Positions 1 through 64,000 of a stretch of 64,000 bases of DNA are shown piece by piece. Below the pieces are notes generated by a model. That model ran no database searches. It was not told where the DNA came from and worked only from the letters and a program-made list of their open reading frames with translations. Source of the stretch: an uncultured Gammaproteobacteria bacterium (GTDB lineage Bacteria; Patescibacteriota; Patescibacteriia; 2-01-FULL-39-33); contig CAZLFP010000001.1 in NCBI GenBank assembly GCA_964558935.1, positions 147,260 through 211,259 of the forward strand, in the 5' to 3' direction. A program made the translations under genes and the position numbers. How positions within the stretch are numbered: the stretch's first letter is position 1; each line of letters opens with the position of its first letter.

Positions 1-2
1 TT

Positions 3-1190
3 TTAAGGACGTAAAATCATTGCTTGGCCATTGTCAATTCTAATCAAAGTTGAAGGCTTGCCAACCAGCTTACCCTGATTAACATAAAAATCCACTTGGT
101 TGGAAAAGTATTTTTTAGCTTGCTTAATGGTCAAGGCTGGAGGATGGCCCTCTAAATTGGCACTGGGTGCCACCAGCGGACCGGTTTTTTTAAGCAGGTC
201 GATTAATTGCTTATTCTTCGGTAATCTAAAAGCCAAAGATTTGGCACCTCGATGCAAATACTCCAAATCTGAATTGGGGCAATCTAAGATGATACTGACC
301 GGTCCGGGCCAATACTTGCTGATCATGCTGTGAGTGGCTTTATTCAAGTTAATTTTAAATTTTTTTAACTCATTAATTGATCCAATTAAGATAATAAATG
401 GCTTATCCGGTCTACGACGCCTAACTGTATATATCCTTTCCACCACTTCTCGGTTTAAAGCTAAGCCCACTAAACCATAAATAGTATCCGTTGGCATCAC
501 TCCTATTTGACCATGCTTGATTTTTTCTACCACTGCCTGTCGAGCATTAGATTCAAGCTGAGCCATGCTCACGGCTTGCTGTAGAGAATACTTACCGACT
601 CGAGTTCTTTTTAAAGCCGTTAGGTAAGCGCCTACACCTAAATCATGACCAATGTCTCTGGCCAAGGATCTGATATACACCCCTTTGCCGGTTGTAATTC
701 TAAGTTTCAATTTGGGATAGTCGTATTTAATAATTTTAATCTCCTTAACCTGAACCGATCTGGCTTTTAATTGCAAATTACGACCCGCTCTGGCCGCCTT
801 GTATGATCTTTGACCCCCAACTTTGATGGCGCTGTATTGAGGCGGTATTTGCTGAATCTGACCAAGATATTTATTAATCACAAATTGAATTTCAGTCCGA
901 GAAGGCCGTTGGTCGCTAACTTGCTTAATCTGACCTTCAGCATCATCTGTCGTACTGGTTTTACCCAATTCCAATTCCGCCAAGTATTCTTTGTCAGATT
1001 GAACGATTGAGTTAATCTGTCTGGTCGCTTCCCGACCAACGCCCACCACTAAAACACCCTCAGCTAAAGGATCTAGGGTACCGGCATGACCAACTTTCTG
1101 TTCACCGGTAATTTTTTTAATCTCAGCTATGATCTGGAAAGAAGTTGGTCCCTGAGGTTTGTTGACCACAAAAATGTTTGACATAAACAC
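3..1190 (-). CDS. truB: tRNA pseudouridine(55) synthase TruB fused to an L-threonylcarbamoyladenylate synthase (YrdC/Sua5/TsaC-type) domain; C-terminus runs off the window edge
   Basis: N-terminal half carries TruB motifs (VVNKPQGPTSF, GHAGTLDPLAEGVLVVGVG). From about aa 225 the sequence has a YrdC/Sua5-like fold (GVMPTDTIYGL, KPFIILIGS, GPVSIIL, PSANLEGHPP). The ORF is still open at position 3. Confidence 0.8.
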   Translation of the reverse strand: MFMSNIFVVNKPQGPTSFQIIAEIKKITGEQKVGHAGTLDPLAEGVLVVGVGREATRQINSIVQSDKEYLAELELGKTSTTDDAEGQIKQVSDQRPSRTEIQFVINKYLGQIQQIPPQYSAIKVGGQRSYKAARAGRNLQLKARSVQVKEIKIIKYDYPKLKLRITTGKGVYIRSLARDIGHDLGVGAYLTALKRTRVGKYSLQQAVSMAQLESNARQAVVEKIKHGQIGVMPTDTIYGLVGLALNREVVERIYTVRRRRPDKPFIILIGSINELKKFKINLNKATHSMISKYWPGPVSIILDCPNSDLEYLHRGAKSLAFRLPKNKQLIDLLKKTGPLVAPSANLEGHPPALTIKQAKKYFSNQVDFYVNQGKLVGKPSTLIRIDNGQAMILRP

Positions 1191-1223
1191 AAAGCATCGC
1201 TGGGTAGCGATGCTGAGATGAAA

Positions 1224-1520
1224 TTATTCAGCTAAAGCTTGGTCAGATAAATCATTGCCGCTAAAATCATCGGCATTAATCGCATTTAACAAGCTATCCA
1301 ATTCATTTAAATCTGTTTGTAAGCCAAGATCATCAGTTTGATCTGTAACTTGTTCATCTGAACCAGTTATTGATGTATCATCTGGAGTCGGAGTCGGTGC
1401 CACGGGCGGTGTAACCGGTTTTTGAACAGATGAAGACGTTTGATTCTGTCCGGCTTGACAGCCAACTAAAGCCAAACCACTAACAAGTAAAACGGTAACG
1501 AGTAAATATTTGGTACGCAT
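1224..1520 (-). CDS. small acidic lipoprotein (signal peptide with lipobox LVGC), low-complexity Pro/Thr/Asp-rich
   Basis: N-terminus MRTKYLLVTVLLVSGLALVGC is a lipoprotein signal peptide; the remainder is an acidic low-complexity region. Confidence 0.45.
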   Translation of the reverse strand: MRTKYLLVTVLLVSGLALVGCQAGQNQTSSSVQKPVTPPVAPTPTPDDTSITGSDEQVTDQTDDLGLQTDLNELDSLLNAINADDFSGNDLSDQALAE

Positions 1521-1524
1521 ATAA

Positions 1525-2097
1525 TTATTGATTATTTGTTTGAACTTCCATGTCTGACTGAATCTGCTCTCTTAAGGCTTGAATGTGTGGCCTGACAGTT
1601 TGTTGGTAGTATAACCGGATATCCAAGGAGTCTTGCCTGACAGTCATTAAAGACTGGCGAGATTCTTCCAGAGCAGTTGCAAACTGTCCTTCAGATTGAC
1701 CGCAGGCATAATCACCGGTATTTCTGAGTTTGCCAATGTAATCTGAGTAATTATTTCTGAACTGGTTAATTTCCGCATCCAAATAACTGACATCATTTTC
1801 CAAATCTGAGGTGTCATAACCCTTGTCGCTAATTTTAGCAATAATTTCATTTAGCTTATCTTTCATCTTGTTGTAATTAGCCAAGTGTCTTTCATAATTA
1901 TTCTCGTAACGTGAGATGCTCAACTCAATGCGAGATTCAATCAAGCCACAACGTTCCTGCAATCTGGCTTCTAATTGTGATTTAAATTGATTCATGCGCT
2001 CTTCCAAGTTGCCAGCTTGATTGTCTTGCTGGGCAGAAACCGTATTGACCAAGGCAAAACAACTCAAGACCAAAGTGATGCCGATGATTTTTTTCAT
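1525..2097 (-). CDS. secreted coiled-coil protein of unknown function
   Basis: N-terminal signal peptide (MKKIIGITLVLSCFALVNTVSA) followed by Q/E/R-rich heptad-like sequence. Confidence 0.45.
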   Translation of the reverse strand: MKKIIGITLVLSCFALVNTVSAQQDNQAGNLEERMNQFKSQLEARLQERCGLIESRIELSISRYENNYERHLANYNKMKDKLNEIIAKISDKGYDTSDLENDVSYLDAEINQFRNNYSDYIGKLRNTGDYACGQSEGQFATALEESRQSLMTVRQDSLDIRLYYQQTVRPHIQALREQIQSDMEVQTNNQ

Positions 2098-2141
2098 ACT
2101 TTTTTAGTTATGAATATTAGTTAGCTATATTATATTAAAAT

Positions 2142-3311
2142 TTATTTTATAATGTCAATTCTCTTGCGCATGCTTTTGGTTCTGGCCCGATTGGAAAAAC
2201 GATGTGCTTCATCTCTAATTTGTAACAGGAGTGGTTTGATACTCTGAACCAAAACTTTAATACTCGTCTTGGTTTTACCGGGATAGACCAATTTATCTTC
2301 TGCGTATTTAGACAAGCCCACCAAAGGAATGCTTAAGTTTCTGTCTTGAAACAGTTGATTGAGATAATCAATTTGCGGTTTGCCGCCATCGATTAAGATT
2401 AAATCAGGCCTGGGCCATTCCGGATGATTAAATCTACGCGTTAGCATTTCAGCCAAAGCTCTGAGATCATCATGCTTGGGAGCGGATTTTATTTTAAACA
2501 GCCGATACTGACTTTTATCTGGCTTGCCGTTAGTCATAACCGCCATTGCTCCATAAGTATCCTGACCGGTCAAGTGAGAAATATCATAGGCTTCGATTCT
2601 GGATACTCCTTTCGTGGATTCTATCTCATCTTGAGTCAACAGGGTAACTTCCTGAATCTTCTCAAAAGCTTCGGCCTGTTCCGGATTTTCTGTCTTAAGC
2701 CTGGTCATTAACCTTTTCTTCTGACCCGCAAACAACATAATGATATTATGAATATTTTTCTGATATTCTTTTTCATCTATTTCACCTATGCATGTTCCCG
2801 GACATAAACCAATTTGGTAATCGAAACAAGCTTTCCCTTGATTAGGTGTGCAAGTGCTGTATGGAAAGATTCTTCTGATTATTTTAAGGGCATTTTTGAT
2901 CAAATATTGATTTTGAAAAGGTCCAAAAATTTTATTTTTAGAGACGGGGAATTTTTTCAACTCATGACCTCTGATCAGAATGGGATAACTAAACTTAGTT
3001 AGCGGAAAAACCAAATAGACAAATGACTTATCGTCTTTATCTCGAATATTGTACTTAGGCCAATGTTCTTTAATCTTTCGAGCTTCCAGTAGGATGGCTT
3101 CCAGTACCGTATCCGTAGTCTGGTACTTAATGTCTTTGGCCTGTTCTACCATTTCCGCAATTCTGGGATCTAAGTCTTTTCTAAAATATTGAGCCACTCT
3201 CTTCCTTAGGTTAGTCGCTCTGCCAATGTAAAGAATCTGCTTATTTATATCTAAGAATCTGTAAACTCCCGGTTGATTGGGAAAATCTTTGATTTTGTGT
3301 TTCAAATCCAT
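2142..3311 (-). CDS. uvrC: excinuclease ABC subunit C (UvrC), short form without C-terminal HhH domain
   Basis: GIY-YIG N-terminus (GVYRFLD...ILYIGRATNLRKRVAQYF) and a C-terminal RNase H-like UvrC endonuclease motif (DLILIDGGKPQ). Only 389 aa against about 600 for typical UvrC. Confidence 0.8.
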   Translation of the reverse strand: MDLKHKIKDFPNQPGVYRFLDINKQILYIGRATNLRKRVAQYFRKDLDPRIAEMVEQAKDIKYQTTDTVLEAILLEARKIKEHWPKYNIRDKDDKSFVYLVFPLTKFSYPILIRGHELKKFPVSKNKIFGPFQNQYLIKNALKIIRRIFPYSTCTPNQGKACFDYQIGLCPGTCIGEIDEKEYQKNIHNIIMLFAGQKKRLMTRLKTENPEQAEAFEKIQEVTLLTQDEIESTKGVSRIEAYDISHLTGQDTYGAMAVMTNGKPDKSQYRLFKIKSAPKHDDLRALAEMLTRRFNHPEWPRPDLILIDGGKPQIDYLNQLFQDRNLSIPLVGLSKYAEDKLVYPGKTKTSIKVLVQSIKPLLLQIRDEAHRFSNRARTKSMRKRIDIIK

Positions 3312-5903
3312 CTAGTCTTTTAAATAATCTTTCAAATATTTAGCCGTATCTGACTGTTTATTTTTGCCCGCCAAATAATTGCCAACCACTTCTTCAGGTG
3401 TACCTTTGGCCACAATCTGACCACCCCTATCCCCTCCATCCGGTCCCAGATCAATCACGTAATCAGCGGATTTAATCACATGCATGTTATGTTCAATGAT
3501 AATAATACTGTTACCTCTGTCCACTAATTTATTTAAAACTTCAAGAAGCATTTCCACGTCTTTATAATGCAGTCCCACTGTTGGTTCGTCTAATAAATAC
3601 AAACTCCTTTTACCTAAGGTATGAGTCAACTCTCTGGCCAATTTAATTCTTTGAGCTTCACCGCCGGATAAAGTGGTAGCACTTTGGCCAAGTTGTAAAT
3701 AACCCAGTCCGACTTCTTGCAGAACTTTCAGTTTATCTGTAATTAAATATTGCCCATCAAAATATGTAACTGCTTCATCGATGGTCAGTTCCAAAACATC
3801 AGCAATGTTTTTTCCTTTGTATTTGACTTGCAGTGTTTCTCGGTTAAACCTTTTACCATGACAAACATCGCATTCCACGTAAACAGCCGGTAGAAAATGC
3901 ATTTCAATTAAATTAAAGCCGGCTCCGTCGCAAGCTTCACATCTGCCTCCAGCCCTGTTAAAAGAAAACCGAGATAAGGTATAGGCTCTTTCCTTGGATT
4001 CCGGTAACTGTGCAAAAAATTCCCTGATTGGAGTGTAGATACCGGTGTAAGTGGCTGGATTGGAGCGAGGAGATCTGCCGATTGGAGATTGGTCAACAAT
4101 TACCACTCGATTAATATATTCAGAGCCAATTATCTTAGAAACGTTTTCAAGAGTATTTCTTTCTCCATGTTTTATTTTAACCAAATTTTCATACACAGAA
4201 TCATACAGCAGTGAAGATTTTCCGGATCCGGATACTCCGGAAATACACACTAACTTTCTAAGTGGAACTTCAACCTGTAGATTTTTAAGATTATTGGCCT
4301 TAGCTCCAATTATTTTCAAAGCTTCAGTGGTTTTTTCTCGTCTTTTGGGAATTTCAATCTTTTCATTCCCTCTTAAATAATCCAAAGTTAAAGATTTTTG
4401 TTTGTTGCTTTTCTTAAATAATTCTTTAATTTCACCTTGAGCCACCACTTCCCCACCTTCAGAACCCGCCAAAGGTCCCAAGTCGACCAAATAGTCGGAT
4501 TCTTTAATTACTCTTTCATCATGCTCGACTACGATCACGGAATTATTCTGATCCCTTAAAGATTTTAAAGTGTCTATTAACCGATCATTATCCCTTTCAT
4601 GCAAGCCAATGGTTGGTTCATCTAAGATATACAAAGTATGGGATAAATATGACCCAATCTGAGAAGATAATCTTATTCTTTGAGCTTCGCCTCCGGACAG
4701 AGTTTCGGCTTCTCTGCTCAACGACAAATAATCCAAGCCCACCTGAATTAGAAAAAAAAGTCTGTCACTTATTTCTTGAACCACTTCCTGAGCAATCTCC
4801 ACTTCCCTTTTGGTCATTTTCTTTTTATAGGTTTCAAAAAAAGAATACAGCTTATCTATGCTCAGTTCACTGACTTGGGCAATGTTCTTGTTATTAATTC
4901 TAACTGACAAAGCTTCCGGTTTTAATCTTTTGCCTTCACATTCCAAGCATGGAGCAACGACTCTTTCATACTTATTGACATAACTGCCTTTCTTTTTGGG
5001 ATCATCTGTTTCAAGTCTTTTTCTTTCCCATTTTTCCAATCTACCAATCCCATGACAATTCTCACACGCTCCATGTGGACTATTAAAAGAAAACAGCCTT
5101 GGTTCTACCTCGGGAAAAGCAAAACCATCATGCGGACAAGTCCAATTGGAAGACAGAAGAATGTCTTTTTCCTGATCGCCTTCGTTGTACAAAGCGATAA
5201 CTAGTCCTTGAGAATAGCTTAAAGCGTTTTCCACCGCTTCAGATAATCTGGTTTGATCATCCAATTTAAATTTATCCACCACAATATCTATACTGTGCTT
5301 TTTATACCTTGCCAGTTTTATTTCATTGTGCAAAGATTGGATTTTACCGTCTATTCTGGCTTCAGCATAACCTAAAGACAGATAATCATACAGTAATTGG
5401 TAGTACTCGCCTTTTCTATCTATAACCACAGGTGAGAGAATGGTTACATAATCTGTCTGATTATCCTCTGCTCTTGCAACTATTATATCCAACATTTCAT
5501 CCAATGCCAGTCTTTCTATCTTATGACCGCATTTGGGACAAAATACTTCACCCAAACGAGCATATAATACACGCAGATAATCATAGATCTCGGTTAAAGT
5601 TCCAACCGTTGATCTCGGATTTCTGCTTAAAGCCTTCTGGTCAATGGAAATGGCAGGAGCCAAACCAATAATTTCATCCACTTCCGCCGGTTTCATTTGG
5701 CCCAAAAACTGTCTGGCATAAGGAGATAAGGATTCAATGTATCTTCTTTGGCCTTCCGCAAAGATGGTATCGAAAGCTAAAGACGACTTACCGGATCCTG
5801 AGACACCCGTAAAAACCACCAGTTGGTTATGGGGTATTTCCAAATTAACATTTTTCAAATTGTGCATTCTAGCACCTTTGATGATTATTTTATCTTTTTG
5901 CAT
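3312..5903 (-). CDS. uvrA: excinuclease ABC subunit A (UvrA)
   Basis: Two ABC ATPase modules (GVSGSGKSSL twice; LSGGEAQRI signatures) and zinc-finger CxxC pairs; strong overall UvrA pattern. Confidence 0.95.
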   Translation of the reverse strand: MQKDKIIIKGARMHNLKNVNLEIPHNQLVVFTGVSGSGKSSLAFDTIFAEGQRRYIESLSPYARQFLGQMKPAEVDEIIGLAPAISIDQKALSRNPRSTVGTLTEIYDYLRVLYARLGEVFCPKCGHKIERLALDEMLDIIVARAEDNQTDYVTILSPVVIDRKGEYYQLLYDYLSLGYAEARIDGKIQSLHNEIKLARYKKHSIDIVVDKFKLDDQTRLSEAVENALSYSQGLVIALYNEGDQEKDILLSSNWTCPHDGFAFPEVEPRLFSFNSPHGACENCHGIGRLEKWERKRLETDDPKKKGSYVNKYERVVAPCLECEGKRLKPEALSVRINNKNIAQVSELSIDKLYSFFETYKKKMTKREVEIAQEVVQEISDRLFFLIQVGLDYLSLSREAETLSGGEAQRIRLSSQIGSYLSHTLYILDEPTIGLHERDNDRLIDTLKSLRDQNNSVIVVEHDERVIKESDYLVDLGPLAGSEGGEVVAQGEIKELFKKSNKQKSLTLDYLRGNEKIEIPKRREKTTEALKIIGAKANNLKNLQVEVPLRKLVCISGVSGSGKSSLLYDSVYENLVKIKHGERNTLENVSKIIGSEYINRVVIVDQSPIGRSPRSNPATYTGIYTPIREFFAQLPESKERAYTLSRFSFNRAGGRCEACDGAGFNLIEMHFLPAVYVECDVCHGKRFNRETLQVKYKGKNIADVLELTIDEAVTYFDGQYLITDKLKVLQEVGLGYLQLGQSATTLSGGEAQRIKLARELTHTLGKRSLYLLDEPTVGLHYKDVEMLLEVLNKLVDRGNSIIIIEHNMHVIKSADYVIDLGPDGGDRGGQIVAKGTPEEVVGNYLAGKNKQSDTAKYLKDYLKD

Positions 5904-5972
5904 ACTCTTGATTCTTTAAAAAATATATGATATAACTTTAGTATTGTTGAGTCAACCAGAGGAGGAAAAAAC

Positions 5973-6143
5973 ATGACTGAGCAATTGGAAGTACCTGAGG
6001 CCAAAAACACGCCTCTACCCAGGAGAGTTTGCATCACCGGTGGCATCTGTAAACACGGACACGAACTGCCAACCGAGTGCGATGGCGACTGCATGCTGGG
6101 TGCAGATAAACTGCCTCAGCCAGTGGCTGGTCAGCCCAACTAA
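5973..6143 (+). CDS. small Cys/His-containing protein (56 aa), unknown function
   Basis: SD GGAGGA lies 7 nt upstream of the ATG. The ORF MTEQLEVPEAKNTPLPRRVCITGGICKHGHELPTECDGDCMLGADKLPQPVAGQPN is locally GC-rich and is followed by two hairpin terminators. Confidence 0.35.
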   Translation: MTEQLEVPEAKNTPLPRRVCITGGICKHGHELPTECDGDCMLGADKLPQPVAGQPN

Positions 6144-6155
6144 CTCCCTCTGCTC

Positions 6156-6230
6156 CTAGATTAGTGCAACGCTAATCTAGAGCTTCCCTCCAAACCCGCC
6201 GATCTTTTCTATCGGCGGGTCATTTTTATT
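6156..6230. terminator. tandem hairpins (ctagattag-N7-ctaatctag and cccgccgat-N7-atcggcggg) followed by a T-run; terminates the small + gene and may act bidirectionally for uvrB
   Basis: Two perfect 9-bp inverted repeats; the second is followed by TCATTTTTATT. Confidence 0.6.
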
Positions 6231-8082
6231 CCGATTTATTCACATCTAAAAAATCTTCTATCTCCTTCTGAATGGTTTGCGGAGTAATCCCATGCTGCAT
6301 GTTATATTGCTGTTGTAATTCCCTTCTTCTGTCCACTTCTTTAATGGCTTTTTTAATAGAATCCGTCAAATTATCTGCATACAAAATAACCTTGCCGGTA
6401 ACATTTCTGGCAGCTCTACCCATGGTTTGCATGAGTGAAGTTTCACTCCTTAAAAAACCTTCCCGATCTGCATCTAAAATGGCCACCAAGGTCACCTCCG
6501 GCAAATCCAGACCTTCTCGCAGTAAATTAACTCCAATTAAAACATCTACTCTGCCCTTTCTAAAATTATTTAAAATCTCAGTTCTTTGAATGGTCTTAAC
6601 ATCGCTATGAATATAATCCACTTTAAAACCTTTGTTTCTTAAATATGAATCCAAATCTTCAGCCATCTTCTTGGTTAAGGTGTTAACGATCGCTCTGTCA
6701 TTATTTTTAACCACGCTTTCCAATTCCTTGATTAAATCATCTACTTGGGAAAGATTGGTCTTTTTATCGAAAACTTTTCTAACTTCAACCGGTGGATCGA
6801 TTAAGCCGGTGGGCCGAATCAGCTGCTCTACCTGCTGCTTAGAATGCTTTTTCTCATAATTCCCAGGGGTAGCGGTGGTAAAAATGACCGGACCTAATCG
6901 GTCTTCAAATTCCTTAAAGTTTAAAGGCCTGTTATCTAAAGCTGACGGCAACCTCCAGCCATATTTGATCAGAGCTTGCTTTCTGGCTCTGTCTCCTTCA
7001 TACATACCCCTGACCTGAGGTATGCCAATATGAGATTCATCTACAATCGTTAAAAATTGCGGTTTACCACTTTTGTCTTTGGGAAAATAAGCTAATAATG
7101 TGTCTGGTGCGTCTCCGGCTAATTTGCCGGTCAAATGACGTGAATAATTTTCAATTCCGTTGCAATAACCCAGAGACAACAACATCTCCATATCATATCT
7201 GGTTCTTCTCTCCAGTCTTTCCGCTTCTAGATACAATCCTTTTTTGTCAAAATACTTTAATCTGTCTTTTAATTCTGCTTTAATATTACGAACCGCTTCT
7301 TTAACTTCAGGCATGGTGGACACAAAATGCTTGGATGGAAAAATAATGGTTTCTTGAAGTTCTTCCAAAATGGTTTTTTTAAGAGTGTCCATTAGGTAAA
7401 TATGCCGAACTTTCTGGTCTTCCAATTCAACTCTATGGATAATATTGTCGGCAGCCGGTTGAATGTCAAAAATATCTCCTCTGACTCTAAACAGTCCTCT
7501 TTTAAGTTCTCCGGGAGTTCTTTCAAACTGCATTTTAACGAGTTGAGAAATTAGATCTTTTCTGACGATTTCTTGACCCACCTTCAGATGCAGTGAAGAT
7601 TTAGTATAACTGGCCGGCAAACCCAGATTGTATATGCAAGAAACCGAAGCGACTATAATCACATCCTTTCTGGTAGCCAAGGCAGAAGTTGCCTGATGCC
7701 TTAATCTGTCTATCTCATCATTGATCATGGCTTCTTTTTCTATGTAGGTATCTGTGGTTGGCAAATAGGCTTCCGGCTGGTAGTAGTCATAGTAGGAAAC
7801 AAAATAATTGACACTGTTGTCCGGAAAGAAATTCTTGTATTCTCTATACAGTTGAGCCGCCAAAGCTTTATTCGGAGCCATGACTAAAACCGGTAGGTTA
7901 AATTCTTGAATCACATTAGCCACCGTAAAAGTCTTACCGGAACCGGTTACCCCGACCAAAGTTTGGAAATCATGGCCTTTTTTAAGGCCAGACACCAATT
8001 TTTTAATGGCTTGAGGCTGATCTCCGGCTGGTTTAAAGTTAGATTTTAGTGTAAATAAGGACATTTGAGTTATTCCATGCAC
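6226..8082 (-). CDS. uvrB: excinuclease ABC subunit B (UvrB); true start probably the Met at about 8064
   Basis: FKPAGDQPQAIKKL N-terminus, Walker A GVTGSGKTFT, helicase motifs and a C-terminal UvrB/UvrC interaction helix. Confidence 0.95.
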   Translation of the reverse strand: MHGITQMSLFTLKSNFKPAGDQPQAIKKLVSGLKKGHDFQTLVGVTGSGKTFTVANVIQEFNLPVLVMAPNKALAAQLYREYKNFFPDNSVNYFVSYYDYYQPEAYLPTTDTYIEKEAMINDEIDRLRHQATSALATRKDVIIVASVSCIYNLGLPASYTKSSLHLKVGQEIVRKDLISQLVKMQFERTPGELKRGLFRVRGDIFDIQPAADNIIHRVELEDQKVRHIYLMDTLKKTILEELQETIIFPSKHFVSTMPEVKEAVRNIKAELKDRLKYFDKKGLYLEAERLERRTRYDMEMLLSLGYCNGIENYSRHLTGKLAGDAPDTLLAYFPKDKSGKPQFLTIVDESHIGIPQVRGMYEGDRARKQALIKYGWRLPSALDNRPLNFKEFEDRLGPVIFTTATPGNYEKKHSKQQVEQLIRPTGLIDPPVEVRKVFDKKTNLSQVDDLIKELESVVKNNDRAIVNTLTKKMAEDLDSYLRNKGFKVDYIHSDVKTIQRTEILNNFRKGRVDVLIGVNLLREGLDLPEVTLVAILDADREGFLRSETSLMQTMGRAARNVTGKVILYADNLTDSIKKAIKEVDRRRELQQQYNMQHGITPQTIQKEIEDFLDVNKSE

Positions 8083-8148
8083 AAAAGCGCCTGACTTGGT
8101 CAGACCTAGGGGGTATAATAATCTATTTTATTGTTTCTGGCAAGCATT

Positions 8149-8225
<77 letters not shown>

Positions 8226-8231
8226 GTTTAT

Positions 8232-8969
8232 CTAAAATCTGTACCTAAACATCATATCACCGATCCAAAATAACATTGGAAAAATTATTTGTACAACCAA
8301 ATAGATAATTAAAATCCAAACCCAGATACTTAAACCCTTCTTAGATTTAGAAACTAGTTCAGATTCTTCTTCAGGATGTTTAGCCATGTACATTTTGTAA
8401 AAAATAATGGCTAAGATGCTTAAGGTACCATCTACAATCCCGCAAGCTGCCAACAGTCGGTAATAGAATTCACCCAGATCCCTTAAAACATCATAGTCCA
8501 GATAAATAATGGGCTGGAACATAATAACCACGAAAAACATAAAAACATAATTAACATAGATAATCATGTCCAGATACTTTTCTTTACCCAGAGCTTTAGA
8601 CAAAATATCCCCGTGCAAAGCCGCAAAAGCCAAAATAAAATACGTCTGGTATAAGTCACTCGTTAAAGTAGTAGAAAATATTTCCCAGATACCAAATAAA
8701 GCAGTGATAAAACTAACAACTATTAAAACAAATAAAGTGTTAATAAAAAAAGATAAGCGGGTAAAGGTATTGCGCCTGTCATTATCCCAAATGAAGATCA
8801 AACTAAGCACGGAGTGAACAATGGCTACGAATAAAGTCATTAAGACTTTAAACATAATCTCATTAAAATCCCCGACTAAAACTGCAACGACAGCTACTAG
8901 AGCTGCGATGATTAAACTACCTATCAGGGTTCCATAGGTAATTCTTTTTAAACTTGAAACATCCATCAT
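8232..8969 (-). CDS. polytopic membrane protein, unknown function
   Basis: About 7 hydrophobic segments; no recognisable catalytic motif. Confidence 0.5.
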   Translation of the reverse strand: MMDVSSLKRITYGTLIGSLIIAALVAVVAVLVGDFNEIMFKVLMTLFVAIVHSVLSLIFIWDNDRRNTFTRLSFFINTLFVLIVVSFITALFGIWEIFSTTLTSDLYQTYFILAFAALHGDILSKALGKEKYLDMIIYVNYVFMFFVVIMFQPIIYLDYDVLRDLGEFYYRLLAACGIVDGTLSILAIIFYKMYMAKHPEEESELVSKSKKGLSIWVWILIIYLVVQIIFPMLFWIGDMMFRYRF

Positions 8970-8996
8970 AATGATTAAATTATTCCTAAATATATA

Positions 8997-9410
8997 TTAT
9001 TTACCTGTTGATCCAAATCCACCCTGCCCCCTGTCAGAATCACTTAATGCTTCCATTACTTCAAACTCAATCTTAGGCAAAGGTAAAACTATAACCTGTC
9101 CAATCCTATCCCCCACAGCATAATCATCTGGACCATTCTTTCTAAATCTTAACCTTAACTCTCCCCTGTAACCAGCATCCAAAACACCCACACAATTAGC
9201 TAAAGTCAAATCTGTGTTAGAGACACTACTCCTGGGAAAAACCAACATGACATAACCTTCCGGCAATTCAAAAGACAAGCCTGTTCCATACTCTACATAT
9301 TTATCTGTAACTTCTTTGGACACCGCATAAACATCCATACCAGCATCGGTGGTGTGAGCATACTTAGGAATTATCGCTTCCGGATTAAGCTTTTTGATTT
9401 TAATCTGCAT
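8997..9410 (-). CDS. dut: dUTP diphosphatase (dUTPase)
   Basis: dUTPase motifs AGMDVYA, FPRSS, GVLDAGYRGEL, RGQGGFGSTG. Start taken at MQIKIKK, immediately after the stop of the upstream ORF. Confidence 0.85.
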   Translation of the reverse strand: MQIKIKKLNPEAIIPKYAHTTDAGMDVYAVSKEVTDKYVEYGTGLSFELPEGYVMLVFPRSSVSNTDLTLANCVGVLDAGYRGELRLRFRKNGPDDYAVGDRIGQVIVLPLPKIEFEVMEALSDSDRGQGGFGSTGK

Positions 9411-9411
9411 A

Positions 9412-11214
9412 TTACCAACTACCTCCTCCGCCACCGCCAAAACCGCCTCCTGAGAAACCGCCACCGGAAGAGAAACCACTGGCACCCTTAGCGGCATGAG
9501 ATTCCACTATAATACTGTTAACCTGGGAATTGAAATTAGTCAAACCATCCGTTAAAAGGTGAGGATTAAACGATATTTGACCGCTATCCGAATACCACTT
9601 GGGTTGCTGGTTATATATACCCTCAAACTGTTTAGCCCACTGCTTTTCAACTCCTAAAGCCATGGCATATGGCAGTAACTGTTCAAAATGTTCAGGCTTT
9701 TTGGCCGGTGCATTATGGAAATTTAATCGATCTTTTTCTGCAACTGTCAAGTATGTCTTTAAACCTTCAATATGCTCTTTGACTAAAGATCCTTCTTGAG
9801 TCAAAGCCGGCATTAACCAACCAAAGATGACTATGATCAGACCAGAAGTCAGACTAGATACAAGTCCAATTAAACCAAACATATCCATCAACATAAAAGA
9901 CAGTACACCACCCAGTAAACAACCGACAACCAACCAAGCAATTCTTGTTTTTTGAGGATTAGATTTAAAAAACTTTTTTTCCTTTGTCAATGATGTGTAC
10001 AGTTGGTTCTTAATCAATTCCATATCGACAGCAAAACTCTTCAGCTTAGAAATTTTAACCCCTTTTCTCTGCTCCTTAAACAAGCCGTCTAAAATATGTC
10101 GCTGATGTTTATTGGCCAACACTCCTTGGCCATCCCAATCTTTGAGACTGTCCAGCTCGTAATCCACTTTTTTACCTAGAATTTGTTTTTCTTCAATTCT
10201 TTTGATTTTAAGAAAACCTAAAACAGCCAAATGAATGATTTCAGCTGAAATATCTTTATTATTGGCAGATTGGTCAAAAACAGTTCCAACCTCAGCCGGA
10301 GATAAATTATCCGGAGCTTCAAATTGAGTTACAATCGTACCGCGACCAGATGCATCCTTGCCTTGCCTGGTCCATAAATAATACATTACAACCAAAACAA
10401 AAATTGGTAATATTACAATTATATTGTCTTGCAATACAGCCATGATCTTTTCGAGCGTACTGGGTTCGGCTACGATACCCTTTGGCCAACCTAGAACCAA
10501 AGTCATGCCCTGTCCCGGTTGCAAACTGCCAAAATTAGAATTGGTGAAGCTAAATTTATTAACCCCATCTGCTTCAACCAGGTAATTAGATTGACAGGGA
10601 GTATCGCTACCCGGTTTTCCAATGTAGCAAGCTTGCTTAAGATCTGACTCAGCTATCTTGTCAGGCAAGACGACCAAAGCTTCAACACTTAATATGGGGG
10701 CTGGCCAATCATGACCGGTAATATTCCAATACAATTCATCATGATCTTTGAAATAATTAATCGTTCTGTCCAGGGTATAATCAATGACATAAGTTAATTG
10801 TCCGGTAACATATTGATCCGGATCTCCAATCCTAATATGTAAATTCTGACCTTGTTGGGAAACTTGATGAGTAATTGTTTGACCATCTAAATCCGTTACA
10901 TTGATCTGCGAAATCCGTAGATTAAAATTACCATCCCTGGCTCGGTATTTAACCGGAATATCTCGGTAGATGCCATGTTTCTGGTTTTGTCCAAAGTCGT
11001 AAGCAATGGTTTCTTGAACTTGGATGCTACCATCCTCATAAACCTGGATTTGAACAAAAAAATCCGTAATACTCTCTTCCAGACAAGAGCTGTCTGTGCA
11101 AATCGCCTGAACCTGAACAGGTAAAAAGAGCAGCCAAGTTAGAAATAAGGTAATGAATATTTTGTGCATATTAGTAATTAATCTGTTTAGGTAACTTAAG
11201 CTGAGCATTTGCAA
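9412..11214 (-). CDS. DUF2207-like membrane protein with N-terminal signal/extracytoplasmic domain, TM segments and a Gly-rich C-terminal tail
   Basis: Signal peptide, a large N-terminal domain, a cluster of TM helices and a C-terminus GFSSGGGFSGGGFGGGGGGSW, an architecture typical of the DUF2207 family. Confidence 0.5.
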   Translation of the reverse strand: MQMLSLSYLNRLITNMHKIFITLFLTWLLFLPVQVQAICTDSSCLEESITDFFVQIQVYEDGSIQVQETIAYDFGQNQKHGIYRDIPVKYRARDGNFNLRISQINVTDLDGQTITHQVSQQGQNLHIRIGDPDQYVTGQLTYVIDYTLDRTINYFKDHDELYWNITGHDWPAPILSVEALVVLPDKIAESDLKQACYIGKPGSDTPCQSNYLVEADGVNKFSFTNSNFGSLQPGQGMTLVLGWPKGIVAEPSTLEKIMAVLQDNIIVILPIFVLVVMYYLWTRQGKDASGRGTIVTQFEAPDNLSPAEVGTVFDQSANNKDISAEIIHLAVLGFLKIKRIEEKQILGKKVDYELDSLKDWDGQGVLANKHQRHILDGLFKEQRKGVKISKLKSFAVDMELIKNQLYTSLTKEKKFFKSNPQKTRIAWLVVGCLLGGVLSFMLMDMFGLIGLVSSLTSGLIIVIFGWLMPALTQEGSLVKEHIEGLKTYLTVAEKDRLNFHNAPAKKPEHFEQLLPYAMALGVEKQWAKQFEGIYNQQPKWYSDSGQISFNPHLLTDGLTNFNSQVNSIIVESHAAKGASGFSSGGGFSGGGFGGGGGGSW

Positions 11215-11959
11215 CTACCAGATCCAACTTGCTTTTTTTAATCAAAGCCTGAAAAGTACATTCCTGCAGATTAAAACTCATAACTCTGCCCCCGGCTTCA
11301 GCAACAAAAATCACACCAGCCGCAACATCCCAGATATATCCTTGAGGTAGCAGAAAAGCTTCCGCCCTGCCAGTACCTACCCAGGCGCATTCAATGGCAC
11401 CGGACCCCAGCTTGCGAATATTAGCTACCCTGGGAAAGAACTGCTGCATAATATTTAACATGCCTCGATTCTTAGCTGTATGACCACCACAAAAAAGCAA
11501 CTGAGACTCAGACAGACTACTAATTTTAGAAACATGAACCCTGGATTTACGATTTGTTTTAAGATTAACCAGGTAAGCTCCTCGTCCTGAGATAGCCAAG
11601 TATCTCTCATTTAAGAGCGGTGCTTCAATAATTCCAAATATAGGTTGTCCCCCCTGATACAAAGCAATGGAAACGGAAAAAAAAGGATTATGATTGACAA
11701 AATTACCGGTTCCGTCTATGGGATCAATAATCCAGACATATTCTGAATCTTTTTTAATGAGGCCGGTTTCTTCGGTTAGGATGGAATGGTGGGGATATTG
11801 ATTTTGGATTCCATTGATCAACAGCTTGTCCATTACCTTGTCCGCCCGAGTTTTGACGGCTGGATGACGTGATGTTAATCTATTTTGATCATACAAAACT
11901 ACCAGCTGCTGACCAGCCTGTTGAGCTAATTTTAGACCAAAATCCACATATTTAACCAT
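11171..11959 (-). CDS. inositol monophosphatase family protein (SuhB/IMPase-like)
   Basis: Metal-binding motif WIIDPIDGTGNFV and WDVAAG; start placed at MVKYVDFG. Confidence 0.8.
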   Translation of the reverse strand: MVKYVDFGLKLAQQAGQQLVVLYDQNRLTSRHPAVKTRADKVMDKLLINGIQNQYPHHSILTEETGLIKKDSEYVWIIDPIDGTGNFVNHNPFFSVSIALYQGGQPIFGIIEAPLLNERYLAISGRGAYLVNLKTNRKSRVHVSKISSLSESQLLFCGGHTAKNRGMLNIMQQFFPRVANIRKLGSGAIECAWVGTGRAEAFLLPQGYIWDVAAGVIFVAEAGGRVMSFNLQECTFQALIKKSKLDLVVANAQLKLPKQINY

Positions 11960-12001
11960 TGTCAATCGCTTATTTCTTAGATATAGTATACTAAATAATC
12001 T

Positions 12002-12646
12002 ATGCCAAGTAAAACTCAAAAATTCAAAGAAAATGAACTGTTGCCTAATCTTTGGCAGTGTACTGTTAAAAATGAAATAAAACAAGGTTTAGATAATATT
12101 TTAAAACAAAACAAGCCCATTATTTTGGAATTGGGCTGTGGTGGAGGTGATTACACCTTGGCTCTGGCTAAACATTATCCAGATTGGTATATTATTGGTC
12201 TTGATATCCAAGGCGAAAGATTATGGCATGGCGCCACTCAAGCCTTAAGTCAATCTTTAAACAACGCCTTGTTTATTCGCATGTATGCGGATCATCTGCT
12301 AGATTATTTTCCCACCAAGTCAGTGGCTGAAATTTGGATCACTTTTCCAGATCCCTATCCCAAAACCAAACAAATAAAAAAAAGACTGACCAGTCCTAAG
12401 TTCTTGAATATTTATTCACATGTTTTAAAACCCAAAGGCTATCTTCATTTAAAAACGGATAACCTGGATTTGTTTGACTACTCAACCAATCAGTTAGAAC
12501 AATCCTTTTGGATTACCAACTACGTCGAGAATGTATACGCTTCAGACTCAAATGATCCTCTGCTTTATGTACCAACCTATTACGAAAAAAAATATCTTAA
12601 GCAAGGTCGTAACATCTATTACTTGAAAGCACAATATCACTATTAA
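12002..12646 (+). CDS. trmB: tRNA (guanine46-N7)-methyltransferase TrmB
   Basis: SAM-binding LELGCGGGDY and the TrmB-specific FPDPYPK motif. Confidence 0.85.
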   Translation: MPSKTQKFKENELLPNLWQCTVKNEIKQGLDNILKQNKPIILELGCGGGDYTLALAKHYPDWYIIGLDIQGERLWHGATQALSQSLNNALFIRMYADHLLDYFPTKSVAEIWITFPDPYPKTKQIKKRLTSPKFLNIYSHVLKPKGYLHLKTDNLDLFDYSTNQLEQSFWITNYVENVYASDSNDPLLYVPTYYEKKYLKQGRNIYYLKAQYHY

Positions 12647-12902
12647 TAAGACGTACTTAAAATTGTAAGGTTAGAGATTGTTACGGAAGAGATTGAAATA
12701 TTTAATTTTGTAATTAGGATATTTAAAAACCGTCAATTGCTAATAAAAAGTTATATTTTAAGGGTGTGTTTTGTGATATAATGGATTGTATTACATGATA
12801 ATATTGTCTTAGAAACTTGCTGTTATAATTAGAAATACTACAAGCTCTTGACAGAATAATGCAATATGATAGTAAGAAAGTAGGGATTAACCAAACGATA
12901 GC

Positions 12903-13625
12903 ATGATAACCCAAAATCAGATCCTTAGAATTAAGAAATACATAAAGGATCATACAGAAAAAAGAAAAATTATCATAACTGGCGGACATGCCATGGTTAG
13001 TGGTCAAAAACTTCATTTAAACGAAGGTACTATAAAATCTTTCGAGTCTGCAGTTAATCTCTATTTGAAGCTAAAAAAAGAAGGGCAAAATGTATCACTT
13101 GGCATCTTATTGAATAATATCGGATGTGATTGTTCGGGCAAGGATAAATGCACAAAGCAGACAATAAGTTTTAATGAAAATTCCTTTACTTTGCCAATAA
13201 ATTACAAGCGGACTTTAAAAAAGAAAAATATCAATGAGCATCAATTATTGATCATATGGGAGAAGTATATTAGGAATAGATCAAAAAAAGAATTTCTAAA
13301 GAGCCTCAAAAAAAAGGAAACTAGAGAGCGGATTACTTTAATAAATGGTGACTTGTGGTTAAAGTCTGACTTAAGAGGAAGAATTATTTTAACTAGAAGT
13401 CGAAATAAAGATAAGTACGGCGCTCCAGCTTGCCCTCTTATAATGGCCGGCCTGTATAAGCATCTTGAAAAAATGGGTTTTGGATTGTCAATTAATTGTT
13501 ATTATATTGGTAGTGATAATTTAACTAACATACCAAATCATAATGTTATCGAAAAAGGAATGGATGTTTATAATGAACTGTTTAAAGAAAAAGAATTGAA
13601 AGTTTTTAACTTATACTCCTCTTAA
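12903..13625 (+). CDS. hypothetical protein, first gene of the AT-rich island
   Basis: Lys-rich ORF with no recognisable motifs beyond weak GGHAMVSG; start codon uncertain. Confidence 0.4.
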   Translation: MITQNQILRIKKYIKDHTEKRKIIITGGHAMVSGQKLHLNEGTIKSFESAVNLYLKLKKEGQNVSLGILLNNIGCDCSGKDKCTKQTISFNENSFTLPINYKRTLKKKNINEHQLLIIWEKYIRNRSKKEFLKSLKKKETRERITLINGDLWLKSDLRGRIILTRSRNKDKYGAPACPLIMAGLYKHLEKMGFGLSINCYYIGSDNLTNIPNHNVIEKGMDVYNELFKEKELKVFNLYSS

Positions 13626-13642
13626 ATTAGTTTAAGGTCCCT

Positions 13643-15088
13643 ATGAAAAAAAACAACTTCTATATTTTTATAGAAAATCAAAAGCTTAGATCAAAAACCA
13701 CGAACTCTCTATCTGAAATCGAGAATGATCTTAATCTAGAATTTTCACTTTATAATTTGAATCAGGAAGATTTACCAGCAATAAAAAACAAATCTGGTTT
13801 GTTTATACTTTCCACTGATCCAAATAGTAGATCAATTGAGAGTTTTACTATCAATAATAATTATGACGCTAACTCTTGTCGACTTTTTGTTTTATATAAT
13901 CAAAAATCAATAAAAGACTTTCTTGATTTAGTTGATAAAAAAGGTGAACAATTTAATAATATTAATAATAATTTTGATTATATTATATTTAATTGTGATC
14001 CAAAATATTATAACTGGCAAGATAAGAAAAAAGAATATAATAAGTTCATTTTTTTAGGATTTGATGAAGATTTTGACAGCAATCAATACTTTGATTTCCG
14101 ATTTGACATTAGATATCAGAAGTTTCTAAAAAATCTAATCCTTTTTCCTGATATAAAAATAAAGTCCTCCAGTGGATTTCCAATCAAGGCCATGATAGAG
14201 CCAGTAAGAGCATGTAATTTACGTTGTCCTTCATGTCCAATTGGATCTGGAGTAGCAAGTAATTTTGATAAACTCACCTTTGATAATTTTCGGATAATAA
14301 TCGATAAAATTTATCAAACCATTGAAGATATCTCTCTTTTTAACTACGGCGAACCTCTTTTACATGAAGATATTGATAAAATGATTTATTATGCTAAAAA
14401 AAAAGGTATAAAGAAAGTTAAAATACATACAAATGGAATGTTACTAGATGATAATATTGGTGAGAAAATAATTGAGTCTGGTTTAGACAGTTTGAGTATA
14501 TCAATCGATGCTGCAAGTAAAGAATCATATGATAAGTATCGTGTTGGTGGCGATTTTGAACAATTAGTGGAGAAAGTTAAGGACTTTCTGAGACTAAGAA
14601 AGAGAATGAAATCTGGAAAACCATCCGTTAGGGCTCAGTTTATTATCATGAGTCACAATGAGCATGAAGTTAAAAAGTTTTATGAAATGTTTAAGGAAAT
14701 CGGAGTAAACAAAATAAGATTTAAAACTTTTAATGCTCATATGGATGGTTCAGATGATCATAAGAATAAACAATTTTTACCCCTGAATAAAAAATATTCA
14801 AGATACTCAGATAATGAAGCTCATATTATTAATAATAAATTTAAGAGTAATATCTGTTCATGGCCATGGGAAAATGTAGTTATTAATTCTAATGGAGATA
14901 TAGCTCCTTGCTGCTATGATTATAATGCAGATTATAAACTGGGAAATATTTTTGATGACGATTGGTGGAACAACCCAAGTAGAAATATTTTTCGAGAGAA
15001 AATGGAAAATAGTCCAGATGAAATCGAGATGTGTAAGTATTGTGCTGTCGGAATTCCAGATTTAAGCTATAAAAAAATTGAAATATGA
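13643..15088 (+). CDS. radical SAM / SPASM-domain enzyme with an about 180-aa N-terminal extension of unknown function
   Basis: Canonical CxxxCxxC (CNLRCPSC) preceded by EPVRA, and a C-terminal Cys-rich SPASM-like region (CSWPWEN...GDIAPCCYDY...CKYCAV). Confidence 0.8.
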   Translation: MKKNNFYIFIENQKLRSKTTNSLSEIENDLNLEFSLYNLNQEDLPAIKNKSGLFILSTDPNSRSIESFTINNNYDANSCRLFVLYNQKSIKDFLDLVDKKGEQFNNINNNFDYIIFNCDPKYYNWQDKKKEYNKFIFLGFDEDFDSNQYFDFRFDIRYQKFLKNLILFPDIKIKSSSGFPIKAMIEPVRACNLRCPSCPIGSGVASNFDKLTFDNFRIIIDKIYQTIEDISLFNYGEPLLHEDIDKMIYYAKKKGIKKVKIHTNGMLLDDNIGEKIIESGLDSLSISIDAASKESYDKYRVGGDFEQLVEKVKDFLRLRKRMKSGKPSVRAQFIIMSHNEHEVKKFYEMFKEIGVNKIRFKTFNAHMDGSDDHKNKQFLPLNKKYSRYSDNEAHIINNKFKSNICSWPWENVVINSNGDIAPCCYDYNADYKLGNIFDDDWWNNPSRNIFREKMENSPDEIEMCKYCAVGIPDLSYKKIEI

Positions 15089-16677
15089 AGCAAAATTTCG
15101 AATTTTTGTTTCAAAATGGCAAATTAATATGTAAATTCTTTGATGCTGGTATACAGAGTAAAATTTTTTGTGTTGAAAACGAAAATGGTAAATACAAACT
15201 TATTGATGAAGATATCACGGATCCAAATTTACATAAAGGCCAATTTCCTCGAAGTGGGTTTCTATTCTTTAACTCAAAAAATGATCAATTAACAATTTCT
15301 CCGGATGATTGGGGTAGAGTTCCGATGTTTTTTTACAGCCAGAATAATTATTTATTTTGTACTAATACATTTTCAGAGATACTTGAGAAATTTGATTTAG
15401 AAATAGATAATAATCAAATACTTCAACAACTATTTTTTGGGCATTCTTTTTCTGGAAAGACTATTTTTAAAAAAGTTTTTGTGTTACCACCACATCAGAA
15501 AATAGTTTTTAAGAATGGTAACATGAATATGGAAAATAATGATTTGAATATTTACGGTATCGAAGATAATCATGATCAGTCAATTGAGCAGTTAGATTAT
15601 GAAATTAGTAAAGTATTTTTTGAGTACTTTGACAATGCCAAGAATAATGAATTCACACTATCTCTTACTGGCGGTCTTGATTCTAGATTATTAATGGCCA
15701 AATACATTGAATATAGATCCCATAAAATCAATTGCTTTACTTATGGAACCAGGAAAGATAGAGACGTGTTGATAGCCAGGCGTATCGCTCAAGATTATAA
15801 ATATAATCATAACTTTTTCGAAATAACTCCAGATGACTTCATTAAAAATGCTGAAGAGTATATCTTGTTTACAGGTGGAACTAATTCCTTAACTAATTCG
15901 AGAGCGTTTCATATTTACCGTGAATTTAGCTCTGATCAAATTATTGTCAACGGCTTTGGTGGTGATTTGACTTTGGGTGGTGGGTTTCACAAGCGTGAGC
16001 TTCTAGAACATAATGACAATGATTTTTTGATGAGTTATCTATTTTCAAAGTTTTGCAAAATTGACCCAGATTCATTTAGTAATTTGTCTAATATTGGTAT
16101 TCGTGACTTACAAAACATGTTTATCAATGAAGTTGAGCCGCTTTTTACTTTAAATACTCAGCATGGAAGCCTTCCATTAAAAGCAGACAAAATTTTGTTA
16201 CTGTCTAAAGTCATCTTTTATGGTTATTGGAGTGTATTATTTTCTGCTCAAAAGGCGAAAGTAATAACACCCATGTTTGATCCACGCTTAAATAATTATT
16301 TTTTATCAATTGATTCAAAATCAAGATATAAACACACCTTATACAAAAATTATTTTATTAATAAATTTCCCGAGTTAGCAAAATATCCTTGGCAAAAATT
16401 TGGCGTTAATTTATTCGATGAGAGGTCGCCGATTCTTGATCAAGATAATAATAGAAGAATACCTTATCAGTCTTTTTGGCAAGAAGATCTAAGATTGTGG
16501 ATACGAGACGTACTATTTTCTAATAATTCATACTTAATTAATGTGATTAATATCAATAAAATAAAAAAAATGCTGAATGATAAAAAACCCTCAAATGATT
16601 GGGCAGACTTTATAGGTCAAATTCTAAGCATTGAATTGCTGATAACCTATTATAAGAAAATTAAATTGAAAAGATGA
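15085..16677 (+). CDS. asparagine synthetase (AsnB)-like PP-loop ATP pyrophosphatase domain protein lacking the N-terminal glutaminase cysteine
   Basis: PP-loop motif LSLTGGLDSRL; residue 2 is Lys not Cys, so there is no class-II glutamine amidotransferase nucleophile. The start overlaps the upstream stop (ATGA). Confidence 0.7.
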   Translation: MKQNFEFLFQNGKLICKFFDAGIQSKIFCVENENGKYKLIDEDITDPNLHKGQFPRSGFLFFNSKNDQLTISPDDWGRVPMFFYSQNNYLFCTNTFSEILEKFDLEIDNNQILQQLFFGHSFSGKTIFKKVFVLPPHQKIVFKNGNMNMENNDLNIYGIEDNHDQSIEQLDYEISKVFFEYFDNAKNNEFTLSLTGGLDSRLLMAKYIEYRSHKINCFTYGTRKDRDVLIARRIAQDYKYNHNFFEITPDDFIKNAEEYILFTGGTNSLTNSRAFHIYREFSSDQIIVNGFGGDLTLGGGFHKRELLEHNDNDFLMSYLFSKFCKIDPDSFSNLSNIGIRDLQNMFINEVEPLFTLNTQHGSLPLKADKILLLSKVIFYGYWSVLFSAQKAKVITPMFDPRLNNYFLSIDSKSRYKHTLYKNYFINKFPELAKYPWQKFGVNLFDERSPILDQDNNRRIPYQSFWQEDLRLWIRDVLFSNNSYLINVININKIKKMLNDKKPSNDWADFIGQILSIELLITYYKKIKLKR

Positions 16678-17816
16678 AAATATTTATTATAAGTAGGCAC
16701 TTTTTACCGCATTATGGTGGAGCGGAATTTCAGCTTGATTTTTTGGCCAGATTATTAGTAGAGTCGGGACATGAAGTCGAAGTGCTTACTAGTAGATTAC
16801 AAAATTCTAGAAAGATTGAAAATTACCAAGGCTATAAAATCTTAAGATTTGGTAGTGGTTATAGCAAGAAAGGAAAAGTTCAGGCCTACAATGAAATTCT
16901 AGCATACATTAGAAAAAATCGGGATTTGGATTGGGTATATTGGTCATATTCGGGATCAGAAAAAGAAATTATTATCGCTCAATACGAGTTACTTAAGTAT
17001 TTGCGTCACCAAGGTGTAAAAAGAATCATGAGAGTAACATCTTCAGAAAGAATTAGACAGGCAAAGGAAGATTATCCAGAGTTTATTAATGAGGTTGATA
17101 AAGTTAATTATATTGTTACATTAAATGAAGGAATTAAAGAAGAATTATTAGGTGCTGGAGTTTCTGGTGATGGAATAATAATGATGAATAATGTCGTAGA
17201 TGTTGCTATGTTTAAAAAAGTGTCTAAGCAAGAGAAAGAATTATTAAGACAGAAATTAGGATTCGGATTAGACGAAAAAATATTTATTTATACTGGTCGT
17301 TTTTCTCCTAAAAAAAACTTACCACTTCTGACTACGCTATGGTATGAATTTGGTTATCACCTTAATGCTGAAATGAGACTATTAATTGTAGCAAATGATA
17401 ATCTTGGCATCGAAGACTTAGGAGAGCGTCAAAAAATAGAATCCTGTATTAAAGGCAAGCAAATAAAAAATATAAATATCATTGCAGTAAAAAAACGGGA
17501 AGAGTTAGCTAAATTGTATCAATTATCAGATGTATGTGTTAATTTTTCTACTACTGAGGGTATGAGTAATTCACTGCTTGAGGGGATGGCTTCTGGTTTA
17601 GTGATTATGTGTAGTAATATAATCGCTAACGAAAATATTGTCAAACAGAATGTAAACGGTTATTTGTTTAGTTTAGACAATAATATTGAGATCAAAACAG
17701 CTTTTGAAGGAGCAATGCAGAAAAATGAGCAGATAATCGAGAATAATGTAAATAAAATTATGAGAGATCATTTAGTCAATGACCAACTTAATAAATTAAT
17801 TCTAAAAATAATATAA
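16674..17816 (+). CDS. glycosyltransferase family 4 (GT-B fold)
   Basis: C-terminal motif FSTTEGMSNSLLEGMASGLVIM, typical of GT4 retaining transferases; overlaps the upstream stop. Confidence 0.8.
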   Translation: MKIFIISRHFLPHYGGAEFQLDFLARLLVESGHEVEVLTSRLQNSRKIENYQGYKILRFGSGYSKKGKVQAYNEILAYIRKNRDLDWVYWSYSGSEKEIIIAQYELLKYLRHQGVKRIMRVTSSERIRQAKEDYPEFINEVDKVNYIVTLNEGIKEELLGAGVSGDGIIMMNNVVDVAMFKKVSKQEKELLRQKLGFGLDEKIFIYTGRFSPKKNLPLLTTLWYEFGYHLNAEMRLLIVANDNLGIEDLGERQKIESCIKGKQIKNINIIAVKKREELAKLYQLSDVCVNFSTTEGMSNSLLEGMASGLVIMCSNIIANENIVKQNVNGYLFSLDNNIEIKTAFEGAMQKNEQIIENNVNKIMRDHLVNDQLNKLILKII

Positions 17817-17819
17817 TTT

Positions 17820-18980
17820 ATGAAAATTCTAGTTGTTTCACCGCTGTATGAAAAATATCATTGGGGAGGATTGGCACATTCTTGTAGAAGAATTTCTCTT
17901 GGCCTTAATAATAAGGGACATGAGGTAGTGGTTGTAAATATCGATGCCGAAAATCAATATTGGGATGAAGATAATAAACCCAATGGCTATTTCAAAACCG
18001 ATGATAATGGCTTAAGTTTATATCATGTGCCCCAGCATTATTCCTATACCAACATTGAGCTTAAAAAAGAAGATGACCTGGCAATAAAACTTCAACAATG
18101 GTATCTATTATTAAGATCAATTAGCAAAGATATAAAGCCAGACATAATAATATCTTTTTTTATTGCTCCCTATGGTTATCCACTCTCTCTCATTGCTAAA
18201 GAATTCGGTATTTCTATGATATCAGCAATTAGGGGTAATGACATTGGAAGATTTATGCATGATCCGATGATTATGCCACTTCTGAAGCATACTTTAGAAA
18301 ACTCAGATCTGGTTGTTTGTTTAGCAAAAGATTTGGAGACTCAGGTTAAGCTACTATATCCAAAAGCTAAAACCAAAGTTATTTACAATTCGATCGATCC
18401 GAAATTTTACAATCTAGAGTGGCCGGAAATATTTCAGAATGATATAGTTACCGTTGGTTCAGTTGGAATCTTTAAGCCTAAAAAGGGTGTTGAATTCTTT
18501 ATTGATGCTGTTAATAACAAAAAACGCGAAAAAATGAAGTTATTAATGGTTGGTGATTTTTATAAAACAAAAACAAAAAAGGAAGATATAATTAAAAATT
18601 CAATAAATGAAATCGAAGTGACAGGAGTTGTTACTCGAGAAAGGGTTATTAAATATTTGAAAGATATTGATATCTTCTTTACCCTTACTCACTCAGACGG
18701 GTGTCCAAATGCAACGCTAGAGGCAATGTGCGCCGGCAAATGTATTATTACAACCCCAGTAGCAGCTATGGCAGACTTACTGGAACATAAGCATAGCGCC
18801 TACTTTATAGAAAAAATGGATAAGGATTTAATAGTTAATGCAGTTGAAGAATTAATGTCAGATAGAGGCCTGGTAAAACAAATGGGGAGAAATGCTCGCA
18901 TAGCCGCCAGTAAGCTTTTACCCCCATATGAAATAGATGAGTGGGATATGGTCATAAAATCATTATCAAACAAAAAATGA
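17820..18980 (+). CDS. glycosyltransferase family 4 (GT-B fold)
   Basis: HSDGCPNATLEAMCAGKCIIT motif and GVEFFIDAV. Confidence 0.8.
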   Translation: MKILVVSPLYEKYHWGGLAHSCRRISLGLNNKGHEVVVVNIDAENQYWDEDNKPNGYFKTDDNGLSLYHVPQHYSYTNIELKKEDDLAIKLQQWYLLLRSISKDIKPDIIISFFIAPYGYPLSLIAKEFGISMISAIRGNDIGRFMHDPMIMPLLKHTLENSDLVVCLAKDLETQVKLLYPKAKTKVIYNSIDPKFYNLEWPEIFQNDIVTVGSVGIFKPKKGVEFFIDAVNNKKREKMKLLMVGDFYKTKTKKEDIIKNSINEIEVTGVVTRERVIKYLKDIDIFFTLTHSDGCPNATLEAMCAGKCIITTPVAAMADLLEHKHSAYFIEKMDKDLIVNAVEELMSDRGLVKQMGRNARIAASKLLPPYEIDEWDMVIKSLSNKK

Positions 18981-20116
18981 CTACAGTATTATATAGCCAT
19001 GATGGCAGGGGTATTGGTCATGTTAGTAGAACTGCAGCTTTAGCCATGGGAATTAAACGAATAAAACCTGACGAACAAGTTATTTGCATAACTGGTTATG
19101 AGGGATTTAATGACTTACACCCGAGAAATGACATAGAATGGATAAAGTTGCCGTCATATAAAACCACTGTTACCAAAGGAAAGGTTTGGGCTAAATTATC
19201 ACCCGCCGGATATACCAAAGAAGAATCTGCCAGTATTAGATCACAAATAATATTGGCATCGATTAAAGCGCTAAAACCGGATAATATAATTGTCGAATAT
19301 TTTCCACAGGGCAAAATGCTGGAAATAAGAAAGACCTTGCTTTACTTGGAAAGTAATACGAATTGTAATATATATCTTGGTTTGAGAGGTGTCATAGCCG
19401 ATAAAAATGATGATGGCTATGGCGACATCTTCAACCAAGATAATTATACAATTATTGATAAATACTACAAAAAAGTATTCTGTTATACTGATAGTAACGT
19501 ATTTACTTACAGGAAAGACGAATTCAATAATAATATTCTGAGCAAAATAGTTAATACTGGTTATGTTTCTAGAGCATCAGAAATCGACAAGATAACAGAC
19601 TTAGATAATAAGCCATCATATGATAAATTGGTGGGTTTAGGTTGCAGTGTTAATGCATTTGAAATGATTAAAATGATTATTAATGTTAAGTCAAAATCAT
19701 TTCCAGGTGAGAAGTGGGCCATTTTTTTAGGTACTGCCTTATCAAGAGCTGGAAAAGAAGAGCTTAGAGCCTATTCTAAGGATATTTACAACTTAGATCT
19801 TATCGATTTCAACGATGAATTTTTAGCATATCTAAAATCGGCTAAAGCTATCATTAGTCATGGCGGGTACAATACTATTACTGACACTCTTTTTTTTAGA
19901 AAGCCAACTATATATATAGCAAGAGATGTACCAGAAAAAGATCAAGAGATTCATTTAGAATATTTGAAGACGGCGGGAATAATATCGAATTATTTAACGG
20001 AGACAAATTTAACAGAAGACTTGTTGGAAAATGAAATTAGAAATATGAGCAAGAGAGAAGTATCAACTAACATAGACGGTTCAAGTAATGTGGCGAAAGC
20101 AATTTTTAACTTATAA
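18977..20116 (+). CDS. GT-B glycosyltransferase, MurG/GT28-like (start probably the internal Met overlapping the upstream stop)
   Basis: N-terminal G-rich loop HDGRGIGHVSRTAALA and C-terminal ISHGGYNTITDT resemble MurG/GT28 and UDP-glycosyltransferase donor-binding motifs. Confidence 0.6.
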   Translation: MTTVLYSHDGRGIGHVSRTAALAMGIKRIKPDEQVICITGYEGFNDLHPRNDIEWIKLPSYKTTVTKGKVWAKLSPAGYTKEESASIRSQIILASIKALKPDNIIVEYFPQGKMLEIRKTLLYLESNTNCNIYLGLRGVIADKNDDGYGDIFNQDNYTIIDKYYKKVFCYTDSNVFTYRKDEFNNNILSKIVNTGYVSRASEIDKITDLDNKPSYDKLVGLGCSVNAFEMIKMIINVKSKSFPGEKWAIFLGTALSRAGKEELRAYSKDIYNLDLIDFNDEFLAYLKSAKAIISHGGYNTITDTLFFRKPTIYIARDVPEKDQEIHLEYLKTAGIISNYLTETNLTEDLLENEIRNMSKREVSTNIDGSSNVAKAIFNL

Positions 20117-20186
20117 GAACTGTGTAAATGTGACTAATTTCTGAGATCAATAAAAAACCGTCACATTTGAGACGATTTTTCTATTG

Positions 20187-20257
20187 CTCGGGGACATGGA
20201 TTCGAACCATGGTTACCAGGGCCAGAACCTGGCGTCCTACCACTAGACGATCCCCGA
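20187..20257 (-). tRNA. tRNA-Gln (anticodon CUG), no encoded CCA
   Basis: Reverse complement reads TCGGGGATCGTCTAGTGGTAGGACGCCAGGTTCTGGCCCTGGTAACCATGGTTCGAATCCATGTCCCCGAG. It has a 7-bp acceptor stem, GGTTCGAATCC T-arm and anticodon loop TTCTGGC. Confidence 0.85.
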
Positions 20258-20339
20258 ATACTCAATAACCAACATATCTTGTGTAATTTAACAAAAAAAG
20301 AGCACCTTGTCAATCTACAAGACACCCATCTAAACTGCT

Positions 20340-20660
20340 CTATTCCTTGATGTTGTTGACTAAAACCATAATTTGCTGAGCATGTTTGGCTATGATTTCA
20401 GGATCTCTGAATGACTGAGAAAAATCTTTAAGTTCAGATAGGGCTTTAATGATATCGGCTTTGTTGGGGTTGTCAAAATCAGCTTGAGCTTTGTTAAAAG
20501 CTTTCTTAACAATCTGTTGACAGTAATCTTTGTTTGCCGTCTGGTCTTGATCCAGTCCCACATCTTCGCAATGGGCTTGAAAAAAACATTCCAGTATGGC
20601 GTCCCTGACCATTAAAGGAGTGACAGGCTGATTTGGATCTATTCCAAATACTTTACTCAT
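20340..20660 (-). CDS. hypothetical protein (106 aa)
   Basis: Clean ORF with plausible composition; no motif recognised. Confidence 0.45.
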   Translation of the reverse strand: MSKVFGIDPNQPVTPLMVRDAILECFFQAHCEDVGLDQDQTANKDYCQQIVKKAFNKAQADFDNPNKADIIKALSELKDFSQSFRDPEIIAKHAQQIMVLVNNIKE

Positions 20661-20675
20661 ACACTTATTAAATAT

Positions 20676-22349
20676 TTAAAACATACTGACTACATCTTGC
20701 ACTGCATCGGTTGGTTTGTCGACTTTTATAACCTGTTCAGTTACAGCTGGTTTAGCTAACTTAATCGTCTCATCTTCTTTAACCTCTAACTCTGGAATGC
20801 CTATATCCGTTTTAACCACGCTTTCAATTATCACTTCCGCTTTCACTGTCTCAGAAATGATTTTTTCAACAATCTCTTGATTTTTGTAATCTGTTAATCT
20901 ATCTTGATAAAATTGACTCTTAACGGCAATTTCCAAAGTCTGACCCTTAACTCTCACCGGTTGACTAATTTTAAGTAAAGCTGACAAGGTGTAGTTTTTT
21001 TCAAGCAGACGAGCAACAATCTCCGGCCAATGTGCTTTTATCTTTTTAATATCGACTAAATTCTCGGGTTTTAATTTACTTTTTTTAGACAGCATATCCA
21101 CCTTGACTGACTCATCCGCTTTAGCCTGACTAACCTCAGAAAATTTAACCGCCAACTCAACCGGTTGGTTGTCTGTTTTAGATTGTTGTTTTAATATACC
21201 TTCACTGTGACCACTGCCACCACCTTTTGGCGTAAAATCGTCATCCTCTTTGCGACATTTAATATTTTGACTGATTAGAACCACTGTCATTTCCAACGGC
21301 AGCTGAGGAATAACAGCAGTTTTTAAATCCTGACTGGTTTGCATGAATAAGTCCAAATAGTTTAAAATTCGAGTATAATCCAGACGCTCTACCAACTTCA
21401 CAGCTCGGGCCTGAGTAGTTTCATCCAACTCAATACTCAGTGAATCTAGAGCTGGATTAATCTTAAGTAGGAGCAACTTACGTAAGAGTTCAATTAGATT
21501 ATCTGTAAAAATCTGTAAGTCAGTCCCCTCATCTATTAATCGGTTAATCAACTCAACCCCAGCCGTCGTATTGCCGGATAGCAAATAATCCAGTAATTCC
21601 AATATCTGACTGTAATCTGACTTTGGCAAAACCAATTCAGCTTGTTCCAAACTGATCTGGTCGCCTAAGGTTAATATTTTACCAAGCAAACTCTCTGCGT
21701 CTCTAACGCAACCCTCGGATTGAGCAATGATATTTTTCAAAACTTCCGTTTCGACTTGCTTTTTTTCTTGTTTGACTAGATAATCCAACCTTTTTAACAT
21801 ATCCGCTGACGAAATTTTTTTTAAATCAAACCTTTGACAACGAGATATGATGGTAGCCGGTAATTTATGGATTTCAGTTGTACATAGGATAAAGATGGCA
21901 TGAGCCGGTGGTTCTTCCAAAGTTTTTAACAACGCATTGAAAGCTGAAACCGACAACATATGAACCTCATCAATGATAAAAACCTTGTATTTAGATACCC
22001 CGGGCGTAAATCTGGAATTTTCAATAATATTCTCCCGAACATTATCTACTCCGGTATGAGAGGCAGCATCTATTTCAATTACATCAACACTACTATTGGT
22101 GTTTATGGCCAAACAAGATTGACATTGGTTGCATGGCTCACTCTCTTCCTGCTTCCGATTCTGGCAATTAATCGCTTTGGCCATTAAGCGAGCTAAAGTG
22201 GTCTTACCCAAACCTCTGGGACCGCAAAACAAATAAGCATGACCGATCTGCTGACGCTCAATTTCATTTTGCAAAGTTATTTTAATATGATTCTGACCAA
22301 TGACCTGTTGAAAGGTTTGCGGTCGGTATCTGCGGTAGAGGGCTGACAT
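20676..22349 (-). CDS. dnaX: DNA polymerase III subunit gamma/tau (DnaX)
   Basis: YRPQTFQQVIGQ, Walker A GPRGLGKTT and a Zn-binding CQNRKQEESEPCNQCQSC. Start placed at MSALYRRYRP; TATAAT lies immediately upstream, suggesting a leaderless mRNA. Confidence 0.9.
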   Translation of the reverse strand: MSALYRRYRPQTFQQVIGQNHIKITLQNEIERQQIGHAYLFCGPRGLGKTTLARLMAKAINCQNRKQEESEPCNQCQSCLAINTNSSVDVIEIDAASHTGVDNVRENIIENSRFTPGVSKYKVFIIDEVHMLSVSAFNALLKTLEEPPAHAIFILCTTEIHKLPATIISRCQRFDLKKISSADMLKRLDYLVKQEKKQVETEVLKNIIAQSEGCVRDAESLLGKILTLGDQISLEQAELVLPKSDYSQILELLDYLLSGNTTAGVELINRLIDEGTDLQIFTDNLIELLRKLLLLKINPALDSLSIELDETTQARAVKLVERLDYTRILNYLDLFMQTSQDLKTAVIPQLPLEMTVVLISQNIKCRKEDDDFTPKGGGSGHSEGILKQQSKTDNQPVELAVKFSEVSQAKADESVKVDMLSKKSKLKPENLVDIKKIKAHWPEIVARLLEKNYTLSALLKISQPVRVKGQTLEIAVKSQFYQDRLTDYKNQEIVEKIISETVKAEVIIESVVKTDIGIPELEVKEDETIKLAKPAVTEQVIKVDKPTDAVQDVVSMF

Positions 22350-22395
22350 ATATGCATTATAATCCAAGAAGAACAAACAAGCAAATTATGAGAAA

Positions 22396-22421
22396 AGCTG
22401 CTTCAAAACGATCTGAAGCAG
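22396..22421 (-). terminator. intrinsic terminator after the 75-aa small gene
   Basis: Perfect 10-bp inverted repeat agctgcttca-N6-tgaagcagct followed on the minus strand by TTTTCTCATAATTT. Confidence 0.6.
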
Positions 22422-22468
22422 CTGATTTTGGGCCAAATCGATGTTGGCCTCCAATAAGGCAGTCCATG

Positions 22469-22696
22469 CTAAACCTCTTGTATGCTGTCTGCCGCCTTCT
22501 GCCACATAGGCAAAGACGTCGCCATGTTTGTCCCTATCACTTGTAGCCAAACGACACCGGGTGCAGCCGGATTGGGTATTTCTTTGACTTGAAACACTCC
22601 ATTCGGTTTTAGGAAATCCCTTTGCCAGGGTTCCTGGTTTGGATTGACAATCACCTCGAGTTCCTGCTTAAGTCTGATTCGATACAGCTTAGCCAT
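22469..22696 (-). CDS. small GC-rich protein (75 aa), unknown function
   Basis: Strong SD GGAGGTG lies 6 nt before the ATG. The ORF MAKLYRIRLKQELEVIV... has its own terminator. The track ORF starts 3 codons earlier at a GTG with no spacer. Confidence 0.45.
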   Translation of the reverse strand: MAKLYRIRLKQELEVIVNPNQEPWQRDFLKPNGVFQVKEIPNPAAPGVVWLQVIGTNMATSLPMWQKAADSIQEV

Positions 22697-22770
22697 GACT
22701 TTCACCTCCTCTCAGGCTCTGAGTTGAGTTTGGACACAATGTATCTAAAAAAAGAGACATACTTGCCTCT

Positions 22771-25320
22771 TTAGTTAGAACTGAGATTAGTCTTACGGTC
22801 GACAGGTGCAACCGGATTTCCTCCCAACTGTCCAATCTTGGAGCGCTCAACAATCTGCTGAATGACGTCTCGTCTGGATTGGCCGTATTTTAATCTGGAC
22901 ATTTCTTTGACTGCCGGAATAATGGCGGGGTCGGCAGTATCCGGAAGAGGAAAAGTGTGCATATTGAAAGTATCTGAGGCTGTATTATCTATTAACAGTC
23001 TAATATAAGCGTTAAATTTGTCAATATTCATAACGTCATACTCATTGACTTTTGGCGCTAACTGCTTAGCGATCGTCTCAGCATCATCCACTCCGATTCG
23101 AAAAGAAACAACCGTACCCACATTGCCGAAAATGGCATCTTTAACCTTGGAATCACCACCTTGGGTCAATTGAGCAATATACTGATGAGCCATAATGAGA
23201 TTTAAACGGTATTTTCTGGCTTCAGCCAAAATAATTGAGATACTGTCGGTAATGAAGTTCTGAAACTCATCGATGTAGAGGTAGAAATCATTCCTTTGGT
23301 CTTCAGGTAAATCTGCTCTACCCAAAGCGGCCATTTGCAGTTTGGACACGGCAATTAAACCCAGCAAATTACTATTGGTCTCACCCACTTTACCTTTGGA
23401 TAAGTTCATCAGCAGAATCTTCTTCTCATCCATGACTTTGCGAAAACTAAAACCTGATTTCGGCTGACCAATAATATTCCTCATCAACTCATTTTCCACA
23501 AAACGACCGGTCTTGGAAATCACATAGGATAACATATCTGAAGCCGTACTGCCTTTTTGTGAAGCTTTATATTCTCTTTCCCAAAAATCTCTGACCAACA
23601 AATCTTTAACATGCCTTAATTTTTTGCGACGGTAAATATCGTCCGTAAAAATTCTGGGTAATTCAACCAAAGTACCGGGATCATTGGTATCCGCCATGAG
23701 CGCCAATAAAGCATTACGCATATAATGCTCAAACATCGGTCCGGCCATAGCCGGATCCGGCAATAATTTGTAGAAGATATTAATCATTTCTTGTGCCGCA
23801 AAATCCATTTCATGAGGAGATTTGGCTTCCAACATATTCAAGCCAATCGGTCGTTCCAAATCCGAAGGATCAAATAAAATAACATCATCCAATCTGTCTT
23901 TGGGAATGTGCGGCAAAATATCTTCAACTAAAGAACCATGGGGATCAACCACGCACACGCCTTTGCCGGCCTGAATATCCTGTATGACCAAACTGGCTGT
24001 TAACCAAGATTTACCCGTACCTGTCATGCCAATAATATACATATGACGTCGACGGTCATTATCTTTAATCCTAACTAAAGTTTTTTCTCCTCGATAAAAA
24101 TTCTCTCCCAACAACAAGCCTTCTTCCGGCATATCCACGGGTGGGGGCAGTTTGCGAGATTGCAGCCAGCGAATATTCGGTACTTCCGTACCTGGTATGG
24201 GTAAATGCCATAACGATGTCATTTCTTCGGTATTTAAAACAAAACCCAATTTGTCATCATAGATGCGATAAATGAAATCGGTAATTGTTTTTCTAACAGA
24301 TCCCTTGATGACAGCCCGAAAACCATTGGCATATTCATAATTTGAATACTGAGCAAAAGAATTAATAATGTAATCTAAGTTGTTTTTAGCCTGTTCTTGT
24401 TCCGGAGCAAACGTCACAATTCTGACATTAACATCCATACCGGCTCGAGACGCTTTTTCTTCAATGGATTTAACGGCTTCTTCTTCCATGGGAGAGAGAC
24501 GCTTGGGTTCTTTGGGCTCAGTCGGTTTAACAGAAGTGCCCAGCAGACCCTGAGGTCCGAACAACCAAGCAACCGGGCCTGACTTGGCTCCTGACATAGC
24601 TTCTTTCAAGGACTTGCCCTGGTGAACATCAGATGCCACTTTCACTCCCCTTTGACGCCATTCTTTTTTGGCTGACCTCATCACTACTTGCACAGCAGCC
24701 GCTTGACCATCTGGAATCTTAGATAAACCGGTTAAGAGTGAAGTCAGAGGATCCACTTGCATCTTTTTGTAAGTTAAAATCGGGTACATGCTATGTTTAA
24801 TCAACTGTAAATGCCCGGCAGCAGCTACACCCTTGGGTTTGAAAATGTTGTAATCCGGTACTTGCTCAATCTGGCAGTATGGATATTGAGTTAAAAATTG
24901 TTGACTGATGTAATCTTCCAGATACTCCGGAACGGCAATGTAAAAAGATATTAAATCATCATAGCCTTTGACAATTTCAAATGACCAGTTATCATAACGG
25001 CCGAACAACCAAGTTTTTAAACCTCTCAAGGCTTTCAAGCCTCCCAAATTGGCATAAAAATTTTCAATACCAGATAGAATTTCCTTGGCTTCTTTGTTTT
25101 GGTCACTTTCTTTTAAACTCTGTTTGGGTATGGTTAAACGAAAGACTCTTTTGGAAAAAGTGTTGGGTAAAAAACGTGGGAGTGACAACAGTTTTTTGAT
25201 CACAAACAAAATGGTTAATCCAATAATAAACAAGCTGGCACCAATACCGACAATTAAAACCGCCAGCCAAACATACTCTAAACTTTGACTCACATCTGGT
25301 AATGTATTGAATACCTCCAT
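22771..25320 (-). CDS. membrane-anchored P-loop ATPase of the TraD/TraG/VirD4 (type IV coupling protein, TraG-D_C) superfamily
   Basis: N-terminal TM helix, Walker A IGMTGTGKSW, Walker B region FYLYIDEF, and C-terminal ARKYRLNLIMAHQYIAQL...IFGNVGTVVSFR, which resembles the TraD/TrwB C-terminal motif. Confidence 0.6.
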   Translation of the reverse strand: MEVFNTLPDVSQSLEYVWLAVLIVGIGASLFIIGLTILFVIKKLLSLPRFLPNTFSKRVFRLTIPKQSLKESDQNKEAKEILSGIENFYANLGGLKALRGLKTWLFGRYDNWSFEIVKGYDDLISFYIAVPEYLEDYISQQFLTQYPYCQIEQVPDYNIFKPKGVAAAGHLQLIKHSMYPILTYKKMQVDPLTSLLTGLSKIPDGQAAAVQVVMRSAKKEWRQRGVKVASDVHQGKSLKEAMSGAKSGPVAWLFGPQGLLGTSVKPTEPKEPKRLSPMEEEAVKSIEEKASRAGMDVNVRIVTFAPEQEQAKNNLDYIINSFAQYSNYEYANGFRAVIKGSVRKTITDFIYRIYDDKLGFVLNTEEMTSLWHLPIPGTEVPNIRWLQSRKLPPPVDMPEEGLLLGENFYRGEKTLVRIKDNDRRRHMYIIGMTGTGKSWLTASLVIQDIQAGKGVCVVDPHGSLVEDILPHIPKDRLDDVILFDPSDLERPIGLNMLEAKSPHEMDFAAQEMINIFYKLLPDPAMAGPMFEHYMRNALLALMADTNDPGTLVELPRIFTDDIYRRKKLRHVKDLLVRDFWEREYKASQKGSTASDMLSYVISKTGRFVENELMRNIIGQPKSGFSFRKVMDEKKILLMNLSKGKVGETNSNLLGLIAVSKLQMAALGRADLPEDQRNDFYLYIDEFQNFITDSISIILAEARKYRLNLIMAHQYIAQLTQGGDSKVKDAIFGNVGTVVSFRIGVDDAETIAKQLAPKVNEYDVMNIDKFNAYIRLLIDNTASDTFNMHTFPLPDTADPAIIPAVKEMSRLKYGQSRRDVIQQIVERSKIGQLGGNPVAPVDRKTNLSSN

Positions 25321-25478
25321 ATTATTTTACCAATTTATTGTCTTCTTTTTTGGGTTTAAACTTCAAAATAATCTCGTCGGCTTTGTTTTTAGCCGTTTTT
25401 TCAATAAAAAACTCGTTGACAGGTGCTACCTGTAACCAGCTTTTGATTAACTGTATTAAATCGCTATGCTTAAACATC

Positions 25479-25829
25479 TTATTTAGATAATAAATCTAAA
25501 ATCTTTCTGGCAGTTTCTTCGCCTTTTATCTTAAATTGCATTTGCTGATTAGGGGTTAAGGAAGCAAACAAATCCTCTAGACCGGCTGACAAAATATCTT
25601 CAATTTGTTTCAATGTGTCATTTTTTTCCTTAACTTCAGCTTGTGTTTCAATTGTTGACTTCTTGTCCAAAAACTTAAGCACTTCAGCCTGGATTGCAGC
25701 AGTTGGCACCTCTTCCGGGGATGGAGCTGGCGCATATTCCTGGCCAGGCCTTTCTGGCTTAGCCACTGGTTTGACCTCAGCACCAAAACCAACATGAGGC
25801 GATTTTTCAATTGAGATATCCTCAGGCAT
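25479..25829 (-). CDS. hypothetical Pro/Ala/Glu-rich small protein
   Basis: ORF with a TGGTATAAT box about 20 nt upstream of the ATG; no known motif. Confidence 0.4.
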   Translation of the reverse strand: MPEDISIEKSPHVGFGAEVKPVAKPERPGQEYAPAPSPEEVPTAAIQAEVLKFLDKKSTIETQAEVKEKNDTLKQIEDILSAGLEDLFASLTPNQQMQFKIKGEETARKILDLLSK

Positions 25830-25907
25830 ATTTAATTCATTTATTTATTTCATTATACCACATTTTTTTCTTTTGTGTTATAATATACTAAAAGATAAAA
25901 AGTTTTC

Positions 25908-26849
25908 ATGACTAAAAACATTGTGACAGTCAAATCAGCTAAGAAAAATCTGACTTGGGTTAATATTGTCAATGCTCAAAAGGACGAAATAGATTACTTA
26001 CGACGCAAATTCAAATTCAATGATTTAGACTTGGAAGACTCATACGCCAAAGCCTATTCACAAAGGCCCAAATTTAATCTCCGCAGTAATTATTGCTTTC
26101 TTATCCTGCAGTTTCCGGTGTATGACCGCATGACAAAATCCATTAAACCAGAGGAAATAGACTTCTTCATTTCCAAGAACCAAATCATTACCATCCATAA
26201 CAGCAAATTAAAACCACTGGCTGAACTTTTTAATCTTTGCGCCAGTGATGAATTCTACCGCAGTCAGTATTTAAACGACAACAATGCAGCATTACTCTAT
26301 GAGATTATTATTCGTCTCCAGGAATATTGCTATCCGCTTCTGGATAGGTTAAGTATTGACATTAAAAGCATAGAAAGGAATATCTTTGCCGGCTATGAAC
26401 GCAGAATGGTGACAGAAATCCTGTATGTTAAAAGAAATCTGCTTAATTTTAGAAAAATAATGGAAGCTCATCGCAATGTAATACTTAAAATCAGTCGAGA
26501 TAAAGTCAAATTTTTACCGGTTAATAAGCTAAAAATCTACTACAACGAGCTTTTGGAGCATACTAAAAATATTTGGGAAATTCTAGAAGGTCAAAAAGAA
26601 ATGATTGAAGCGATTGAAAATACCAATACCACACTCGTTTCCTTCAAATTGAATGATGTGATGCGCATTCTAACGATCTTTTCAGTAATTGTTTTCCCAT
26701 TAACCTTAGTGGCTGCCATTTTTGGCATGAATACCACAGACAGCATGCCTTTTGTGAATAATCCATATGGTTTTTGGATAATAATGGCCATTATGCTGGT
26801 GGCTACTTTTTTTATGTTTCTGTTCTTCAAGAAAAAAAAATGGTTATAG
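25908..26849 (+). CDS. corA: CorA-family Mg2+/Co2+ transporter
   Basis: Two C-terminal TM helices with an FGMNTT motif in place of the YGMNF signature, preceded by a soluble N-terminal domain. Extended -10 TGTGTTATAAT upstream. Confidence 0.85.
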   Translation: MTKNIVTVKSAKKNLTWVNIVNAQKDEIDYLRRKFKFNDLDLEDSYAKAYSQRPKFNLRSNYCFLILQFPVYDRMTKSIKPEEIDFFISKNQIITIHNSKLKPLAELFNLCASDEFYRSQYLNDNNAALLYEIIIRLQEYCYPLLDRLSIDIKSIERNIFAGYERRMVTEILYVKRNLLNFRKIMEAHRNVILKISRDKVKFLPVNKLKIYYNELLEHTKNIWEILEGQKEMIEAIENTNTTLVSFKLNDVMRILTIFSVIVFPLTLVAAIFGMNTTDSMPFVNNPYGFWIIMAIMLVATFFMFLFFKKKKWL

Positions 26850-26851
26850 AA

Positions 26852-26875
26852 AACAGCCTTTCAGGCTGTTTTTTG
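26852..26875 (+). terminator. intrinsic terminator of corA
   Basis: aacagcc-tttc-aggctgtt followed by TTTTT. Confidence 0.7.
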
Positions 26876-26933
26876 ATCACAAATGGAAAGGCACATCACT
26901 TTTAGCGATGTGCCGATTGTTTTTCAATTGGCG

Positions 26934-27089
26934 CTACATAACGTGAATGCACGTTCCAGGCTCTTCCCGGAACATGATCACAGTGCAGTCCATAATCAGT
27001 TCTCGAAAGACTTTGAGAGCTTTCATGAAGCTATCAAAAGTACCTTCGAACTCAACCAACTCTGCATCATACCCCTTGACCGTGTACAT
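26934..27089 (-). CDS. small ORF (51 aa) with consensus SD, unknown function
   Basis: GGAGGT lies 7 nt upstream of the ATG (MYTVKGYDAELVEFEGTFDSFMKALKVFRELIMDCTVIMFREEPGTCIHVM). A hairpin ggcacatcact-ttt-agcgatgtgcc (26890-26914) lies downstream. Confidence 0.3.
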   Translation of the reverse strand: MYTVKGYDAELVEFEGTFDSFMKALKVFRELIMDCTVIMFREEPGTCIHVM

Positions 27090-27155
27090 TTTATACCTCC
27101 GTCGTTGTGATAAATGTTTTCTGAACTAAACACTTTATGTATTATATCATATTTA

Positions 27156-28103
27156 TTATATTTTGTCAATATTAGCTACAATAACCTTAATATCCTGTAT
27201 TTTTTCAACTTTAACTAGCTCAGATCTTAATGTCTTAGCTCCCGGAAAGCCTGAGACATACCACAGCAGATGTTTTCTAAGTTCTACCAAACCATGACTT
27301 CCCTTAGCCTTAAAAGCTAACTTAGCATGTTCTAGGATAACTTTCTTTAGCATTTGTTTATTCATATCTTCAAAACTATCTTTCTTTAAATAGTCTTTTA
27401 TTTGTTTAAACAGATATGGCTTACCGTATACTCCTCTTGCTAAACCAATCCCATCTACACCTGTCTCTAGCATTTTTTTAGCATCTTCTGGTGACTTGAT
27501 TCCCCCATTGCCTAATACAATGCCATTGAACTTTTCTTTCACTTGCTTAATCATGTCATAATCTATGGGGCTGGTAAAAGGATTTTTAAAATATCTACCG
27601 TGTATCATTAAGGTGGAAACATCTAAATCCTTTATCTTATCTACAAAATCCAAAGCTGTTACCGTATCTATACCGGCTCTAATTTTAACAGACACCGGTA
27701 ACTTAGTGCCTTGAAGTACAGATTCGATGATCCGATAACAGTTATCTAAATCCCTCATCAGAGTAACTCCTCCACCATGAGCCACCACTTTTTTAGCCGG
27801 ACATCCAAAATTAATGTCTAGACCATCAAAACCATGCTTGGTGACTACTTGTGCTGCTTTTGTAAAAACTTCTGGTTTTTTTCCAAATAATTGGACTACG
27901 ACCGGTTTTTCTTTTTTAGAAAACTGAAGTAGTTCTAAGGTTTTCTTAGAATCATAATACAATCCATCTGCCGAGACCATTTCAGTATATACCACATCTG
28001 CTCCATACTGACGACACAGTTCACGAAAAGCAGAATCAGTTACGCCCGCCATAGGGGCGAGCGCTAAGATGGGCTGTTTAATTTTATGCCAGAAGTTTTT
28101 CAT
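27156..28103 (-). CDS. dus: tRNA-dihydrouridine synthase (Dus family)
   Basis: LALAPMAGVTD, FMN-binding TIM-barrel motifs and catalytic GCPA..V. Confidence 0.85.
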   Translation of the reverse strand: MKNFWHKIKQPILALAPMAGVTDSAFRELCRQYGADVVYTEMVSADGLYYDSKKTLELLQFSKKEKPVVVQLFGKKPEVFTKAAQVVTKHGFDGLDINFGCPAKKVVAHGGGVTLMRDLDNCYRIIESVLQGTKLPVSVKIRAGIDTVTALDFVDKIKDLDVSTLMIHGRYFKNPFTSPIDYDMIKQVKEKFNGIVLGNGGIKSPEDAKKMLETGVDGIGLARGVYGKPYLFKQIKDYLKKDSFEDMNKQMLKKVILEHAKLAFKAKGSHGLVELRKHLLWYVSGFPGAKTLRSELVKVEKIQDIKVIVANIDKI

Positions 28104-28606
28104 TAGTAGAAAATAAAGAAGTTAACCATATGCAATATTAATCCAATGACTATTATTACATAGTAATATATATGCTTGATTCTTACATATTTATATCGAC
28201 GTACGTAAATATTAAACATGTAAAAAGCATATAATATGGCTATGGGTACATACAAAATAATGGGAAAAGATATACCCGCAGCATAGTAGAACGGCATCTG
28301 AATAAAGTCTATAAATAATGCTATAAAGAAAGGTATAGCAATAATATTCCCAAATGTTTTTAAAGCAAAAACATAATTCTGTTTCTCAAATCCTTGAGCA
28401 AAATATTTAGCCAGTGTGTAGGCAACACTCAAAAAAAAGAAAGATAATAAAGGATAACCAAGTAAAATAAAAACGCCCATACCTTGTTGGGCATCAGAAG
28501 TTATTGAAGTTAAAAAAGCTGCAAACATAAGGACAATACCAAACAAAACCACATAGATACCAAATCTAAGTCCAGATAATTTGAATAACTTGTCTAATAA
28601 TTTCAC
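28103..28606 (-). CDS. small polytopic membrane protein, unknown function
   Basis: 4-5 hydrophobic helices; start/stop overlap with dus. Confidence 0.45.
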   Translation of the reverse strand: MKLLDKLFKLSGLRFGIYVVLFGIVLMFAAFLTSITSDAQQGMGVFILLGYPLLSFFFLSVAYTLAKYFAQGFEKQNYVFALKTFGNIIAIPFFIALFIDFIQMPFYYAAGISFPIILYVPIAILYAFYMFNIYVRRYKYVRIKHIYYYVIIVIGLILHMVNFFIFY

Positions 28607-28612
28607 AAAATT

Positions 28613-30004
28613 TTATTTACTTTTTAAATTATACCCTTCTTTAGTATCTTCAATTACATATCCTGCCTTATCTATCTCAGCTCTTAACTTATCTGACAGC
28701 TCATAGTCTTTATTTTGCTTAGCTTTTAATCTATCCTCTGCTAATTCAATTACCTCTTCAGGTATTTTTTCTTCCTGATCCAAATCTAAGCCAAATACTT
28801 TGTCCATATCTAAGATGGTAGCTTTAATATCTTCATGTTTAACATCTGACTTTAACAAATCCCACATCACAGCTAAAGCTTGAGGAATATTAAAATCATC
28901 TTCTAGAGCTGAAACAAACTTTTCTTTCCACTCTCGGTTAACCTTGCCTACTTTAGATATACTAGCTAATTTATTCTTTAAACTAGTGTAAGCACTACTA
29001 GCAGATTCAAGAGCTTCCCAAGTAAAGTTTTGTTTAGATCTGTAATGTGCTCCTAAGTAAAAATATCTTAAAACCAAAGGATCATAGCCTCTATCTCGAA
29101 TTTCTTCCAAAGAATAACCAGTTCCTAAAGATTTAGACATTTTGCCACCATCCACAGTTAGATGTTCGTTGTGTAGCCAATAGTTGGTAAAAGGTTTACC
29201 GGTAGCTGCTTCAGATTGAGCTATTTCATTCGTATGATGAACTGGAATATGCTCTACACCACCCATATGAATATCTAAGGTGTCTCCCAAATACTTTTGA
29301 CTCATTGCAGAACACTCTATATGCCAACCAGGAAATCCTTCTTCAACAGATTGCTTAATACCCTTAAACTGATGACTCCAGGTTTGTAGAGCATTCTTAT
29401 GTTTACCAGCTTTAAAAAACCAAACAGCAAAGTCAGCGGCATGTCTTTTACCTGGATCCCCTACTTCACCTTTACCAGCTGCAGATATATTCTTTTCCAA
29501 ATCCTGTTTGTTTAATTTAGTGTATCCGTCAAATTTAGAGATATCGAAATAGATGGCTAGATCTGTCGCGTAAGCATATCCCTTGTCTATTAAAGTCTGA
29601 ACCATGCTCTGCATCTCTTTAACATGTTCAGTCGCTTTTGGTTGTTTATATGGAGTAAGGACATTTAAATCTTTAACATCTTTCTCATAAATATTTATGT
29701 ACTTATGAGCAATCTCCTCAGGATTCATTTTTGCCTGCTTAGCACTCTTTTCCATCTTATCCTCACCCTCATCACTGTCTGATGTAAGATGGCCCACATC
29801 CGTATAATTTCGAACCAATTTAACTTCGTATCCTATATAGTCCAGGGATCTATGGATTAAATCCGCCAGCACCACTGCTCTTAAATTGCCGATGTGTTGT
29901 GTCCAATACACAGTCGGACCGCAATGATAAAAACCAACTTGTTTATCCTTAAGCGGTTTGAAGTCTTGTTTTTTCTTGTCTAATGTATTGTAAATCTTGA
30001 GCAT
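28613..30004 (-). CDS. cysS: cysteine--tRNA ligase
   Basis: HIGH-type CGPTVYWTQHIGN, KMSKSLG, and zinc-binding Cys/His residues. Confidence 0.95.
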   Translation of the reverse strand: MLKIYNTLDKKKQDFKPLKDKQVGFYHCGPTVYWTQHIGNLRAVVLADLIHRSLDYIGYEVKLVRNYTDVGHLTSDSDEGEDKMEKSAKQAKMNPEEIAHKYINIYEKDVKDLNVLTPYKQPKATEHVKEMQSMVQTLIDKGYAYATDLAIYFDISKFDGYTKLNKQDLEKNISAAGKGEVGDPGKRHAADFAVWFFKAGKHKNALQTWSHQFKGIKQSVEEGFPGWHIECSAMSQKYLGDTLDIHMGGVEHIPVHHTNEIAQSEAATGKPFTNYWLHNEHLTVDGGKMSKSLGTGYSLEEIRDRGYDPLVLRYFYLGAHYRSKQNFTWEALESASSAYTSLKNKLASISKVGKVNREWKEKFVSALEDDFNIPQALAVMWDLLKSDVKHEDIKATILDMDKVFGLDLDQEEKIPEEVIELAEDRLKAKQNKDYELSDKLRAEIDKAGYVIEDTKEGYNLKSK

Positions 30005-30045
30005 ATCTAAATTTTACAAGGAAAATCTGTTTTTTACAAGTTAAA

Positions 30046-30073
30046 AGCCGGAACTACCTCAGTAATTCCGGCT
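30046..30073 (-). terminator. intrinsic terminator downstream of the zinc-ribbon mini-genes
   Basis: gccggaa-N12-ttccggc, followed on the minus strand by TTTTAACTTGTAAAAAAC. Confidence 0.6.
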
Positions 30074-30078
30074 AAACA

Positions 30079-30249
30079 TCATGATTTGTCGAAAATCATG
30101 ACCTTACCCTGAAACAAACCCCAGCGCAGTCCACACTCTGGACAGAGATATGTCCGGCCTGAGCAAAGCTGTTTGGTCAGCAACCGGCCACAGTTGCACT
30201 CCAGCCAGCTTTCCACTTCCTCCCGTAAACAAACACTCTTACTCGGCAT
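30079..30249 (-). CDS. zinc-ribbon mini-protein 2 (56 aa), translationally coupled to mini-protein 1
   Basis: Its ATG overlaps the end of the upstream ORF (GATGCCGAGTAA). It has CNCG...(14 aa)...CPEC, a classic C-x-C/C-x2-C zinc ribbon. Not in the supplied ORF track because it is shorter than 60 aa. Confidence 0.35.
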   Translation of the reverse strand: MPSKSVCLREEVESWLECNCGRLLTKQLCSGRTYLCPECGLRWGLFQGKVMIFDKS

Positions 30250-30391
30250 CGACCAATTCTCCCTTGTCCTTTTTTTCAGTCTGGCCGAAATTCAGAAAAC
30301 AATGACGACAGTGATACTGGTGGCAAATGACTGAATCCGTGCTGACCAACTTATGGCACCTGGGGCATTCGACCGTGTCTTGCTTGGGCAT
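30239..30391 (-). CDS. zinc-ribbon mini-protein 1 (50 aa)
   Basis: SD AGGAGGG lies 8 nt before the ATG. MPKQDTVECPRCHKLVSTDSVICHQYHCRHCFLNF... carries CxxC plus C-x4-C-x2-C. The local GC content is much higher than in neighbouring sequence. Confidence 0.4.
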   Translation of the reverse strand: MPKQDTVECPRCHKLVSTDSVICHQYHCRHCFLNFGQTEKKDKGELVDAE

Positions 30392-30600
30392 CTTTTATCC
30401 CTCCTGTTAAGTTAGAGCTCAACCAAACAAAAACACCAACCTTTGAGTGAAAGGCTGGTTAGTAATTATCTGACTATGTAGCTAAGCACTAATAAGACTT
30501 TCACTCTGAGGAAGGAGTAATAAAGCTAGCAACAATAATCCTAAATTGTGAGTGAAAGTTGTCATATCTGATACCAGTGTAGCTAATTTTAGATTAATTG
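30392..30600 (-). promoter_or_regulatory. sigma70-like promoter (TTGACA-17-TACACT) and about 190-nt structured leader with three copies of CTTTCACTC/GAGTGAAAG giving mutually exclusive helices and a U-tract
   Basis: Minus-strand reading has ACTTTCACTC (A), GAGTGAAAGT (B, complementary to A and C) and CTTTCACTC (C) followed by UUGGUGUUUUUGUUUGG. Confidence 0.45.
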
Positions 30601-31199
30601 TCAAATTCGCCCGCCTTTCTATACTGTTGTAAATTAATGATTTTAAAAATATTGGTATAGATACAATCTTGTTTGGGAAAAGTTTTATCTGGTATGGGTA
30701 TATTCAGAAAAGGGCAGATTTTTTCCCAGCCTTCTCCTTTGGTGATATTCATAACCAAAAGATCATTTGGCCTATCTTTAAAATATTCCCGTACCTCTTT
30801 ATCGTGATTGTTATATGCCTGTCGATACTTTTCTTGGTTGTAATCTATACAACCGTAAATATCCTGATGCAACTGATTTAACCAATTGGCAGATTTAATA
30901 ATTTGACCCGGCCAAAAATGCCTTTTGCAAGAATCAAGCCATTTGTCCATATCTCTCTCCAAATAGATGAATTTAGCGTCCGGATATTCTCTGTCCAGCC
31001 TTTTGTAAAATCTAACCGTTGGAATATCCGCCAAAACATCATTGTGCTCAGCAGCCCATGACGAATACTTTAATTCAGGCTTCTCATATCTCATGATTCG
31101 AAACGGAAAATGATCTACTTTGTAACCCAGAATCTGGAGGGCTTTAGACAGACTGGTTGTACCAGTTTTGGACAGGCCTAAACAGAATATTTTAATCAT
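30594..31199 (-). CDS. sulfotransferase-family protein (PAPS-dependent, predicted)
   Basis: 5-prime-PSB-like motif SKTGTTS and 3-prime-PB-like RDMDKWLDS; about 200 aa. Confidence 0.55.
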   Translation of the reverse strand: MIKIFCLGLSKTGTTSLSKALQILGYKVDHFPFRIMRYEKPELKYSSWAAEHNDVLADIPTVRFYKRLDREYPDAKFIYLERDMDKWLDSCKRHFWPGQIIKSANWLNQLHQDIYGCIDYNQEKYRQAYNNHDKEVREYFKDRPNDLLVMNITKGEGWEKICPFLNIPIPDKTFPKQDCIYTNIFKIINLQQYRKAGEFDN

Positions 31200-32271
31200 A
31201 CGTATTGATTATTTGGTAAGACATAAAAGTATTAATGGAATTGTTCCATGAAAACCGTTCTGCTTTTTTACGACAATGACTGGTATCCAGCTTAAGGCAA
31301 TCCAAAGCCCCTTGTTTTAAATCTTCCGTCAAGAAACCATCTACTCCATGGGTAATTAAATCTTTAACCCCTTCAGCGTTGTGGGCAACCACCGGCAAAT
31401 CGCATGCCATGGCTTCAACCACCGCCAAACCGAAAGTATCTGTGCGGGAAGGAAACACAAAAACATCTGAAACAGACAAATGATCCACCACCTCCTGTCC
31501 TCTTTTGTAGCCAGTGAAGATCACGTTGTCTTTGGCATACTGCTTTTCAAATGCCTTCTTACTCGGTCCATCTCCCACAATGAGCTTAGAGCCAGGCAGA
31601 TCTAAATCTAGAAATTCTTTTAAATTTTTTTCTACAGCTATCCTGCCCAAATATGTAAAGATGGGCCTAGGCAAATTTTGAACTCTTGCCTCTACTTGGG
31701 GATTGGGATTCTTCTTAAACTTATCAATATCCACTCCTAAATACCAAGCTACCACATTCTTAAAATCGTACCTTTCCAGATGCTCTTTCATGGAATAACT
31801 GGTGGTTAAAACACGGTGTGCCAAGCTATGGAAACGTCTGTAAAAGCGGTACAAAAAGGAAACAGGTAGAAATTTTAATCGGTAGTTGATATACTCAGGC
31901 ATTTGGGTATGAAAACAGGTTGTATACTTCAAGTTCAAACGCTTACAGGTAATCCTGGCTGCCAAACCGATTGGTCCTTCAGTGGCAATATGGATGTAAT
32001 CCGGCCGTTCTGACTTCAAGGTGGCTGCCATGAAATGGGTTAAAAAAGGCTGTTGATGGAAACTATACCAACGACGCTTGCAAAAGATGGCTAAAGAAAT
32101 TTCCGGATATGACGGCAAGGGTATTGAATAAAATAAGCTGGGTTCAATTATTTTGACCTGAAAATTTCTGTGTTCCAAATGACTCTTTAACTGCTTCAAT
32201 ACCATCACCACCCCGTTAACCTGAGGCTCCCAGGAATCGGTAAATATGATGATTTTTTTTGCTTGTTCCAT
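31192..32271 (-). CDS. glycosyltransferase family 4
   Basis: FPSRTDTFGLAVVEAMACDLPVV GT4 motif. Confidence 0.75.
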   Translation of the reverse strand: MEQAKKIIIFTDSWEPQVNGVVMVLKQLKSHLEHRNFQVKIIEPSLFYSIPLPSYPEISLAIFCKRRWYSFHQQPFLTHFMAATLKSERPDYIHIATEGPIGLAARITCKRLNLKYTTCFHTQMPEYINYRLKFLPVSFLYRFYRRFHSLAHRVLTTSYSMKEHLERYDFKNVVAWYLGVDIDKFKKNPNPQVEARVQNLPRPIFTYLGRIAVEKNLKEFLDLDLPGSKLIVGDGPSKKAFEKQYAKDNVIFTGYKRGQEVVDHLSVSDVFVFPSRTDTFGLAVVEAMACDLPVVAHNAEGVKDLITHGVDGFLTEDLKQGALDCLKLDTSHCRKKAERFSWNNSINTFMSYQIINTYD

Positions 32272-32272
32272 A

Positions 32273-33550
32273 TTAAGCTACAAGTAGTTCTTTAGCTTTA
32301 AGTGGATTAGCCATGACTTCTTTAACAATCTTCTCCATGTGCATACCCCTGGAACCCTTAATCAGGATGAAATCCCCTTTCTCGATTCTCTCTTGCAAAA
32401 ATCTTCCCGCACGGTCTGTATCTGAAAAAGTAAACACATTATCTGAATCCATACCCCTTCTTTCAGCCTCAGCAGCTATCATACGAGCTCTCTCTCCCAC
32501 TGTAATTAAAATCTCCACTTGAGAATCAAAAACCTGCTGACCAACCTGTCTGTGTCCCTCTGCTGTCTGATCTGCCAGTTCCAACATGTCAGCCAAGACA
32601 GCTATTTTTCTACCCGGCATTTTACCTAACAATTTAACAGCCGCTGTTGTGGAAGCCGGAGCGGCATTATACGTGTCGTCTATGATATAGCTTTGTTTAA
32701 TGCCATCAAGTAAATGCATTCTGCCCGGCAGAGCTTGAAACAGTCTTAAGGCTTGAGATATTTCCAACAGATTCATATCATATATGATACCGGCAGCTGC
32801 ACCGGCTAAGGTCGCATACACCAGATGTTCTCCTAAAATATTGGTTAAAAACACCGGTACAGTACTACCCTGATAAACCAATTTAAAGCTTAAGCCGGTG
32901 ATTTTATCACCACTAACCCCATGATCCAAAGTTGACAAATTGATTTCAGAAGCTCTAATCTGGGCAACTTCATTGTCTATACCGTAAGTCAGTACTCTGC
33001 CCTTGGCCACACTTTTCATATTTAACGTATATGCATTGTCCGCGTTAATAATTGCCCAGCCATTGGAATCTATATGGGAAATAATCTTTGACTTTTCTTT
33101 GGCAATCTTATCTAAAGTCTTGAAGTATTCTAGATGAACAGGACCAATGTTGGTAACCACTCCAACCTTACACGGAGCCAATTCAACCAAATAGCTCATA
33201 TCCCCAATTCTGTCGACAGCCATCTCCAAAACCAAGATTTCCGGATAACTCTTGTCTTTCCACAATAACAAAACAAGAGCTTTAACAAAAGCTCCGCACC
33301 AACCCCAAACAGAACTACCACCGGAAGAAGCCCCAATAATGGTTAATGGCAGACCAATTTCATTGTTGTAATTCTTAATATTGCGCCGAACATTGTATTT
33401 ATGGCTCAAAACCGTATAAATAGCCTCTTTGGTTGAAGTTTTACCCACACTGCCAGTCACGCCAATCACTTCTGGTTGGTATTTGATTAAAATCCGTTTA
33501 GCTAAAAATTTAAGCAGTTGCTGAACAACTTTTTTACATACTTTTTTCAT
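32273..33550 (-). CDS. murF: UDP-N-acetylmuramoyl-tripeptide--D-alanyl-D-alanine ligase (MurF)
   Basis: Mur ligase P-loop GVTGSVGKTSTK and Mur ligase middle and C-terminal domains; position after ftsI is conserved in dcw clusters. Confidence 0.85.
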   Translation of the reverse strand: MKKVCKKVVQQLLKFLAKRILIKYQPEVIGVTGSVGKTSTKEAIYTVLSHKYNVRRNIKNYNNEIGLPLTIIGASSGGSSVWGWCGAFVKALVLLLWKDKSYPEILVLEMAVDRIGDMSYLVELAPCKVGVVTNIGPVHLEYFKTLDKIAKEKSKIISHIDSNGWAIINADNAYTLNMKSVAKGRVLTYGIDNEVAQIRASEINLSTLDHGVSGDKITGLSFKLVYQGSTVPVFLTNILGEHLVYATLAGAAAGIIYDMNLLEISQALRLFQALPGRMHLLDGIKQSYIIDDTYNAAPASTTAAVKLLGKMPGRKIAVLADMLELADQTAEGHRQVGQQVFDSQVEILITVGERARMIAAEAERRGMDSDNVFTFSDTDRAGRFLQERIEKGDFILIKGSRGMHMEKIVKEVMANPLKAKELLVA

Positions 33551-33589
33551 AATACGCTTATTTTAAGCTATTTGAACTAAAAGATCAAG

Positions 33590-35482
33590 TTACTGAGCAT
33601 CATATGGTACATTGTAGTATTGCAAGATAAACTCAGCTACATCTTGAAAAATGGGAGCTGCCACCGCTGCTCCTGTATGACCCCATTGCGGTTTATCTAC
33701 CCTGACAATCATGGCAAATCGCGGATCAGAGAAGGGTGCAAAACCGACAAATGAAGTGATGACTTCTCCACTGTAACCGCGTCCAATGGTACTGGCCACT
33801 TGAGCAGTACCTGTTTTACCACCCACTCGGTAGCCTTTGACAGCCGCAGCTTTACCATGTCCGTTTTCCACCACTGACACTAGCATACCCATTAACATGG
33901 TGGCGGCTTTGGGTGAAATAACCTGACGCATCAATTCCGGCTGGGTGGTTTCTACCTCGTCCTGACTGTGAATAATCTGAGATACGATATGTGGACGCAT
34001 TAATTTACCATCATTGGCAACTGCTGCAATGGCATTGACAATCTGAAGCGGTGTCACCGTAATACCCTGACCAAAAGAAGCGGTGGCAGCGTATATTTCA
34101 CTGGACTGATTCATTAAATTATAGATATTGCCTCCGGATTCCTGCCCAATTTCAATACCAGTCGGTTCGCCAAAACCAAAATTCTGCAAATATTGACTAA
34201 AAACATCCGGTCCAATCTGACGCATGGCATAAATGACACCCGTATTGATAGACTTTTCCAAGACATTAGTCATAGTCTGCTGGCCGTATGATTTGTATTC
34301 AAAATTCGTGATCCGATCCGGACCAATAATAATCTCACCTGTATCCAAATAGGTGGTGTAAGGATCAACAGCACCGGCATCCAAAGCGGCTGCCATGGTA
34401 ATGGGTTTAAAAATTGAGCCTGGCTCATATGCACCAAAGGTGGCCGGATTGTTATACACCTCTATCTCATCCACATCAGCGTAATTATCCGGATCATAAT
34501 CCGGTGCTCCACACATGGCCAAAACAGCACCGGTTTTAGGATTAAGCACAATGATCGTGCCACCCTGAGCTTTAGACTTTTCCACCCCGGCATACAAAGC
34601 TTGGCAAGCTTTGTACTGAATAGCTCGGTCAATGGTTAAAACCAGATCAGCACCATCTTGTTTTTCTGTTAGACGATGACTGCCAATGGCAATAATATTT
34701 CCCCAAGCATCTCTTTCCGAATGTATTTCACCGTACTGACCGGTTAATAACTCGTCGTAATAGCCTTCAAGGCCATAACGGCCCACTCTCTCACCCTGTT
34801 CATTAAAGCCCCAAAAACCAAACAAATGACCGCCGATGCCTTGCTCGGGGTAAAGTCTCCAGGTTTCTTTGCGAAACGCTAAACCGTCTACCTCCAAAGC
34901 CTCTACCGCTAAGGATTGTTCTTCAGTCAGCTTATGGTACAGAGGTTCATACGGATCGTTTTCTTTGGCCAAGATGGTCGTTATTCTGGTTATCTCCAAT
35001 TCCCGCTGTTCTTCCAACCATTTTTGTTTGCGAGCTGCCTTAATTTCAGCCGCCATGTCTGGCTCTAAATCCGGTGAGATGTCTGCATACAATTCTTCTT
35101 CAATGTCTTCAAATTTAATGTGTGAAGGTAATCCAAAGATGTCAAAAAGCTGTTGTGCGACCTCTTCCGGATTGTGTATTTTATACGGTACGGCATACAA
35201 CATATCCAATTCTTGGTTATCCACGAGCGGATACAAATTATGGTTAACACCGTCTGATTCCATCACATAGATGGAACCTCGCTCCGGAATCAGCTTCTGG
35301 TACAACTCATGCTGTCCAACAGCCAAGGCAGCGTAAAAACCGCCTTTCAAAATCTGCAAATCAAACAAGCGCAGGATTAAAACACCGGCAAACAAAATAA
35401 AAAAAACAGCCAGAACTTTTAACCGAAGTAAATCATTGGTTCTAGCTTTGGCCTGTTTGAGCTTGTGTTCTCGCCAACTCAT
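33590..35482 (-). CDS. ftsI: penicillin-binding protein (FtsI/PBP2-type D,D-transpeptidase)
   Basis: N-terminal TM anchor, dimerisation domain, and SxxK (SIFK), SxN and KTGT transpeptidase motifs. Confidence 0.9.
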   Translation of the reverse strand: MSWREHKLKQAKARTNDLLRLKVLAVFFILFAGVLILRLFDLQILKGGFYAALAVGQHELYQKLIPERGSIYVMESDGVNHNLYPLVDNQELDMLYAVPYKIHNPEEVAQQLFDIFGLPSHIKFEDIEEELYADISPDLEPDMAAEIKAARKQKWLEEQRELEITRITTILAKENDPYEPLYHKLTEEQSLAVEALEVDGLAFRKETWRLYPEQGIGGHLFGFWGFNEQGERVGRYGLEGYYDELLTGQYGEIHSERDAWGNIIAIGSHRLTEKQDGADLVLTIDRAIQYKACQALYAGVEKSKAQGGTIIVLNPKTGAVLAMCGAPDYDPDNYADVDEIEVYNNPATFGAYEPGSIFKPITMAAALDAGAVDPYTTYLDTGEIIIGPDRITNFEYKSYGQQTMTNVLEKSINTGVIYAMRQIGPDVFSQYLQNFGFGEPTGIEIGQESGGNIYNLMNQSSEIYAATASFGQGITVTPLQIVNAIAAVANDGKLMRPHIVSQIIHSQDEVETTQPELMRQVISPKAATMLMGMLVSVVENGHGKAAAVKGYRVGGKTGTAQVASTIGRGYSGEVITSFVGFAPFSDPRFAMIVRVDKPQWGHTGAAVAAPIFQDVAEFILQYYNVPYDAQ

Positions 35483-35495
35483 TGTTAATTACAGA

Positions 35496-35867
35496 TTATC
35501 GCAAGGCTACTGAAGAGCCGAGCGGGGTAATGACTGAAACATCATTGCTGGCTACTAAGTTTAAATTTTCTGCCTCTTCAATCACCTTTGCCATTGATTG
35601 TAATTCTATATAATCTAACTGCAAGTGTCTATTTTGTTCTTTTAAGACCGCTAACTGTTCATCTAGCGTTTTAATGGCATAACCTTGAGTGGCGACTTGG
35701 TTGGTTTGAGTTAAGTAGATAAAACCAACAAAACAAGTGACTGCCACCATCACCATAGCCATCTTATTTGGATTAAACAAGCTTTTCAGCCAAGCAATGG
35801 TCTGACTTCTACGATTAAGTTCTGGAAAATGATGATTATGCTGTTCTTTTTGCCAAAATTTACCCAT
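35496..35867 (-). CDS. ftsL: cell division protein FtsL/DivIC-like (single TM plus coiled coil)
   Basis: Small bitopic protein with a leucine-zipper-like segment, located between rsmH and ftsI. Confidence 0.55.
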   Translation of the reverse strand: MGKFWQKEQHNHHFPELNRRSQTIAWLKSLFNPNKMAMVMVAVTCFVGFIYLTQTNQVATQGYAIKTLDEQLAVLKEQNRHLQLDYIELQSMAKVIEEAENLNLVASNDVSVITPLGSSVALR

Positions 35868-35878
35868 AATATTGAAGC

Positions 35879-36763
35879 TTATATTTTTTGAACTACTCTT
35901 AATTTTGCACTGCGACTTCTGGGATTGCTTTTAATTTCCACCGGACCAGCAGTGACAGGTTTTTTTGTAATAATCTCGATTCGTGGCTGACTGGCAGCTG
36001 ATTCTTGTTTAAAAAAATGCTTAACCAATCTATCTTCTCCGGAATGAAAACTAATGACTGCCAACCGGCCACCTGACTCTAAGACTTCAAGAGCTTGAGG
36101 CAATACCAGTGAAAGGTTTTTCAATTCAGCATTAACATGCATTCTTAAGGCTTGAAAAACTCTGGTAGCCGGATGATGTTTGGAAGGAGTCTTAAACCGT
36201 AATCGGTAAAGTTCTGAAACCAGCTGGACAAGCATGGCAGCTGTTTCAATGGTTTTACCCTGTTGGCGATTCGCGATGATTTTCTTGGCGATCGGCCTGG
36301 CTAACGGTTCGTCCCCATTTTTCAATATCTCTACTAGTTGTTGTTGAGTGTACGTATTGATAACCTCGTGAGCGGTTGGTTGGTCTGATGCGGGATTAAA
36401 TCTCAAGTCCAAAAACTCCTGATCCTGGTAACTAAATCCCCGATTCTGTATAAGTTGATCTGATGATAAACCAAGGTCGAGTAATACAGCATGAATTGGA
36501 CTAAATCTGGCATCATGGACTATTTTATTTAAATGCTTGTAATTGTCGTTTACGAGAATTAATCGAGAACTTTTCAGGGTATTTGCTTGAACTGCTTGTG
36601 GATCCCATTCAATGGCCAGTACTTTACCTCGGGGCTTGATTAACTCCAACAGTCTTCCACTGTGTCCTCCGGCTCCAAAAGTACAATCCACGATATTCTG
36701 ATTCGGTTGTGGCTTCAGATAATCTATTACCTCCTGGACTAAAACTGGTTGGTGCACACTCAT
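35879..36763 (-). CDS. rsmH: 16S rRNA (cytosine1402-N4)-methyltransferase RsmH (MraW)
   Basis: VDCTFGAGGHS SAM-binding motif and conserved position after mraZ. Confidence 0.9.
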   Translation of the reverse strand: MSVHQPVLVQEVIDYLKPQPNQNIVDCTFGAGGHSGRLLELIKPRGKVLAIEWDPQAVQANTLKSSRLILVNDNYKHLNKIVHDARFSPIHAVLLDLGLSSDQLIQNRGFSYQDQEFLDLRFNPASDQPTAHEVINTYTQQQLVEILKNGDEPLARPIAKKIIANRQQGKTIETAAMLVQLVSELYRLRFKTPSKHHPATRVFQALRMHVNAELKNLSLVLPQALEVLESGGRLAVISFHSGEDRLVKHFFKQESAASQPRIEIITKKPVTAGPVEIKSNPRSRSAKLRVVQKI

Positions 36764-36764
36764 A

Positions 36765-37193
36765 TTAGACTCCTAGATCATCCAAAGCTTCAGCTATTTC
36801 ACCGGAATTCTTCTCTGTTTCTGCCCGATATTTATCCCATTTGGTCTCATCCCAAATTTCTAAACGATTGTATAATCCGGTAATCACAGTTTTCTTTTTC
36901 AAGCCGGCATATTGCCTTAAGTAATCCGGTAGAATGATTCTTCCCTGTTTGTCTACCGAGACGTCCATGGCACCGGCCAGCATTAACCTGGAAAAAGCTC
37001 TGGTATTGGATTTGCTGAAAGGTAAGGCAGCCAATTTCTCTGCTAGTTTGTCCCATTCCTTCTTGGGGTATAAAAAAAGACAGTCATCCAGTCCTCTGGT
37101 TACAACTGCTTTTTTAAGTTCGCCACGAAACTTGGCTGGAACTGCCAAGCGACCCTTGCTGTCAATGTTGTGTGAATACTGGCCGACGAACAT
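36765..37193 (-). CDS. mraZ: transcriptional regulator MraZ
   Basis: Tandem SpoVT/AbrB-like halves with DxxxR motifs (NIDSKGRLAVP, VDKQGRIILP). Confidence 0.9.
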   Translation of the reverse strand: MFVGQYSHNIDSKGRLAVPAKFRGELKKAVVTRGLDDCLFLYPKKEWDKLAEKLAALPFSKSNTRAFSRLMLAGAMDVSVDKQGRIILPDYLRQYAGLKKKTVITGLYNRLEIWDETKWDKYRAETEKNSGEIAEALDDLGV

Positions 37194-37228
37194 GTCATCT
37201 GAATTAAGTTAGTAATAAATCTGAGTTA

Positions 37229-37248
37229 TCCCCACTTCTCCCCACATT
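37229..37248 (-). promoter_or_regulatory. putative MraZ operator: two direct GTGGG repeats, 10-bp spacing, in the mraZ leader
   Basis: Minus-strand GTGGGGAGAAGTGGGGATAA, matching the known MraZ-box architecture of GTGGG repeats with 5-nt spacers. Confidence 0.5.
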
Positions 37249-37264
37249 TCACCTTACATTAGTC

Positions 37265-37293
37265 ATTATACACCACTTTTAAGCACAGGTCAA
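37265..37293 (-). promoter_or_regulatory. sigma70 promoter of mraZ (TTGACC-17-TATAAT with extended -10 TG)
   Basis: Minus-strand TTGACCtgtgcttaaaagtggTGTATAAT about 70 nt upstream of the mraZ ATG. Confidence 0.65.
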
Positions 37294-37386
37294 CACTTTA
37301 TTAACCGAGTCAAACACAAAAAAAATGGCTCATTTAAGCCATAATAATCTTTACCAACTTAATACGGTGGATAACTTATGTGTTCA

Positions 37387-37806
37387 TTAAGTGATATTAG
37401 GTTGCTTGTTGTAAAAAGGCAGAATTAAAGCGCCTTTTTTAGTTTTTTTCAACTTGTCCATCACCTTTTTAACCAATTCTTCACTACTCTCAAACTGGTT
37501 AGCTTTAATACCAACAACCTTTAATTTCAAAGCAAAACCCAAGGTGTTAGCTACGGTAATTCCAATTCGTAAACTGGAAAAACTGCCCGGTCCAGTGACT
37601 ACACCAATCCCCTGTATATCTACCGTTTGAACCCCATTTTGCCTTAACATAAGATCCAGGTAAGTTAAAAGCTGTTCAGCCTGCTTCCTTTCTACATCCC
37701 ATATTCTATCTTCCACAATCTCTTGATCTGCCAAAATTAACTGAACTCGCTGTTTTAAGGTTGTATTGATAATTAAATACATGTTATTTCTTGTTAAGCT
37801 GGTCAA
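37387..37806 (-). CDS. tsaB: TsaB (YeaZ)-like t6A biosynthesis protein, short form
   Basis: VVTGPGSFSSLRIG motif of the TsaB/Kae1 fold; only 139 aa. Confidence 0.65.
   Translation of the reverse strand: MTSLTRNNMYLIINTTLKQRVQLILADQEIVEDRIWDVERKQAEQLLTYLDLMLRQNGVQTVDIQGIGVVTGPGSFSSLRIGITVANTLGFALKLKVVGIKANQFESSEELVKKVMDKLKKTKKGALILPFYNKQPNIT
37412..37440. terminator. bidirectional hairpin terminator between tsaB and mraZ
   Basis: aaaaaggc-N11-gcctttttt with T-runs on both strands. Confidence 0.5.
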
Positions 37807-38383
37807 TAACCACCATATGCTTACCTTCCATTAAACGATACAGAAACTTGTCAGTCACATCTTTACGGTAATCATAATCTGATTTGGACATGACCGCATA
37901 ATTAATCTGTTGGTTGAGTCCTTTTTCAAAATCTTTAATGATTTTATCCAACAATTGTCTTTTAACCTGACCAACGATCAATAAATCAACCGGCGCATCC
38001 TCTCTGCCCACAAAAATACCGGAAATAACGCAATACTGAACTCGTCCCAATTTGTCTATCTTTTTAATGAAGTCCTGTTCAAGTATGATTTCAGCCTTTA
38101 CCAACAAGGACTTTAGCTCATCCACAAAGATGAAATTCCGGTTTAGTTTGTAGTATTTTTTATTGTCTTTTAACTTTTTTTCAACTTCTTTTTCCAAATC
38201 TTGCTTCGTAAAAGATTGAATAATCCCAATTTTCTCCAGATTATTCAATTCTCTTCTAATGGAGTTTAAATGAGCATTTAAATTACGCGTTAATTCGCGG
38301 ACAAAGAAAGACTGTTCCGGATTGTTTAAAAACAAGCGCAAAAGCAAGACCCGAGTCTTTGATCCAAATAATTGTTCAAGCAT
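37784..38383 (-). CDS. winged-helix DNA-binding protein, unknown specificity
   Basis: N-terminal RVLLLRLFLNNPEQSFFVRELTRNLNAHLNSIRRELNNLEKIGII resembles an ArsR/MarR-type wHTH. Confidence 0.45.
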   Translation of the reverse strand: MLEQLFGSKTRVLLLRLFLNNPEQSFFVRELTRNLNAHLNSIRRELNNLEKIGIIQSFTKQDLEKEVEKKLKDNKKYYKLNRNFIFVDELKSLLVKAEIILEQDFIKKIDKLGRVQYCVISGIFVGREDAPVDLLIVGQVKRQLLDKIIKDFEKGLNQQINYAVMSKSDYDYRKDVTDKFLYRLMEGKHMVVIDQLNKK

Positions 38384-38513
38384 AGAATATGATCTAATTT
38401 AAGATATACTTAACTTAATGGGTATTTAGGGATTTGTCAAAACCATTTACTTCTAACCTTGATTTATTGTATAATATTAGCAATTAGGTGTAAAGCCATA
38501 CCAACTCTGCTTT

Positions 38514-40829
38514 ATGGATAAATTTATCAGTAAATTAGCCAAATTAACAGCTGAACTCGGTCCAGACGACATTTGGGGTGATGCTTTTATTGCCCGACCC
38601 AGTACAGAACTCATCACCAAACTGGGTACGGTTTTTGGCTGGTTGCAATTAGACAGTCTGCCGGAACAATTCAATGAACAGTTTTTGGAAATCATTGAAG
38701 ATCTAAAAACCGAATACTACCTGCCACCGCTAGAAACCGAATATGGGGTAGAAAAAAGATTTGAAGAATGCCTGCAAAGAGCCAACAGAAGAATTCATAA
38801 AATCATTAATCAATCTATCGATGAAGTTGAATTGGACCAAATCAGTTCGGTTATTGCTTTAATCCACAAAGATAAGCTGTATTTAAGCCAGATCGGGACG
38901 ACCAATGCTTTTTTATTTCATCAGAAGAAAAAACATGATCACCTCATTCTGGACATTATTAAACAGACTGGCGACAAGAAAAAGGTTAAAACCAATCCAG
39001 AAAAAATGTTTTCCAATATTATTTCAGGAGAATTAACCGTTAAAGACAGTTTAATTATTTGCAACAGCCCTATTTTAGAATTCCTGTCCCCCAATGAATT
39101 GAAAGATATTGTGACGGAAAATACCAGTTTAACGGCAGTGAAAGAACTGGAAAAAATCTTAACCTCTCAAACCGGTCAAGGCAATTTCTATGCGATTATC
39201 ATCCAACCGGAAGAAGAGCTGGAACCGGAAACCAGTCCAACAGCTCCGGTCAGAACCAATCTGAGACCAGAAGCTTCTTTAAATAACCTGCTAAACACTC
39301 AAGAAAAAACAGAGCAATATTTAACGCCATCTCTCATGCCGAGCTGGCAAAAAGCAATTATCATTATCTTAAGAGGCCTTAAAAAATTACTACAATTGGT
39401 AATTAAATACTTAAAAATCAGTGGCATATACCTGCTGAAGCAACTTAAAAGATTAATCTCTCAGATCAGACAAGAGTCTCCCTCAGCAATCGCTTCGGAA
39501 GAGCAAACGCCTCAGACTAATATTCAAGCAGAAATTGCACATGACAGTCAGCAATTCAAGCAATTTACTGACAATATTTCACAAAAGTCATTAGATATTG
39601 CAAAAAAAGTTGCAGACAAAGCGAAAAACCTGGATGAATACAAGAAATTATTGCCTTTGGATAAAAATAAGACAATTGGCCAAAACCTGAGCGATTGGCT
39701 AAATACACAATTAGCCAGATTCTTTAACTTAAAAAGATACCAGCAAATCTTGGTAATAATGGCCATGATCGTAATTTTCTTTTTCTGCCAGAGCATTGTC
39801 TGGCAGGGCAGAAATCAAACCACGGTTGAAACAACTGATTTAAACGACATTATTTCTCAAATAGATGAGAAAATCAACACGGCAGAGGCTCAAAACATCT
39901 TCAATGATGAAGCAGGAGCCAGGGCTTCCATTTCTGAAGCTGTAGCGTTACTAAACCAAGTGCCGGATAAAAGAAAATACCAAGAAACCAGACTGGAATT
40001 TCAATCCAGAATTGATACGGTTAACCAATTGTTACAAAAAATGACCTTCTTAGACCAGCCTGAAGTCATAGCGGATTTAACCAAGCAAAACAGTCAGGCA
40101 GACACTGCCGGTTTGGCTTTTGCCAACAACCAACTCTTTTCCTTCGATAACAACAATCATACTTTGTATCAAATAGACTTAGATAATCAACAGTCTAAAA
40201 AATTTGAACTGGCTTCAAGCATAAGCGATATCACGAAAGCCAAAGCCATAGATGACAACCAAATCCTACTTTTAAACGGCAACAAAGAATTCTACCTGTT
40301 CAAACCAACAGACAATAAAGCTGAGGTGGTTCTAACATTAGATCAGGCCATTGCTGACTTTGGCTTGTATGGAGATAAAATATATACTTTAAGAACCAAT
40401 CAGAATCAGGTGTACAAGCATCTGAAAAGCAGTACCGGCTACAATCAAGGCAGTGCTTGGATTGGAGACGGAACAGATGTTAAACAAGCGACTGCCATTA
40501 CGGTGGATGGCGGTATCTATTTAGCTTATGCAGACGGCCAATTAAAATATCTGATGGGTGGCGGTTTAGACACTGAAACAACCTTTACCGATATCTCTCC
40601 GGACATTTCAAATCCGGTTGATATTCACAGCCATATCGAATCCAATTACATCTATGTTCTGGATCCTGACAACCAACGAGTGGTGGTTTTCGACAAAAAT
40701 GGTAAATTAAAAATTCAATACACTTCCAATCAATTCTCTAACATTAAAGCCATGGCAGTAGCTGAGAACAACAAGCAGATCTATATTCTGGCAGATAACA
40801 AGATCTATGGCATAGAGATTAATTTTTAA
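38514..40829 (+). CDS. large membrane protein: N-terminal degenerate PP2C-like phosphatase domain, central TM helix, C-terminal repeat (beta-propeller-like) domain
   Basis: PP2C-like segments (IALIHKDKLYLSQIGTTNAFLF ... LIICNSPILEFL ... GNFYAIIIQ), TM ILVIMAMIVIFFFCQSIVW, and repeated hydrophobic/aromatic blades at the C-terminus. Confidence 0.4.
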   Translation: MDKFISKLAKLTAELGPDDIWGDAFIARPSTELITKLGTVFGWLQLDSLPEQFNEQFLEIIEDLKTEYYLPPLETEYGVEKRFEECLQRANRRIHKIINQSIDEVELDQISSVIALIHKDKLYLSQIGTTNAFLFHQKKKHDHLILDIIKQTGDKKKVKTNPEKMFSNIISGELTVKDSLIICNSPILEFLSPNELKDIVTENTSLTAVKELEKILTSQTGQGNFYAIIIQPEEELEPETSPTAPVRTNLRPEASLNNLLNTQEKTEQYLTPSLMPSWQKAIIIILRGLKKLLQLVIKYLKISGIYLLKQLKRLISQIRQESPSAIASEEQTPQTNIQAEIAHDSQQFKQFTDNISQKSLDIAKKVADKAKNLDEYKKLLPLDKNKTIGQNLSDWLNTQLARFFNLKRYQQILVIMAMIVIFFFCQSIVWQGRNQTTVETTDLNDIISQIDEKINTAEAQNIFNDEAGARASISEAVALLNQVPDKRKYQETRLEFQSRIDTVNQLLQKMTFLDQPEVIADLTKQNSQADTAGLAFANNQLFSFDNNNHTLYQIDLDNQQSKKFELASSISDITKAKAIDDNQILLLNGNKEFYLFKPTDNKAEVVLTLDQAIADFGLYGDKIYTLRTNQNQVYKHLKSSTGYNQGSAWIGDGTDVKQATAITVDGGIYLAYADGQLKYLMGGGLDTETTFTDISPDISNPVDIHSHIESNYIYVLDPDNQRVVVFDKNGKLKIQYTSNQFSNIKAMAVAENNKQIYILADNKIYGIEINF

Positions 40830-40842
40830 AAACAAGAAACAA

Positions 40843-40872
40843 AAAGACCCTCATTACGAGGGTCTTTTTTTA
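40843..40872. terminator. bidirectional intrinsic terminator
   Basis: aaaaagaccctc-attacg-agggtcttttttt. Confidence 0.75.
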
Positions 40873-40883
40873 AACCAGTGATC

Positions 40884-41330
40884 TTACTTTAAAGTAACAG
40901 TCGCACCGGCTTCTTCCAATTGCTTCTTAATGGCTTCAGCTTCTTCTTTCTTAACACCTTCTCTAACTATCTTAGGAGCACCGTCAACTAAATCTTTAGC
41001 CTCTTTAAGACCTAATTCAGTCACAGCTCTAACTGCTTTAATGGCGCCAATCTTGTTGTCACCGGCAGCAGTTAATTCGATGTCGAAAGCGTCTTTTTCT
41101 TCAGCCGGAGCAGCCTCTGCACCACCTGCGACAGCCATAGCCGCTACAGGAGCAGCAGCAGAAACACCAAACTTTTCTTCCAACACCTTAACCAGCTCAG
41201 CTAAGTCAATAACACTTAACTGTTCAATCTGTTCCACCAAAGCTTTAAACTTTTCAGGTACTTCTACCTTAGTTGCTTCTTTAGCTTCATCAGCTTGAGG
41301 AGCTGGATTTTGTACATTTTCTTCTGACAT
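40884..41330 (-). CDS. rplL: 50S ribosomal protein L7/L12 with an N-terminal extension
   Basis: C-terminal domain [52 protein letters not shown] and an Ala-rich hinge. Confidence 0.9.
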
Positions 41331-41360
41331 ATGTTTTTTGTTAGTTATTAATTATATAAA

Positions 41361-41876
41361 TTATTGTTTGCTTTCTTTAATGGCATTTAAAGCATAGACC
41401 AGATTTCTTAAGTTGCCTTGCAAAACATTGACCATTCCAGACAACGGAGCCGCAATAGAACCAACAGCTTTAGCTATTAATTCATCTCTACCCGGTAATT
41501 TAGCTAAAGCTACAACCTGATCTTTTTCAATTAGCTTGCCTTCTAAAATACCACCTAAAATCTGCATATTCTCATGGCCTTTGGCAAATTCTGCAATTAA
41601 TTTAGCCGGAGTCACTTCATCTCCCAGACCAATAACAGTGGCAACCTCACCTTCAAAATTCTTGGCTTCCAAGCCTTTTTCAGCTAAAGCTTTCTTTAAC
41701 AAGGTTTTTTTGGTTACTTCATACTTAACATCTTCCTTCTTACAATCCTGTCTTAATCCGTCAATTTCCTTAACCGGAATACCGGAGAAATTAACAAAGA
41801 CAGCAGACTTCATATTGTCCAGCTTGTCAATTAAATTCTGTAAAACACTGTGTTTTTGAGCTTTGGTTTTAGGCAT
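41361..41876 (-). CDS. rplJ: 50S ribosomal protein L10
   Basis: Typical L10 N-terminus (MPKTKAQKHSVLQNL...AVFVNFSGIPVKEI); located upstream of rplL. Confidence 0.9.
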   Translation of the reverse strand: MPKTKAQKHSVLQNLIDKLDNMKSAVFVNFSGIPVKEIDGLRQDCKKEDVKYEVTKKTLLKKALAEKGLEAKNFEGEVATVIGLGDEVTPAKLIAEFAKGHENMQILGGILEGKLIEKDQVVALAKLPGRDELIAKAVGSIAAPLSGMVNVLQGNLRNLVYALNAIKESKQ

Positions 41877-41893
41877 ATATTTGTGTGATTTAA

Positions 41894-41918
41894 TAAAAAA
41901 ACTGCGGTTGATCCGCAG
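41894..41918 (-). terminator. leader attenuator hairpin with U7 immediately upstream of the rplJ start
   Basis: Minus-strand CTGCGG-AUCAA-CCGCAG followed by UUUUUUU; lies between the promoter and the rplJ ATG. Confidence 0.55.
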
Positions 41919-42022
41919 ATTACATGACTAAAGATAGTCAGAGAATATTCCTAGGCAGGGTTTTGTTTAAATTAAGCCAATTATGGCCCCCACGGTCTGC
42001 GGATGTCTTAAGTTATATTGGT

Positions 42023-42052
42023 ATTGTATACTATTTGAGAAGATTTGTCAAT
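42023..42052 (-). promoter_or_regulatory. sigma70 promoter for the rplJ-rplL operon (TTGACA-18-TACAAT)
   Basis: Minus-strand TTGACAaatcttctcaaatagtaTACAAT. Confidence 0.55.
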
Positions 42053-42064
42053 ATTTAATGGTAT

Positions 42065-42613
42065 CTAAACCTCCCCCTCCTTAAAAGTAATGGTTTCGTA
42101 TTTAAAAAACTCTGTCTCATTATTTTCCAAACAACTCTCATCCAAACCGGCTTTTTGACACAAAGAGGATAAAAACTCTCCTTTTTTTGGTAAATCTTTC
42201 CAAACTTCCGGTAAATAAGTGGCAGAATCCGTGCCTTGTTTTATAACAACCCCGTCTCCCGGCTTAATCTCCTTCAAATCCACTTTCTCCAATTCAGACA
42301 GAATGGAAACTTGAATCTTAATCTCTTTTAATTCTTCCTGTGTCAAAGGCGTAAATCTGGGATCCCTAGCTGCCAACAGCACATTATCTCGTATGGCTAA
42401 CATAACTGACTCTTCAGCTTGCAAAGAGCCAATACAGCCTCTTAACTGTTTGCCATGATACAAAGTTACAAACACTCCCCTTTTCTCCCATAACTTCTGG
42501 TTGACAGTTTGAGGTTCATATCTTTCCCGTTGAATTAACTGCATTTCCAAAGCAGTCCTGGCTACTTTGAGCAGGTATTCTTTTTCTCCTCGGGTGTAAT
42601 ATTTTTTATCCAT
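42065..42613 (-). CDS. AMMECR1-domain protein
   Basis: Motif LRGCIGS and AMMECR1 fold signature. Confidence 0.8.
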   Translation of the reverse strand: MDKKYYTRGEKEYLLKVARTALEMQLIQRERYEPQTVNQKLWEKRGVFVTLYHGKQLRGCIGSLQAEESVMLAIRDNVLLAARDPRFTPLTQEELKEIKIQVSILSELEKVDLKEIKPGDGVVIKQGTDSATYLPEVWKDLPKKGEFLSSLCQKAGLDESCLENNETEFFKYETITFKEGEV

Positions 42614-43621
42614 TTAATCTAAATATTTGGCAATATTGGCTTGATGTTCTTCATAAGTTCGACCGTAGATCAGATCACCCTCATCGTTGCTGATAAAATA
42701 ATAATAATTGTTTTGAGTTGGATAAACCGCAGCTAAAATAGCCACTTCACCCGGATTGGAAATGGGTCCGGGTGTTAAACCAGCATATTTGTAGGTATTA
42801 TACGGCGAATCCACTTCTAGATCAGCATAGGAGGGTCTCAGCTCACTCTTGCCGGTCACATAATTTACCGTCGCATCTGACTGCAGAGGAATGCCTTCAG
42901 CAATTCTCTTCTTGAAAATATCCGCAATCATGCGCTTGTCATCGTCTTTTAACGCTTCTCTTTCCACAATCGAAGCTAAAACAATGGTGTCGTAGATGGT
43001 ACTACCCTGGTTCGCAATCTCCTGTTTAACCTCCGGAGTCAATTTTCTATCTAAGTTATCCAACATTTTACGAATAATCTCTTCCACGGTGGCATCTGTA
43101 TATATCCGGTAGGTGTCCGGAAACAAAAACCCTTCTATCGTATCCGCTGGAATATTTGCTAAAAAAGCATACTCCGCTGTCCACAGATCAGTTGCAATAG
43201 CCTTTAAAAACTCTTCCTGAGTGACCAGTCTTTGAGATTCCAAATATTCACCTATCTGCTTGGCTGTCCAGCCTTCAATTACCGTAATCTGCTTCTCATT
43301 GTCGATCGCTTTACCAGTTATTAAAGTATCCGCAATTTCTTTTAAGCTCATGTCAGGACTTAATTTATACTCTCCGGCTAGCAACTTGGATTGAGCCCCC
43401 TGGTACCAGACATACCACTTAAATAAATTAGCAGAAGTGATTAACTGCTGTTGGTGCAAATTTTTAGCTATGGTTTTGACAGACGAACCTGTCTCCACTT
43501 CAAAATAGATTAAAGTAGGCTGGTCGCTAACTGAAGAATTTACACCGCTAAAAAAATAAACGGCTAGCACGACACTCACCACCGCCAAAACCGTGATTAT
43601 TAACCTAATTTTTCTCAACAT
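42614..43621 (-). CDS. mltG: endolytic murein transglycosylase MltG (YceG family)
   Basis: N-terminal TM anchor and YceG motifs (EGFLFPDTYRI, VASIVEREA). Confidence 0.85.
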   Translation of the reverse strand: MLRKIRLIITVLAVVSVVLAVYFFSGVNSSVSDQPTLIYFEVETGSSVKTIAKNLHQQQLITSANLFKWYVWYQGAQSKLLAGEYKLSPDMSLKEIADTLITGKAIDNEKQITVIEGWTAKQIGEYLESQRLVTQEEFLKAIATDLWTAEYAFLANIPADTIEGFLFPDTYRIYTDATVEEIIRKMLDNLDRKLTPEVKQEIANQGSTIYDTIVLASIVEREALKDDDKRMIADIFKKRIAEGIPLQSDATVNYVTGKSELRPSYADLEVDSPYNTYKYAGLTPGPISNPGEVAILAAVYPTQNNYYYFISNDEGDLIYGRTYEEHQANIAKYLD

Positions 43622-43704
43622 GTGATTGGAATTACTAACTTAATTATACCCCAAGCCAAGCTAAAAGGCAAAAGCGACATAATATGGTATAATATATTCA
43701 AAAT

Positions 43705-44475
43705 ATGCTTGAACCGATTAGAAAATATATTTTACTATCGGCGGTTTTTTTGGTAGTGCTGAAAGTTTTTTTAAACTTAGCAATTTTGGCATACCCGAAA
43801 ATAGACCGTTACCAGGCCTTAGATGTCAATTCTCAAGAATTAATCTCTTTAACCAATAATTACCGACAATCTCTGGGTTTAAACAGTTTAAAAGTCAATC
43901 CCAGATTAACTCAGGCGGCAGTCAATAAAGCTCAAGATATTTTAGAAGGCCAATATTTTAACCATACTTCACCGGCCGGTAAAAAGTTCTCAGATTGGAT
44001 CAAAGAAGTCAATTACGATTATTTCTATGTCGGTGAAAATCTAGCGATTGATTTTAGTGACAACCAAGAACTGTTTCAAGCCTGGTTAGACAGTCCCACT
44101 CATCGAGAGAATATCATTAGACCCCAATACCAAGAAATCGGTTTGGCCGCCCTCAGCGGTAAATATAAAAACCACTCAACTATTGTAGTGGTTCAATTAT
44201 TTGGCACACGAGTTCTGTCTCAGCCGACAGAAGAGGTCGCTACCAGCCTGCCTTTCAATGATTGGGCCAGTCATTATTTCTACGAACAGACCGGCTGGCA
44301 AAAATACCTTAAACTGGATACCTTGAATGTTATTAACAATCTAACAGATTACCTACTGATTATCTTCTCAGGTATTTACATTGTCAGTTACAATCCACGC
44401 AAAAAGAAAAACCAAATTAATATTAAACAACCTATTGTTAATCGATACCAAACAAAAATATTCAGGGAATGGTGA
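43705..44475 (+). CDS. CAP/SCP/PR1-like domain secreted protein
   Basis: Signal/TM segment followed by a CAP-domain motif pair (YFNHTSPAG ... GENLA ... WLDSPTHRENI). Confidence 0.7.
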   Translation: MLEPIRKYILLSAVFLVVLKVFLNLAILAYPKIDRYQALDVNSQELISLTNNYRQSLGLNSLKVNPRLTQAAVNKAQDILEGQYFNHTSPAGKKFSDWIKEVNYDYFYVGENLAIDFSDNQELFQAWLDSPTHRENIIRPQYQEIGLAALSGKYKNHSTIVVVQLFGTRVLSQPTEEVATSLPFNDWASHYFYEQTGWQKYLKLDTLNVINNLTDYLLIIFSGIYIVSYNPRKKKNQINIKQPIVNRYQTKIFREW

Positions 44476-45215
44476 GTCAAGTAGTTTAGCAAAAACTTAA
44501 TGGACAAGTAGCCGCTGACCAGAGCTGAGACAAAACCCAGTGCCAACAGCCACAAGTCTGCTTGACTGGTCCAATTAATTTCAAGGACTTGCTTAACTCC
44601 GGCTGCCAAAACAATTGGAATGGATAACAAAAAAGAAAAGCGAGCCGCTTGTTGACGTTTTAATTTTTGACCCATACCTGCTATAATGGTCATACCGGAG
44701 CGAGAAGTGCCCGGAATGAGAGCAACAGCTTGAGCTAAGCCGATAATCAGACTGTCATACAAATTCAATTGACTGATTTCACGCCTGGATTCAGCATATT
44801 TTTCAGTCAGCCACATAGCTATGGCAATGATGATCAGCATCACACCGACCAACCAAGTTTGATGAAAGTAAGTGGTGATAAGATCTTCAAAAAAATAACC
44901 GAGAATAGCCGCTGGAACAGTACCTATAATAATTAACCAGGCTAATCTTTGTTCATGATCCTGTTTTAAATTCCATTTAACCAAGCTAGTAAAAAAAGCT
45001 TGAGCCAATTTGACAATATCCGAATAAAAAAACAGCACCAGAGCGCCTAATGTTCCGAGGTGCAACACCACGTCAAACAGCAGATTATTCTGGAGTTGAA
45101 AATTAAAAATCTCGTGGAAAATGACTAAATGACCTGAACTCGAAATCGGCAGAAACTCAGTTAAACCCTGAACCAAACCGGCCAGGATGGCTAAAAAATA
45201 ATTCATAGTTAGCAA
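44388..45215 (-). CDS. uppP: undecaprenyl-diphosphatase (UppP/BacA)
   Basis: LTEFLPISSSGHL and GTSRSG motifs; 8 TM segments. Confidence 0.9.
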   Translation of the reverse strand: MLTMNYFLAILAGLVQGLTEFLPISSSGHLVIFHEIFNFQLQNNLLFDVVLHLGTLGALVLFFYSDIVKLAQAFFTSLVKWNLKQDHEQRLAWLIIIGTVPAAILGYFFEDLITTYFHQTWLVGVMLIIIAIAMWLTEKYAESRREISQLNLYDSLIIGLAQAVALIPGTSRSGMTIIAGMGQKLKRQQAARFSFLLSIPIVLAAGVKQVLEINWTSQADLWLLALGFVSALVSGYLSIKFLLNYLTHHSLNIFVWYRLTIGCLILIWFFFLRGL

Positions 45216-45219
45216 CTCT

Positions 45220-45669
45220 ATGTTGGAATTAATAATTATCCCTATCTTAGTTGGCTTGATTACTCAAGCCGTTAAGCTTATAATTGATGGTATACCAAAT
45301 AATTTAGATTGGCAACATGTGGTTGGAGATTATGGCGGTATGCCCTCATCACACACCGCTTTTGTTGCCTCCTTGGTTACAGTCATTGGCTTGTCCCAAG
45401 GATTAAACAGTCCGAGTTTTGCCATTGCTCTGGTCTTACTGGCGGTCGTAGCCAGAGACGCCTTGGGCTTTCGGACTGAAATCGGCAAAAATGCGGCTTT
45501 TACCAATCTCATTGCCAAGCAAGTTTTCAAGCATAAAAAAGTAAGTCTGTTGAACGAAAAAATGGGCCACCATCTGTCTGAAGTAATAGTTGGCTTCTTG
45601 ACTGGTGTCATCCTATCTGGTATACTCTATCCAGCCTATCTTTGGCTGACCTCGGCTTACATCACCTAG
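45220..45669 (+). CDS. divergent PAP2 (DUF212) membrane phosphatase-like protein
   Basis: GGMPSSHTAF motif characteristic of the DUF212 / acid phosphatase-like family; sits next to uppP. Confidence 0.7.
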   Translation: MLELIIIPILVGLITQAVKLIIDGIPNNLDWQHVVGDYGGMPSSHTAFVASLVTVIGLSQGLNSPSFAIALVLLAVVARDALGFRTEIGKNAAFTNLIAKQVFKHKKVSLLNEKMGHHLSEVIVGFLTGVILSGILYPAYLWLTSAYIT

Positions 45670-45691
45670 GCTCACAACACAGGAGGAAAAA

Positions 45692-45847
45692 ATGGACAAG
45701 TTGAACCCGAACCAGATCCGAAATCTGCATGCCGAACAAACCATGTCCAAAGGATCTTGTCCCGTCAAGATCCGCATTACTACTTCCCAAGGCACGTTTG
45801 TGGGAATAGTACATGTCAAAGCAGTCACAACCGTTAGCTCTAAGTAG
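45692..45847 (+). CDS. small GC-rich ORF (51 aa), unknown
   Basis: SD AGGAGGA lies 5 nt upstream of ATG (MDKLNPNQIRNLHAEQTMSKGSCPVKIRITTSQGTFVGIVHVKAVTTVSSK); followed by an 11-bp perfect-stem hairpin. Confidence 0.3.
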   Translation: MDKLNPNQIRNLHAEQTMSKGSCPVKIRITTSQGTFVGIVHVKAVTTVSSK

Positions 45848-45856
45848 CTAACGGTT
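45829..45856. terminator. perfect 11-bp inverted repeat hairpin (aaccgttagct-N6-agctaacggtt) between convergent genes
   Basis: Read directly; followed by T-rich ATTATTCTT on the + strand. Confidence 0.55.
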
Positions 45857-45857
45857 A

Positions 45858-46721
45858 TTATTCTTGACAAACAGGACAAAAGTGAGTGCCTCGTTGGTTT
45901 AATGTTATTCTCTGGATAATTCCCCGGCATCTTTTACATTTTTGTCCTTTCCGTCCGTAGACCTTTAAATGCGGTACCATGCCGCCGGGTTGCCCTGAAA
46001 GTTGAACATAATTAGCTGAAGAAGTTCCTTTTTTCTCTATGCCCAGCTTTAAGATTGCAATAACGCAATCATATAGTTTCTGAATCTCAGTGGCTTTTAA
46101 AGATTTAACACTTCTATTGGGCAGTACACCGGCACAAAAACAAGTTTCATCCGCATAAATATTACCCACTCCGGCTACCATCTTTTGGTCCATTAAAACC
46201 ATCTTTATATTCCGTTTGGGATACCTGTTTAAGATAGATTTGAAATGTTCCAAACTAAACCGACTCTCCAAAGGTTCCATACCAAAGCCAGCCACCAATT
46301 GTCGGTATTGATCGTCATTGATCAACTTAGCCCAGCCGAATTTTCTGACATCATTGAAAAACAACTTGCTACCATCGGTAAAAAATAATATCAGATGAGT
46401 AAATTTGTTGGGTAAATCTTTTAAACCTTCTGCTTGAGGATGACCGCCAAATACCAACTTACCTTGCTTGGGAACATAAATTAACTGGCCGGTCATCTTA
46501 AGATGTATGGCTAAAGTTAAAGGTCCGACCAAATCTACTAACAACACCTTAGCTCGTCTGGTAATACCTGCAATTGTTTGGCCTTTGATCCGCTTTTGAA
46601 ACTCTTTCACACTCAAGGGTTTGACCATTTTAGCCCAATCCACCTCTGACCTAAGAACAGTTTTTCCTCGGATAACTTGCAACTGTCGTTTTAAAGTTTC
46701 CACTTCCGGTAACTCTGGCAT
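45858..46721 (-). CDS. mutM: formamidopyrimidine-DNA glycosylase (Fpg/MutM)
   Basis: N-terminal MPELPEVE, a helix-two-turn-helix and a C-terminal C4 zinc finger (CKRCRG...HFCPVCQ). Confidence 0.9.
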   Translation of the reverse strand: MPELPEVETLKRQLQVIRGKTVLRSEVDWAKMVKPLSVKEFQKRIKGQTIAGITRRAKVLLVDLVGPLTLAIHLKMTGQLIYVPKQGKLVFGGHPQAEGLKDLPNKFTHLILFFTDGSKLFFNDVRKFGWAKLINDDQYRQLVAGFGMEPLESRFSLEHFKSILNRYPKRNIKMVLMDQKMVAGVGNIYADETCFCAGVLPNRSVKSLKATEIQKLYDCVIAILKLGIEKKGTSSANYVQLSGQPGGMVPHLKVYGRKGQKCKRCRGIIQRITLNQRGTHFCPVCQE

Positions 46722-46784
46722 ATTGAAATATTTATGAATCTATGCTATTTTGATAAAAGTCATTTTACTTCAGGAGGGTTAGCG

Positions 46785-46967
46785 ATGACTAAAAAACAAA
46801 TAATTTTTCTGGCTAACGAATTGGGCTTGTCATATGTCTTGGCAGTCAAGCTGGCAGATAAATTAGAGCAAGACAATATTTTGTCTGACCTGAAAGACAA
46901 AGACGCACGAGGTGGCATTCAATCTGTTCTCAACAGCTTATGCTCAAAACAAACCACAGGAGGGTGA
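46785..46967 (+). CDS. small protein (60 aa), unknown
   Basis: SD AGGAGGG lies 7 nt before the ATG (MTKKQIIFLANELGLSYVLAVKLADKLEQDN...); its stop overlaps the SD of the next gene. Confidence 0.3.
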   Translation: MTKKQIIFLANELGLSYVLAVKLADKLEQDNILSDLKDKDARGGIQSVLNSLCSKQTTGG

Positions 46968-46969
46968 TC

Positions 46970-47164
46970 GTGCTACCTAAAAAACTGGAGAAGAAGTGTC
47001 CGTGCTGTAACGGTTCGGGTCGCATCTTAGACCAACGCACACCCAACACGCCCAGTAGCCCGCTCATGATGACCTGGCTGGATATTGAGAGGATCAGACA
47101 TGCCTGTACCAAGGAGTATAGAACCTGCCCACTCTGCAATGGCCAAGGCAAAATCTCGATTTAA
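46970..47164 (+). CDS. mini-protein with two DnaJ-type CxxCxGxG zinc-finger motifs (64 aa; GTG start after SD, or ATG at 46940)
   Basis: CPCCNGSGR and CPLCNGQGK repeats; SD AGGAGGG lies 5 nt upstream of the GTG; hairpin terminator downstream. Confidence 0.4.
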   Translation: MLPKKLEKKCPCCNGSGRILDQRTPNTPSSPLMMTWLDIERIRHACTKEYRTCPLCNGQGKISI

Positions 47165-47170
47165 TCCCTT

Positions 47171-47199
47171 AACCGCAAGTAAGTATCTCTTGCGGTTTT
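47171..47199 (+). terminator. intrinsic terminator of the small-gene pair
   Basis: aaccgcaag-N9-cttgcggtt followed by TTCTTATT. Confidence 0.6.
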
Positions 47200-47200
47200 C

Positions 47201-49948
47201 TTATTGACCGCAACATTTCTTGTATTTCTTGCCAGAACCGCACGGACAGGGATTATTGCGTCCGACTTTTGATCTGGAAACAACTGACTTATTCTGCTGA
47301 CGATCCTGCAATCCCTGGTCAGCCTGCATGGGAGATTTCTGACCAGAAGTCTTAGCCGGAGCTGAAAAAATCATCTTCCCGGCTTGGGCCATTTGCATGG
47401 CCGCCGGAGCTACCAGTCCAATTTTAAAAATAGAGTAAGTAATCTGCTTGTCAATATTAACCAATAAATCTTTAAACAAACGCATGGCTTCCCTTTTGTA
47501 TTCCACCAATGGATCTCTCTGACCATAGCCACGTAAACCAATACCAGTTCTTAAATGCTGCATTGTCTCCAAATGTTCAATCCAAAGCGTATCCAAAGAA
47601 CGCAACATCATACCCTTGGCAATATGCGACATATTCTCTGATTGATCATGGCCGGGTTGAGCTGTTAACTGGTTAATATTCTTTTCCAATTCATTTAGTT
47701 GATCAATGGCTAACTTGTTCAAGTAACCAATAATTTTGGCTCTGGCCATGTTGTCTTGATTACTGTCGCCTGCTTGTACTTCAATTTCAGCTAGCTGCTT
47801 TCTGAGTTCTGTCGGCACTTGAAATATGGTACTGACAGCCTCATAGATTTCATTTAAATCCCATCTGGATTCATCTTCGGCTTGAGTATGAAACAGAACA
47901 ATACTCTCGATTTCCGCTAAAACCGACTGAACAACCATTTGTTTAATGTCTTGTCCCTCTAAAATCTGCTGCCTCTTCCGGTAAATGGTTTCCCTCTGTT
48001 TATTCATGACGTCATCATATTCAACCAAATGCTTGCGAATGTCAAAGTTATTACCTTCGACTTTTTTCTGAGCTTGCTCAATGGATCTGGAAATGATGGC
48101 ATTTTCAATCGGCATATCGTCTGGCACACCCAAAGTAGTCATCACCTTTTTCATTCTGTCCGAACCGAAAATGCGCATTAAATCATCATCCATGGAAATG
48201 TAGAACTGGGAGGAGCCAGGATCCCCCTGACGACCGGACCGTCCTCGCAATTGGTTATCGATACGTCGAGACTCATGTCTTTCAGTACCAATCACACATA
48301 AACCACCGGCTGCCACCACTTTAGCATACTCAACCTGGTCAAAAGGATGACCGCCCAAGATGATATCCACTCCTCTACCTGCCATGTTAGTGGCTACAGT
48401 GACTGCACCAGGCTTGCCTGCTTGGGCAATAATATGCGCTTCCTGGTCATGATGTTTGGCGTTTAAAATCTGGCAATCTACACCTTCACGGGATAATAGA
48501 TCGGCTAACATTTCATTTTTTTCAATGGAAATCGTACCAATTAACACCGGCTGTCCTTTGTCATGCCGCTCTTTAATTTCTCTAACTAAGGCCTGGTATT
48601 TACCAGCTTCATTCTTGTAAATACGGTCATTTAAATCCTGACGGATAACTGGCTTGTTAGTCGGAACCACGACGACCTCCAAATTATAGATTTTGGAAAA
48701 TTCTTCAGCTTCAGTGGCGGCTGTACCGGTCATACCGGCTAACTTGGCATACAAACGAAAATAATTTTGAAAAGAAATCGTAGCTAAAGTTCTGGATTCC
48801 CTTTGAACCTTAACATTCTCTTTAGCTTCAATCGCTTGATGCAAGCCTTCGGAATACCGACGACCAAACATCATGCGACCGGTAAATTCGTCAATAATTA
48901 CGATTTCACCGTCTTTGACCACATAATTCTTATCTTTTTTAAACAAAGTTTGAGCCTTAAGAGCCTGTTCAATATGATGAACATCATTAATACCCCGATC
49001 TGTATAGATATTATCTACACCTAAAGCTTTTTCCACTTTGGAAATACCACTGTCAGATAATGTGGCCGCTTTCATTTTTTCATCAATGTTGTAATCCTCA
49101 TTCTCCTTCAAAGTTCTGACGATCTGAGCAAATTGGTAATACTTGTCGGTAGATTCCATGTCCGGAGCCGAGATAATAAGCGGAGTGCGAGCTTCATCGA
49201 TTAAAATAGAATCCACCTCATCCACAATGGCAAAATGGAGCTGAGTTTGCACCTTGTCCGACAGCCGGTTGACCATGTTGTCTCTTAAATAATCAAAGCC
49301 AAATTCATTATTCGTGCCATACACCACGTCACAGGCATACGCTTCTGACCGAGAACAAGCTTCTAAGTATTGGACATCCAACTGCTCATCCCCCCCCTGC
49401 TCTGCCTTATTTGGATTGTATTTGTGGGAGGTTGTTTGTTGTCCAATACAGCTAACAGTTAAGCCTAAAAAATTAAAAACTCGACCCATCCAGTCAGCAT
49501 GTATGCGAGCCAAATAATCATTAACCGTGACCAAATGCGAGCTTTGACCGGTTAAAGCATTTAAATACAAAGGACAGGTGGCGGCTAAAGTCTTGCCTTC
49601 ACCGGTCTTCATTTCAGCAATCTTACCTTGATGCATAACAATACCGGCCAGCAATTGCACATCGTAGTGCCTTTGACCAATTGTCCGATAAGCCGCTTCT
49701 CTGACCGTCGCAAAAGCCTCCGGCAGAATATCTTCCAACGATTTACCTTGAGCCAAAAAATCTTTCAACTTTTGAGTTTGGTCAGCAAGCTGTTGGTCCG
49801 ATAACTGTTTAAGCGTTGGCTCCAACTGGTTAATATCTGCAACAATTGTGTTTAAATTATCTAAGACTTTCTGGTTGGGATCACCGAATATTTTAGTAAT
49901 AATTGACATATAACTCATAATGGATAATGCCCATATTTTAGCAAACAT
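47201..49948 (-). CDS. secA: preprotein translocase ATPase SecA (start probably the Met at about 49909)
   Basis: DEAD-like motor motifs, a preprotein cross-linking domain and the C-terminal zinc-binding CPCGSGKKYKKCCG tail. Confidence 0.95.
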   Translation of the reverse strand: MFAKIWALSIMSYMSIITKIFGDPNQKVLDNLNTIVADINQLEPTLKQLSDQQLADQTQKLKDFLAQGKSLEDILPEAFATVREAAYRTIGQRHYDVQLLAGIVMHQGKIAEMKTGEGKTLAATCPLYLNALTGQSSHLVTVNDYLARIHADWMGRVFNFLGLTVSCIGQQTTSHKYNPNKAEQGGDEQLDVQYLEACSRSEAYACDVVYGTNNEFGFDYLRDNMVNRLSDKVQTQLHFAIVDEVDSILIDEARTPLIISAPDMESTDKYYQFAQIVRTLKENEDYNIDEKMKAATLSDSGISKVEKALGVDNIYTDRGINDVHHIEQALKAQTLFKKDKNYVVKDGEIVIIDEFTGRMMFGRRYSEGLHQAIEAKENVKVQRESRTLATISFQNYFRLYAKLAGMTGTAATEAEEFSKIYNLEVVVVPTNKPVIRQDLNDRIYKNEAGKYQALVREIKERHDKGQPVLIGTISIEKNEMLADLLSREGVDCQILNAKHHDQEAHIIAQAGKPGAVTVATNMAGRGVDIILGGHPFDQVEYAKVVAAGGLCVIGTERHESRRIDNQLRGRSGRQGDPGSSQFYISMDDDLMRIFGSDRMKKVMTTLGVPDDMPIENAIISRSIEQAQKKVEGNNFDIRKHLVEYDDVMNKQRETIYRKRQQILEGQDIKQMVVQSVLAEIESIVLFHTQAEDESRWDLNEIYEAVSTIFQVPTELRKQLAEIEVQAGDSNQDNMARAKIIGYLNKLAIDQLNELEKNINQLTAQPGHDQSENMSHIAKGMMLRSLDTLWIEHLETMQHLRTGIGLRGYGQRDPLVEYKREAMRLFKDLLVNIDKQITYSIFKIGLVAPAAMQMAQAGKMIFSAPAKTSGQKSPMQADQGLQDRQQNKSVVSRSKVGRNNPCPCGSGKKYKKCCGQ

Positions 49949-49970
49949 TCATGATTTTAGCAATAAAAAG

Positions 49971-49990
49971 GAGTCTCCCTAGGGAGACTC
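49971..49990 (-). terminator. palindromic hairpin spanning the stop codon, followed by a T-rich tract on the minus strand
   Basis: gagtctccc-ta-gggagactc; minus-strand downstream sequence CTTTTTATTGCTAAAAT. Confidence 0.5.
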
Positions 49991-50302
49991 AACAGGATGT
50001 GCTTTGAACTGGCAAGGATTAAACTTACCAGACTTACCTTTTAAATACAGAGCTCGAGGCTCAACTTGGACTACCGTAAAGACCTGGCCGGTCTCAATAT
50101 TCTCTACCTGCATACCGGGACAAAAACCATTCTCGGTATGAGCTTGAGTCATTCGCTTCTGTGCATTCCGACAGGCCTGACGTGTCCGAATCTGATGAGC
50201 TTTATCAGATTCCTGACGCAAAGTCGTTTCAATCGTTTCCAAACTGGCCAGCCGCTTGCCTCCACTCATCTGACTGCGAGTATATCTTCCGCTACGAGCC
50301 AC
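49979..50302 (-). CDS. GC-rich hypothetical protein (about 107 aa; GTG start after SD AAGGAGG)
   Basis: SD AAGGAGG lies 7 nt upstream of the GTG; no motif recognised; the ORF track extends to 50329 with another GTG. Confidence 0.4.
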   Translation of the reverse strand: MARSGRYTRSQMSGGKRLASLETIETTLRQESDKAHQIRTRQACRNAQKRMTQAHTENGFCPGMQVENIETGQVFTVVQVEPRALYLKGKSGKFNPCQFKAHPVESP

Positions 50303-50375
50303 AACACTTCCTCCTTGGTTGAAACACACAACACTGCTGGTAAATATAGCAAACTATTGTTAAATTGACAAGAGT

Positions 50376-50678
50376 CTAATCCTGATGTGTTTCCTTGTAT
50401 TTAACCAATTCCCTTTTTAACGTATCTGCTACGATGTTCATCGATTTGGTAATATCGTCAGTTTCTGCTTCAGCTCTTAGAATTTTCTTGGGCACAGACA
50501 AATTAACTTCTGCCCGGTAAATATCTCCGGATTGATGATGCTTGGTGGTTAAACCGACTTCAACGTCGGCCTCAATGATATTCGGATAGTACTTCAGTAA
50601 ATTGGTCATCTTATCCCGAATAATCGTATGAGCTTCCGGGGTCAACTTGGCCAAAGTGGCTTTAATATTGACTTGCAT
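50376..50678 (-). CDS. hpf: ribosome hibernation promoting factor / RaiA family
   Basis: MQVNIKATL...IEADVEVGL...YRAEVNLSVPKK...KSMNIVADTLKRELVKYK matches the HPF/YfiA fold. Confidence 0.75.
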   Translation of the reverse strand: MQVNIKATLAKLTPEAHTIIRDKMTNLLKYYPNIIEADVEVGLTTKHHQSGDIYRAEVNLSVPKKILRAEAETDDITKSMNIVADTLKRELVKYKETHQD

Positions 50679-50695
50679 GTGGTATATATTATGAT

Positions 50696-51679
50696 TTAAA
50701 AACCAAAGTACTCTATCTCTTCCCAAAGTTGCAAATTAAACTTGGATCTGACTTTTTGCTTAATAATGCTAATTAGCATAATAACGTCCTGAGCAGTGGC
50801 TTGACCCAGGTTAATAATCATGCCGGCATGTTGAGGAGAGACTTGAGCTCCTCCCACTTGCTTACCTTTTAAACCAGACTCCTCAATTAACCAAGCAGCG
50901 GGTATTTTCCGGTACTTAACATACTCAACTGGCAGTTTAATGCCCTTATCTGCCAAATCTTGCTCAATCTCGGTTGTGAGTATAATATTCTGGAAAGTGC
51001 TGCCAGCCGATGGATGTTTCATAAACTTCTGAGATCTAATTTTTACCAGGTCCAACATTTCACGCCGAATTTCAGCTTCCTGCCCAGGCTCTAATTTCAG
51101 CTTAACTGCTAAAATAATCTCCTGGTTGTCCGGTTGTTTAAATCGGCTCGTTCGGTAACCAAACTGACAATAATCCTTATCCACGGTTTTAATCTGACCA
51201 TTAGACAGCAAACTAACTTCCAGAATATTATCTGCCATTTCCTGACGGTAGGCTCCGGCATTATTATGCACAGCTCCTCCCAGTGTGCCCGGAATACCCA
51301 TAGCCCAGGCCAAGCCAGACAAGGAATGTTTGGCGGCGAGTAAAACGGCTTGCGACAAAGCAGCACCGGCTTCGGCGGTTAAGATGTTATTTTTGACTTC
51401 CAATTGCTGGTTATCTAGTTTAATAACCAAACCGGGATAACCTTGGTCACTGATTAGAAGATTACTGCCTCCGCCTAAGACAAAGTATGGCAATTGCTTG
51501 TCTTTGGCCAGTTGGATTAAAGCTGACAGGTTTTCTTGAGTAACTGCACAAAAATACTGAGCCGGTCCCCCGATTTTAAAAGTTGTGTATTTAGCCAAAG
51601 GTTCGTTAACTTTAACCCTTGCCAGTTTTTTTAATTGATCCAACATGTAGTTTTGGTTTAGTCTTTTTGTGTTGCGCAT
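50696..51679 (-). CDS. murB: UDP-N-acetylenolpyruvoylglucosamine reductase (MurB)
   Basis: FAD-binding TTFKIGGPAQYF, GGGSNLL and C-terminal substrate domain motifs. Confidence 0.9.
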   Translation of the reverse strand: MRNTKRLNQNYMLDQLKKLARVKVNEPLAKYTTFKIGGPAQYFCAVTQENLSALIQLAKDKQLPYFVLGGGSNLLISDQGYPGLVIKLDNQQLEVKNNILTAEAGAALSQAVLLAAKHSLSGLAWAMGIPGTLGGAVHNNAGAYRQEMADNILEVSLLSNGQIKTVDKDYCQFGYRTSRFKQPDNQEIILAVKLKLEPGQEAEIRREMLDLVKIRSQKFMKHPSAGSTFQNIILTTEIEQDLADKGIKLPVEYVKYRKIPAAWLIEESGLKGKQVGGAQVSPQHAGMIINLGQATAQDVIMLISIIKQKVRSKFNLQLWEEIEYFGF

Positions 51680-51800
51680 AATATTTAACCTGCTCTATTC
51701 GTTTCTTTTGAGCTGCAAAACCTGGAGTGGATTTTTCACTCTTTTTGACTGACTGATCGATTTTGCGCTCGATTTCTTCAACTTGTTTTTGTATTGACAT
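51612..51800 (-). CDS. small Lys-rich ORF overlapping the murB 5-prime end (62 aa), doubtful
   Basis: ORF only; weak RBS; overlaps the murB start region. Confidence 0.25.
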   Translation of the reverse strand: MSIQKQVEEIERKIDQSVKKSEKSTPGFAAQKKRIEQVKYYAQHKKTKPKLHVGSIKKTGKG

Positions 51801-51854
51801 AATACAGATATATTGTTATTCTATGGTTGCAACTTAAACCTAGGAGGAAACGTC

Positions 51855-52049
51855 ATGTTGCAAACTGTCTCGAAACTGTATCAGGAAATAACCCATGGCT
51901 ACCACAGCATCATCCAAGAGGAGCTGGACTACATCAGACGTCTTAGACTATATCTGCTCCATGCCTCACTTGTCTGCCTGTTCTGGTACATAGTTTTTGG
52001 TGGACCCACTTACCTTATCTACTACTGCCTGAAACACGGCTTGATCTAG
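51855..52049 (+). CDS. small membrane protein (64 aa)
   Basis: SD TAGGAGGA lies 6 nt upstream of the ATG; one or two hydrophobic helices (LHASLVCLFWYIVFGGPTYLIYYCL). Confidence 0.45.
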   Translation: MLQTVSKLYQEITHGYHSIIQEELDYIRRLRLYLLHASLVCLFWYIVFGGPTYLIYYCLKHGLI

Positions 52050-52059
52050 GGGGTATGAC

Positions 52060-52452
52060 ATGATTACCGACGGAACTGAAGTACTGGGCATGAAAAAGGG
52101 TGACGTTTGGATGGCCTTTTTAACCGTTCTGGCCTTTCTGGTCATCATTGGCTTCTGCATCGCCTTTGCCTTTGAAAAAGACAATAATCTGTACCATATT
52201 CAGGAGATCGGCTGGCGACAGATTGCCTCTGACAAGCCTGAGGACATCACTGACATTGGTCTTTTGAAAATTATGGTACAGCTTGATCCAAAGCAACCTC
52301 ACAAACTCACTCCCGTCTATTACGGCAAGTATCTGCCCAAAAACGCCAAACTCTGGCAGGAAAACAACCTGGTCTACGTGGTCAGCTACAAATTCAAGCA
52401 TAACGATCGACCGGTTATGCACTTTGTCAAAATGACGTCTTTGACAGACTAA
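52060..52452 (+). CDS. membrane-anchored protein (130 aa), unknown
   Basis: N-terminal TM (WMAFLTVLAFLVIIGFCIAFAF) followed by a soluble domain; forms a mini-operon with the preceding small gene. Confidence 0.5.
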   Translation: MITDGTEVLGMKKGDVWMAFLTVLAFLVIIGFCIAFAFEKDNNLYHIQEIGWRQIASDKPEDITDIGLLKIMVQLDPKQPHKLTPVYYGKYLPKNAKLWQENNLVYVVSYKFKHNDRPVMHFVKMTSLTD

Positions 52453-52465
52453 ACTCTTCCAAGAG

Positions 52466-53845
52466 TCACTCGCGATGTGGCTCTTTTTTATTGACTAACT
52501 CTTTGGCCAGAGTGTAAATATTCCCGGCTCCCAAAAGAACAACCGCATCATAGCTCGAAACCAATTCCGGAAGAGCTGCTTTGGTCTGTTCTAAATCGCC
52601 CACATACTTCAACTGTGCGGCTTGAGCCAGCTTTTTTGCACTGACAGCATAATCTTCAGGCTTTTCTCGGCCGGCAACATAGAAAACATCTGTCAGCATC
52701 ACATGTTTTAAACCTTGTAACTCGGCTACAAACTGATTGAATAATTGTTTTGTCCGGTTGAGTTGGTGAGGTTGGAAAATGAACAAAATCTTTTTTTGAG
52801 GATAAAAGTCGGTCATAGCCTGAACAGTCTGTCTGACTGCCGCCGGTGTGTGAGCATAATCCGTTAATATCTCTTTACCTTGATATAATCCCAATCTTTC
52901 CAGCCTCCGCCATACTCCGTCAAAGTCAGACAGAGCAGTTTGAATAGTTTTAAAATCAATCTTTAAAGTCAAAGCGACAGCGGCGGCTGCCAAGGAATTA
53001 TATATATTATATCTGGCCGGCACTTTCAAATTAACCCGGCCTAAAGACTGGCCCAGATAATGCAGATCATAGCTTTGCTGCTGCTGATCCAATCTGACAT
53101 TTACAGCCTGCACGTCGGCAGGATGCTCAAGGCCGTAAGTTACCAGCTGAGCTTGTAAATCTTTCACTACTTCGCAACTGTTAGCATCATCTGCATTAAC
53201 CACTACATAGCCAGTTGGAGGGACTTGTGACAAATACTGTCGGAATGTCTGTTTGATATCAGCCAGATCAGTATAACAATCCAAATGGTCCTCTCGAATG
53301 TTAGTTATAACCGCCACTTGAGGCGAATAATTTAAAAAAGCACGCTGGTATTCATCACTTTCAAAAATAAAATAATCGCTCTGACCCACTCTGGCATTGC
53401 TCTGCAAGTATTTGACTTTGGCACCAATTAAAATATTGGGGTCTTGCTCAGCTTTTATAAAAATCAAACCGGTCATGGCAGTGGTGGTGGTTTTACCATC
53501 TGTTCCGGAAATGCCAATGCCATATTTAGCTTGAGTCAACAAACCAAGCAACTGAGGATATGTTATGGTGGGAATGCCCAACTGCCTAGCTTGTTGCCTT
53601 TCAGGATTAGATTCCGGTACAGCTACGGAATACACCATCAAATCTATACCAGCCACAATATTATCTTTCATTTGAGGTATTTTAACTTCAATACCCTCGT
53701 GTTCTAAGTCCTGAGTTATTTCCGACTCTGTCATATCACTGCCTAAAACCGTCTTACCCATCTGTCTTAAAATTCGAGCCGCAGCAGATATACCAATACC
53801 TCCAATGCCACAAAAATAAATTGTGCGTATTTTATGTAAATCCAT
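52466..53845 (-). CDS. murC: UDP-N-acetylmuramate--L-alanine ligase (MurC)
   Basis: Rossmann N-terminus IYFCGIGGIGISAAA and Mur ligase P-loop GISGTDGKTTTT. Confidence 0.9.
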   Translation of the reverse strand: MDLHKIRTIYFCGIGGIGISAAARILRQMGKTVLGSDMTESEITQDLEHEGIEVKIPQMKDNIVAGIDLMVYSVAVPESNPERQQARQLGIPTITYPQLLGLLTQAKYGIGISGTDGKTTTTAMTGLIFIKAEQDPNILIGAKVKYLQSNARVGQSDYFIFESDEYQRAFLNYSPQVAVITNIREDHLDCYTDLADIKQTFRQYLSQVPPTGYVVVNADDANSCEVVKDLQAQLVTYGLEHPADVQAVNVRLDQQQQSYDLHYLGQSLGRVNLKVPARYNIYNSLAAAAVALTLKIDFKTIQTALSDFDGVWRRLERLGLYQGKEILTDYAHTPAAVRQTVQAMTDFYPQKKILFIFQPHQLNRTKQLFNQFVAELQGLKHVMLTDVFYVAGREKPEDYAVSAKKLAQAAQLKYVGDLEQTKAALPELVSSYDAVVLLGAGNIYTLAKELVNKKEPHRE

Positions 53846-54907
53846 TTATTTTCTAATTAAACTCATAGCTTCTTGTGCCACTAACTCCGCTCCATTATTC
53901 TGCATTACCTTACCGATATTCCTAGCCAGATCTTCTTTTTGGGCTTGACTATACATTAATTCCTTAACCGAACTGGTAAATATCTGGTGAGTCAAGCTGG
54001 TCTGCGCTAACACCTCAACAGCATTGTTTTTTTGGTAATACTGAGCATTTTCTTCCTGCTGGTTGTCTGGAATGGGAATCAGAATGGTTGGCTTGGTCAG
54101 GACAGATAATTCAGATAATGTTCCAAGACCGGCTCGAGACACCACTACATCCGCCGCACACATCGCTTCAGTTAAACCGTGATGAATGAATTCATGTTGC
54201 TGGTAATGCTCTGCTTTGACATCTATTCGTTTACCCTTACCTGTAATATGGATAACTTGACAGAATTGAAGTAGTTCCGCCAAAGATTGTTGCACAACCT
54301 GGTTAATCTTGGCTGAACCAGTGCCTCCGCCCATGACCAACAGGACCGGTAAATTAGGTTTTAAGTTAAACAGCTGGCGACCCCGATTAGCATCACAAAC
54401 ATAAAATTCAGATCTCACCGGATTGCCGGTTAGAACCACCTTGCTGGCTGGAAACATTTTTAAAGATGGCTCAAAAGAAACGGTTATTTTTTTTGCTAAA
54501 CCGGCCACCAATCTGTTGGCCAGTCCCGTCTTAATATCCTGCTGGTGGACTAAAATGGGAATTTTAAGCAACCAGGCAGCATACGCAACCGGTACACCCA
54601 CATAACCTCCGGCTAAGATTACCACCTGCGGCTTAAACTTAAACAAGATTCTTAAAGATTGAAAGAAACCGATTTTAATCCGAAAAGGATCCACAAAATT
54701 CTGGATCGACCAATACCTTCTCAGCTTGCCGGAACAAATGGCTTGAAATGGAATTTTGTAACTTTCAACCGCTGCCTTTTCCGGTCCGGTTTTAGTTCCC
54801 ACAAACAAACATTCGGCCTCAGGCTGATGTTCTTTAATTTTTTCCCAAACTGCGATTAAGGGCGTTACCGGTCCCATGGTACCGCCACCGGCCAAAAGTA
54901 TTTTCAT
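53846..54907 (-). CDS. murG: undecaprenyldiphospho-muramoylpentapeptide beta-N-acetylglucosaminyltransferase (MurG)
   Basis: MKILLAGGGTMGPVTP G-loop and a GT28 C-terminal domain. Confidence 0.9.
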   Translation of the reverse strand: MKILLAGGGTMGPVTPLIAVWEKIKEHQPEAECLFVGTKTGPEKAAVESYKIPFQAICSGKLRRYWSIQNFVDPFRIKIGFFQSLRILFKFKPQVVILAGGYVGVPVAYAAWLLKIPILVHQQDIKTGLANRLVAGLAKKITVSFEPSLKMFPASKVVLTGNPVRSEFYVCDANRGRQLFNLKPNLPVLLVMGGGTGSAKINQVVQQSLAELLQFCQVIHITGKGKRIDVKAEHYQQHEFIHHGLTEAMCAADVVVSRAGLGTLSELSVLTKPTILIPIPDNQQEENAQYYQKNNAVEVLAQTSLTHQIFTSSVKELMYSQAQKEDLARNIGKVMQNNGAELVAQEAMSLIRK

Positions 54908-54917
54908 AGTTAAATAA

Positions 54918-56081
54918 TTAATCTCTAGCTTGTTTAGATATATTAACTAAAATTCCGGAAGCTGCCAAGCACATCATGAGTGAAGTACCGCCGTAGGAAA
55001 TAAATGGCAAAGGCACGCCGGTTAAAGGCAGAATACCGATAATCGCTCCGATGTTTAAAAAAGCTTGAACCACAAACCAAGTGACAATGCCAATCGCTAG
55101 TAATCTGCCGAACGGATCACTGATATGATTGGCCATTTTAAAAACTCGCAGAGCCAGCATGACAAAAGCAATTACTACAGCCACACACATAAAAAAACCC
55201 AGTTCCTCACCCACCACAGCAAAAATGGAATCTCCGGCCACTTCCGGCAAATAGGCAAACTTCTGACGACTGTGCCCATATCCCCTGCCTAAAATACCTC
55301 CGGAACCTACCGCCAACAAAGCCTGGTTAATGTGGTAACCAATACCCTGAGGATCCAACTCCGGATGCAAGAAAGTTGTTAAACGAGCCGCCCGATACGG
55401 GGAGGTTTTAATCAGTAACCATAAACCACCCAAACCCGCAATCGACAACCAAGTCAAATGAAGCAAAGAACCGCCAGCCACAAAAAAAACAATCAACGAA
55501 GTAATGACAATAATACTCATGGTACCAAAGTCTGGCTGTAGAATTATTAAAACCATAATTATTAGAAGTACAAAAACAAAAGGTAAAAAACCGGCTTTCA
55601 AATCCTTTAATTTTTTTTCGCCTCTGGCAGACAGCCAAGCTACTAAGTAAATTAAGAAAGTGATCTTAACAATCTCTGAAGGCTGGAGAGAAAAACCAAA
55701 AAAGTTAATCCACGAATGAGCTGTTCCATACTCTGCTCCAATACCGGGTATGAAAACTAAAACGAGTAAAACAATGGTAGCAATTAAAAAAGGAGCAGCC
55801 AATTCCTTGAGTCGGTAATAGTCTAATCTAGAAAACAAGACAAAAAGAACAAAGCCCGGAATTAAACCAAAGATAATCTGATGCTTAACATGAAAATAAC
55901 TGTCTCCAAAGTTCTTAAAACCAGAAGCCACACCGGCTGAAGACAGCATAATTAAGCCAAATAAGACTAAAAAACCGATCAGACCAATTAGGTACCAATC
56001 CGGCTGTTTATCCTTTTGTCCGCGAATAATATCTCGGAAAAATTCCTTGATTTGAAACTTATCCAGTATTTTCTTTACCAC
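54918..56081 (-). CDS. ftsW: SEDS-family peptidoglycan glycosyltransferase FtsW/RodA
   Basis: 10 TM helices and SEDS signature regions; located between murD/murG. Confidence 0.9.
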   Translation of the reverse strand: MVKKILDKFQIKEFFRDIIRGQKDKQPDWYLIGLIGFLVLFGLIMLSSAGVASGFKNFGDSYFHVKHQIIFGLIPGFVLFVLFSRLDYYRLKELAAPFLIATIVLLVLVFIPGIGAEYGTAHSWINFFGFSLQPSEIVKITFLIYLVAWLSARGEKKLKDLKAGFLPFVFVLLIIMVLIILQPDFGTMSIIVITSLIVFFVAGGSLLHLTWLSIAGLGGLWLLIKTSPYRAARLTTFLHPELDPQGIGYHINQALLAVGSGGILGRGYGHSRQKFAYLPEVAGDSIFAVVGEELGFFMCVAVVIAFVMLALRVFKMANHISDPFGRLLAIGIVTWFVVQAFLNIGAIIGILPLTGVPLPFISYGGTSLMMCLAASGILVNISKQARD

Positions 56082-56141
56082 AAAATTTAGCTTATTTTAG
56101 CTATTATTATATATAATACCATATTTATTAAACTTTGGCTA

Positions 56142-56170
56142 TTGACAAATATTCAATAGTATGCTATACT
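56142..56170 (+). promoter_or_regulatory. sigma70 promoter (TTGACA-17-TATACT) driving the GC-rich ncRNA
   Basis: Read directly; predicted TSS about 56177. Confidence 0.6.
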
Positions 56171-56177
56171 TGCAATT

Positions 56178-56773
56178 ATGTTCATCGGTAAAGGAGACCG
56201 GTGGCAAAACCAGGTGAAGTCTGGTTCCTTAATAACCAAAGGACGCCGGACACAATGCCCAATGGGCAAGGAGTATTACTCCATGGCGCATGAACGAGCA
56301 GGTCCGATGACAGCACGGATTAATACCAGCTCGACCACCGTGGGCGACGGCTCCGTCTAGCACGGGGCCTGGATCACAAAGAAATCGAAAGGGACAGGAC
56401 CATGGTTAAGCTCCAAATCTGGGGGCATCGGACTACAAGATTGGCGCATCAAGACATGTAAGATGCATTGACGGATGTTAGCCAATTGAGGGAAACCGGT
56501 GTCCCTGATTCCACCCACCGAAAAAATATGTTCTCTAGGAGGTTTGGCTGGGGGGTCATGACAATCCGCGAAGCTTGAGCCTGTGAGGCAACGCTCGATC
56601 GCGACGAGCAAATGACGCCTGAAAAGCAGAGCCAGGCAGCGGGACAAAACGGCACGCCGACGACCGGCAAACGATTACAGCCGGGGGCGATACAGCCGCT
56701 TCCCTCGCCATTCCTCTAAAATGGGGCATCTTCTAAGCGACGAAACGCCAGAAGCTCTGCCCCTTTCTTTTTT
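56178..56773 (+). ncRNA. rnpB: structured GC-rich RNA, most likely RNase P RNA (rnpB, type A-like, with insertions); the 3-prime end includes an intrinsic terminator at 56723-56773
   Basis: No credible ORF; GC far above flanking DNA; own promoter and double terminator. Segments resemble M1 RNA in the same order: GAAAGGACGCCGGAC...AAUGGGCAAGG (P4 5-prime/J4-5), GGAUCA...GAAAGGG (J11/12-P12), GGUUAAGCUCCA (compare GGUAAACUCCA), GCUUGAGCCUGUGAGG (compare P15 GCUUGAGCCAGUGAGCG) and GACGACCGGCAAACG (compare ACAGAACCCGGCUUAUCG, the P4 3-prime strand). Confidence 0.5.
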
Positions 56774-56798
56774 ACCGAATTAATCTCGGTATTTTTTT
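56774..56798 (+). terminator. second intrinsic terminator after the ncRNA
   Basis: accga-attaatc-tcggt followed by ATTTTTTTAT. Confidence 0.6.
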
Positions 56799-56907
56799 AT
56801 TGCCAAAAAACATACGATCCTCTAATATATAAAACACTGTGGCTGTTGACTTAGACTAGTATTCCGAGAGGTTAGTCCAAGATAGTCTAGCAGTCACAGT
56901 ATTTTTT

Positions 56908-58275
56908 TTACACAGTATATTTCTGACCATATTCCGGAATCACTCCTTCAATGCCTAATTTCTGTTTTAAACCATCCTTAATCATCAAAGCCGGTTCTTC
57001 TTCACCGTGCACCACAAAAACCTGTTTAGGTTTAGGACGAGTCATCATCTTAACCCAATGCAATAATTTGGGCTGGTCAGCGTGAGCAGAATAGGCTCCA
57101 ATGGCATCGATCTTAGCTTTGACTCTCACCTGTTCTCCCAAAATCTTAACCTGTTTGGCTCCGTCAAACAACTTTCTGCCCAAAGAACCATCCACTTGGT
57201 AGCCAATGAAAAGTAATTGATTATTAGGATCATTTAAGTACAACTTCAAATGAAAAGGAATTCGACCTCCCACGCACATACCAGAACCGGCAATAATTAC
57301 CTTGGGTGGCTGTATGCCATTAATTCTTTTAGATTGGCGACTGCTACTGGTAAACTCAAGGCCTGGAAATTGGAAAATATCATCTCCGGCTTGCATTAAT
57401 TTTTGAGATTCTTTATCAAAATAATGTAAATAATCTTGGTAAATTTTAGTCGCCCTAATGGCTAAAGGTGAATCTAAAAAAACCCTGGTATCTGGCACCA
57501 ACCGATTTTCAATTAAATAGTTTAATTCATACAATACTTCTTGAGTTCTTTCCAAAGCAAAAGAAGGGATCATTAAAACTCCTTTCTGGCCTACAGATTG
57601 AATAATCGCTTCTTTTAACATCCTAAGCCTTAATTCAGCTGGCTCATGTATTCTACCGCCATAGGTCGCTTCCATAACCACATAATCTGCACCGTCAATC
57701 ACGCTGGTATCTTTTAACAAAGGAACCGGCGAATTGCCCAAATCACCTGAAAAAACTAATTTCTTCTCTTGGGAGCCATCCTTAATCCAAACTTCAGCTA
57801 TCGCCGAACCTAAGATATGCCCGGCATCTCGTAATTTGAATCTTAGTTTGGAATTAATTTTAATCTGCCGATCATATTTCAAAGGTACAAAGAGATTGAT
57901 CAAATCTCTGACATTTTGACGGGAATAAGGAGCGGGTCGATTCTGACTCTTGGCTTCTTTTTGGGCAATACGCGCTGAATCATACAGCATTAGATATGCA
58001 AAATCTTTAGTTGGCTCAACACAATACACCTTGCCTCTGAAGCCATCTTTATATAACTTGGGCAACCGACCGGCATGATCCATATGAGCATGAGTCAGTA
58101 TGACAAAATCTATTTCCTTGGGATCAAAAGCAAACTCATCCCAATTTCTACTGGCATAAAAATCTCCACCTTGGAAAATCCCACAATCTACCAAAAACTT
58201 AACCGAATCTGTTTCCACTAAGTGGCAAGAGCCAGTCACTTCTTGGCAAGCACCATGAAATGATAATTTAATCAT
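56908..58275 (-). CDS. MBL-fold beta-CASP ribonuclease (RNase J-like), short form
   Basis: HAHMDHAG metallo-beta-lactamase motif, MIKLSFHGACQEVTGSC N-terminus and a beta-CASP region; 455 aa. Confidence 0.7.
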   Translation of the reverse strand: MIKLSFHGACQEVTGSCHLVETDSVKFLVDCGIFQGGDFYASRNWDEFAFDPKEIDFVILTHAHMDHAGRLPKLYKDGFRGKVYCVEPTKDFAYLMLYDSARIAQKEAKSQNRPAPYSRQNVRDLINLFVPLKYDRQIKINSKLRFKLRDAGHILGSAIAEVWIKDGSQEKKLVFSGDLGNSPVPLLKDTSVIDGADYVVMEATYGGRIHEPAELRLRMLKEAIIQSVGQKGVLMIPSFALERTQEVLYELNYLIENRLVPDTRVFLDSPLAIRATKIYQDYLHYFDKESQKLMQAGDDIFQFPGLEFTSSSRQSKRINGIQPPKVIIAGSGMCVGGRIPFHLKLYLNDPNNQLLFIGYQVDGSLGRKLFDGAKQVKILGEQVRVKAKIDAIGAYSAHADQPKLLHWVKMMTRPKPKQVFVVHGEEEPALMIKDGLKQKLGIEGVIPEYGQKYTV

Positions 58276-59654
58276 ATTAACTTTTTAAATTGATTACCCC
58301 GATCAAATTCGTTGATAAATAATCCAAAGGAAGCAAAACCGGGACTGAGTAAAATAATGTCTCCTTTTTTGGCCATTGATTTGGCAATGCCAACAGCTTG
58401 AACCATCGACCGGACAACGGTAATCGGCAACTTATCTATCTTCTTGACTCTTGACAATAATTTATCTGTGCCCGTACCTTCAAACAAAACCAGAGACTTC
58501 ACATGCTGCTTTATCAAAGGAATGACCAAATCATATTTAAGCCCCTTGTCTGAACCACCGGCCAGTAAAACAATGTTTCTTTTCCGACCCAATGATTTTA
58601 AAGCCACGCTTAAAGCCTCGGGTGTAGTGGAAGTTGTATCATTGTAGTACTTAACACCCTGATCTGTTTTAACCAATTCCAGTCTGTCAGCGATACCGGT
58701 AAAACTTTTCACACCTCTAACAATATTTTTAACAGCTATGCCGTAAATCATAGCAACACATACAGCGGCCAGAGTGTTATACACATTATGCTCACCAGGA
58801 ATTTGAATATCCTTCAAACTAACCACTCTTTGCTCCTGACCATCTTGTCTGAAACAGATATACCCCCTTTTGACAAAGCAGCCGTTTTGTTCTGCAAACT
58901 CGTCCAGACTAAACCAGTATCTTTGAGCCAAAGCTTGAGAGGCAATTTTGTTAGTATACTTGTTATCCTTATTGATAACCAGATAATCTTGCGGGTTTTG
59001 CCATTTAAAAATATGGCTCTTAGCCTGAACATAATCTGTCATATCGGCATAAGTATTTAAATGATCCGGATACACATTGGTAAAAACAGCAATATGAGGA
59101 CTTAATTGGTACGGCTCCAAGCTTTCTGTCAGCCAAGAGGATAATTCCAACACAACGGGACCGCCTTTGTTGATCTGAGACAATTGAGCTAGAGGTGAAC
59201 AGGTAATATTACCACCCAATACACTGTTGGGATATTGGGTTGAAATAAGTTTATGGATTAAACTGGTGGTCGTACTCTTACCTCTGGTACCGGTAATGCC
59301 AATCAGTCTTTTTCTATCCACCAATTTAAAAAAAATGGAAATATCTGTTTCAATGGGAATTTGATGCTTTCTGGCCAGATTTAATAATTGAGATCTGTTG
59401 GGTACCAAAGGATTTCTGACAATTAAATCGGCATTTAAAACATCTTGACTGCGGTGTTCTCCCAGTACATATTTAATCTGACTCTCATATCTCTTTAACC
59501 TCTTAATCTGGTCTTTGAGTTGTGCATGGGTTTTTAAATCCGTAATCGTTAACTTGGCACCTTGTTTAAGCAAATACTTGGCCGCTGAGATACCGCTACC
59601 TTGAGGAAAAACACCCAACCCAATTAGAGTTACTTTTTTGTTTTGGTAATTCAT
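58272..59654 (-). CDS. murD: UDP-N-acetylmuramoylalanine--D-glutamate ligase (MurD)
   Basis: KKVTLIGLGVFPQGSG Rossmann N-terminus and P-loop GITGTRGKSTTT. Confidence 0.9.
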   Translation of the reverse strand: MNYQNKKVTLIGLGVFPQGSGISAAKYLLKQGAKLTITDLKTHAQLKDQIKRLKRYESQIKYVLGEHRSQDVLNADLIVRNPLVPNRSQLLNLARKHQIPIETDISIFFKLVDRKRLIGITGTRGKSTTTSLIHKLISTQYPNSVLGGNITCSPLAQLSQINKGGPVVLELSSWLTESLEPYQLSPHIAVFTNVYPDHLNTYADMTDYVQAKSHIFKWQNPQDYLVINKDNKYTNKIASQALAQRYWFSLDEFAEQNGCFVKRGYICFRQDGQEQRVVSLKDIQIPGEHNVYNTLAAVCVAMIYGIAVKNIVRGVKSFTGIADRLELVKTDQGVKYYNDTTSTTPEALSVALKSLGRKRNIVLLAGGSDKGLKYDLVIPLIKQHVKSLVLFEGTGTDKLLSRVKKIDKLPITVVRSMVQAVGIAKSMAKKGDIILLSPGFASFGLFINEFDRGNQFKKLI

Positions 59655-60319
59655 AGTGATCTAACCACAGCCATGGGTGTTTGCTCACTGCCCTGGCCTA
59701 ATGGATTATCTTTAAAAATGGCTTTGGCCAGCTCAGAATCCACTCCTTGACTGACACCCAGCACATTAACACCTAAATCGTTTGCGTCAATTATTATTAC
59801 TTGAATATTATACTCATCTGCCAACTTCTGAGCTACTTTGTCTGGCTCTTTTGGACCCAAAACCGCATACTCATTGTAGGGAGGCAGAGTGTAATCACAA
59901 GGACCGTCAATGGCATTGACGCCATGACCGGCCAGGATATAGAAAACACCCTTTTGACCGAATAATTTGGCAATACCCCCAATTAAAGCAGCGACTACAA
60001 TTCTTAAACCTCCGGCTTCATTAATCGCCAGTTGCATCGTTTCCGGCCGACCCAAGCCAATACCATAGGGTGACTTGTAGACAAATTTAACCAACAACCT
60101 TGCTAACCATCCAACCTTAACCTCAGAAATCTTGTAGGCTCTGCCCTGGGTAATCGCCACACATCTCTCTGAAATAAACAGAATATCTCCTGTTTGCAAA
60201 ACCGGTTTGGCATATTGCGCTACCACCTGAAAGATGTCATCTGCCGGCATAATAACATGCGTCTTAATATGCCATCTCTGGTAAGTCTTGTTTTCAACTG
60301 TTATTTGCGTTTGTGTCAT
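59651..60319 (-). CDS. CofE-like protein (F420-0:gamma-glutamyl ligase family amide ligase), function here unknown
   Basis: GDILFISERCVAITQGRAY and AGHGVNAIDGP / IIIDANDLGVN resemble CofE family motifs (GD[IV]LV[IV]SSK..., NAG[IV]D); overlaps the murD start. Confidence 0.45.
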   Translation of the reverse strand: MTQTQITVENKTYQRWHIKTHVIMPADDIFQVVAQYAKPVLQTGDILFISERCVAITQGRAYKISEVKVGWLARLLVKFVYKSPYGIGLGRPETMQLAINEAGGLRIVVAALIGGIAKLFGQKGVFYILAGHGVNAIDGPCDYTLPPYNEYAVLGPKEPDKVAQKLADEYNIQVIIIDANDLGVNVLGVSQGVDSELAKAIFKDNPLGQGSEQTPMAVVRSL

Positions 60320-60320
60320 A

Positions 60321-61718
60321 CTATCTGTGCACAGTAATTATATCTCCCAATTTGATCCAGTCAAAGAACTTGGCCGCCGGCATATCATCCAATCTGACAC
60401 AACCATGACTGACAGCCGTACCTAAAGAACCGGGTCCTTCTTTAATTCCATTTATATACGGTAAAGCATGAATGCCGTTTTGCACACTGCCGGCGTTGTA
60501 AAAACCTACGAATTTCGGCATACCCCAAGTTTGACCATCCCCGGCTCCATACGCCATTTCATGTTTTGACAACACTTGGAATTCTCCCAAGCGAGTCGGA
60601 GTGGACCTTTTACCGGTCGAAGTTATGTATTCCTCAACTTTGTAACCTAAATCATACCAACCAAATCTTTGTTTGGTGACATCAATATCTACGTACCGAC
60701 CGTAACGCATATCTCCTGTCTGCGTATTTTGCACGACAGTCACTAAATCTGCCTGGCCATCTCCATTTAGTTCACCCAGTGCAATGTTCAAACCGCGACT
60801 ATCCTGAGCCTTACCCACAAAAGACTCTTCCAGCAGACTGCCGTCCGCTTTAAAAATCTTCACATGAGGACCGCCGGTAAAACCGGCCGCAGTTATGATT
60901 TCCTGGCCGGGTTGATTGTCATAATCGTAAGCGGCCACTGACACTCCGCCTCTGAAGTTTTCTTCATAAGCCAAAAATTCGGTAATTAAAGAGCCATCTG
61001 CCCGATAAATACCAACATAGGGCTGAGACCCATATTGGCCTGAAATAACAATTTCTTGTTTACCATCTCCCCCCAAATCTATACTTGCCAAATTAATTCC
61101 TTTCAGACTTCCGTAGTTGTTGACCTCAAACATGCCATAGTAACTGGCATCCGGATTAAAAATTTTAACCACTGGTTCATACCCATAACTGGAAGCCACT
61201 AAAATCTTGTTGCCATCTCCGTTAAGATTAGCACAAGCCACTGACACTCCCCACCTGTACTCGGTTTTGTCAAAGGCAAAGAAACCATCATTAACGGTCG
61301 GATGACCGTAAGAATCAAAAACACGAATATGCGGACCACCGGTTTCTCCGGCTCCGGTAATGATTTCCGCTTGACCATCTCCATTTAAATCACAAGCGGC
61401 CACAGACACACCTCCCCTGAAATTATCCTTGTAAGCCAAGAAGGCATCCAAAAAAGAACCATCGGCTCTAAATATTTTAACAACCGGTGACTGTTCCTTA
61501 AGAGCACCCAAAATAATTTCAGTTTTTCCATCACTGCCCAAATCCGCGACTGCCAAATTATAGCCTAAACCGTCGTTTTCTTCAAAACCACCCAGTCTGT
61601 TTAAAGATTTTAGAGCATAAAAATTTACCGGCACACCAGCCCAAACCAAGCTGCCCAACAGGCAACCCAGCACAACTAAACCACCCACGGCTAGTTTGTA
61701 ATTAATGTTAGACTTCAC
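60321..61718 (-). CDS. secreted/membrane-anchored FG-GAP (VCBS-like) repeat beta-propeller fused to a C-terminal YkuD L,D-transpeptidase domain
   Basis: Six DxDGDG-type repeats (DLGSDGKTEI, DLNGDGQAEI, NLNGDGNKI, DLGGDGKQEI, LNGDGQADL) with interspersed GGPHI/VK motifs; C-terminal GSLGTAVSHGCVRL is the YkuD catalytic motif. Confidence 0.75.
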   Translation of the reverse strand: MKSNINYKLAVGGLVVLGCLLGSLVWAGVPVNFYALKSLNRLGGFEENDGLGYNLAVADLGSDGKTEIILGALKEQSPVVKIFRADGSFLDAFLAYKDNFRGGVSVAACDLNGDGQAEIITGAGETGGPHIRVFDSYGHPTVNDGFFAFDKTEYRWGVSVACANLNGDGNKILVASSYGYEPVVKIFNPDASYYGMFEVNNYGSLKGINLASIDLGGDGKQEIVISGQYGSQPYVGIYRADGSLITEFLAYEENFRGGVSVAAYDYDNQPGQEIITAAGFTGGPHVKIFKADGSLLEESFVGKAQDSRGLNIALGELNGDGQADLVTVVQNTQTGDMRYGRYVDIDVTKQRFGWYDLGYKVEEYITSTGKRSTPTRLGEFQVLSKHEMAYGAGDGQTWGMPKFVGFYNAGSVQNGIHALPYINGIKEGPGSLGTAVSHGCVRLDDMPAAKFFDWIKLGDIITVHR

Positions 61719-61736
61719 CTTCCAATTATTTATAGA

Positions 61737-62795
61737 TTAAATATTCCAAGCGCCCCTGTCCATTAAAAAAATAACCAAGCCAATAATCGCCATCATGGCT
61801 CCAATCACCCAAAAACGCATTACAACTTTCGCTTCGGGCCAACCAATGGCTTCAAAATGATGATGAATGGGGGTGGATAAAAAAACTTTTTTACCATGTC
61901 TTAATTTTTTGGAAGTCACCTGAATAATAACCGAAGCAGATTCAAGTACAAACAAAAAACCAATGATCGGCAAAAGCAACACAGAATTGGTTAAGAGTGC
62001 AATAATGGCTAAAGTTACTCCCAAAGACATGGCTCCGGTATCCCCCATAAAAAACCGAGCCGGTGTAATGTTAAACCATAAAAAAGCGAGCAATGAGCCA
62101 ATAATCACTCCGCAGAAAGCCGCCAAATCATATTTACCCTGGACAAAAGCGATACTGCCAAAAGATAAAAAGGCAAAAAGCAGAGTACCACCGGACAAAC
62201 CATCTAAACCATCTATTTCATTAACAGAAAAAGCTGTCGCTACGACCACAAAAATCACAAACGGAATAAACCACAACCCCACATTGTAGGTGGCTAAAAA
62301 AGGAATCCGGATAAAATCCCATTCCAATTTAAAATAAAACCACCAGGCCGCTACGATTGCAATGACTGTGTACACAAACAGGCGATGTCCCATAGACAAA
62401 CCGCCGCCATACGGTCCGATCTTTCTGACATTCAAATAATCATCCACCAAACCAACCAGAGCCGCCGCCACCAAAGCTCCCAAGGGTAACCAAGTTTGCG
62501 ATCGAGACAAAAAATTCAATTTGGAAAACTCCCCGTTGAAGAATTGAGATAAATAAAAGAAAGCCAAAGCAATGACCAATGTGGTTATCCAGATCAATAA
62601 ACCGCCCATAACAGGTGTGCCAGACTTTTTCTGATGCAATTGACTCATAATTGGAGCCCTGTCTGAACTTCGAATCTGCTTACCCAATTTAAACTTATAC
62701 AAAAAATGAGTTAACACAGGAGTCCAACCAATAGCCATGACAAAGGACAATAAGGTTAAAAAAAAGATTTTAATCACAAAGAAGTCAATATCCAT
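61737..62795 (-). CDS. mraY: phospho-N-acetylmuramoyl-pentapeptide transferase (MraY)
   Basis: NEIDGLDGLSGG, NITPARFFMGDTGAMSLG and HHHFE motifs; 10 TM helices. Confidence 0.9.
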   Translation of the reverse strand: MDIDFFVIKIFFLTLLSFVMAIGWTPVLTHFLYKFKLGKQIRSSDRAPIMSQLHQKKSGTPVMGGLLIWITTLVIALAFFYLSQFFNGEFSKLNFLSRSQTWLPLGALVAAALVGLVDDYLNVRKIGPYGGGLSMGHRLFVYTVIAIVAAWWFYFKLEWDFIRIPFLATYNVGLWFIPFVIFVVVATAFSVNEIDGLDGLSGGTLLFAFLSFGSIAFVQGKYDLAAFCGVIIGSLLAFLWFNITPARFFMGDTGAMSLGVTLAIIALLTNSVLLLPIIGFLFVLESASVIIQVTSKKLRHGKKVFLSTPIHHHFEAIGWPEAKVVMRFWVIGAMMAIIGLVIFLMDRGAWNI

Positions 62796-62797
62796 AC

Positions 62798-63172
62798 TTA
62801 CATGTTAATATATACGATCAAACTGCCGGCAATTAATAAAATAACATTCACCAACACCACATTAGCTGACAAAAAGTAGCTTAAAATCTCATGTTTAAGA
62901 TACATGTAAAAAGCTAATAAGGTGTTAAAAATGACACACACCAAGCCCAGTACTGGTAGTAGAATCACAGCCTGCCAGCTAGTTAAAGAACTGATACCAA
63001 AATAAATATTATATTGAAAAATAATATAATCCTGACTCTGGTAGAAATTGGTAATTAAAACCAACCACAGAATGATGTTTAACAACAAGCCCAAGAGTAA
63101 ACTGATCACAATAAACCGGTTGCGTCTGGCAGGACTGGTTTTAATATTTTGATATAAATTCAACCACACCAT
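62798..63172 (-). CDS. small membrane protein, unknown
   Basis: 3-4 hydrophobic helices; starts the minus-strand operon with mraY. Confidence 0.4.
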   Translation of the reverse strand: MVWLNLYQNIKTSPARRNRFIVISLLLGLLLNIILWLVLITNFYQSQDYIIFQYNIYFGISSLTSWQAVILLPVLGLVCVIFNTLLAFYMYLKHEILSYFLSANVVLVNVILLIAGSLIVYINM

Positions 63173-63315
63173 AATGGCTTGATTTAGTAATTATTATATA
63201 GATTTTATAAAGATTTGTCTATCTATTGACAAAATCCAAAAATCATGTTAGATTGTCGAAGTCTGATGCATGGTGTATCAGATTAAATGTTACTCTAGAT
63301 ATAAGGAGTAGATGG

Positions 63316-63441
63316 ATGACAGAAATGACAGAGGCGTTTGAACTGGTCGAAATGTTCCTGAACATGCTGGCCGAGCTAGTCAGCAATGTCTTCGGCATGG
63401 ATCTGTGGAGCTTTTTCGAAGCTCTAGCCGGTATCCTCTAG
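63316..63441 (+). CDS. small anionic amphipathic peptide (41 aa)
   Basis: SD AAGGAG lies 7 nt upstream of the ATG; MTEMTEAFELVEMFLNMLAELVSNVFGMDLWSFFEALAGIL; promoter TTGACA-17-TAGATT upstream. Confidence 0.3.
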   Translation: MTEMTEAFELVEMFLNMLAELVSNVFGMDLWSFFEALAGIL

Positions 63442-63598
63442 GATCCAATCGTCTCAATTGACCTACCTCACCGCAGCCGTTCTGTGTGTGGGGAGTTTTA
63501 TTCTATCTAGCCTCTTGACAGATCTTAATAATTATGATAATTTACAAAATCAACTTAAATCTCTTAAGTTAGATAATAGCTAAATTTAAATAAATAAT

Positions 63599-64000
63599 AT
63601 GCAAACAAACCCAGTTATTAATGCCAAAAATCTAAAAACAGTAGTGATTATTACTGTAATTTTAGTCATTTTTAGTTTAATCATGAGCTTCATGCAAATT
63701 CCCAAGTATGAATCTACTTCTAAACTGATTGTGGTTTTCAACCAAGAAAACATTGACGTGTACACAGCTGCTCAAACCTCAAATTACATTGCCGGTATTT
63801 TGAGCGAGGTTGTCTACTCTCATTCCTTTATTGATGCCGTCTTAGCTTCTAACTTTGACCTACAAGACACTTTAGGTTTTAGTCAAGAAAAAAGATTAAA
63901 GAATTGGCAAAAAATGGTGAAAGTCAGAATTCAAGACAATAAAGGTATTATGATTATCGATGTTCTAAACACTGACAAGAACCAAGCCCACCAGTATGCC
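63599..64000 (+). CDS. Wzz/Cap5A-like polysaccharide chain-length determinant N-terminal domain protein (partial, continues past window end)
   Basis: N-terminal TM (VVIITVILVIFSLIMSF) followed by PKYESTSKLIV, typical of Wzz/YveK N-terminal domains; no stop before position 64000. Confidence 0.5.
   Translation, partial: MQTNPVINAKNLKTVVIITVILVIFSLIMSFMQIPKYESTSKLIVVFNQENIDVYTAAQTSNYIAGILSEVVYSHSFIDAVLASNFDLQDTLGFSQEKRLKNWQKMVKVRIQDNKGIMIIDVLNTDKNQAHQYA

Follow-up and report, generated by a model that had tools for sequence, protein, structure and literature searches.

The GC-rich unit of 0.6 kb located beside ftsW is a real feature, its physical description in the original prediction is correct, and both are well beyond chance. 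The unit lies in the window, i.e. the whole stretch of 64 kb that was analysed here. It is best explained, with a probability of about 0.5, as a promoter-anchored and fast-evolving unit whose product would be a stable RNA of several domains, about 0.6 kb long, which falls in no described family and perhaps carries a short ORF. The unit is embedded in a cell-wall and division cluster whose order on the minus strand is mraY, an L,D-transpeptidase-like gene, an F420-ligase-like gene, murD, an MBL/beta-CASP gene, the RNA unit, ftsW, murG and murC. Being placed on the plus strand, it is transcribed away from ftsW and towards the MBL/beta-CASP gene. Across the RNA locus, all 2797 nt compared with an independent Logan assembly are identical, and the unit is therefore no assembly artefact. 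The features of the locus are the following.

54918-56081, minus strand: ftsW
56103-56141, minus strand: promoter-like sites for ftsW (9/12 matches, one of them with a TG), back-to-back with the RNA promoter
56142-56170, plus strand: sigma-70-type promoter TTGACA-17-TATACT with a TG extended -10, recognized by its consensus match and by alignment to syntenic promoters
56178-56773, plus strand: predicted primary transcript (GC content 0.54), ending after about 595 nt at terminator 1 or after about 620 nt at terminator 2
56183-56203, plus strand: predicted 5'-proximal hairpin CAUCGGU/ACCGGUG, whose loop shows AAAGGAG (unpaired probability 0.86)
56219-56268, plus strand: predicted domain 1, hairpins 56219-56251 and 56256-56268 (pair probabilities 0.96-0.99)
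56268-56360, plus strand: Shine-Dalgarno-like (SD-like) sequence AAGGAG (56268-56273), 9-nt spacer, AUG at 56283 and 25-codon ORF (MAHERAGPMTARINTSSTTVGDGSV), stop codon 56358-56360
56270-56414, plus strand: predicted domain 2, multi-branch, closed by GGAGU/GCUCC and CCAUGG/CCAUGG (P 0.90-0.91)
56336-56383, plus strand: weak similarity to the raiA-hairpin motif (RF03059; 23.6 bits, E = 0.11, gathering score 43.7)
56421-56506, plus strand: predicted domain 3, a hairpin of 86 nt whose basal stem GGGGGCAUCGG/CCGGUGUCCCU has 11 bp (P 0.99)
56538-56717, plus strand: predicted domain 4, a 180-nt multi-branch structure closed by GGAGG/CCUCU and UGGC/GCCA (P 0.97-0.99)
56573-56587, plus strand: GCUUGAGCCUGUGAG, a 14/15 match to the P15 region of E. 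coli M1 RNA
56723-56773, plus strand: terminator 1, hairpin 56723-56763 followed by UUUCUUUUUU (-19.6 kcal/mol, z -3.4)
56773-56798, plus strand: terminator 2, hairpin 56773-56791 followed by U7
56836-56909, both strands: third hairpin, a bidirectional terminator (-27 kcal/mol on the plus strand, -23 on the minus strand)
56908-58275, minus strand: MBL/beta-CASP ribonuclease-like gene

Transcription of the unit is predicted to start at about A56178. The promoter, TTGACA (56142-56147) and TATACT (56165-56170) separated by a 17-nt spacer, is exactly the one that had been described; it matches 11 of the 12 consensus positions and is completed by a TG (TGcTATACT). Sites scoring at least 11/12 number 11 in the 128 kb formed by both strands of the window, and the RNA promoter is among the top three of them. 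Another site of this 11/12 class is located ahead of the L10 leader/rplJ operon. At the other end of the unit, the long hairpin with its U-tract and the second hairpin with its U7 announced by the original prediction were both found (56723-56773 and 56773-56798). The third hairpin, which is missing from that earlier description, is followed by U8 on the plus strand and by a U-rich tail on the minus strand, and is common to the RNA unit and to the convergent MBL/beta-CASP gene.

The GC excess claimed for this segment of about 600 nt was borne out, the GC content being 0.51-0.585 over positions 56200-56800 and 0.387 in the window as a whole. Among all 300-nt stretches of the 64 kb, those richest in GC are found there. 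The segment had also been described as devoid of any convincing ORF, and this view holds. Three-base periodicity is absent from the RNA region (z = 0.0, as compared with 3.8-10 for the four flanking genes), and matches are lacking both in Pfam for six ORFs of the region and in NCBIfam for three candidate ORFs. A gene caller did report an ORF of 60 aa (56178-56360), which begins at the predicted transcript start. The search of this ORF with HMMER against 1.84 billion representatives returned the ORF itself and two tandem-repeat proteins only, i.e. no real homologue, the two latter matches being judged spurious since they sum weak repeats. A protein-coding gene or pseudogene was rejected on the basis of this lack of periodicity, family match and homologue.

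The core of the RNA (56178-56722) folds far more stably than dinucleotide shuffles do on the plus strand (z of -4.13 and -4.17), as compared with -0.86 for the reverse complement. The predicted fold comprises seventeen helices with a pair probability of at least 0.82. In addition to the closing helices given above, domain 2 would contain an inner helix CGAGC/GCUCG (P 0.98), the hairpin at 56421-56506 is followed by an A-rich linker ahead of domain 4, and a third SD-like sequence, AGGAGG (56537-56542), is predicted to be sequestered in the closing helix of this last domain. This anatomy is a thermodynamic prediction, the lack of homologues leaving the helices without covariation support. No second copy of the RNA was found in the window, and the search for an internal duplication revealed none (z = 0.7).

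The search for homologues was conducted in the loci of relatives and in several sequence collections. The relatives consisted of 80 ftsW loci from GTDB species representatives, to which the closest ones by MBL and FtsW from public assemblies were then added, for a total of 94 loci (about 20 kb per relative). The closest relatives fetched in this way reach 66% identity for MBL and 77% for FtsW, and none of the closest relatives by either protein contains an alignable RNA. When these 94 loci were scanned by nhmmer with the 600-nt RNA as query, an identical copy (L081) was the sole match. The comparison of the RNA with phages and plasmids by blastn returned nothing. Several frames of the RNA were also used to design degenerate probes of 24 nt, by back-translation of their stop-free stretches: six of these probes revealed no relative in viral contigs, and eleven usable ones gave no confirmed relative in two scans of JGI metagenomes. 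By every search run, the RNA thus appears to be an orphan.

A different picture emerges when position rather than sequence is considered. A unit of the same orientation, with a promoter and a terminator, is located between murD and ftsW in the eight loci of the closest relatives (L001, L003, L004, L005, L006, L089, L090 and L093), and the promoter of these counterparts is of the type TTGACA-17-TGnTAnnnT. The window promoter and the stretch upstream of ftsW can be aligned with those of L001, L003, L004 and L005. The promoter of L090 aligns with the window promoter as well, and L089, L090 and L093 share the same layout. Two other loci, L002 and L091, contain no unit and show a gap of 47-59 nt only. 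The bodies of the counterparts measure 100-400 nt and have neither shared k-mers nor Smith-Waterman similarity with the window RNA; a 27-nt hairpin common to L089 and L090 is the sole similarity among them. The search for shared motifs among six, and later nine, positional units yielded none beyond the level of shuffles except SD-like words. The locus therefore appears to be conserved by position (promoter, orientation and terminators), with a body that would turn over too fast to be aligned. The fold z of the counterparts ranges from 0.06 to -3.5 and their GC excess from none to strong, the window RNA being the longest unit and the one with the strongest strand-specific fold signal. Since the counterparts are so unevenly structured and so unevenly GC-rich, selection may act on the promoter and the terminators instead of the RNA.

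The SD-like words deserve particular attention in this lineage. An SD sequence precedes 2 of the 45 ordinary genes of the window; for six relatives the count is 0-1 out of 10-15 genes each. This scarcity agrees with the published figure of only 48% of Parcubacteria 16S rRNAs in which an anti-SD motif can be detected (PMC9297842). SD-like sites are nevertheless over-represented in the units upstream of ftsW (12 observed, 5.5 expected, P = 0.006). An AUG is found 4-11 nt after 7 of these 12 sites, as compared with 14% of the SD-like sites elsewhere in the loci (P = 4e-4), and L089 and L090 provide two further SD-AUG modules. The modules of the units head ORFs of 4-41 codons, the peptides of which cannot be aligned. 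The peptide of L004 was considered as ribosomal protein bS21; this resemblance, seen by eye, has no support from Pfam and was rejected. In the window RNA, about 105 nt separate the predicted start of transcription from the AUG at 56283, the corresponding distance being about 55-120 nt in the counterparts. The SD and the AUG of this 25-codon ORF are both paired in the helices predicted to close domain 2, and its codon usage is indistinguishable from that of antisense ORFs. Two other small ORFs of the window, both stand-alone, are led by a strong SD: the first (27169-26860, minus strand) has a 12/12 consensus promoter and two terminators, and the second (5973-6143, plus strand) lies in a GC-rich island. 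Given these two small ORFs in an SD-poor genome, SD-led initiation seems to be reserved for special small genes.

The original prediction favoured RNase P RNA (rnpB), of type A with insertions, and this identification proved extremely improbable. It had in its favour a fitting size class and several properties shared with RNase P RNA (RF00010/RF00011), as the unit is large, GC-rich and stand-alone, with its own promoter and terminators, in an AT-rich genome; furthermore, Rfam detected no rnpB in the rest of the 64 kb. The check by Rfam that had been proposed (RNase P, tmRNA, SRP and 6S RNAs) was run with Rfam 15 and gave no match, even at E<=10. The RNase P models of any type (bacterial A and B, archaeal, nuclear and type T) matched neither at the gathering score in the window nor, with permissive filters and E<=10, in the 1.1 kb of positions 55900-57000. 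Five segments had been claimed to resemble E. coli M1 RNA. They were compared with the M1 sequence, with significance derived from shuffles, and one of them stands, a 14/15 match to the P15 region at 56573-56587 (GCTTGAGCCTGTGAG). The P15/L15 element of RNase P RNA binds the CCA end of tRNAs. This match is the sole one of the five to beat chance and no RNase P context surrounds it. The four others are no better than shuffles: the best matches have 4 mismatches for the P4 5' strand (P = 0.65), 5 for J11/12-P12 (CR-II/III; P = 0.99 for J11/12), 2 for GGUAAACUCCA (P = 0.11) and 4 for the P4 3' strand (P = 0.07). The P4 strands, which in E. coli M1 are GAGGAAAGUCCGG (CR-I) and ACAGAAnCCGGCUUA (CR-V), are universally conserved in RNase P RNA, and they are absent here. 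As for the whole RNA, its best local alignment with M1 has a score that is reached by 4% of shuffles.

The comparison with relatives points in the same direction. Unlike RNase P RNA, the RNA described here is unconserved in relatives, nhmmer having found none in the 94 loci, and it is 1.5 times longer. The relatives hold at the same site unalignable RNAs of 100-400 nt, some of them far too short for RNase P, which makes RNase P unlikely since this would be unexpected of an essential and conserved ribozyme. No canonical rnpB that could serve as a control for the clade was detected in the 28 related loci scanned with Rfam, and the literature searched was silent on the RNase P of these phyla. The practical outcome is negative but useful: this RNA should not be annotated as rnpB.

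Other known families were considered in the same manner. At the gathering score, the matches of Rfam 15 in the 64-kb window are two tRNAs and the L10 leader, and the RNA unit has none. ARAGORN finds no tmRNA in 55500-57500 and no Rfam tmRNA model matches at E<=10. SRP RNA and 6S RNA were rejected as well (no covariance-model match at E<=10), together with group I and II introns and ribozymes (no Rfam 15 match at the gathering score or at E<=10) and the large OLE, GOLLD, ROOL, HEARO and raiA ncRNAs (no model match at E<=10). The single Rfam match at E<=10 in 55900-57000 is the sub-threshold one to the raiA-hairpin motif. The 48-nt stretch concerned fits the stem and part of both flanks, with no raiA gene context here, and the resemblance is treated as chance. 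Large orphan ncRNAs have been sought as long GC-rich intergenic regions (PMC11109978, PMC8723152). The unit resembles OLE, GOLLD, ROOL, HEARO and raiA by its size of about 0.6 kb, its GC-richness on an AT-rich background, its multi-domain predicted fold and its lack of attachment to a downstream gene; these classes nevertheless rest on covariation across many genomes, whereas the RNA described here has no detectable relative. A sponge of the CsrB/RsmZ type was also tried and rejected, with 13 GGA motifs against 12.7 expected and 7 ANGGA against 3.6. Across all nine units, the enrichment of GGA and ANGGA has P values of 0.09 and 0.16. Like CsrB/RsmZ, the unit is stand-alone with a promoter and a terminator, cannot be aligned between genera and has one AAGGA-type motif in a hairpin loop; unlike them, its GGA and ANGGA motifs are unenriched. 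The RNA fits no described family, and is new in this sense, without a family being thereby demonstrated.

The original prediction had offered as a fallback an unannotated large structured ncRNA in the cell-wall gene cluster. This proposal is the one that the sequence analysis supports, with the addition that a short ORF of the unit is possibly translated as well. The unit would be the local version of the promoter-anchored locus of related Patescibacteria. The strong independent promoter located between the MBL/beta-CASP gene and ftsW would drive it divergently from ftsW, and the RNA itself would be the main product, which the 5' hairpin and the four domains could make long-lived. The SD-led ORF of 25 codons beginning at AUG 56283, which has equivalents in the positional counterparts, is possibly translated, and the RNA would then be bifunctional with a layout similar to that of RNAIII. 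As expected of a dual-function RNA of this type, the unit has its own promoter and terminator and a predicted transcript that is mostly structured and non-coding. The likeness to the RNAIII of Staphylococcus aureus includes a size of about 0.5 kb, multiple hairpins, a short ORF led by an SD within the 5' third and followed by a long structured 3' part, a promoter back-to-back with that of a neighbouring operon and a fast-evolving sequence. The two differ in that there is no homology between them, that the neighbouring operon is here ftsW-murG-murC and not a quorum-sensing one, and that the translation of the ORF and the targets are here putative. The best duplex of the RNA with the 45 initiation regions of the window has an energy of -41.4 kcal/mol, the best ones of shuffled RNAs averaging -43.1, so that no outlier target emerges. 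As the lack of homologues entails a lack of covariation evidence, the function is one that we infer, as is the case for the expression and stability of the RNA, for any regulatory target and for translation of its short ORF.

Three other explanations take the same unit as real and read it differently. It is possible, albeit unlikely, that the unit is a small-protein gene, i.e. an mRNA for a fast-evolving peptide of 25-60 aa, with a GC-rich remainder that would be a functionless UTR. The enrichment of SD-AUG modules in the positional counterparts, the strong SD of the two other small ORFs in an SD-poor genome and the 60-aa ORF reported by the gene caller would all be accommodated in this way. 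About 360-430 nt of the transcript (60-70%) are nevertheless located beyond the candidate ORFs, and this part holds the best-defined predicted helices. The lack of periodicity, homologue or family match, the unalignable peptides of the counterparts and the predicted sequestration of the SD and the AUG argue against a small protein as well.

It is quite unlikely that divergent transcription itself is what matters, either by insulating ftsW-murG-murC from read-through or by boosting the ftsW promoter via upstream negative supercoiling. The conservation of the promoter, the orientation and the terminators, in the face of bodies that are not conserved, that vary four- to six-fold in length and that differ in GC excess and fold z, is what such a role would predict, and the triple termination protects the convergent MBL gene. 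An irrelevant body should however drift to the GC content of the genome or below under AT-biased mutation, whereas it stands here at 0.54 against 0.39, and its excess folding is strand-specific. Moreover, L002 and L091 are without unit, and the unit is therefore dispensable for the expression of ftsW in close relatives. A third explanation, which is very unlikely, would make of the unit a non-functional remnant, namely horizontally acquired GC-rich DNA that has decayed and that lies behind a promoter by accident. It conflicts with the absence of any protein trace in all frames, with the near-consensus promoter, the three terminators and the strand-specific folding, and with the same locus architecture in relatives, even if an orphan in every collection searched, with a composition atypical for its genome, is what a remnant of this kind would look like.

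The preferred reading, that of a structured RNA of no described family, acquires its significance from the organisms concerned. Patescibacteria have tiny genomes and few regulators and, to our knowledge, almost nothing is known of their non-coding RNAs. A unit of 0.6 kb with a top-class promoter and three terminators, in a compact cluster of a genome of the 1-Mb class, is expensive to keep. The interest of the locus lies in this positionally conserved, hypervariable and SD-bearing RNA placed in the division cluster of an SD-poor lineage. A bolder proposal, which is tentative and rather doubtful, can be made for the Buchananbacteria-like Patescibacteria: the hypervariable SD-AUG RNA locus by ftsW might represent a new class of ribosome-engaging bifunctional regulatory RNAs tied to division and recognisable by their architecture. 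According to this proposal, the locus would have been expanded in the present genome to an ornate RNA of 0.6 kb, the SD-AUG combination being otherwise found only on the two other small ORFs. More generally, RNA genes can persist by position and architecture and yet escape sequence and covariance searches. If the RNA is functional, it would offer a handle on the control of division or translation in uncultured symbionts.

Immediately 5' of the ftsW start codon lies a palindrome of the CTAAATTTAG type (window 56082-56110), which is kept in the related ftsW loci L001, L003, L005 and L090, the last of these carrying the version ATCTAAATTTAGAT. This palindrome could be an operator or a signal for SD-independent initiation. 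Upstream of ftsW in L089 and L090, the two closest relatives, a 27-nt hairpin, AACUUGUCCyGUU..AA.CGGGACAGU, is the sole element common to the promoter-anchored, terminated transcription units of both loci:

L089 1-60, minus strand of the locus: hairpin-bearing unit
L090 ~2655-2700, minus strand of the locus: hairpin-bearing unit

The 5' arm of this hairpin can pair alternatively with an upstream GGACAAGU or CAGGAC, and a structural switch is therefore possible.

On the 3' side of the large RNA, a weak promoter-like site (TTGCCA-17-TAATAT, window 56800-56828) is found ahead of a 65-nt hairpin (56836-56900) followed by U8. This hairpin could represent a separate ~70-nt RNA; alternatively, it could be no more than the bidirectional terminator shared by the large RNA and the MBL/beta-CASP ribonuclease-like gene (56908-58275). 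The latter gene is positioned inside the division cluster, where it and the end of murD share 4 nt. Its orthologue in the relatives L084 and L087 is located elsewhere, near gyrB; the gene of the window was therefore brought beside the large RNA by a local rearrangement.

The gene order of the window is also unusual at 41361-43621, where AMMECR1 and YceG/MltG genes, instead of rplK-rplA, precede the L10 leader and rplJ, so that uL1 and uL11 lie away from their usual place. Among the related loci, a SAM riboswitch match (48.3 bits) was detected in L022 at 2356-2611; since it spans 256 nt for a model of 108 positions, the aptamer seems to contain a large insertion. The GC-rich islands common to L012, L014, L015, L017, L046, L009 and L051, situated ~2-9 kb from ftsW, correspond to pairs of tRNA genes and are unrelated to the large RNA.

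The Shine-Dalgarno motif is almost never associated with the genes of this clade: it accompanies 2 of the window's 45 genes and, for each of the relatives L001-L006, 0-1 of 10-15 genes. This scarcity agrees with the frequent loss of the 16S anti-SD reported in Parcubacteria (PMC9297842). Two SD-led ORFs of the window are listed here:

5973-6143, plus strand: GAGGAGG-N7-ATG and a 56-aa Cys-rich ORF, MTEQLEVPEAKNTPLPRRVCITGGICKHGHELPTECDGDCMLGADKLPQPVAGQPN, adjoining a bidirectional terminator
27169-26860, minus strand: promoter, CA-rich leader, ACGGAGGT-N6-ATG, ORF and two terminator hairpins

The Cys-rich ORF, for which no match was obtained in Pfam or NCBIfam, belongs to a second GC-rich, non-periodic island (5951-6220) flanked by two minus-strand genes. 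The unit at 27169-26860 is headed by a perfect promoter (TTGACA-17-TGaTATAAT, 12/12 match) and encodes 51 aa (MYTVKGYDAELVEFEGTFDSFMKALKVFRELIMDCTVIMFREEPGTCIHVM); this small gene stands alone and is SD-led, whereas the ordinary genes of this genome are devoid of SD.

Follow-up and report, generated by a model that had tools for sequence, protein, structure and literature searches.

The 64,000-nucleotide stretch of DNA analysed here (the window) encodes, between mraY and murD, a protein of 222 residues that has the fold of the F420:gamma-glutamyl ligase CofE and is homologous to it, and that has lost the elements with which CofE contacts F420. Judged from its sequence, this CofE-like protein is neither an orthologue of CofE nor a real F420 ligase. 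We tentatively propose that it is a soluble, nucleoside triphosphate (NTP)-dependent amide ligase of the CofE superfamily that acts on a substrate other than F420, possibly a precursor of the cell envelope. The name 'coenzyme F420-0:L-glutamate ligase' is given to thousands of public genes, and for many of these the host is not known to make F420. Because the family described here is a separate one that lacks the F420-binding apparatus of CofE, this label is very probably wrong for its members.

A CofE-like gene within the mraY–murD pair

The open reading frame of 222 codons with CofE-family motifs that the initial annotation had pointed out is present exactly as described (Table 1), and its product contains the motifs TGDILFISERCVAITQGRAYK and VNAIDGPCDY. 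All genes of the region lie on the minus strand, and their order in the direction of transcription is mraY, an L,D-transpeptidase gene, the CofE-like gene and murD. Profile searches confirmed the identity of murD, the transpeptidase fusion gene and mraY as neighbours. The annotation had placed the CofE-like gene upstream of the latter two, an orientation that has to be corrected: on this strand it lies downstream of both and upstream of murD. Read from the sequence, the stop codon of the transpeptidase gene (TAG, 60323-60321) is followed by a single base and then by the ATG of the CofE-like gene at 60319. At the other end, the stop codon of the CofE-like gene (TGA, 59653-59651) and the start codon of murD (ATG, 59654-59652) lie in the sequence CTATGA, in which the two genes share four nucleotides, as the reported overlap with the murD start had implied. 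The CofE-like gene is translationally coupled to both the transpeptidase gene and murD, inside the mraY–murD pair.

Table 1. Genes surrounding the CofE-like gene in the window
Feature	Position	Strand	Evidence and remarks
murB	50696-51679	-	Pfam; dcw cluster
murC	52466-53845	-	Pfam; dcw cluster
murG	53846-54907	-	Pfam; dcw cluster
ftsW	54918-56081	-	Pfam; dcw cluster
beta-CASP metallo-beta-lactamase ribonuclease-like gene	56908..58275	-	PF10996, PF00753, PF07521
murD (UDP-MurNAc-L-Ala:D-Glu ligase)	58272..59654	-	TIGR01087, 392 bits (cut-off 212)
CofE-like gene, 222 aa	59651..60319	-	ATG start; PF01996; uncharacterised sister family of F420:gamma-glutamyl ligase
FG-GAP repeat and YkuD L,D-transpeptidase fusion	60321..61718	-	PF01839 and PF13517 (FG-GAP); PF03734 (YkuD), E = 3.4e-15
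mraY	61737..62795	-	TIGR00445, 222 bits (cut-off 192)

The stop of murD in turn shares four nucleotides (58272-58275) with the start of a beta-CASP ribonuclease-like gene, which stands between murD and ftsW. The remainder of the dcw cluster (ftsW, murG, murC and murB) spans 50696..56081 (-). Along this series of genes in one orientation, mraY is the first that clearly belongs to peptidoglycan synthesis. Scans for promoters and terminators across 54-64 kb gave hits at chance level (28 versus 23.2 expected, and 9 versus 9.9) and are thus uninformative on the operon boundaries.

CofE homology and the F420-binding elements

The assignment to the CofE family made in the initial annotation was upheld by profile and structure comparisons. 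The Pfam model PF01996 (F420_ligase) matched residues 18-180 with 44.3 bits (gathering cut-off 25; E = 1.9e-11), well above chance, covering profile positions 2-150 of 218. When an AlphaFold (AF2) model of the protein (pLDDT 84.8, pTM 0.81) was compared with the PDB using Foldseek, the sole matches were the CofE structures 2PHN, 2G9I and 7ULD (E = 3e-8 to 6e-7; TM 0.56-0.62), and the next-best match had an E value of 0.85. By sequence alone, CofE was not found in the PDB, whether the query was the single protein or a profile of 25 sequences, so that the fold search and a deeper profile–profile comparison were needed. In hhalign, a shallow profile gave a probability of 11% against the CofE profile, and a deeper one gave 98.9% (E = 1e-16). 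These comparisons establish both the CofE superfamily fold and the homology. In the PDB, the AlphaFold model matched the CofE of A. fulgidus only.

Identity between CofE and the CofE-like protein in the structural alignment is 15-16%. The CofE-like protein has equivalents of Asp109, Asp150, Asn152 and Arg49 of CofE, together with the C-terminal xxTPxxxxR strand, and the N-terminal motif GD-x-hydrophobic-S...GR is common to it and to the CofE/FbiB N-terminal domain. By contrast, CofE lacks the family-specific insertions that bear the most conserved motifs of the family (SPYGIGLG and YTLPPYN).

A real cofactor gamma-glutamyl ligase, whether a CofE for F420 or a FolC2-like folate polyglutamylase, is what the source databases imply in naming the relatives of this protein 'coenzyme F420-0:L-glutamate ligase', and PF01996 membership and weak N-terminal matches to TIGR01916 and TIGR04132 are in line with that name. 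However, the scores fall far below the equivalog cut-offs: 21.7 bits against 180.65 for TIGR01916 and 17 against 274 for NF009809, both over an N-terminal stretch only, and 16.9 against 350 for TIGR04132, the model for FolC2 (the folylpolyglutamate synthase of Chlamydia, which is CofE-like), with a match confined to the first 50 residues. Moreover, F420 is contacted in CofE by a domain-swapped beta-hairpin, the G153-C155 strand, F92 and R234 (PMC10861534), and all four of these elements are deleted or replaced in the CofE-like protein. The hairpin region (about residues 170-192 of CofE) is deleted; G153/R154 are replaced by D181/L182, with deletion of C155-F156; F92 is replaced by A111; and the protein, which ends where residue 221 of CofE would be, lacks the C-terminal tail with R234. 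Our non-F420 assignment is based on these missing elements and on the equivalog scores, and it agrees with the earlier expectation that the organism is unlikely to make F420.

The surroundings and the hosts of the family also argue against a cofactor ligase. A tblastn search across the whole window found no second CofE, and no F420 biosynthesis gene was found in the ~32 that were scanned of its 55-60 larger open reading frames or in the retrieved loci with precomputed Pfam calls. Actinobacteria make F420 with FbiB, so that the copy of the CofE-like family that they carry would be an extra paralogue. The family is found in Patescibacteria, WOR-3, Firmicutes and Actinobacteria, mostly in the first two, which are absent from the known F420 producers given in PMC8498797. 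Taken with the scores and the absent chromophore contacts, these observations make a cofactor ligase highly improbable.

The residues of the active site leave room for a further reading. Nocek and colleagues are reported to have assigned, in 2007, D109, D150, T151, E208, E47 and K45 of CofE as ligands of Mn2+ and GTP, an assignment supported by the invariance of all six across 31 CofE sequences. The full invariant set of metal and nucleotide residues is not found in the CofE-like family, in which D109 and D150 are kept (as D138 in 155 of 156 members and as D178 in 148), as are N152 (N180) and R49 (R60), each in 141 members. In the same 156 proteins, E47 is Gln in 144 and E208 is Gln in 141 (90-92%), T151 is Ala in 103 and K45 is Ile in 122, at a position that is hydrophobic. 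With these replacements, the two-metal chemistry may be altered or lost, and the protein could be a CofE-fold pseudoenzyme or regulator that binds a nucleotide or a precursor and modulates an AsnB-like module or cell-wall enzymes. That the AsnB-like modules fused to some members often lack catalytic motifs themselves would fit such a role. On the other hand, two of the four presumed metal ligands are kept together with N152 and R49, Gln is still able to ligate Mg2+, and new conserved acids flank the old site (E51 and D181 in 138 of 156 members each, and D204 in 140). The density of conserved polar residues and the identity of ~60% across phyla are, in addition, more typical of an active site, and we consider a pseudoenzyme quite improbable.

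Distribution and genomic neighbours of the family

Database searches returned 6,020 relatives of the CofE-like protein, which form 995 clusters at 50% identity. Judged from these relatives alone, the window comes from a Patescibacteria-like MAG. As delimited here, the family comprises stand-alone proteins of ~220-290 residues and fusions with AsnB. In the reduced genomes of Patescibacteria it ranks with the better conserved proteins (~60% identity between phyla); 67 positions are invariant in an alignment of 25 sequences, and the family is under strong purifying selection. The window protein carries the whole motif set of the family, S-E-[KR]-x-V-A-I-x-Q-G-R, [KR]-[ST]-P-x-G-I-G-L-G, A-I-D-G-P-[CT], D-A-N-D-x-G and D-N-P-L-G-Q-x-x-[EQ]-Q-T-P, and 59-99% of 156 members conserve the positions under these motifs. 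No plasmid copy was found. Two 'phage' matches are unannotated human faecal records, one of which (MT835656) probably represents a contig of an actinobacterium, given that it bears housekeeping genes of bacteria. No PF01996 gene is listed in the Tn-seq tables of the Saccharibacterium Southlakia epibionticum, and the literature searched on the family yielded no description of it and no biochemical data on any member.

The association with mur genes raised by the initial annotation holds within the window's own clade and does not extend to the family as a whole. Only in that clade (five loci, 65-72% identity) is the placement between mraY and murD kept. Within it, L013, L014, L093 and L094 conserve mraY as the neighbour upstream. 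With X denoting the CofE-like gene, L093 and L094 have the order mraY-X-murD-ftsW-murG-murC-murB, of which the window has the same order from murD to murB, and L013 and L014 have the order mraY(-LDT)-X, with the same L,D-transpeptidase gene as in the window at -1 in L013. A single-protein scan of genome contigs gave 5 loci. When guilt by association was applied to 98 loci, no neighbour was conserved across the family, and the largest neighbour cluster was found in 7 of 89 loci.

Envelope and division genes are modestly enriched beside the CofE-like gene. The order X-mraZ-mraW is found in L016, and in L055 mraZ is the second gene after X; an ftsA-like gene is adjacent in L077 (X-ftsA-like), and a MurNAc-L-Ala amidase gene (Amidase_3) with a peptidoglycan-binding domain in L075. 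A class A penicillin-binding protein (PBP) gene is convergent with X in the L009 group, L079 and L095, in six loci PAP2 lies upstream of X by one or two genes, on the other strand, and L005 reads murI-hyp-X-rph-murJ-like. In addition, two CofE-like proteins are fused to Amidase_3. Envelope families account for 32 of 292 genes within ±2 positions and for 13 of 364 at four or more positions, with a Fisher p of 3e-4 that overstates the case because the seeds were partly picked after the neighbours had been seen and because the loci are phylogenetically related. Among 132 far genes annotated with Pfam as a control, no PBP, PAP2, amidase, M23, FtsA or MraZ ranked in the 25 most frequent families. 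Independent dcw placements number ~3-4 in ~33 (binomial p ~0.04-0.008, using a chance rate of 2.4% that is our own estimate), and 24 of 38 lineages have no envelope gene within ±2 positions.

Genes for RNA processing recur beside the family too, namely those for RNase J (the L041/42/50 lineage and L099), RNase PH, rnpA and MiaB, and actinobacterial members adjoin lexA or fumarase. A strong peptidoglycan claim was rejected on account of these recurring RNA-processing neighbours and the partly post hoc seeds of the enrichment. The beta-CASP nuclease of the window is related to the RNase J neighbours found elsewhere in the family.

A context that is otherwise very variable is what would be expected of a stand-alone housekeeping gene, and the product might be an amide ligase or amidoligase with a housekeeping role that has nothing to do with peptidoglycan, in a pathway common to AsnB-type glutamine amidotransferases. 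It would, for example, make or amidate a small metabolite derived from Asp or Glu, with ammonia or glutaminase-released glutamate as the co-substrate, and the dcw position in the window's clade would be a lineage-specific accident of a compact genome. The recurrence of dcw-linked positions in several lineages speaks against such an accident.

AsnB-type fusions and candidate chemistry

The fusions bear on the housekeeping role in both directions. A GATase_7/Asn_synthase module is fused to the CofE-like domain in ~25 of the best 150 representatives at 50% identity, and in these 150 this AsnB-type amidotransferase is the only fusion partner that occurs in more than two. Intact AsnB modules are found in very different hosts (the low-GC P0148 and the high-GC gut actinobacterial contig L099), and the fusion in L012 lies directly upstream of gatCAB, all of which favours a housekeeping amide ligase. 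However, most of the fused modules are degenerate, with the Cys2 nucleophile kept in 5-7 of 37 and the SGGxDS PP-loop in 11 of 37, so that catalytic coupling is not general. No AsnB gene was found in the locus of any stand-alone member, and the sole Asn_synthase-like open reading frame of the window lacks a glutaminase domain and lies in a separate low-GC island. Moreover, the AsnB paralogues AsnB1 and LtsA amidate peptidoglycan in Firmicutes and Actinobacteria; the fusion is thus compatible with a wall role and could fit peptidoglycan amidation. We therefore regard the housekeeping role as possible, if somewhat doubtful. Were the family to work with AsnB-type amidotransferases, it would point to an undescribed amide-forming pathway. 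An ammonia-channelling amidoligase, a candidate derived from the fusions, was demoted because the Cys2 nucleophile and the PP-loop are missing from most of the fused modules.

For the preferred reading, an amide ligase with a non-F420 substrate, we infer NTP-dependent chemistry by analogy with CofE. The retained Asp138, Asp178 and Asn180 would hold a nucleoside triphosphate (GTP in CofE) and a divalent metal. A carboxylate of the substrate would then be activated as an acyl phosphate, which an amine (an amino acid or ammonia) would attack to give an amide bond. With the F420-binding hairpin and the C-terminal tail lost, the substrate pocket has been rebuilt, and the highly conserved new loops KSPYGIGLG, IDGPCxYTLPPYN and DNPLGQ stand in for the lost parts of CofE. 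FolC2 is a member of the CofE superfamily that was recruited to a non-F420 substrate; the CofE fold can thus change its acceptor. Given the coupling to the L,D-transpeptidase gene and murD within the mraY–murD pair, we take an envelope precursor as the most likely substrate, which would be a UDP-MurNAc-peptide, a lipid-linked intermediate or a related glycoconjugate.

Amide bonds on the carboxylates of the stem peptide are formed by Mur ligases and MurT via acyl phosphates and by AsnB/LtsA via acyl adenylates, and the Mur ligases, MurT/GatD and AsnB/LtsA are encoded with or near mur genes. The likeness of the CofE-like family to these enzymes is an analogy of mechanism only. Mur ligases have no sequence or fold kinship with the CofE-like domain, and MurD is encoded in the window by a separate gene; AsnB/LtsA have a counterpart in the AsnB-type modules that are the recurrent fusion partner of the family.

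A broader proposal would make the CofE-fold family an unrecognised, widespread class of enzymes that modify envelope precursors, as NTP-dependent amide ligases or amidoligases acting on the stem peptide of peptidoglycan or a lipid-linked intermediate. We consider this unlikely. Such a class would be functionally analogous to MurT/GatD or AsnB/LtsA, and the CofE-like family may then be the older, broader lineage from which CofE was recruited. If the family does act on cell-wall precursors, peptidoglycan synthesis would gain a new enzyme fold, and the protein might be a target in bacteria that are difficult to cultivate. How CofE arose in evolution is described as unclear (PMC8498797), a question on which a CofE-like sister family bears. 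Finally, the carriers of the family include Actinopolymorpha alba and a human gut contig; with such cultivable or gut-derived Actinobacteria, the function is open to experiment.

Position of the CofE-like gene in the dcw cluster

The CofE-like open reading frame was confirmed on the − strand of the window, with an ATG start and a predicted product of 222 residues that contains both motifs quoted in the initial annotation (GDILFISER...GR and NAIDGP). The product matches PF01996 (F420_ligase) in Pfam with E = 1.9e-11 and 44.3 bits, above the gathering score of 25. Read from the sequence, the TAG stop codon of the FG-GAP/YkuD L,D-transpeptidase (LDT) gene ends at 60321 and is separated by one base from the ATG of the CofE-like gene at 60319, and the TGA stop codon of the latter (59651–59653) overlaps the ATG of murD (59652–59654), an overlap that had been claimed and is seen here. 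murD in turn overlaps the beta-CASP nuclease gene by 4 nt. The identities of murD (TIGR01087, 392 bits) and mraY (TIGR00445, 222 bits) are clear, and ftsW, murG, murC and murB lie farther along the same strand as the CofE-like gene. Because the genes from mraY to murB are all on the − strand, their order in the direction of transcription is mraY, LDT, CofE-like, murD, beta-CASP, an 826-nt gap, ftsW, murG, murC and, farther on, murB.

The exact LDT sequence is absent from a collection of 15 billion proteins, in which its start codon has possibly been called differently; the gene is also present in the fetched locus L013. The best NCBIfam matches of the beta-CASP nuclease are a Cas14 MBL/CASP model, reached at 431 bits where its cut-off is 800, and, at 326 bits, archaeal aCPSF1. 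Further envelope genes lie at 42614–45669, a few kilobases from the dcw cluster.

Features of the window discussed in the text
Feature	Position	Strand	Description
Low-GC island	12903–20116	+	GC ~0.30 against 0.38–0.42; GC skew reversed
Island gene			240-aa protein without Pfam match
Island gene			Radical SAM/SPASM protein
Island gene	15085–16677		Asn_synthase-like protein without glutaminase domain
Island genes			Two GT1 glycosyltransferases, one GT28-like protein
YceG/MltG	42614–43621		
CAP-domain protein	43705–44475		Secreted
UppP/BacA	44388–45215		
DUF212	45220–45669		Divergent PAP2
Gap between beta-CASP gene and ftsW	56082–56907		ORF-free, 826 nt; core 56150–56800
Promoter-like site	56142–56170	+	Near-consensus TTGACA-17-TATACT; bounds gap core
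Hairpin, then T-run	56773–56791	+	Bounds gap core
beta-CASP gene	56908–58275	−	Metallo-beta-lactamase nuclease, inserted between murD and ftsW
CofE-like gene	59651–60319	−	
LDT gene	60321–61718	−	N-terminal FG-GAP repeat run and C-terminal YkuD L,D-transpeptidase domain, inside dcw cluster

Relation to CofE and the predicted active site

Sequence searches of the PDB with the CofE-like protein reached no structure. A confident AlphaFold model (pLDDT 84.8, pTM 0.81; 25 homologues as input) was compared with the PDB by Foldseek, and the sole matches were Archaeoglobus fulgidus CofE structures (2PHN, 2G9I and 7ULD; E = 3e-8 to 6e-7, TM 0.56–0.62, 15–16% identity), the next match having E = 0.85. 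Alignment by hhalign of a profile of 156 family members with one of 31 CofE sequences, the A. fulgidus sequence used being identical to 2G9I, gave a probability of 98.9% (E = 1e-16, 189 columns); the protein is therefore a true CofE homologue and, together with the Pfam and Foldseek matches, this result bears out the CofE-family fold proposed initially.

Judged from its sequence, the protein is not a CofE orthologue. It misses the cut-offs of TIGR01916 (21.7 bits against 180.65), NF009809 (17 against 274) and TIGR04132, the model for FolC2-type folylpolyglutamate synthases (16.9 against 350), and its matches to these equivalogs are confined to the first 50–60 residues. In high-resolution CofE complexes, F420 is held by four elements: a domain-swapped beta-hairpin, the G153–C155 segment, F92 and R234 of the partner subunit (PMC10861534). 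In the profile alignment, the CofE hairpin (about residues 170–192) is deleted in the family, G153/R154 become D181/L182, C155–F156 are deleted and F92 aligns with Ala111; R234 is absent because the protein stops where CofE has residue 221. The missed cut-offs and the deletion or replacement of these contacts support the earlier reasoning that the protein does not serve F420. Family members carry the database label ‘coenzyme F420-0:L-glutamate ligase’, and homology to CofE is firm; that the protein is a real cofactor glutamyl ligase is nevertheless highly improbable in our judgement.

Positions invariant in the 31 CofE sequences were then counted in the 156 family members. D109 is kept as D138 in 155, D150 as D178 in 148, and N152 and R49 as N180 and R60 in 141 each, whereas E47 is replaced by Gln58 in 144, E208 by Gln209 in 141, T151 by Ala179 in 103 and K45 by Ile56 in 122. 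D109, D150, T151 and E208 of CofE were reportedly described as Mn2+ ligands by Nocek et al. in 2007. New conserved acidic residues lie near the old site (E51 and D181, 138/156 each; D204, 140/156), and the top-conserved motifs of the family—KSPYGIGLG, IDGP[CT]xYTLPPYN and DNPLGQxx[EQ]QTP—fall mostly within insertions that CofE lacks. The picture suggested by these comparisons is of a catalytic core that was kept, with the metal site rebuilt and the substrate pocket new, and not of a decayed CofE; a pseudoenzyme or regulator, which the substituted metal-site positions might bring to mind, is improbable.

On the best-supported account, the protein would be an NTP- and metal-dependent carboxylate–amine ligase of the CofE type, with an acceptor other than F420. 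CofE forms an acyl-phosphate intermediate that is then attacked by an amine (PMC8498797), and the CofE-like protein would likewise form an acyl phosphate before amine attack.

Family distribution, gene neighbours and AsnB fusions

A set of 5.8 billion proteins contained 6020 relatives at E ≤ 0.001, and 995 clusters of a 50%-identity library were matched, 187 of them at E ≤ 1e-30. Hosts include Uhr-, Kaiser-, Falkow-, Roizman- and Pacebacteria, Parcubacteria, Saccharibacteria, WOR-3, Clostridia, Negativicutes, Coprothermobacterota and Actinobacteria, including the cultured Actinopolymorpha alba, with very high identity between phyla (~57–62%). Literature searches found no published work on the family. 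Actinobacteria make F420 using FbiB, so a CofE-like copy there would be an additional paralogue. A review names Actinobacteria, Chloroflexi, Proteobacteria and a few other phyla as F420 producers, with Patescibacteria and WOR-3 unmentioned (PMC8498797). Given hosts beyond the listed producers and copies within Actinobacteria, the family looks independent of F420 status. It is large, conserved, very probably mislabelled and open to experiment.

Genomic context was sampled in 98 fetched loci (L-numbers; X, the CofE-like gene). The mraY–murD pair is among the most constant in bacteria, which makes a conserved insertion at this point notable. The order mraY-X-murD-ftsW-murG-murC-murB is found in L094 (65% identity) and, with one small ORF after X, in L093 (70%); L013 (72%) has mraY-LDT-X and L014 (65%) mraY-X. 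The window's clade retains the arrangement. Beyond this clade no neighbour is conserved: the most widespread neighbour cluster accounts for 7 of 89 loci, and the 132 immediate neighbours spread over 98 Pfam families.

Envelope or division genes do recur elsewhere: X-mraZ-mraW (L016), mraZ two genes downstream (L055), X-ftsA-like (L077), X-Amidase_3 with a PG-binding domain (L075), a convergent class A PBP (L009 group, L079 and L095), PAP2 encoded on the other strand, one or two genes ahead of X (six loci), murI-hyp-X-rph-murJ-like (L005, a Negativicutes MAG), and MurQ/NagZ/MurR-like genes upstream with BlaI/BlaR1-like genes downstream (L008, a Clostridia MAG). Of the genes no more than two positions away, 32 of 292 belong to such families; at ≥4 positions the count is 13 of 364 (Fisher p = 3e-4, with several seed families picked after the neighbours had been seen and with loci that share ancestry), and one or more such genes occur in 14 of the 38 lineages, taken as clusters at 75% identity. 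As a control, 132 randomly chosen far genes were annotated with Pfam. Four Mur ligases were listed, of which three or more probably represent murC of the window's clade itself; PBP, PAP2, amidase, M23, FtsA and MraZ were all absent from the 25 families seen most often in this control. Placements within a dcw cluster or at its edge, counted as independent events, number about 3–4 in about 33 (binomial p ~0.04–0.008 at a chance rate of 2.4%, our own estimate). We read the association with envelope genes as real but modest. Other recurrent neighbours are RNase J (the L041/42/50 lineage and L099; the beta-CASP nuclease of the window is related), RNase PH, MiaB, rnpA, yidC, GH130, Fe-ADH and HAD hydrolases; lexA or fumarase occurs in Actinobacteria.

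Translational coupling to murD and the LDT gene, the mraY–murD position in the clade and the envelope neighbours elsewhere lead us to favour, tentatively, a cell-envelope precursor as the possible substrate; a role in peptidoglycan is a hypothesis.

Among the best 150 representatives, 67 are at least 300 aa long, and of these 25 carry GATase_7 and 22 carry Asn_synthase, in both cases N-terminal to the CofE-like domain; the best fusions, with 420 and 311 bits, clear the cut-off of 267 set for TIGR01536, an equivalog model of asparagine synthase. Any other partner occurs at most twice among these 150 (Amidase_3, two; PlsY, CDP-alcohol phosphatidyltransferase, GNAT, HD, M20, adenylate kinase and AhpC, one each). 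Many of the AsnB modules are degenerate, with the N-terminal Cys in only 5–7 of 37 long fusions and the SGGxDS loop in 11 of 37; Ser or Thr often stands in place of the lost Cys2 glutaminase nucleophile. Both Cys2 and the SGGxDS PP-loop are kept in a minority from distant hosts (representatives P0148, P0197, P0199 and P0238, and L099), and the fusion gene of L012 precedes gatCAB. Since AsnB paralogues (AsnB1, LtsA) amidate peptidoglycan in some Gram-positive bacteria, the fusion is compatible with a wall role; it fits an unrelated amide-forming pathway equally. These fusions speak for a housekeeping ligase with a link to chemistry of the AsnB type, which we consider rather unlikely; the loci of stand-alone members contain no AsnB gene, and the sole Asn_synthase-like ORF of the window lies apart, in the low-GC island.

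Two human-faecal GenBank records that carry the family, MT835656.1 (L099) and MT838774.1, are labelled ‘UNVERIFIED: Bacteriophage sp.’. The former, a contig of high GC content from the human gut, carries dapB together with genes for a HAD hydrolase, a 919-aa AsnB–CofE-like fusion, RNase J and FtsK, and so is probably actinobacterial and not phage.

Other features of the window

The core of the gap upstream of ftsW is GC-rich (0.55 against ~0.40 for the window). Its + strand, antisense to the dcw operon, has a folding energy of −233 kcal/mol, where shuffles give −199 ± 6 (z = −5.6); for the − strand, z = −1.2. An Rfam scan of the gap returned nothing significant (only raiA-hairpin, E = 0.09), and no similarity to any fetched locus was found; the gap may hold an unclassified or novel structured RNA of ~600 nt. 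L093, too, has a gap of ~830 nt without a called gene in a similar place, between murD and ftsW (4365–5192). Both of its strands are strongly structured (z = −4.0 and −5.6) and, judged by eye, it has internal repeats of ~70–75 nt; it does not align with the gap of the window. The low-GC island, with its glycosyltransferase and radical SAM/SPASM genes, resembles a glycan or modified-peptide cluster gained by horizontal transfer.
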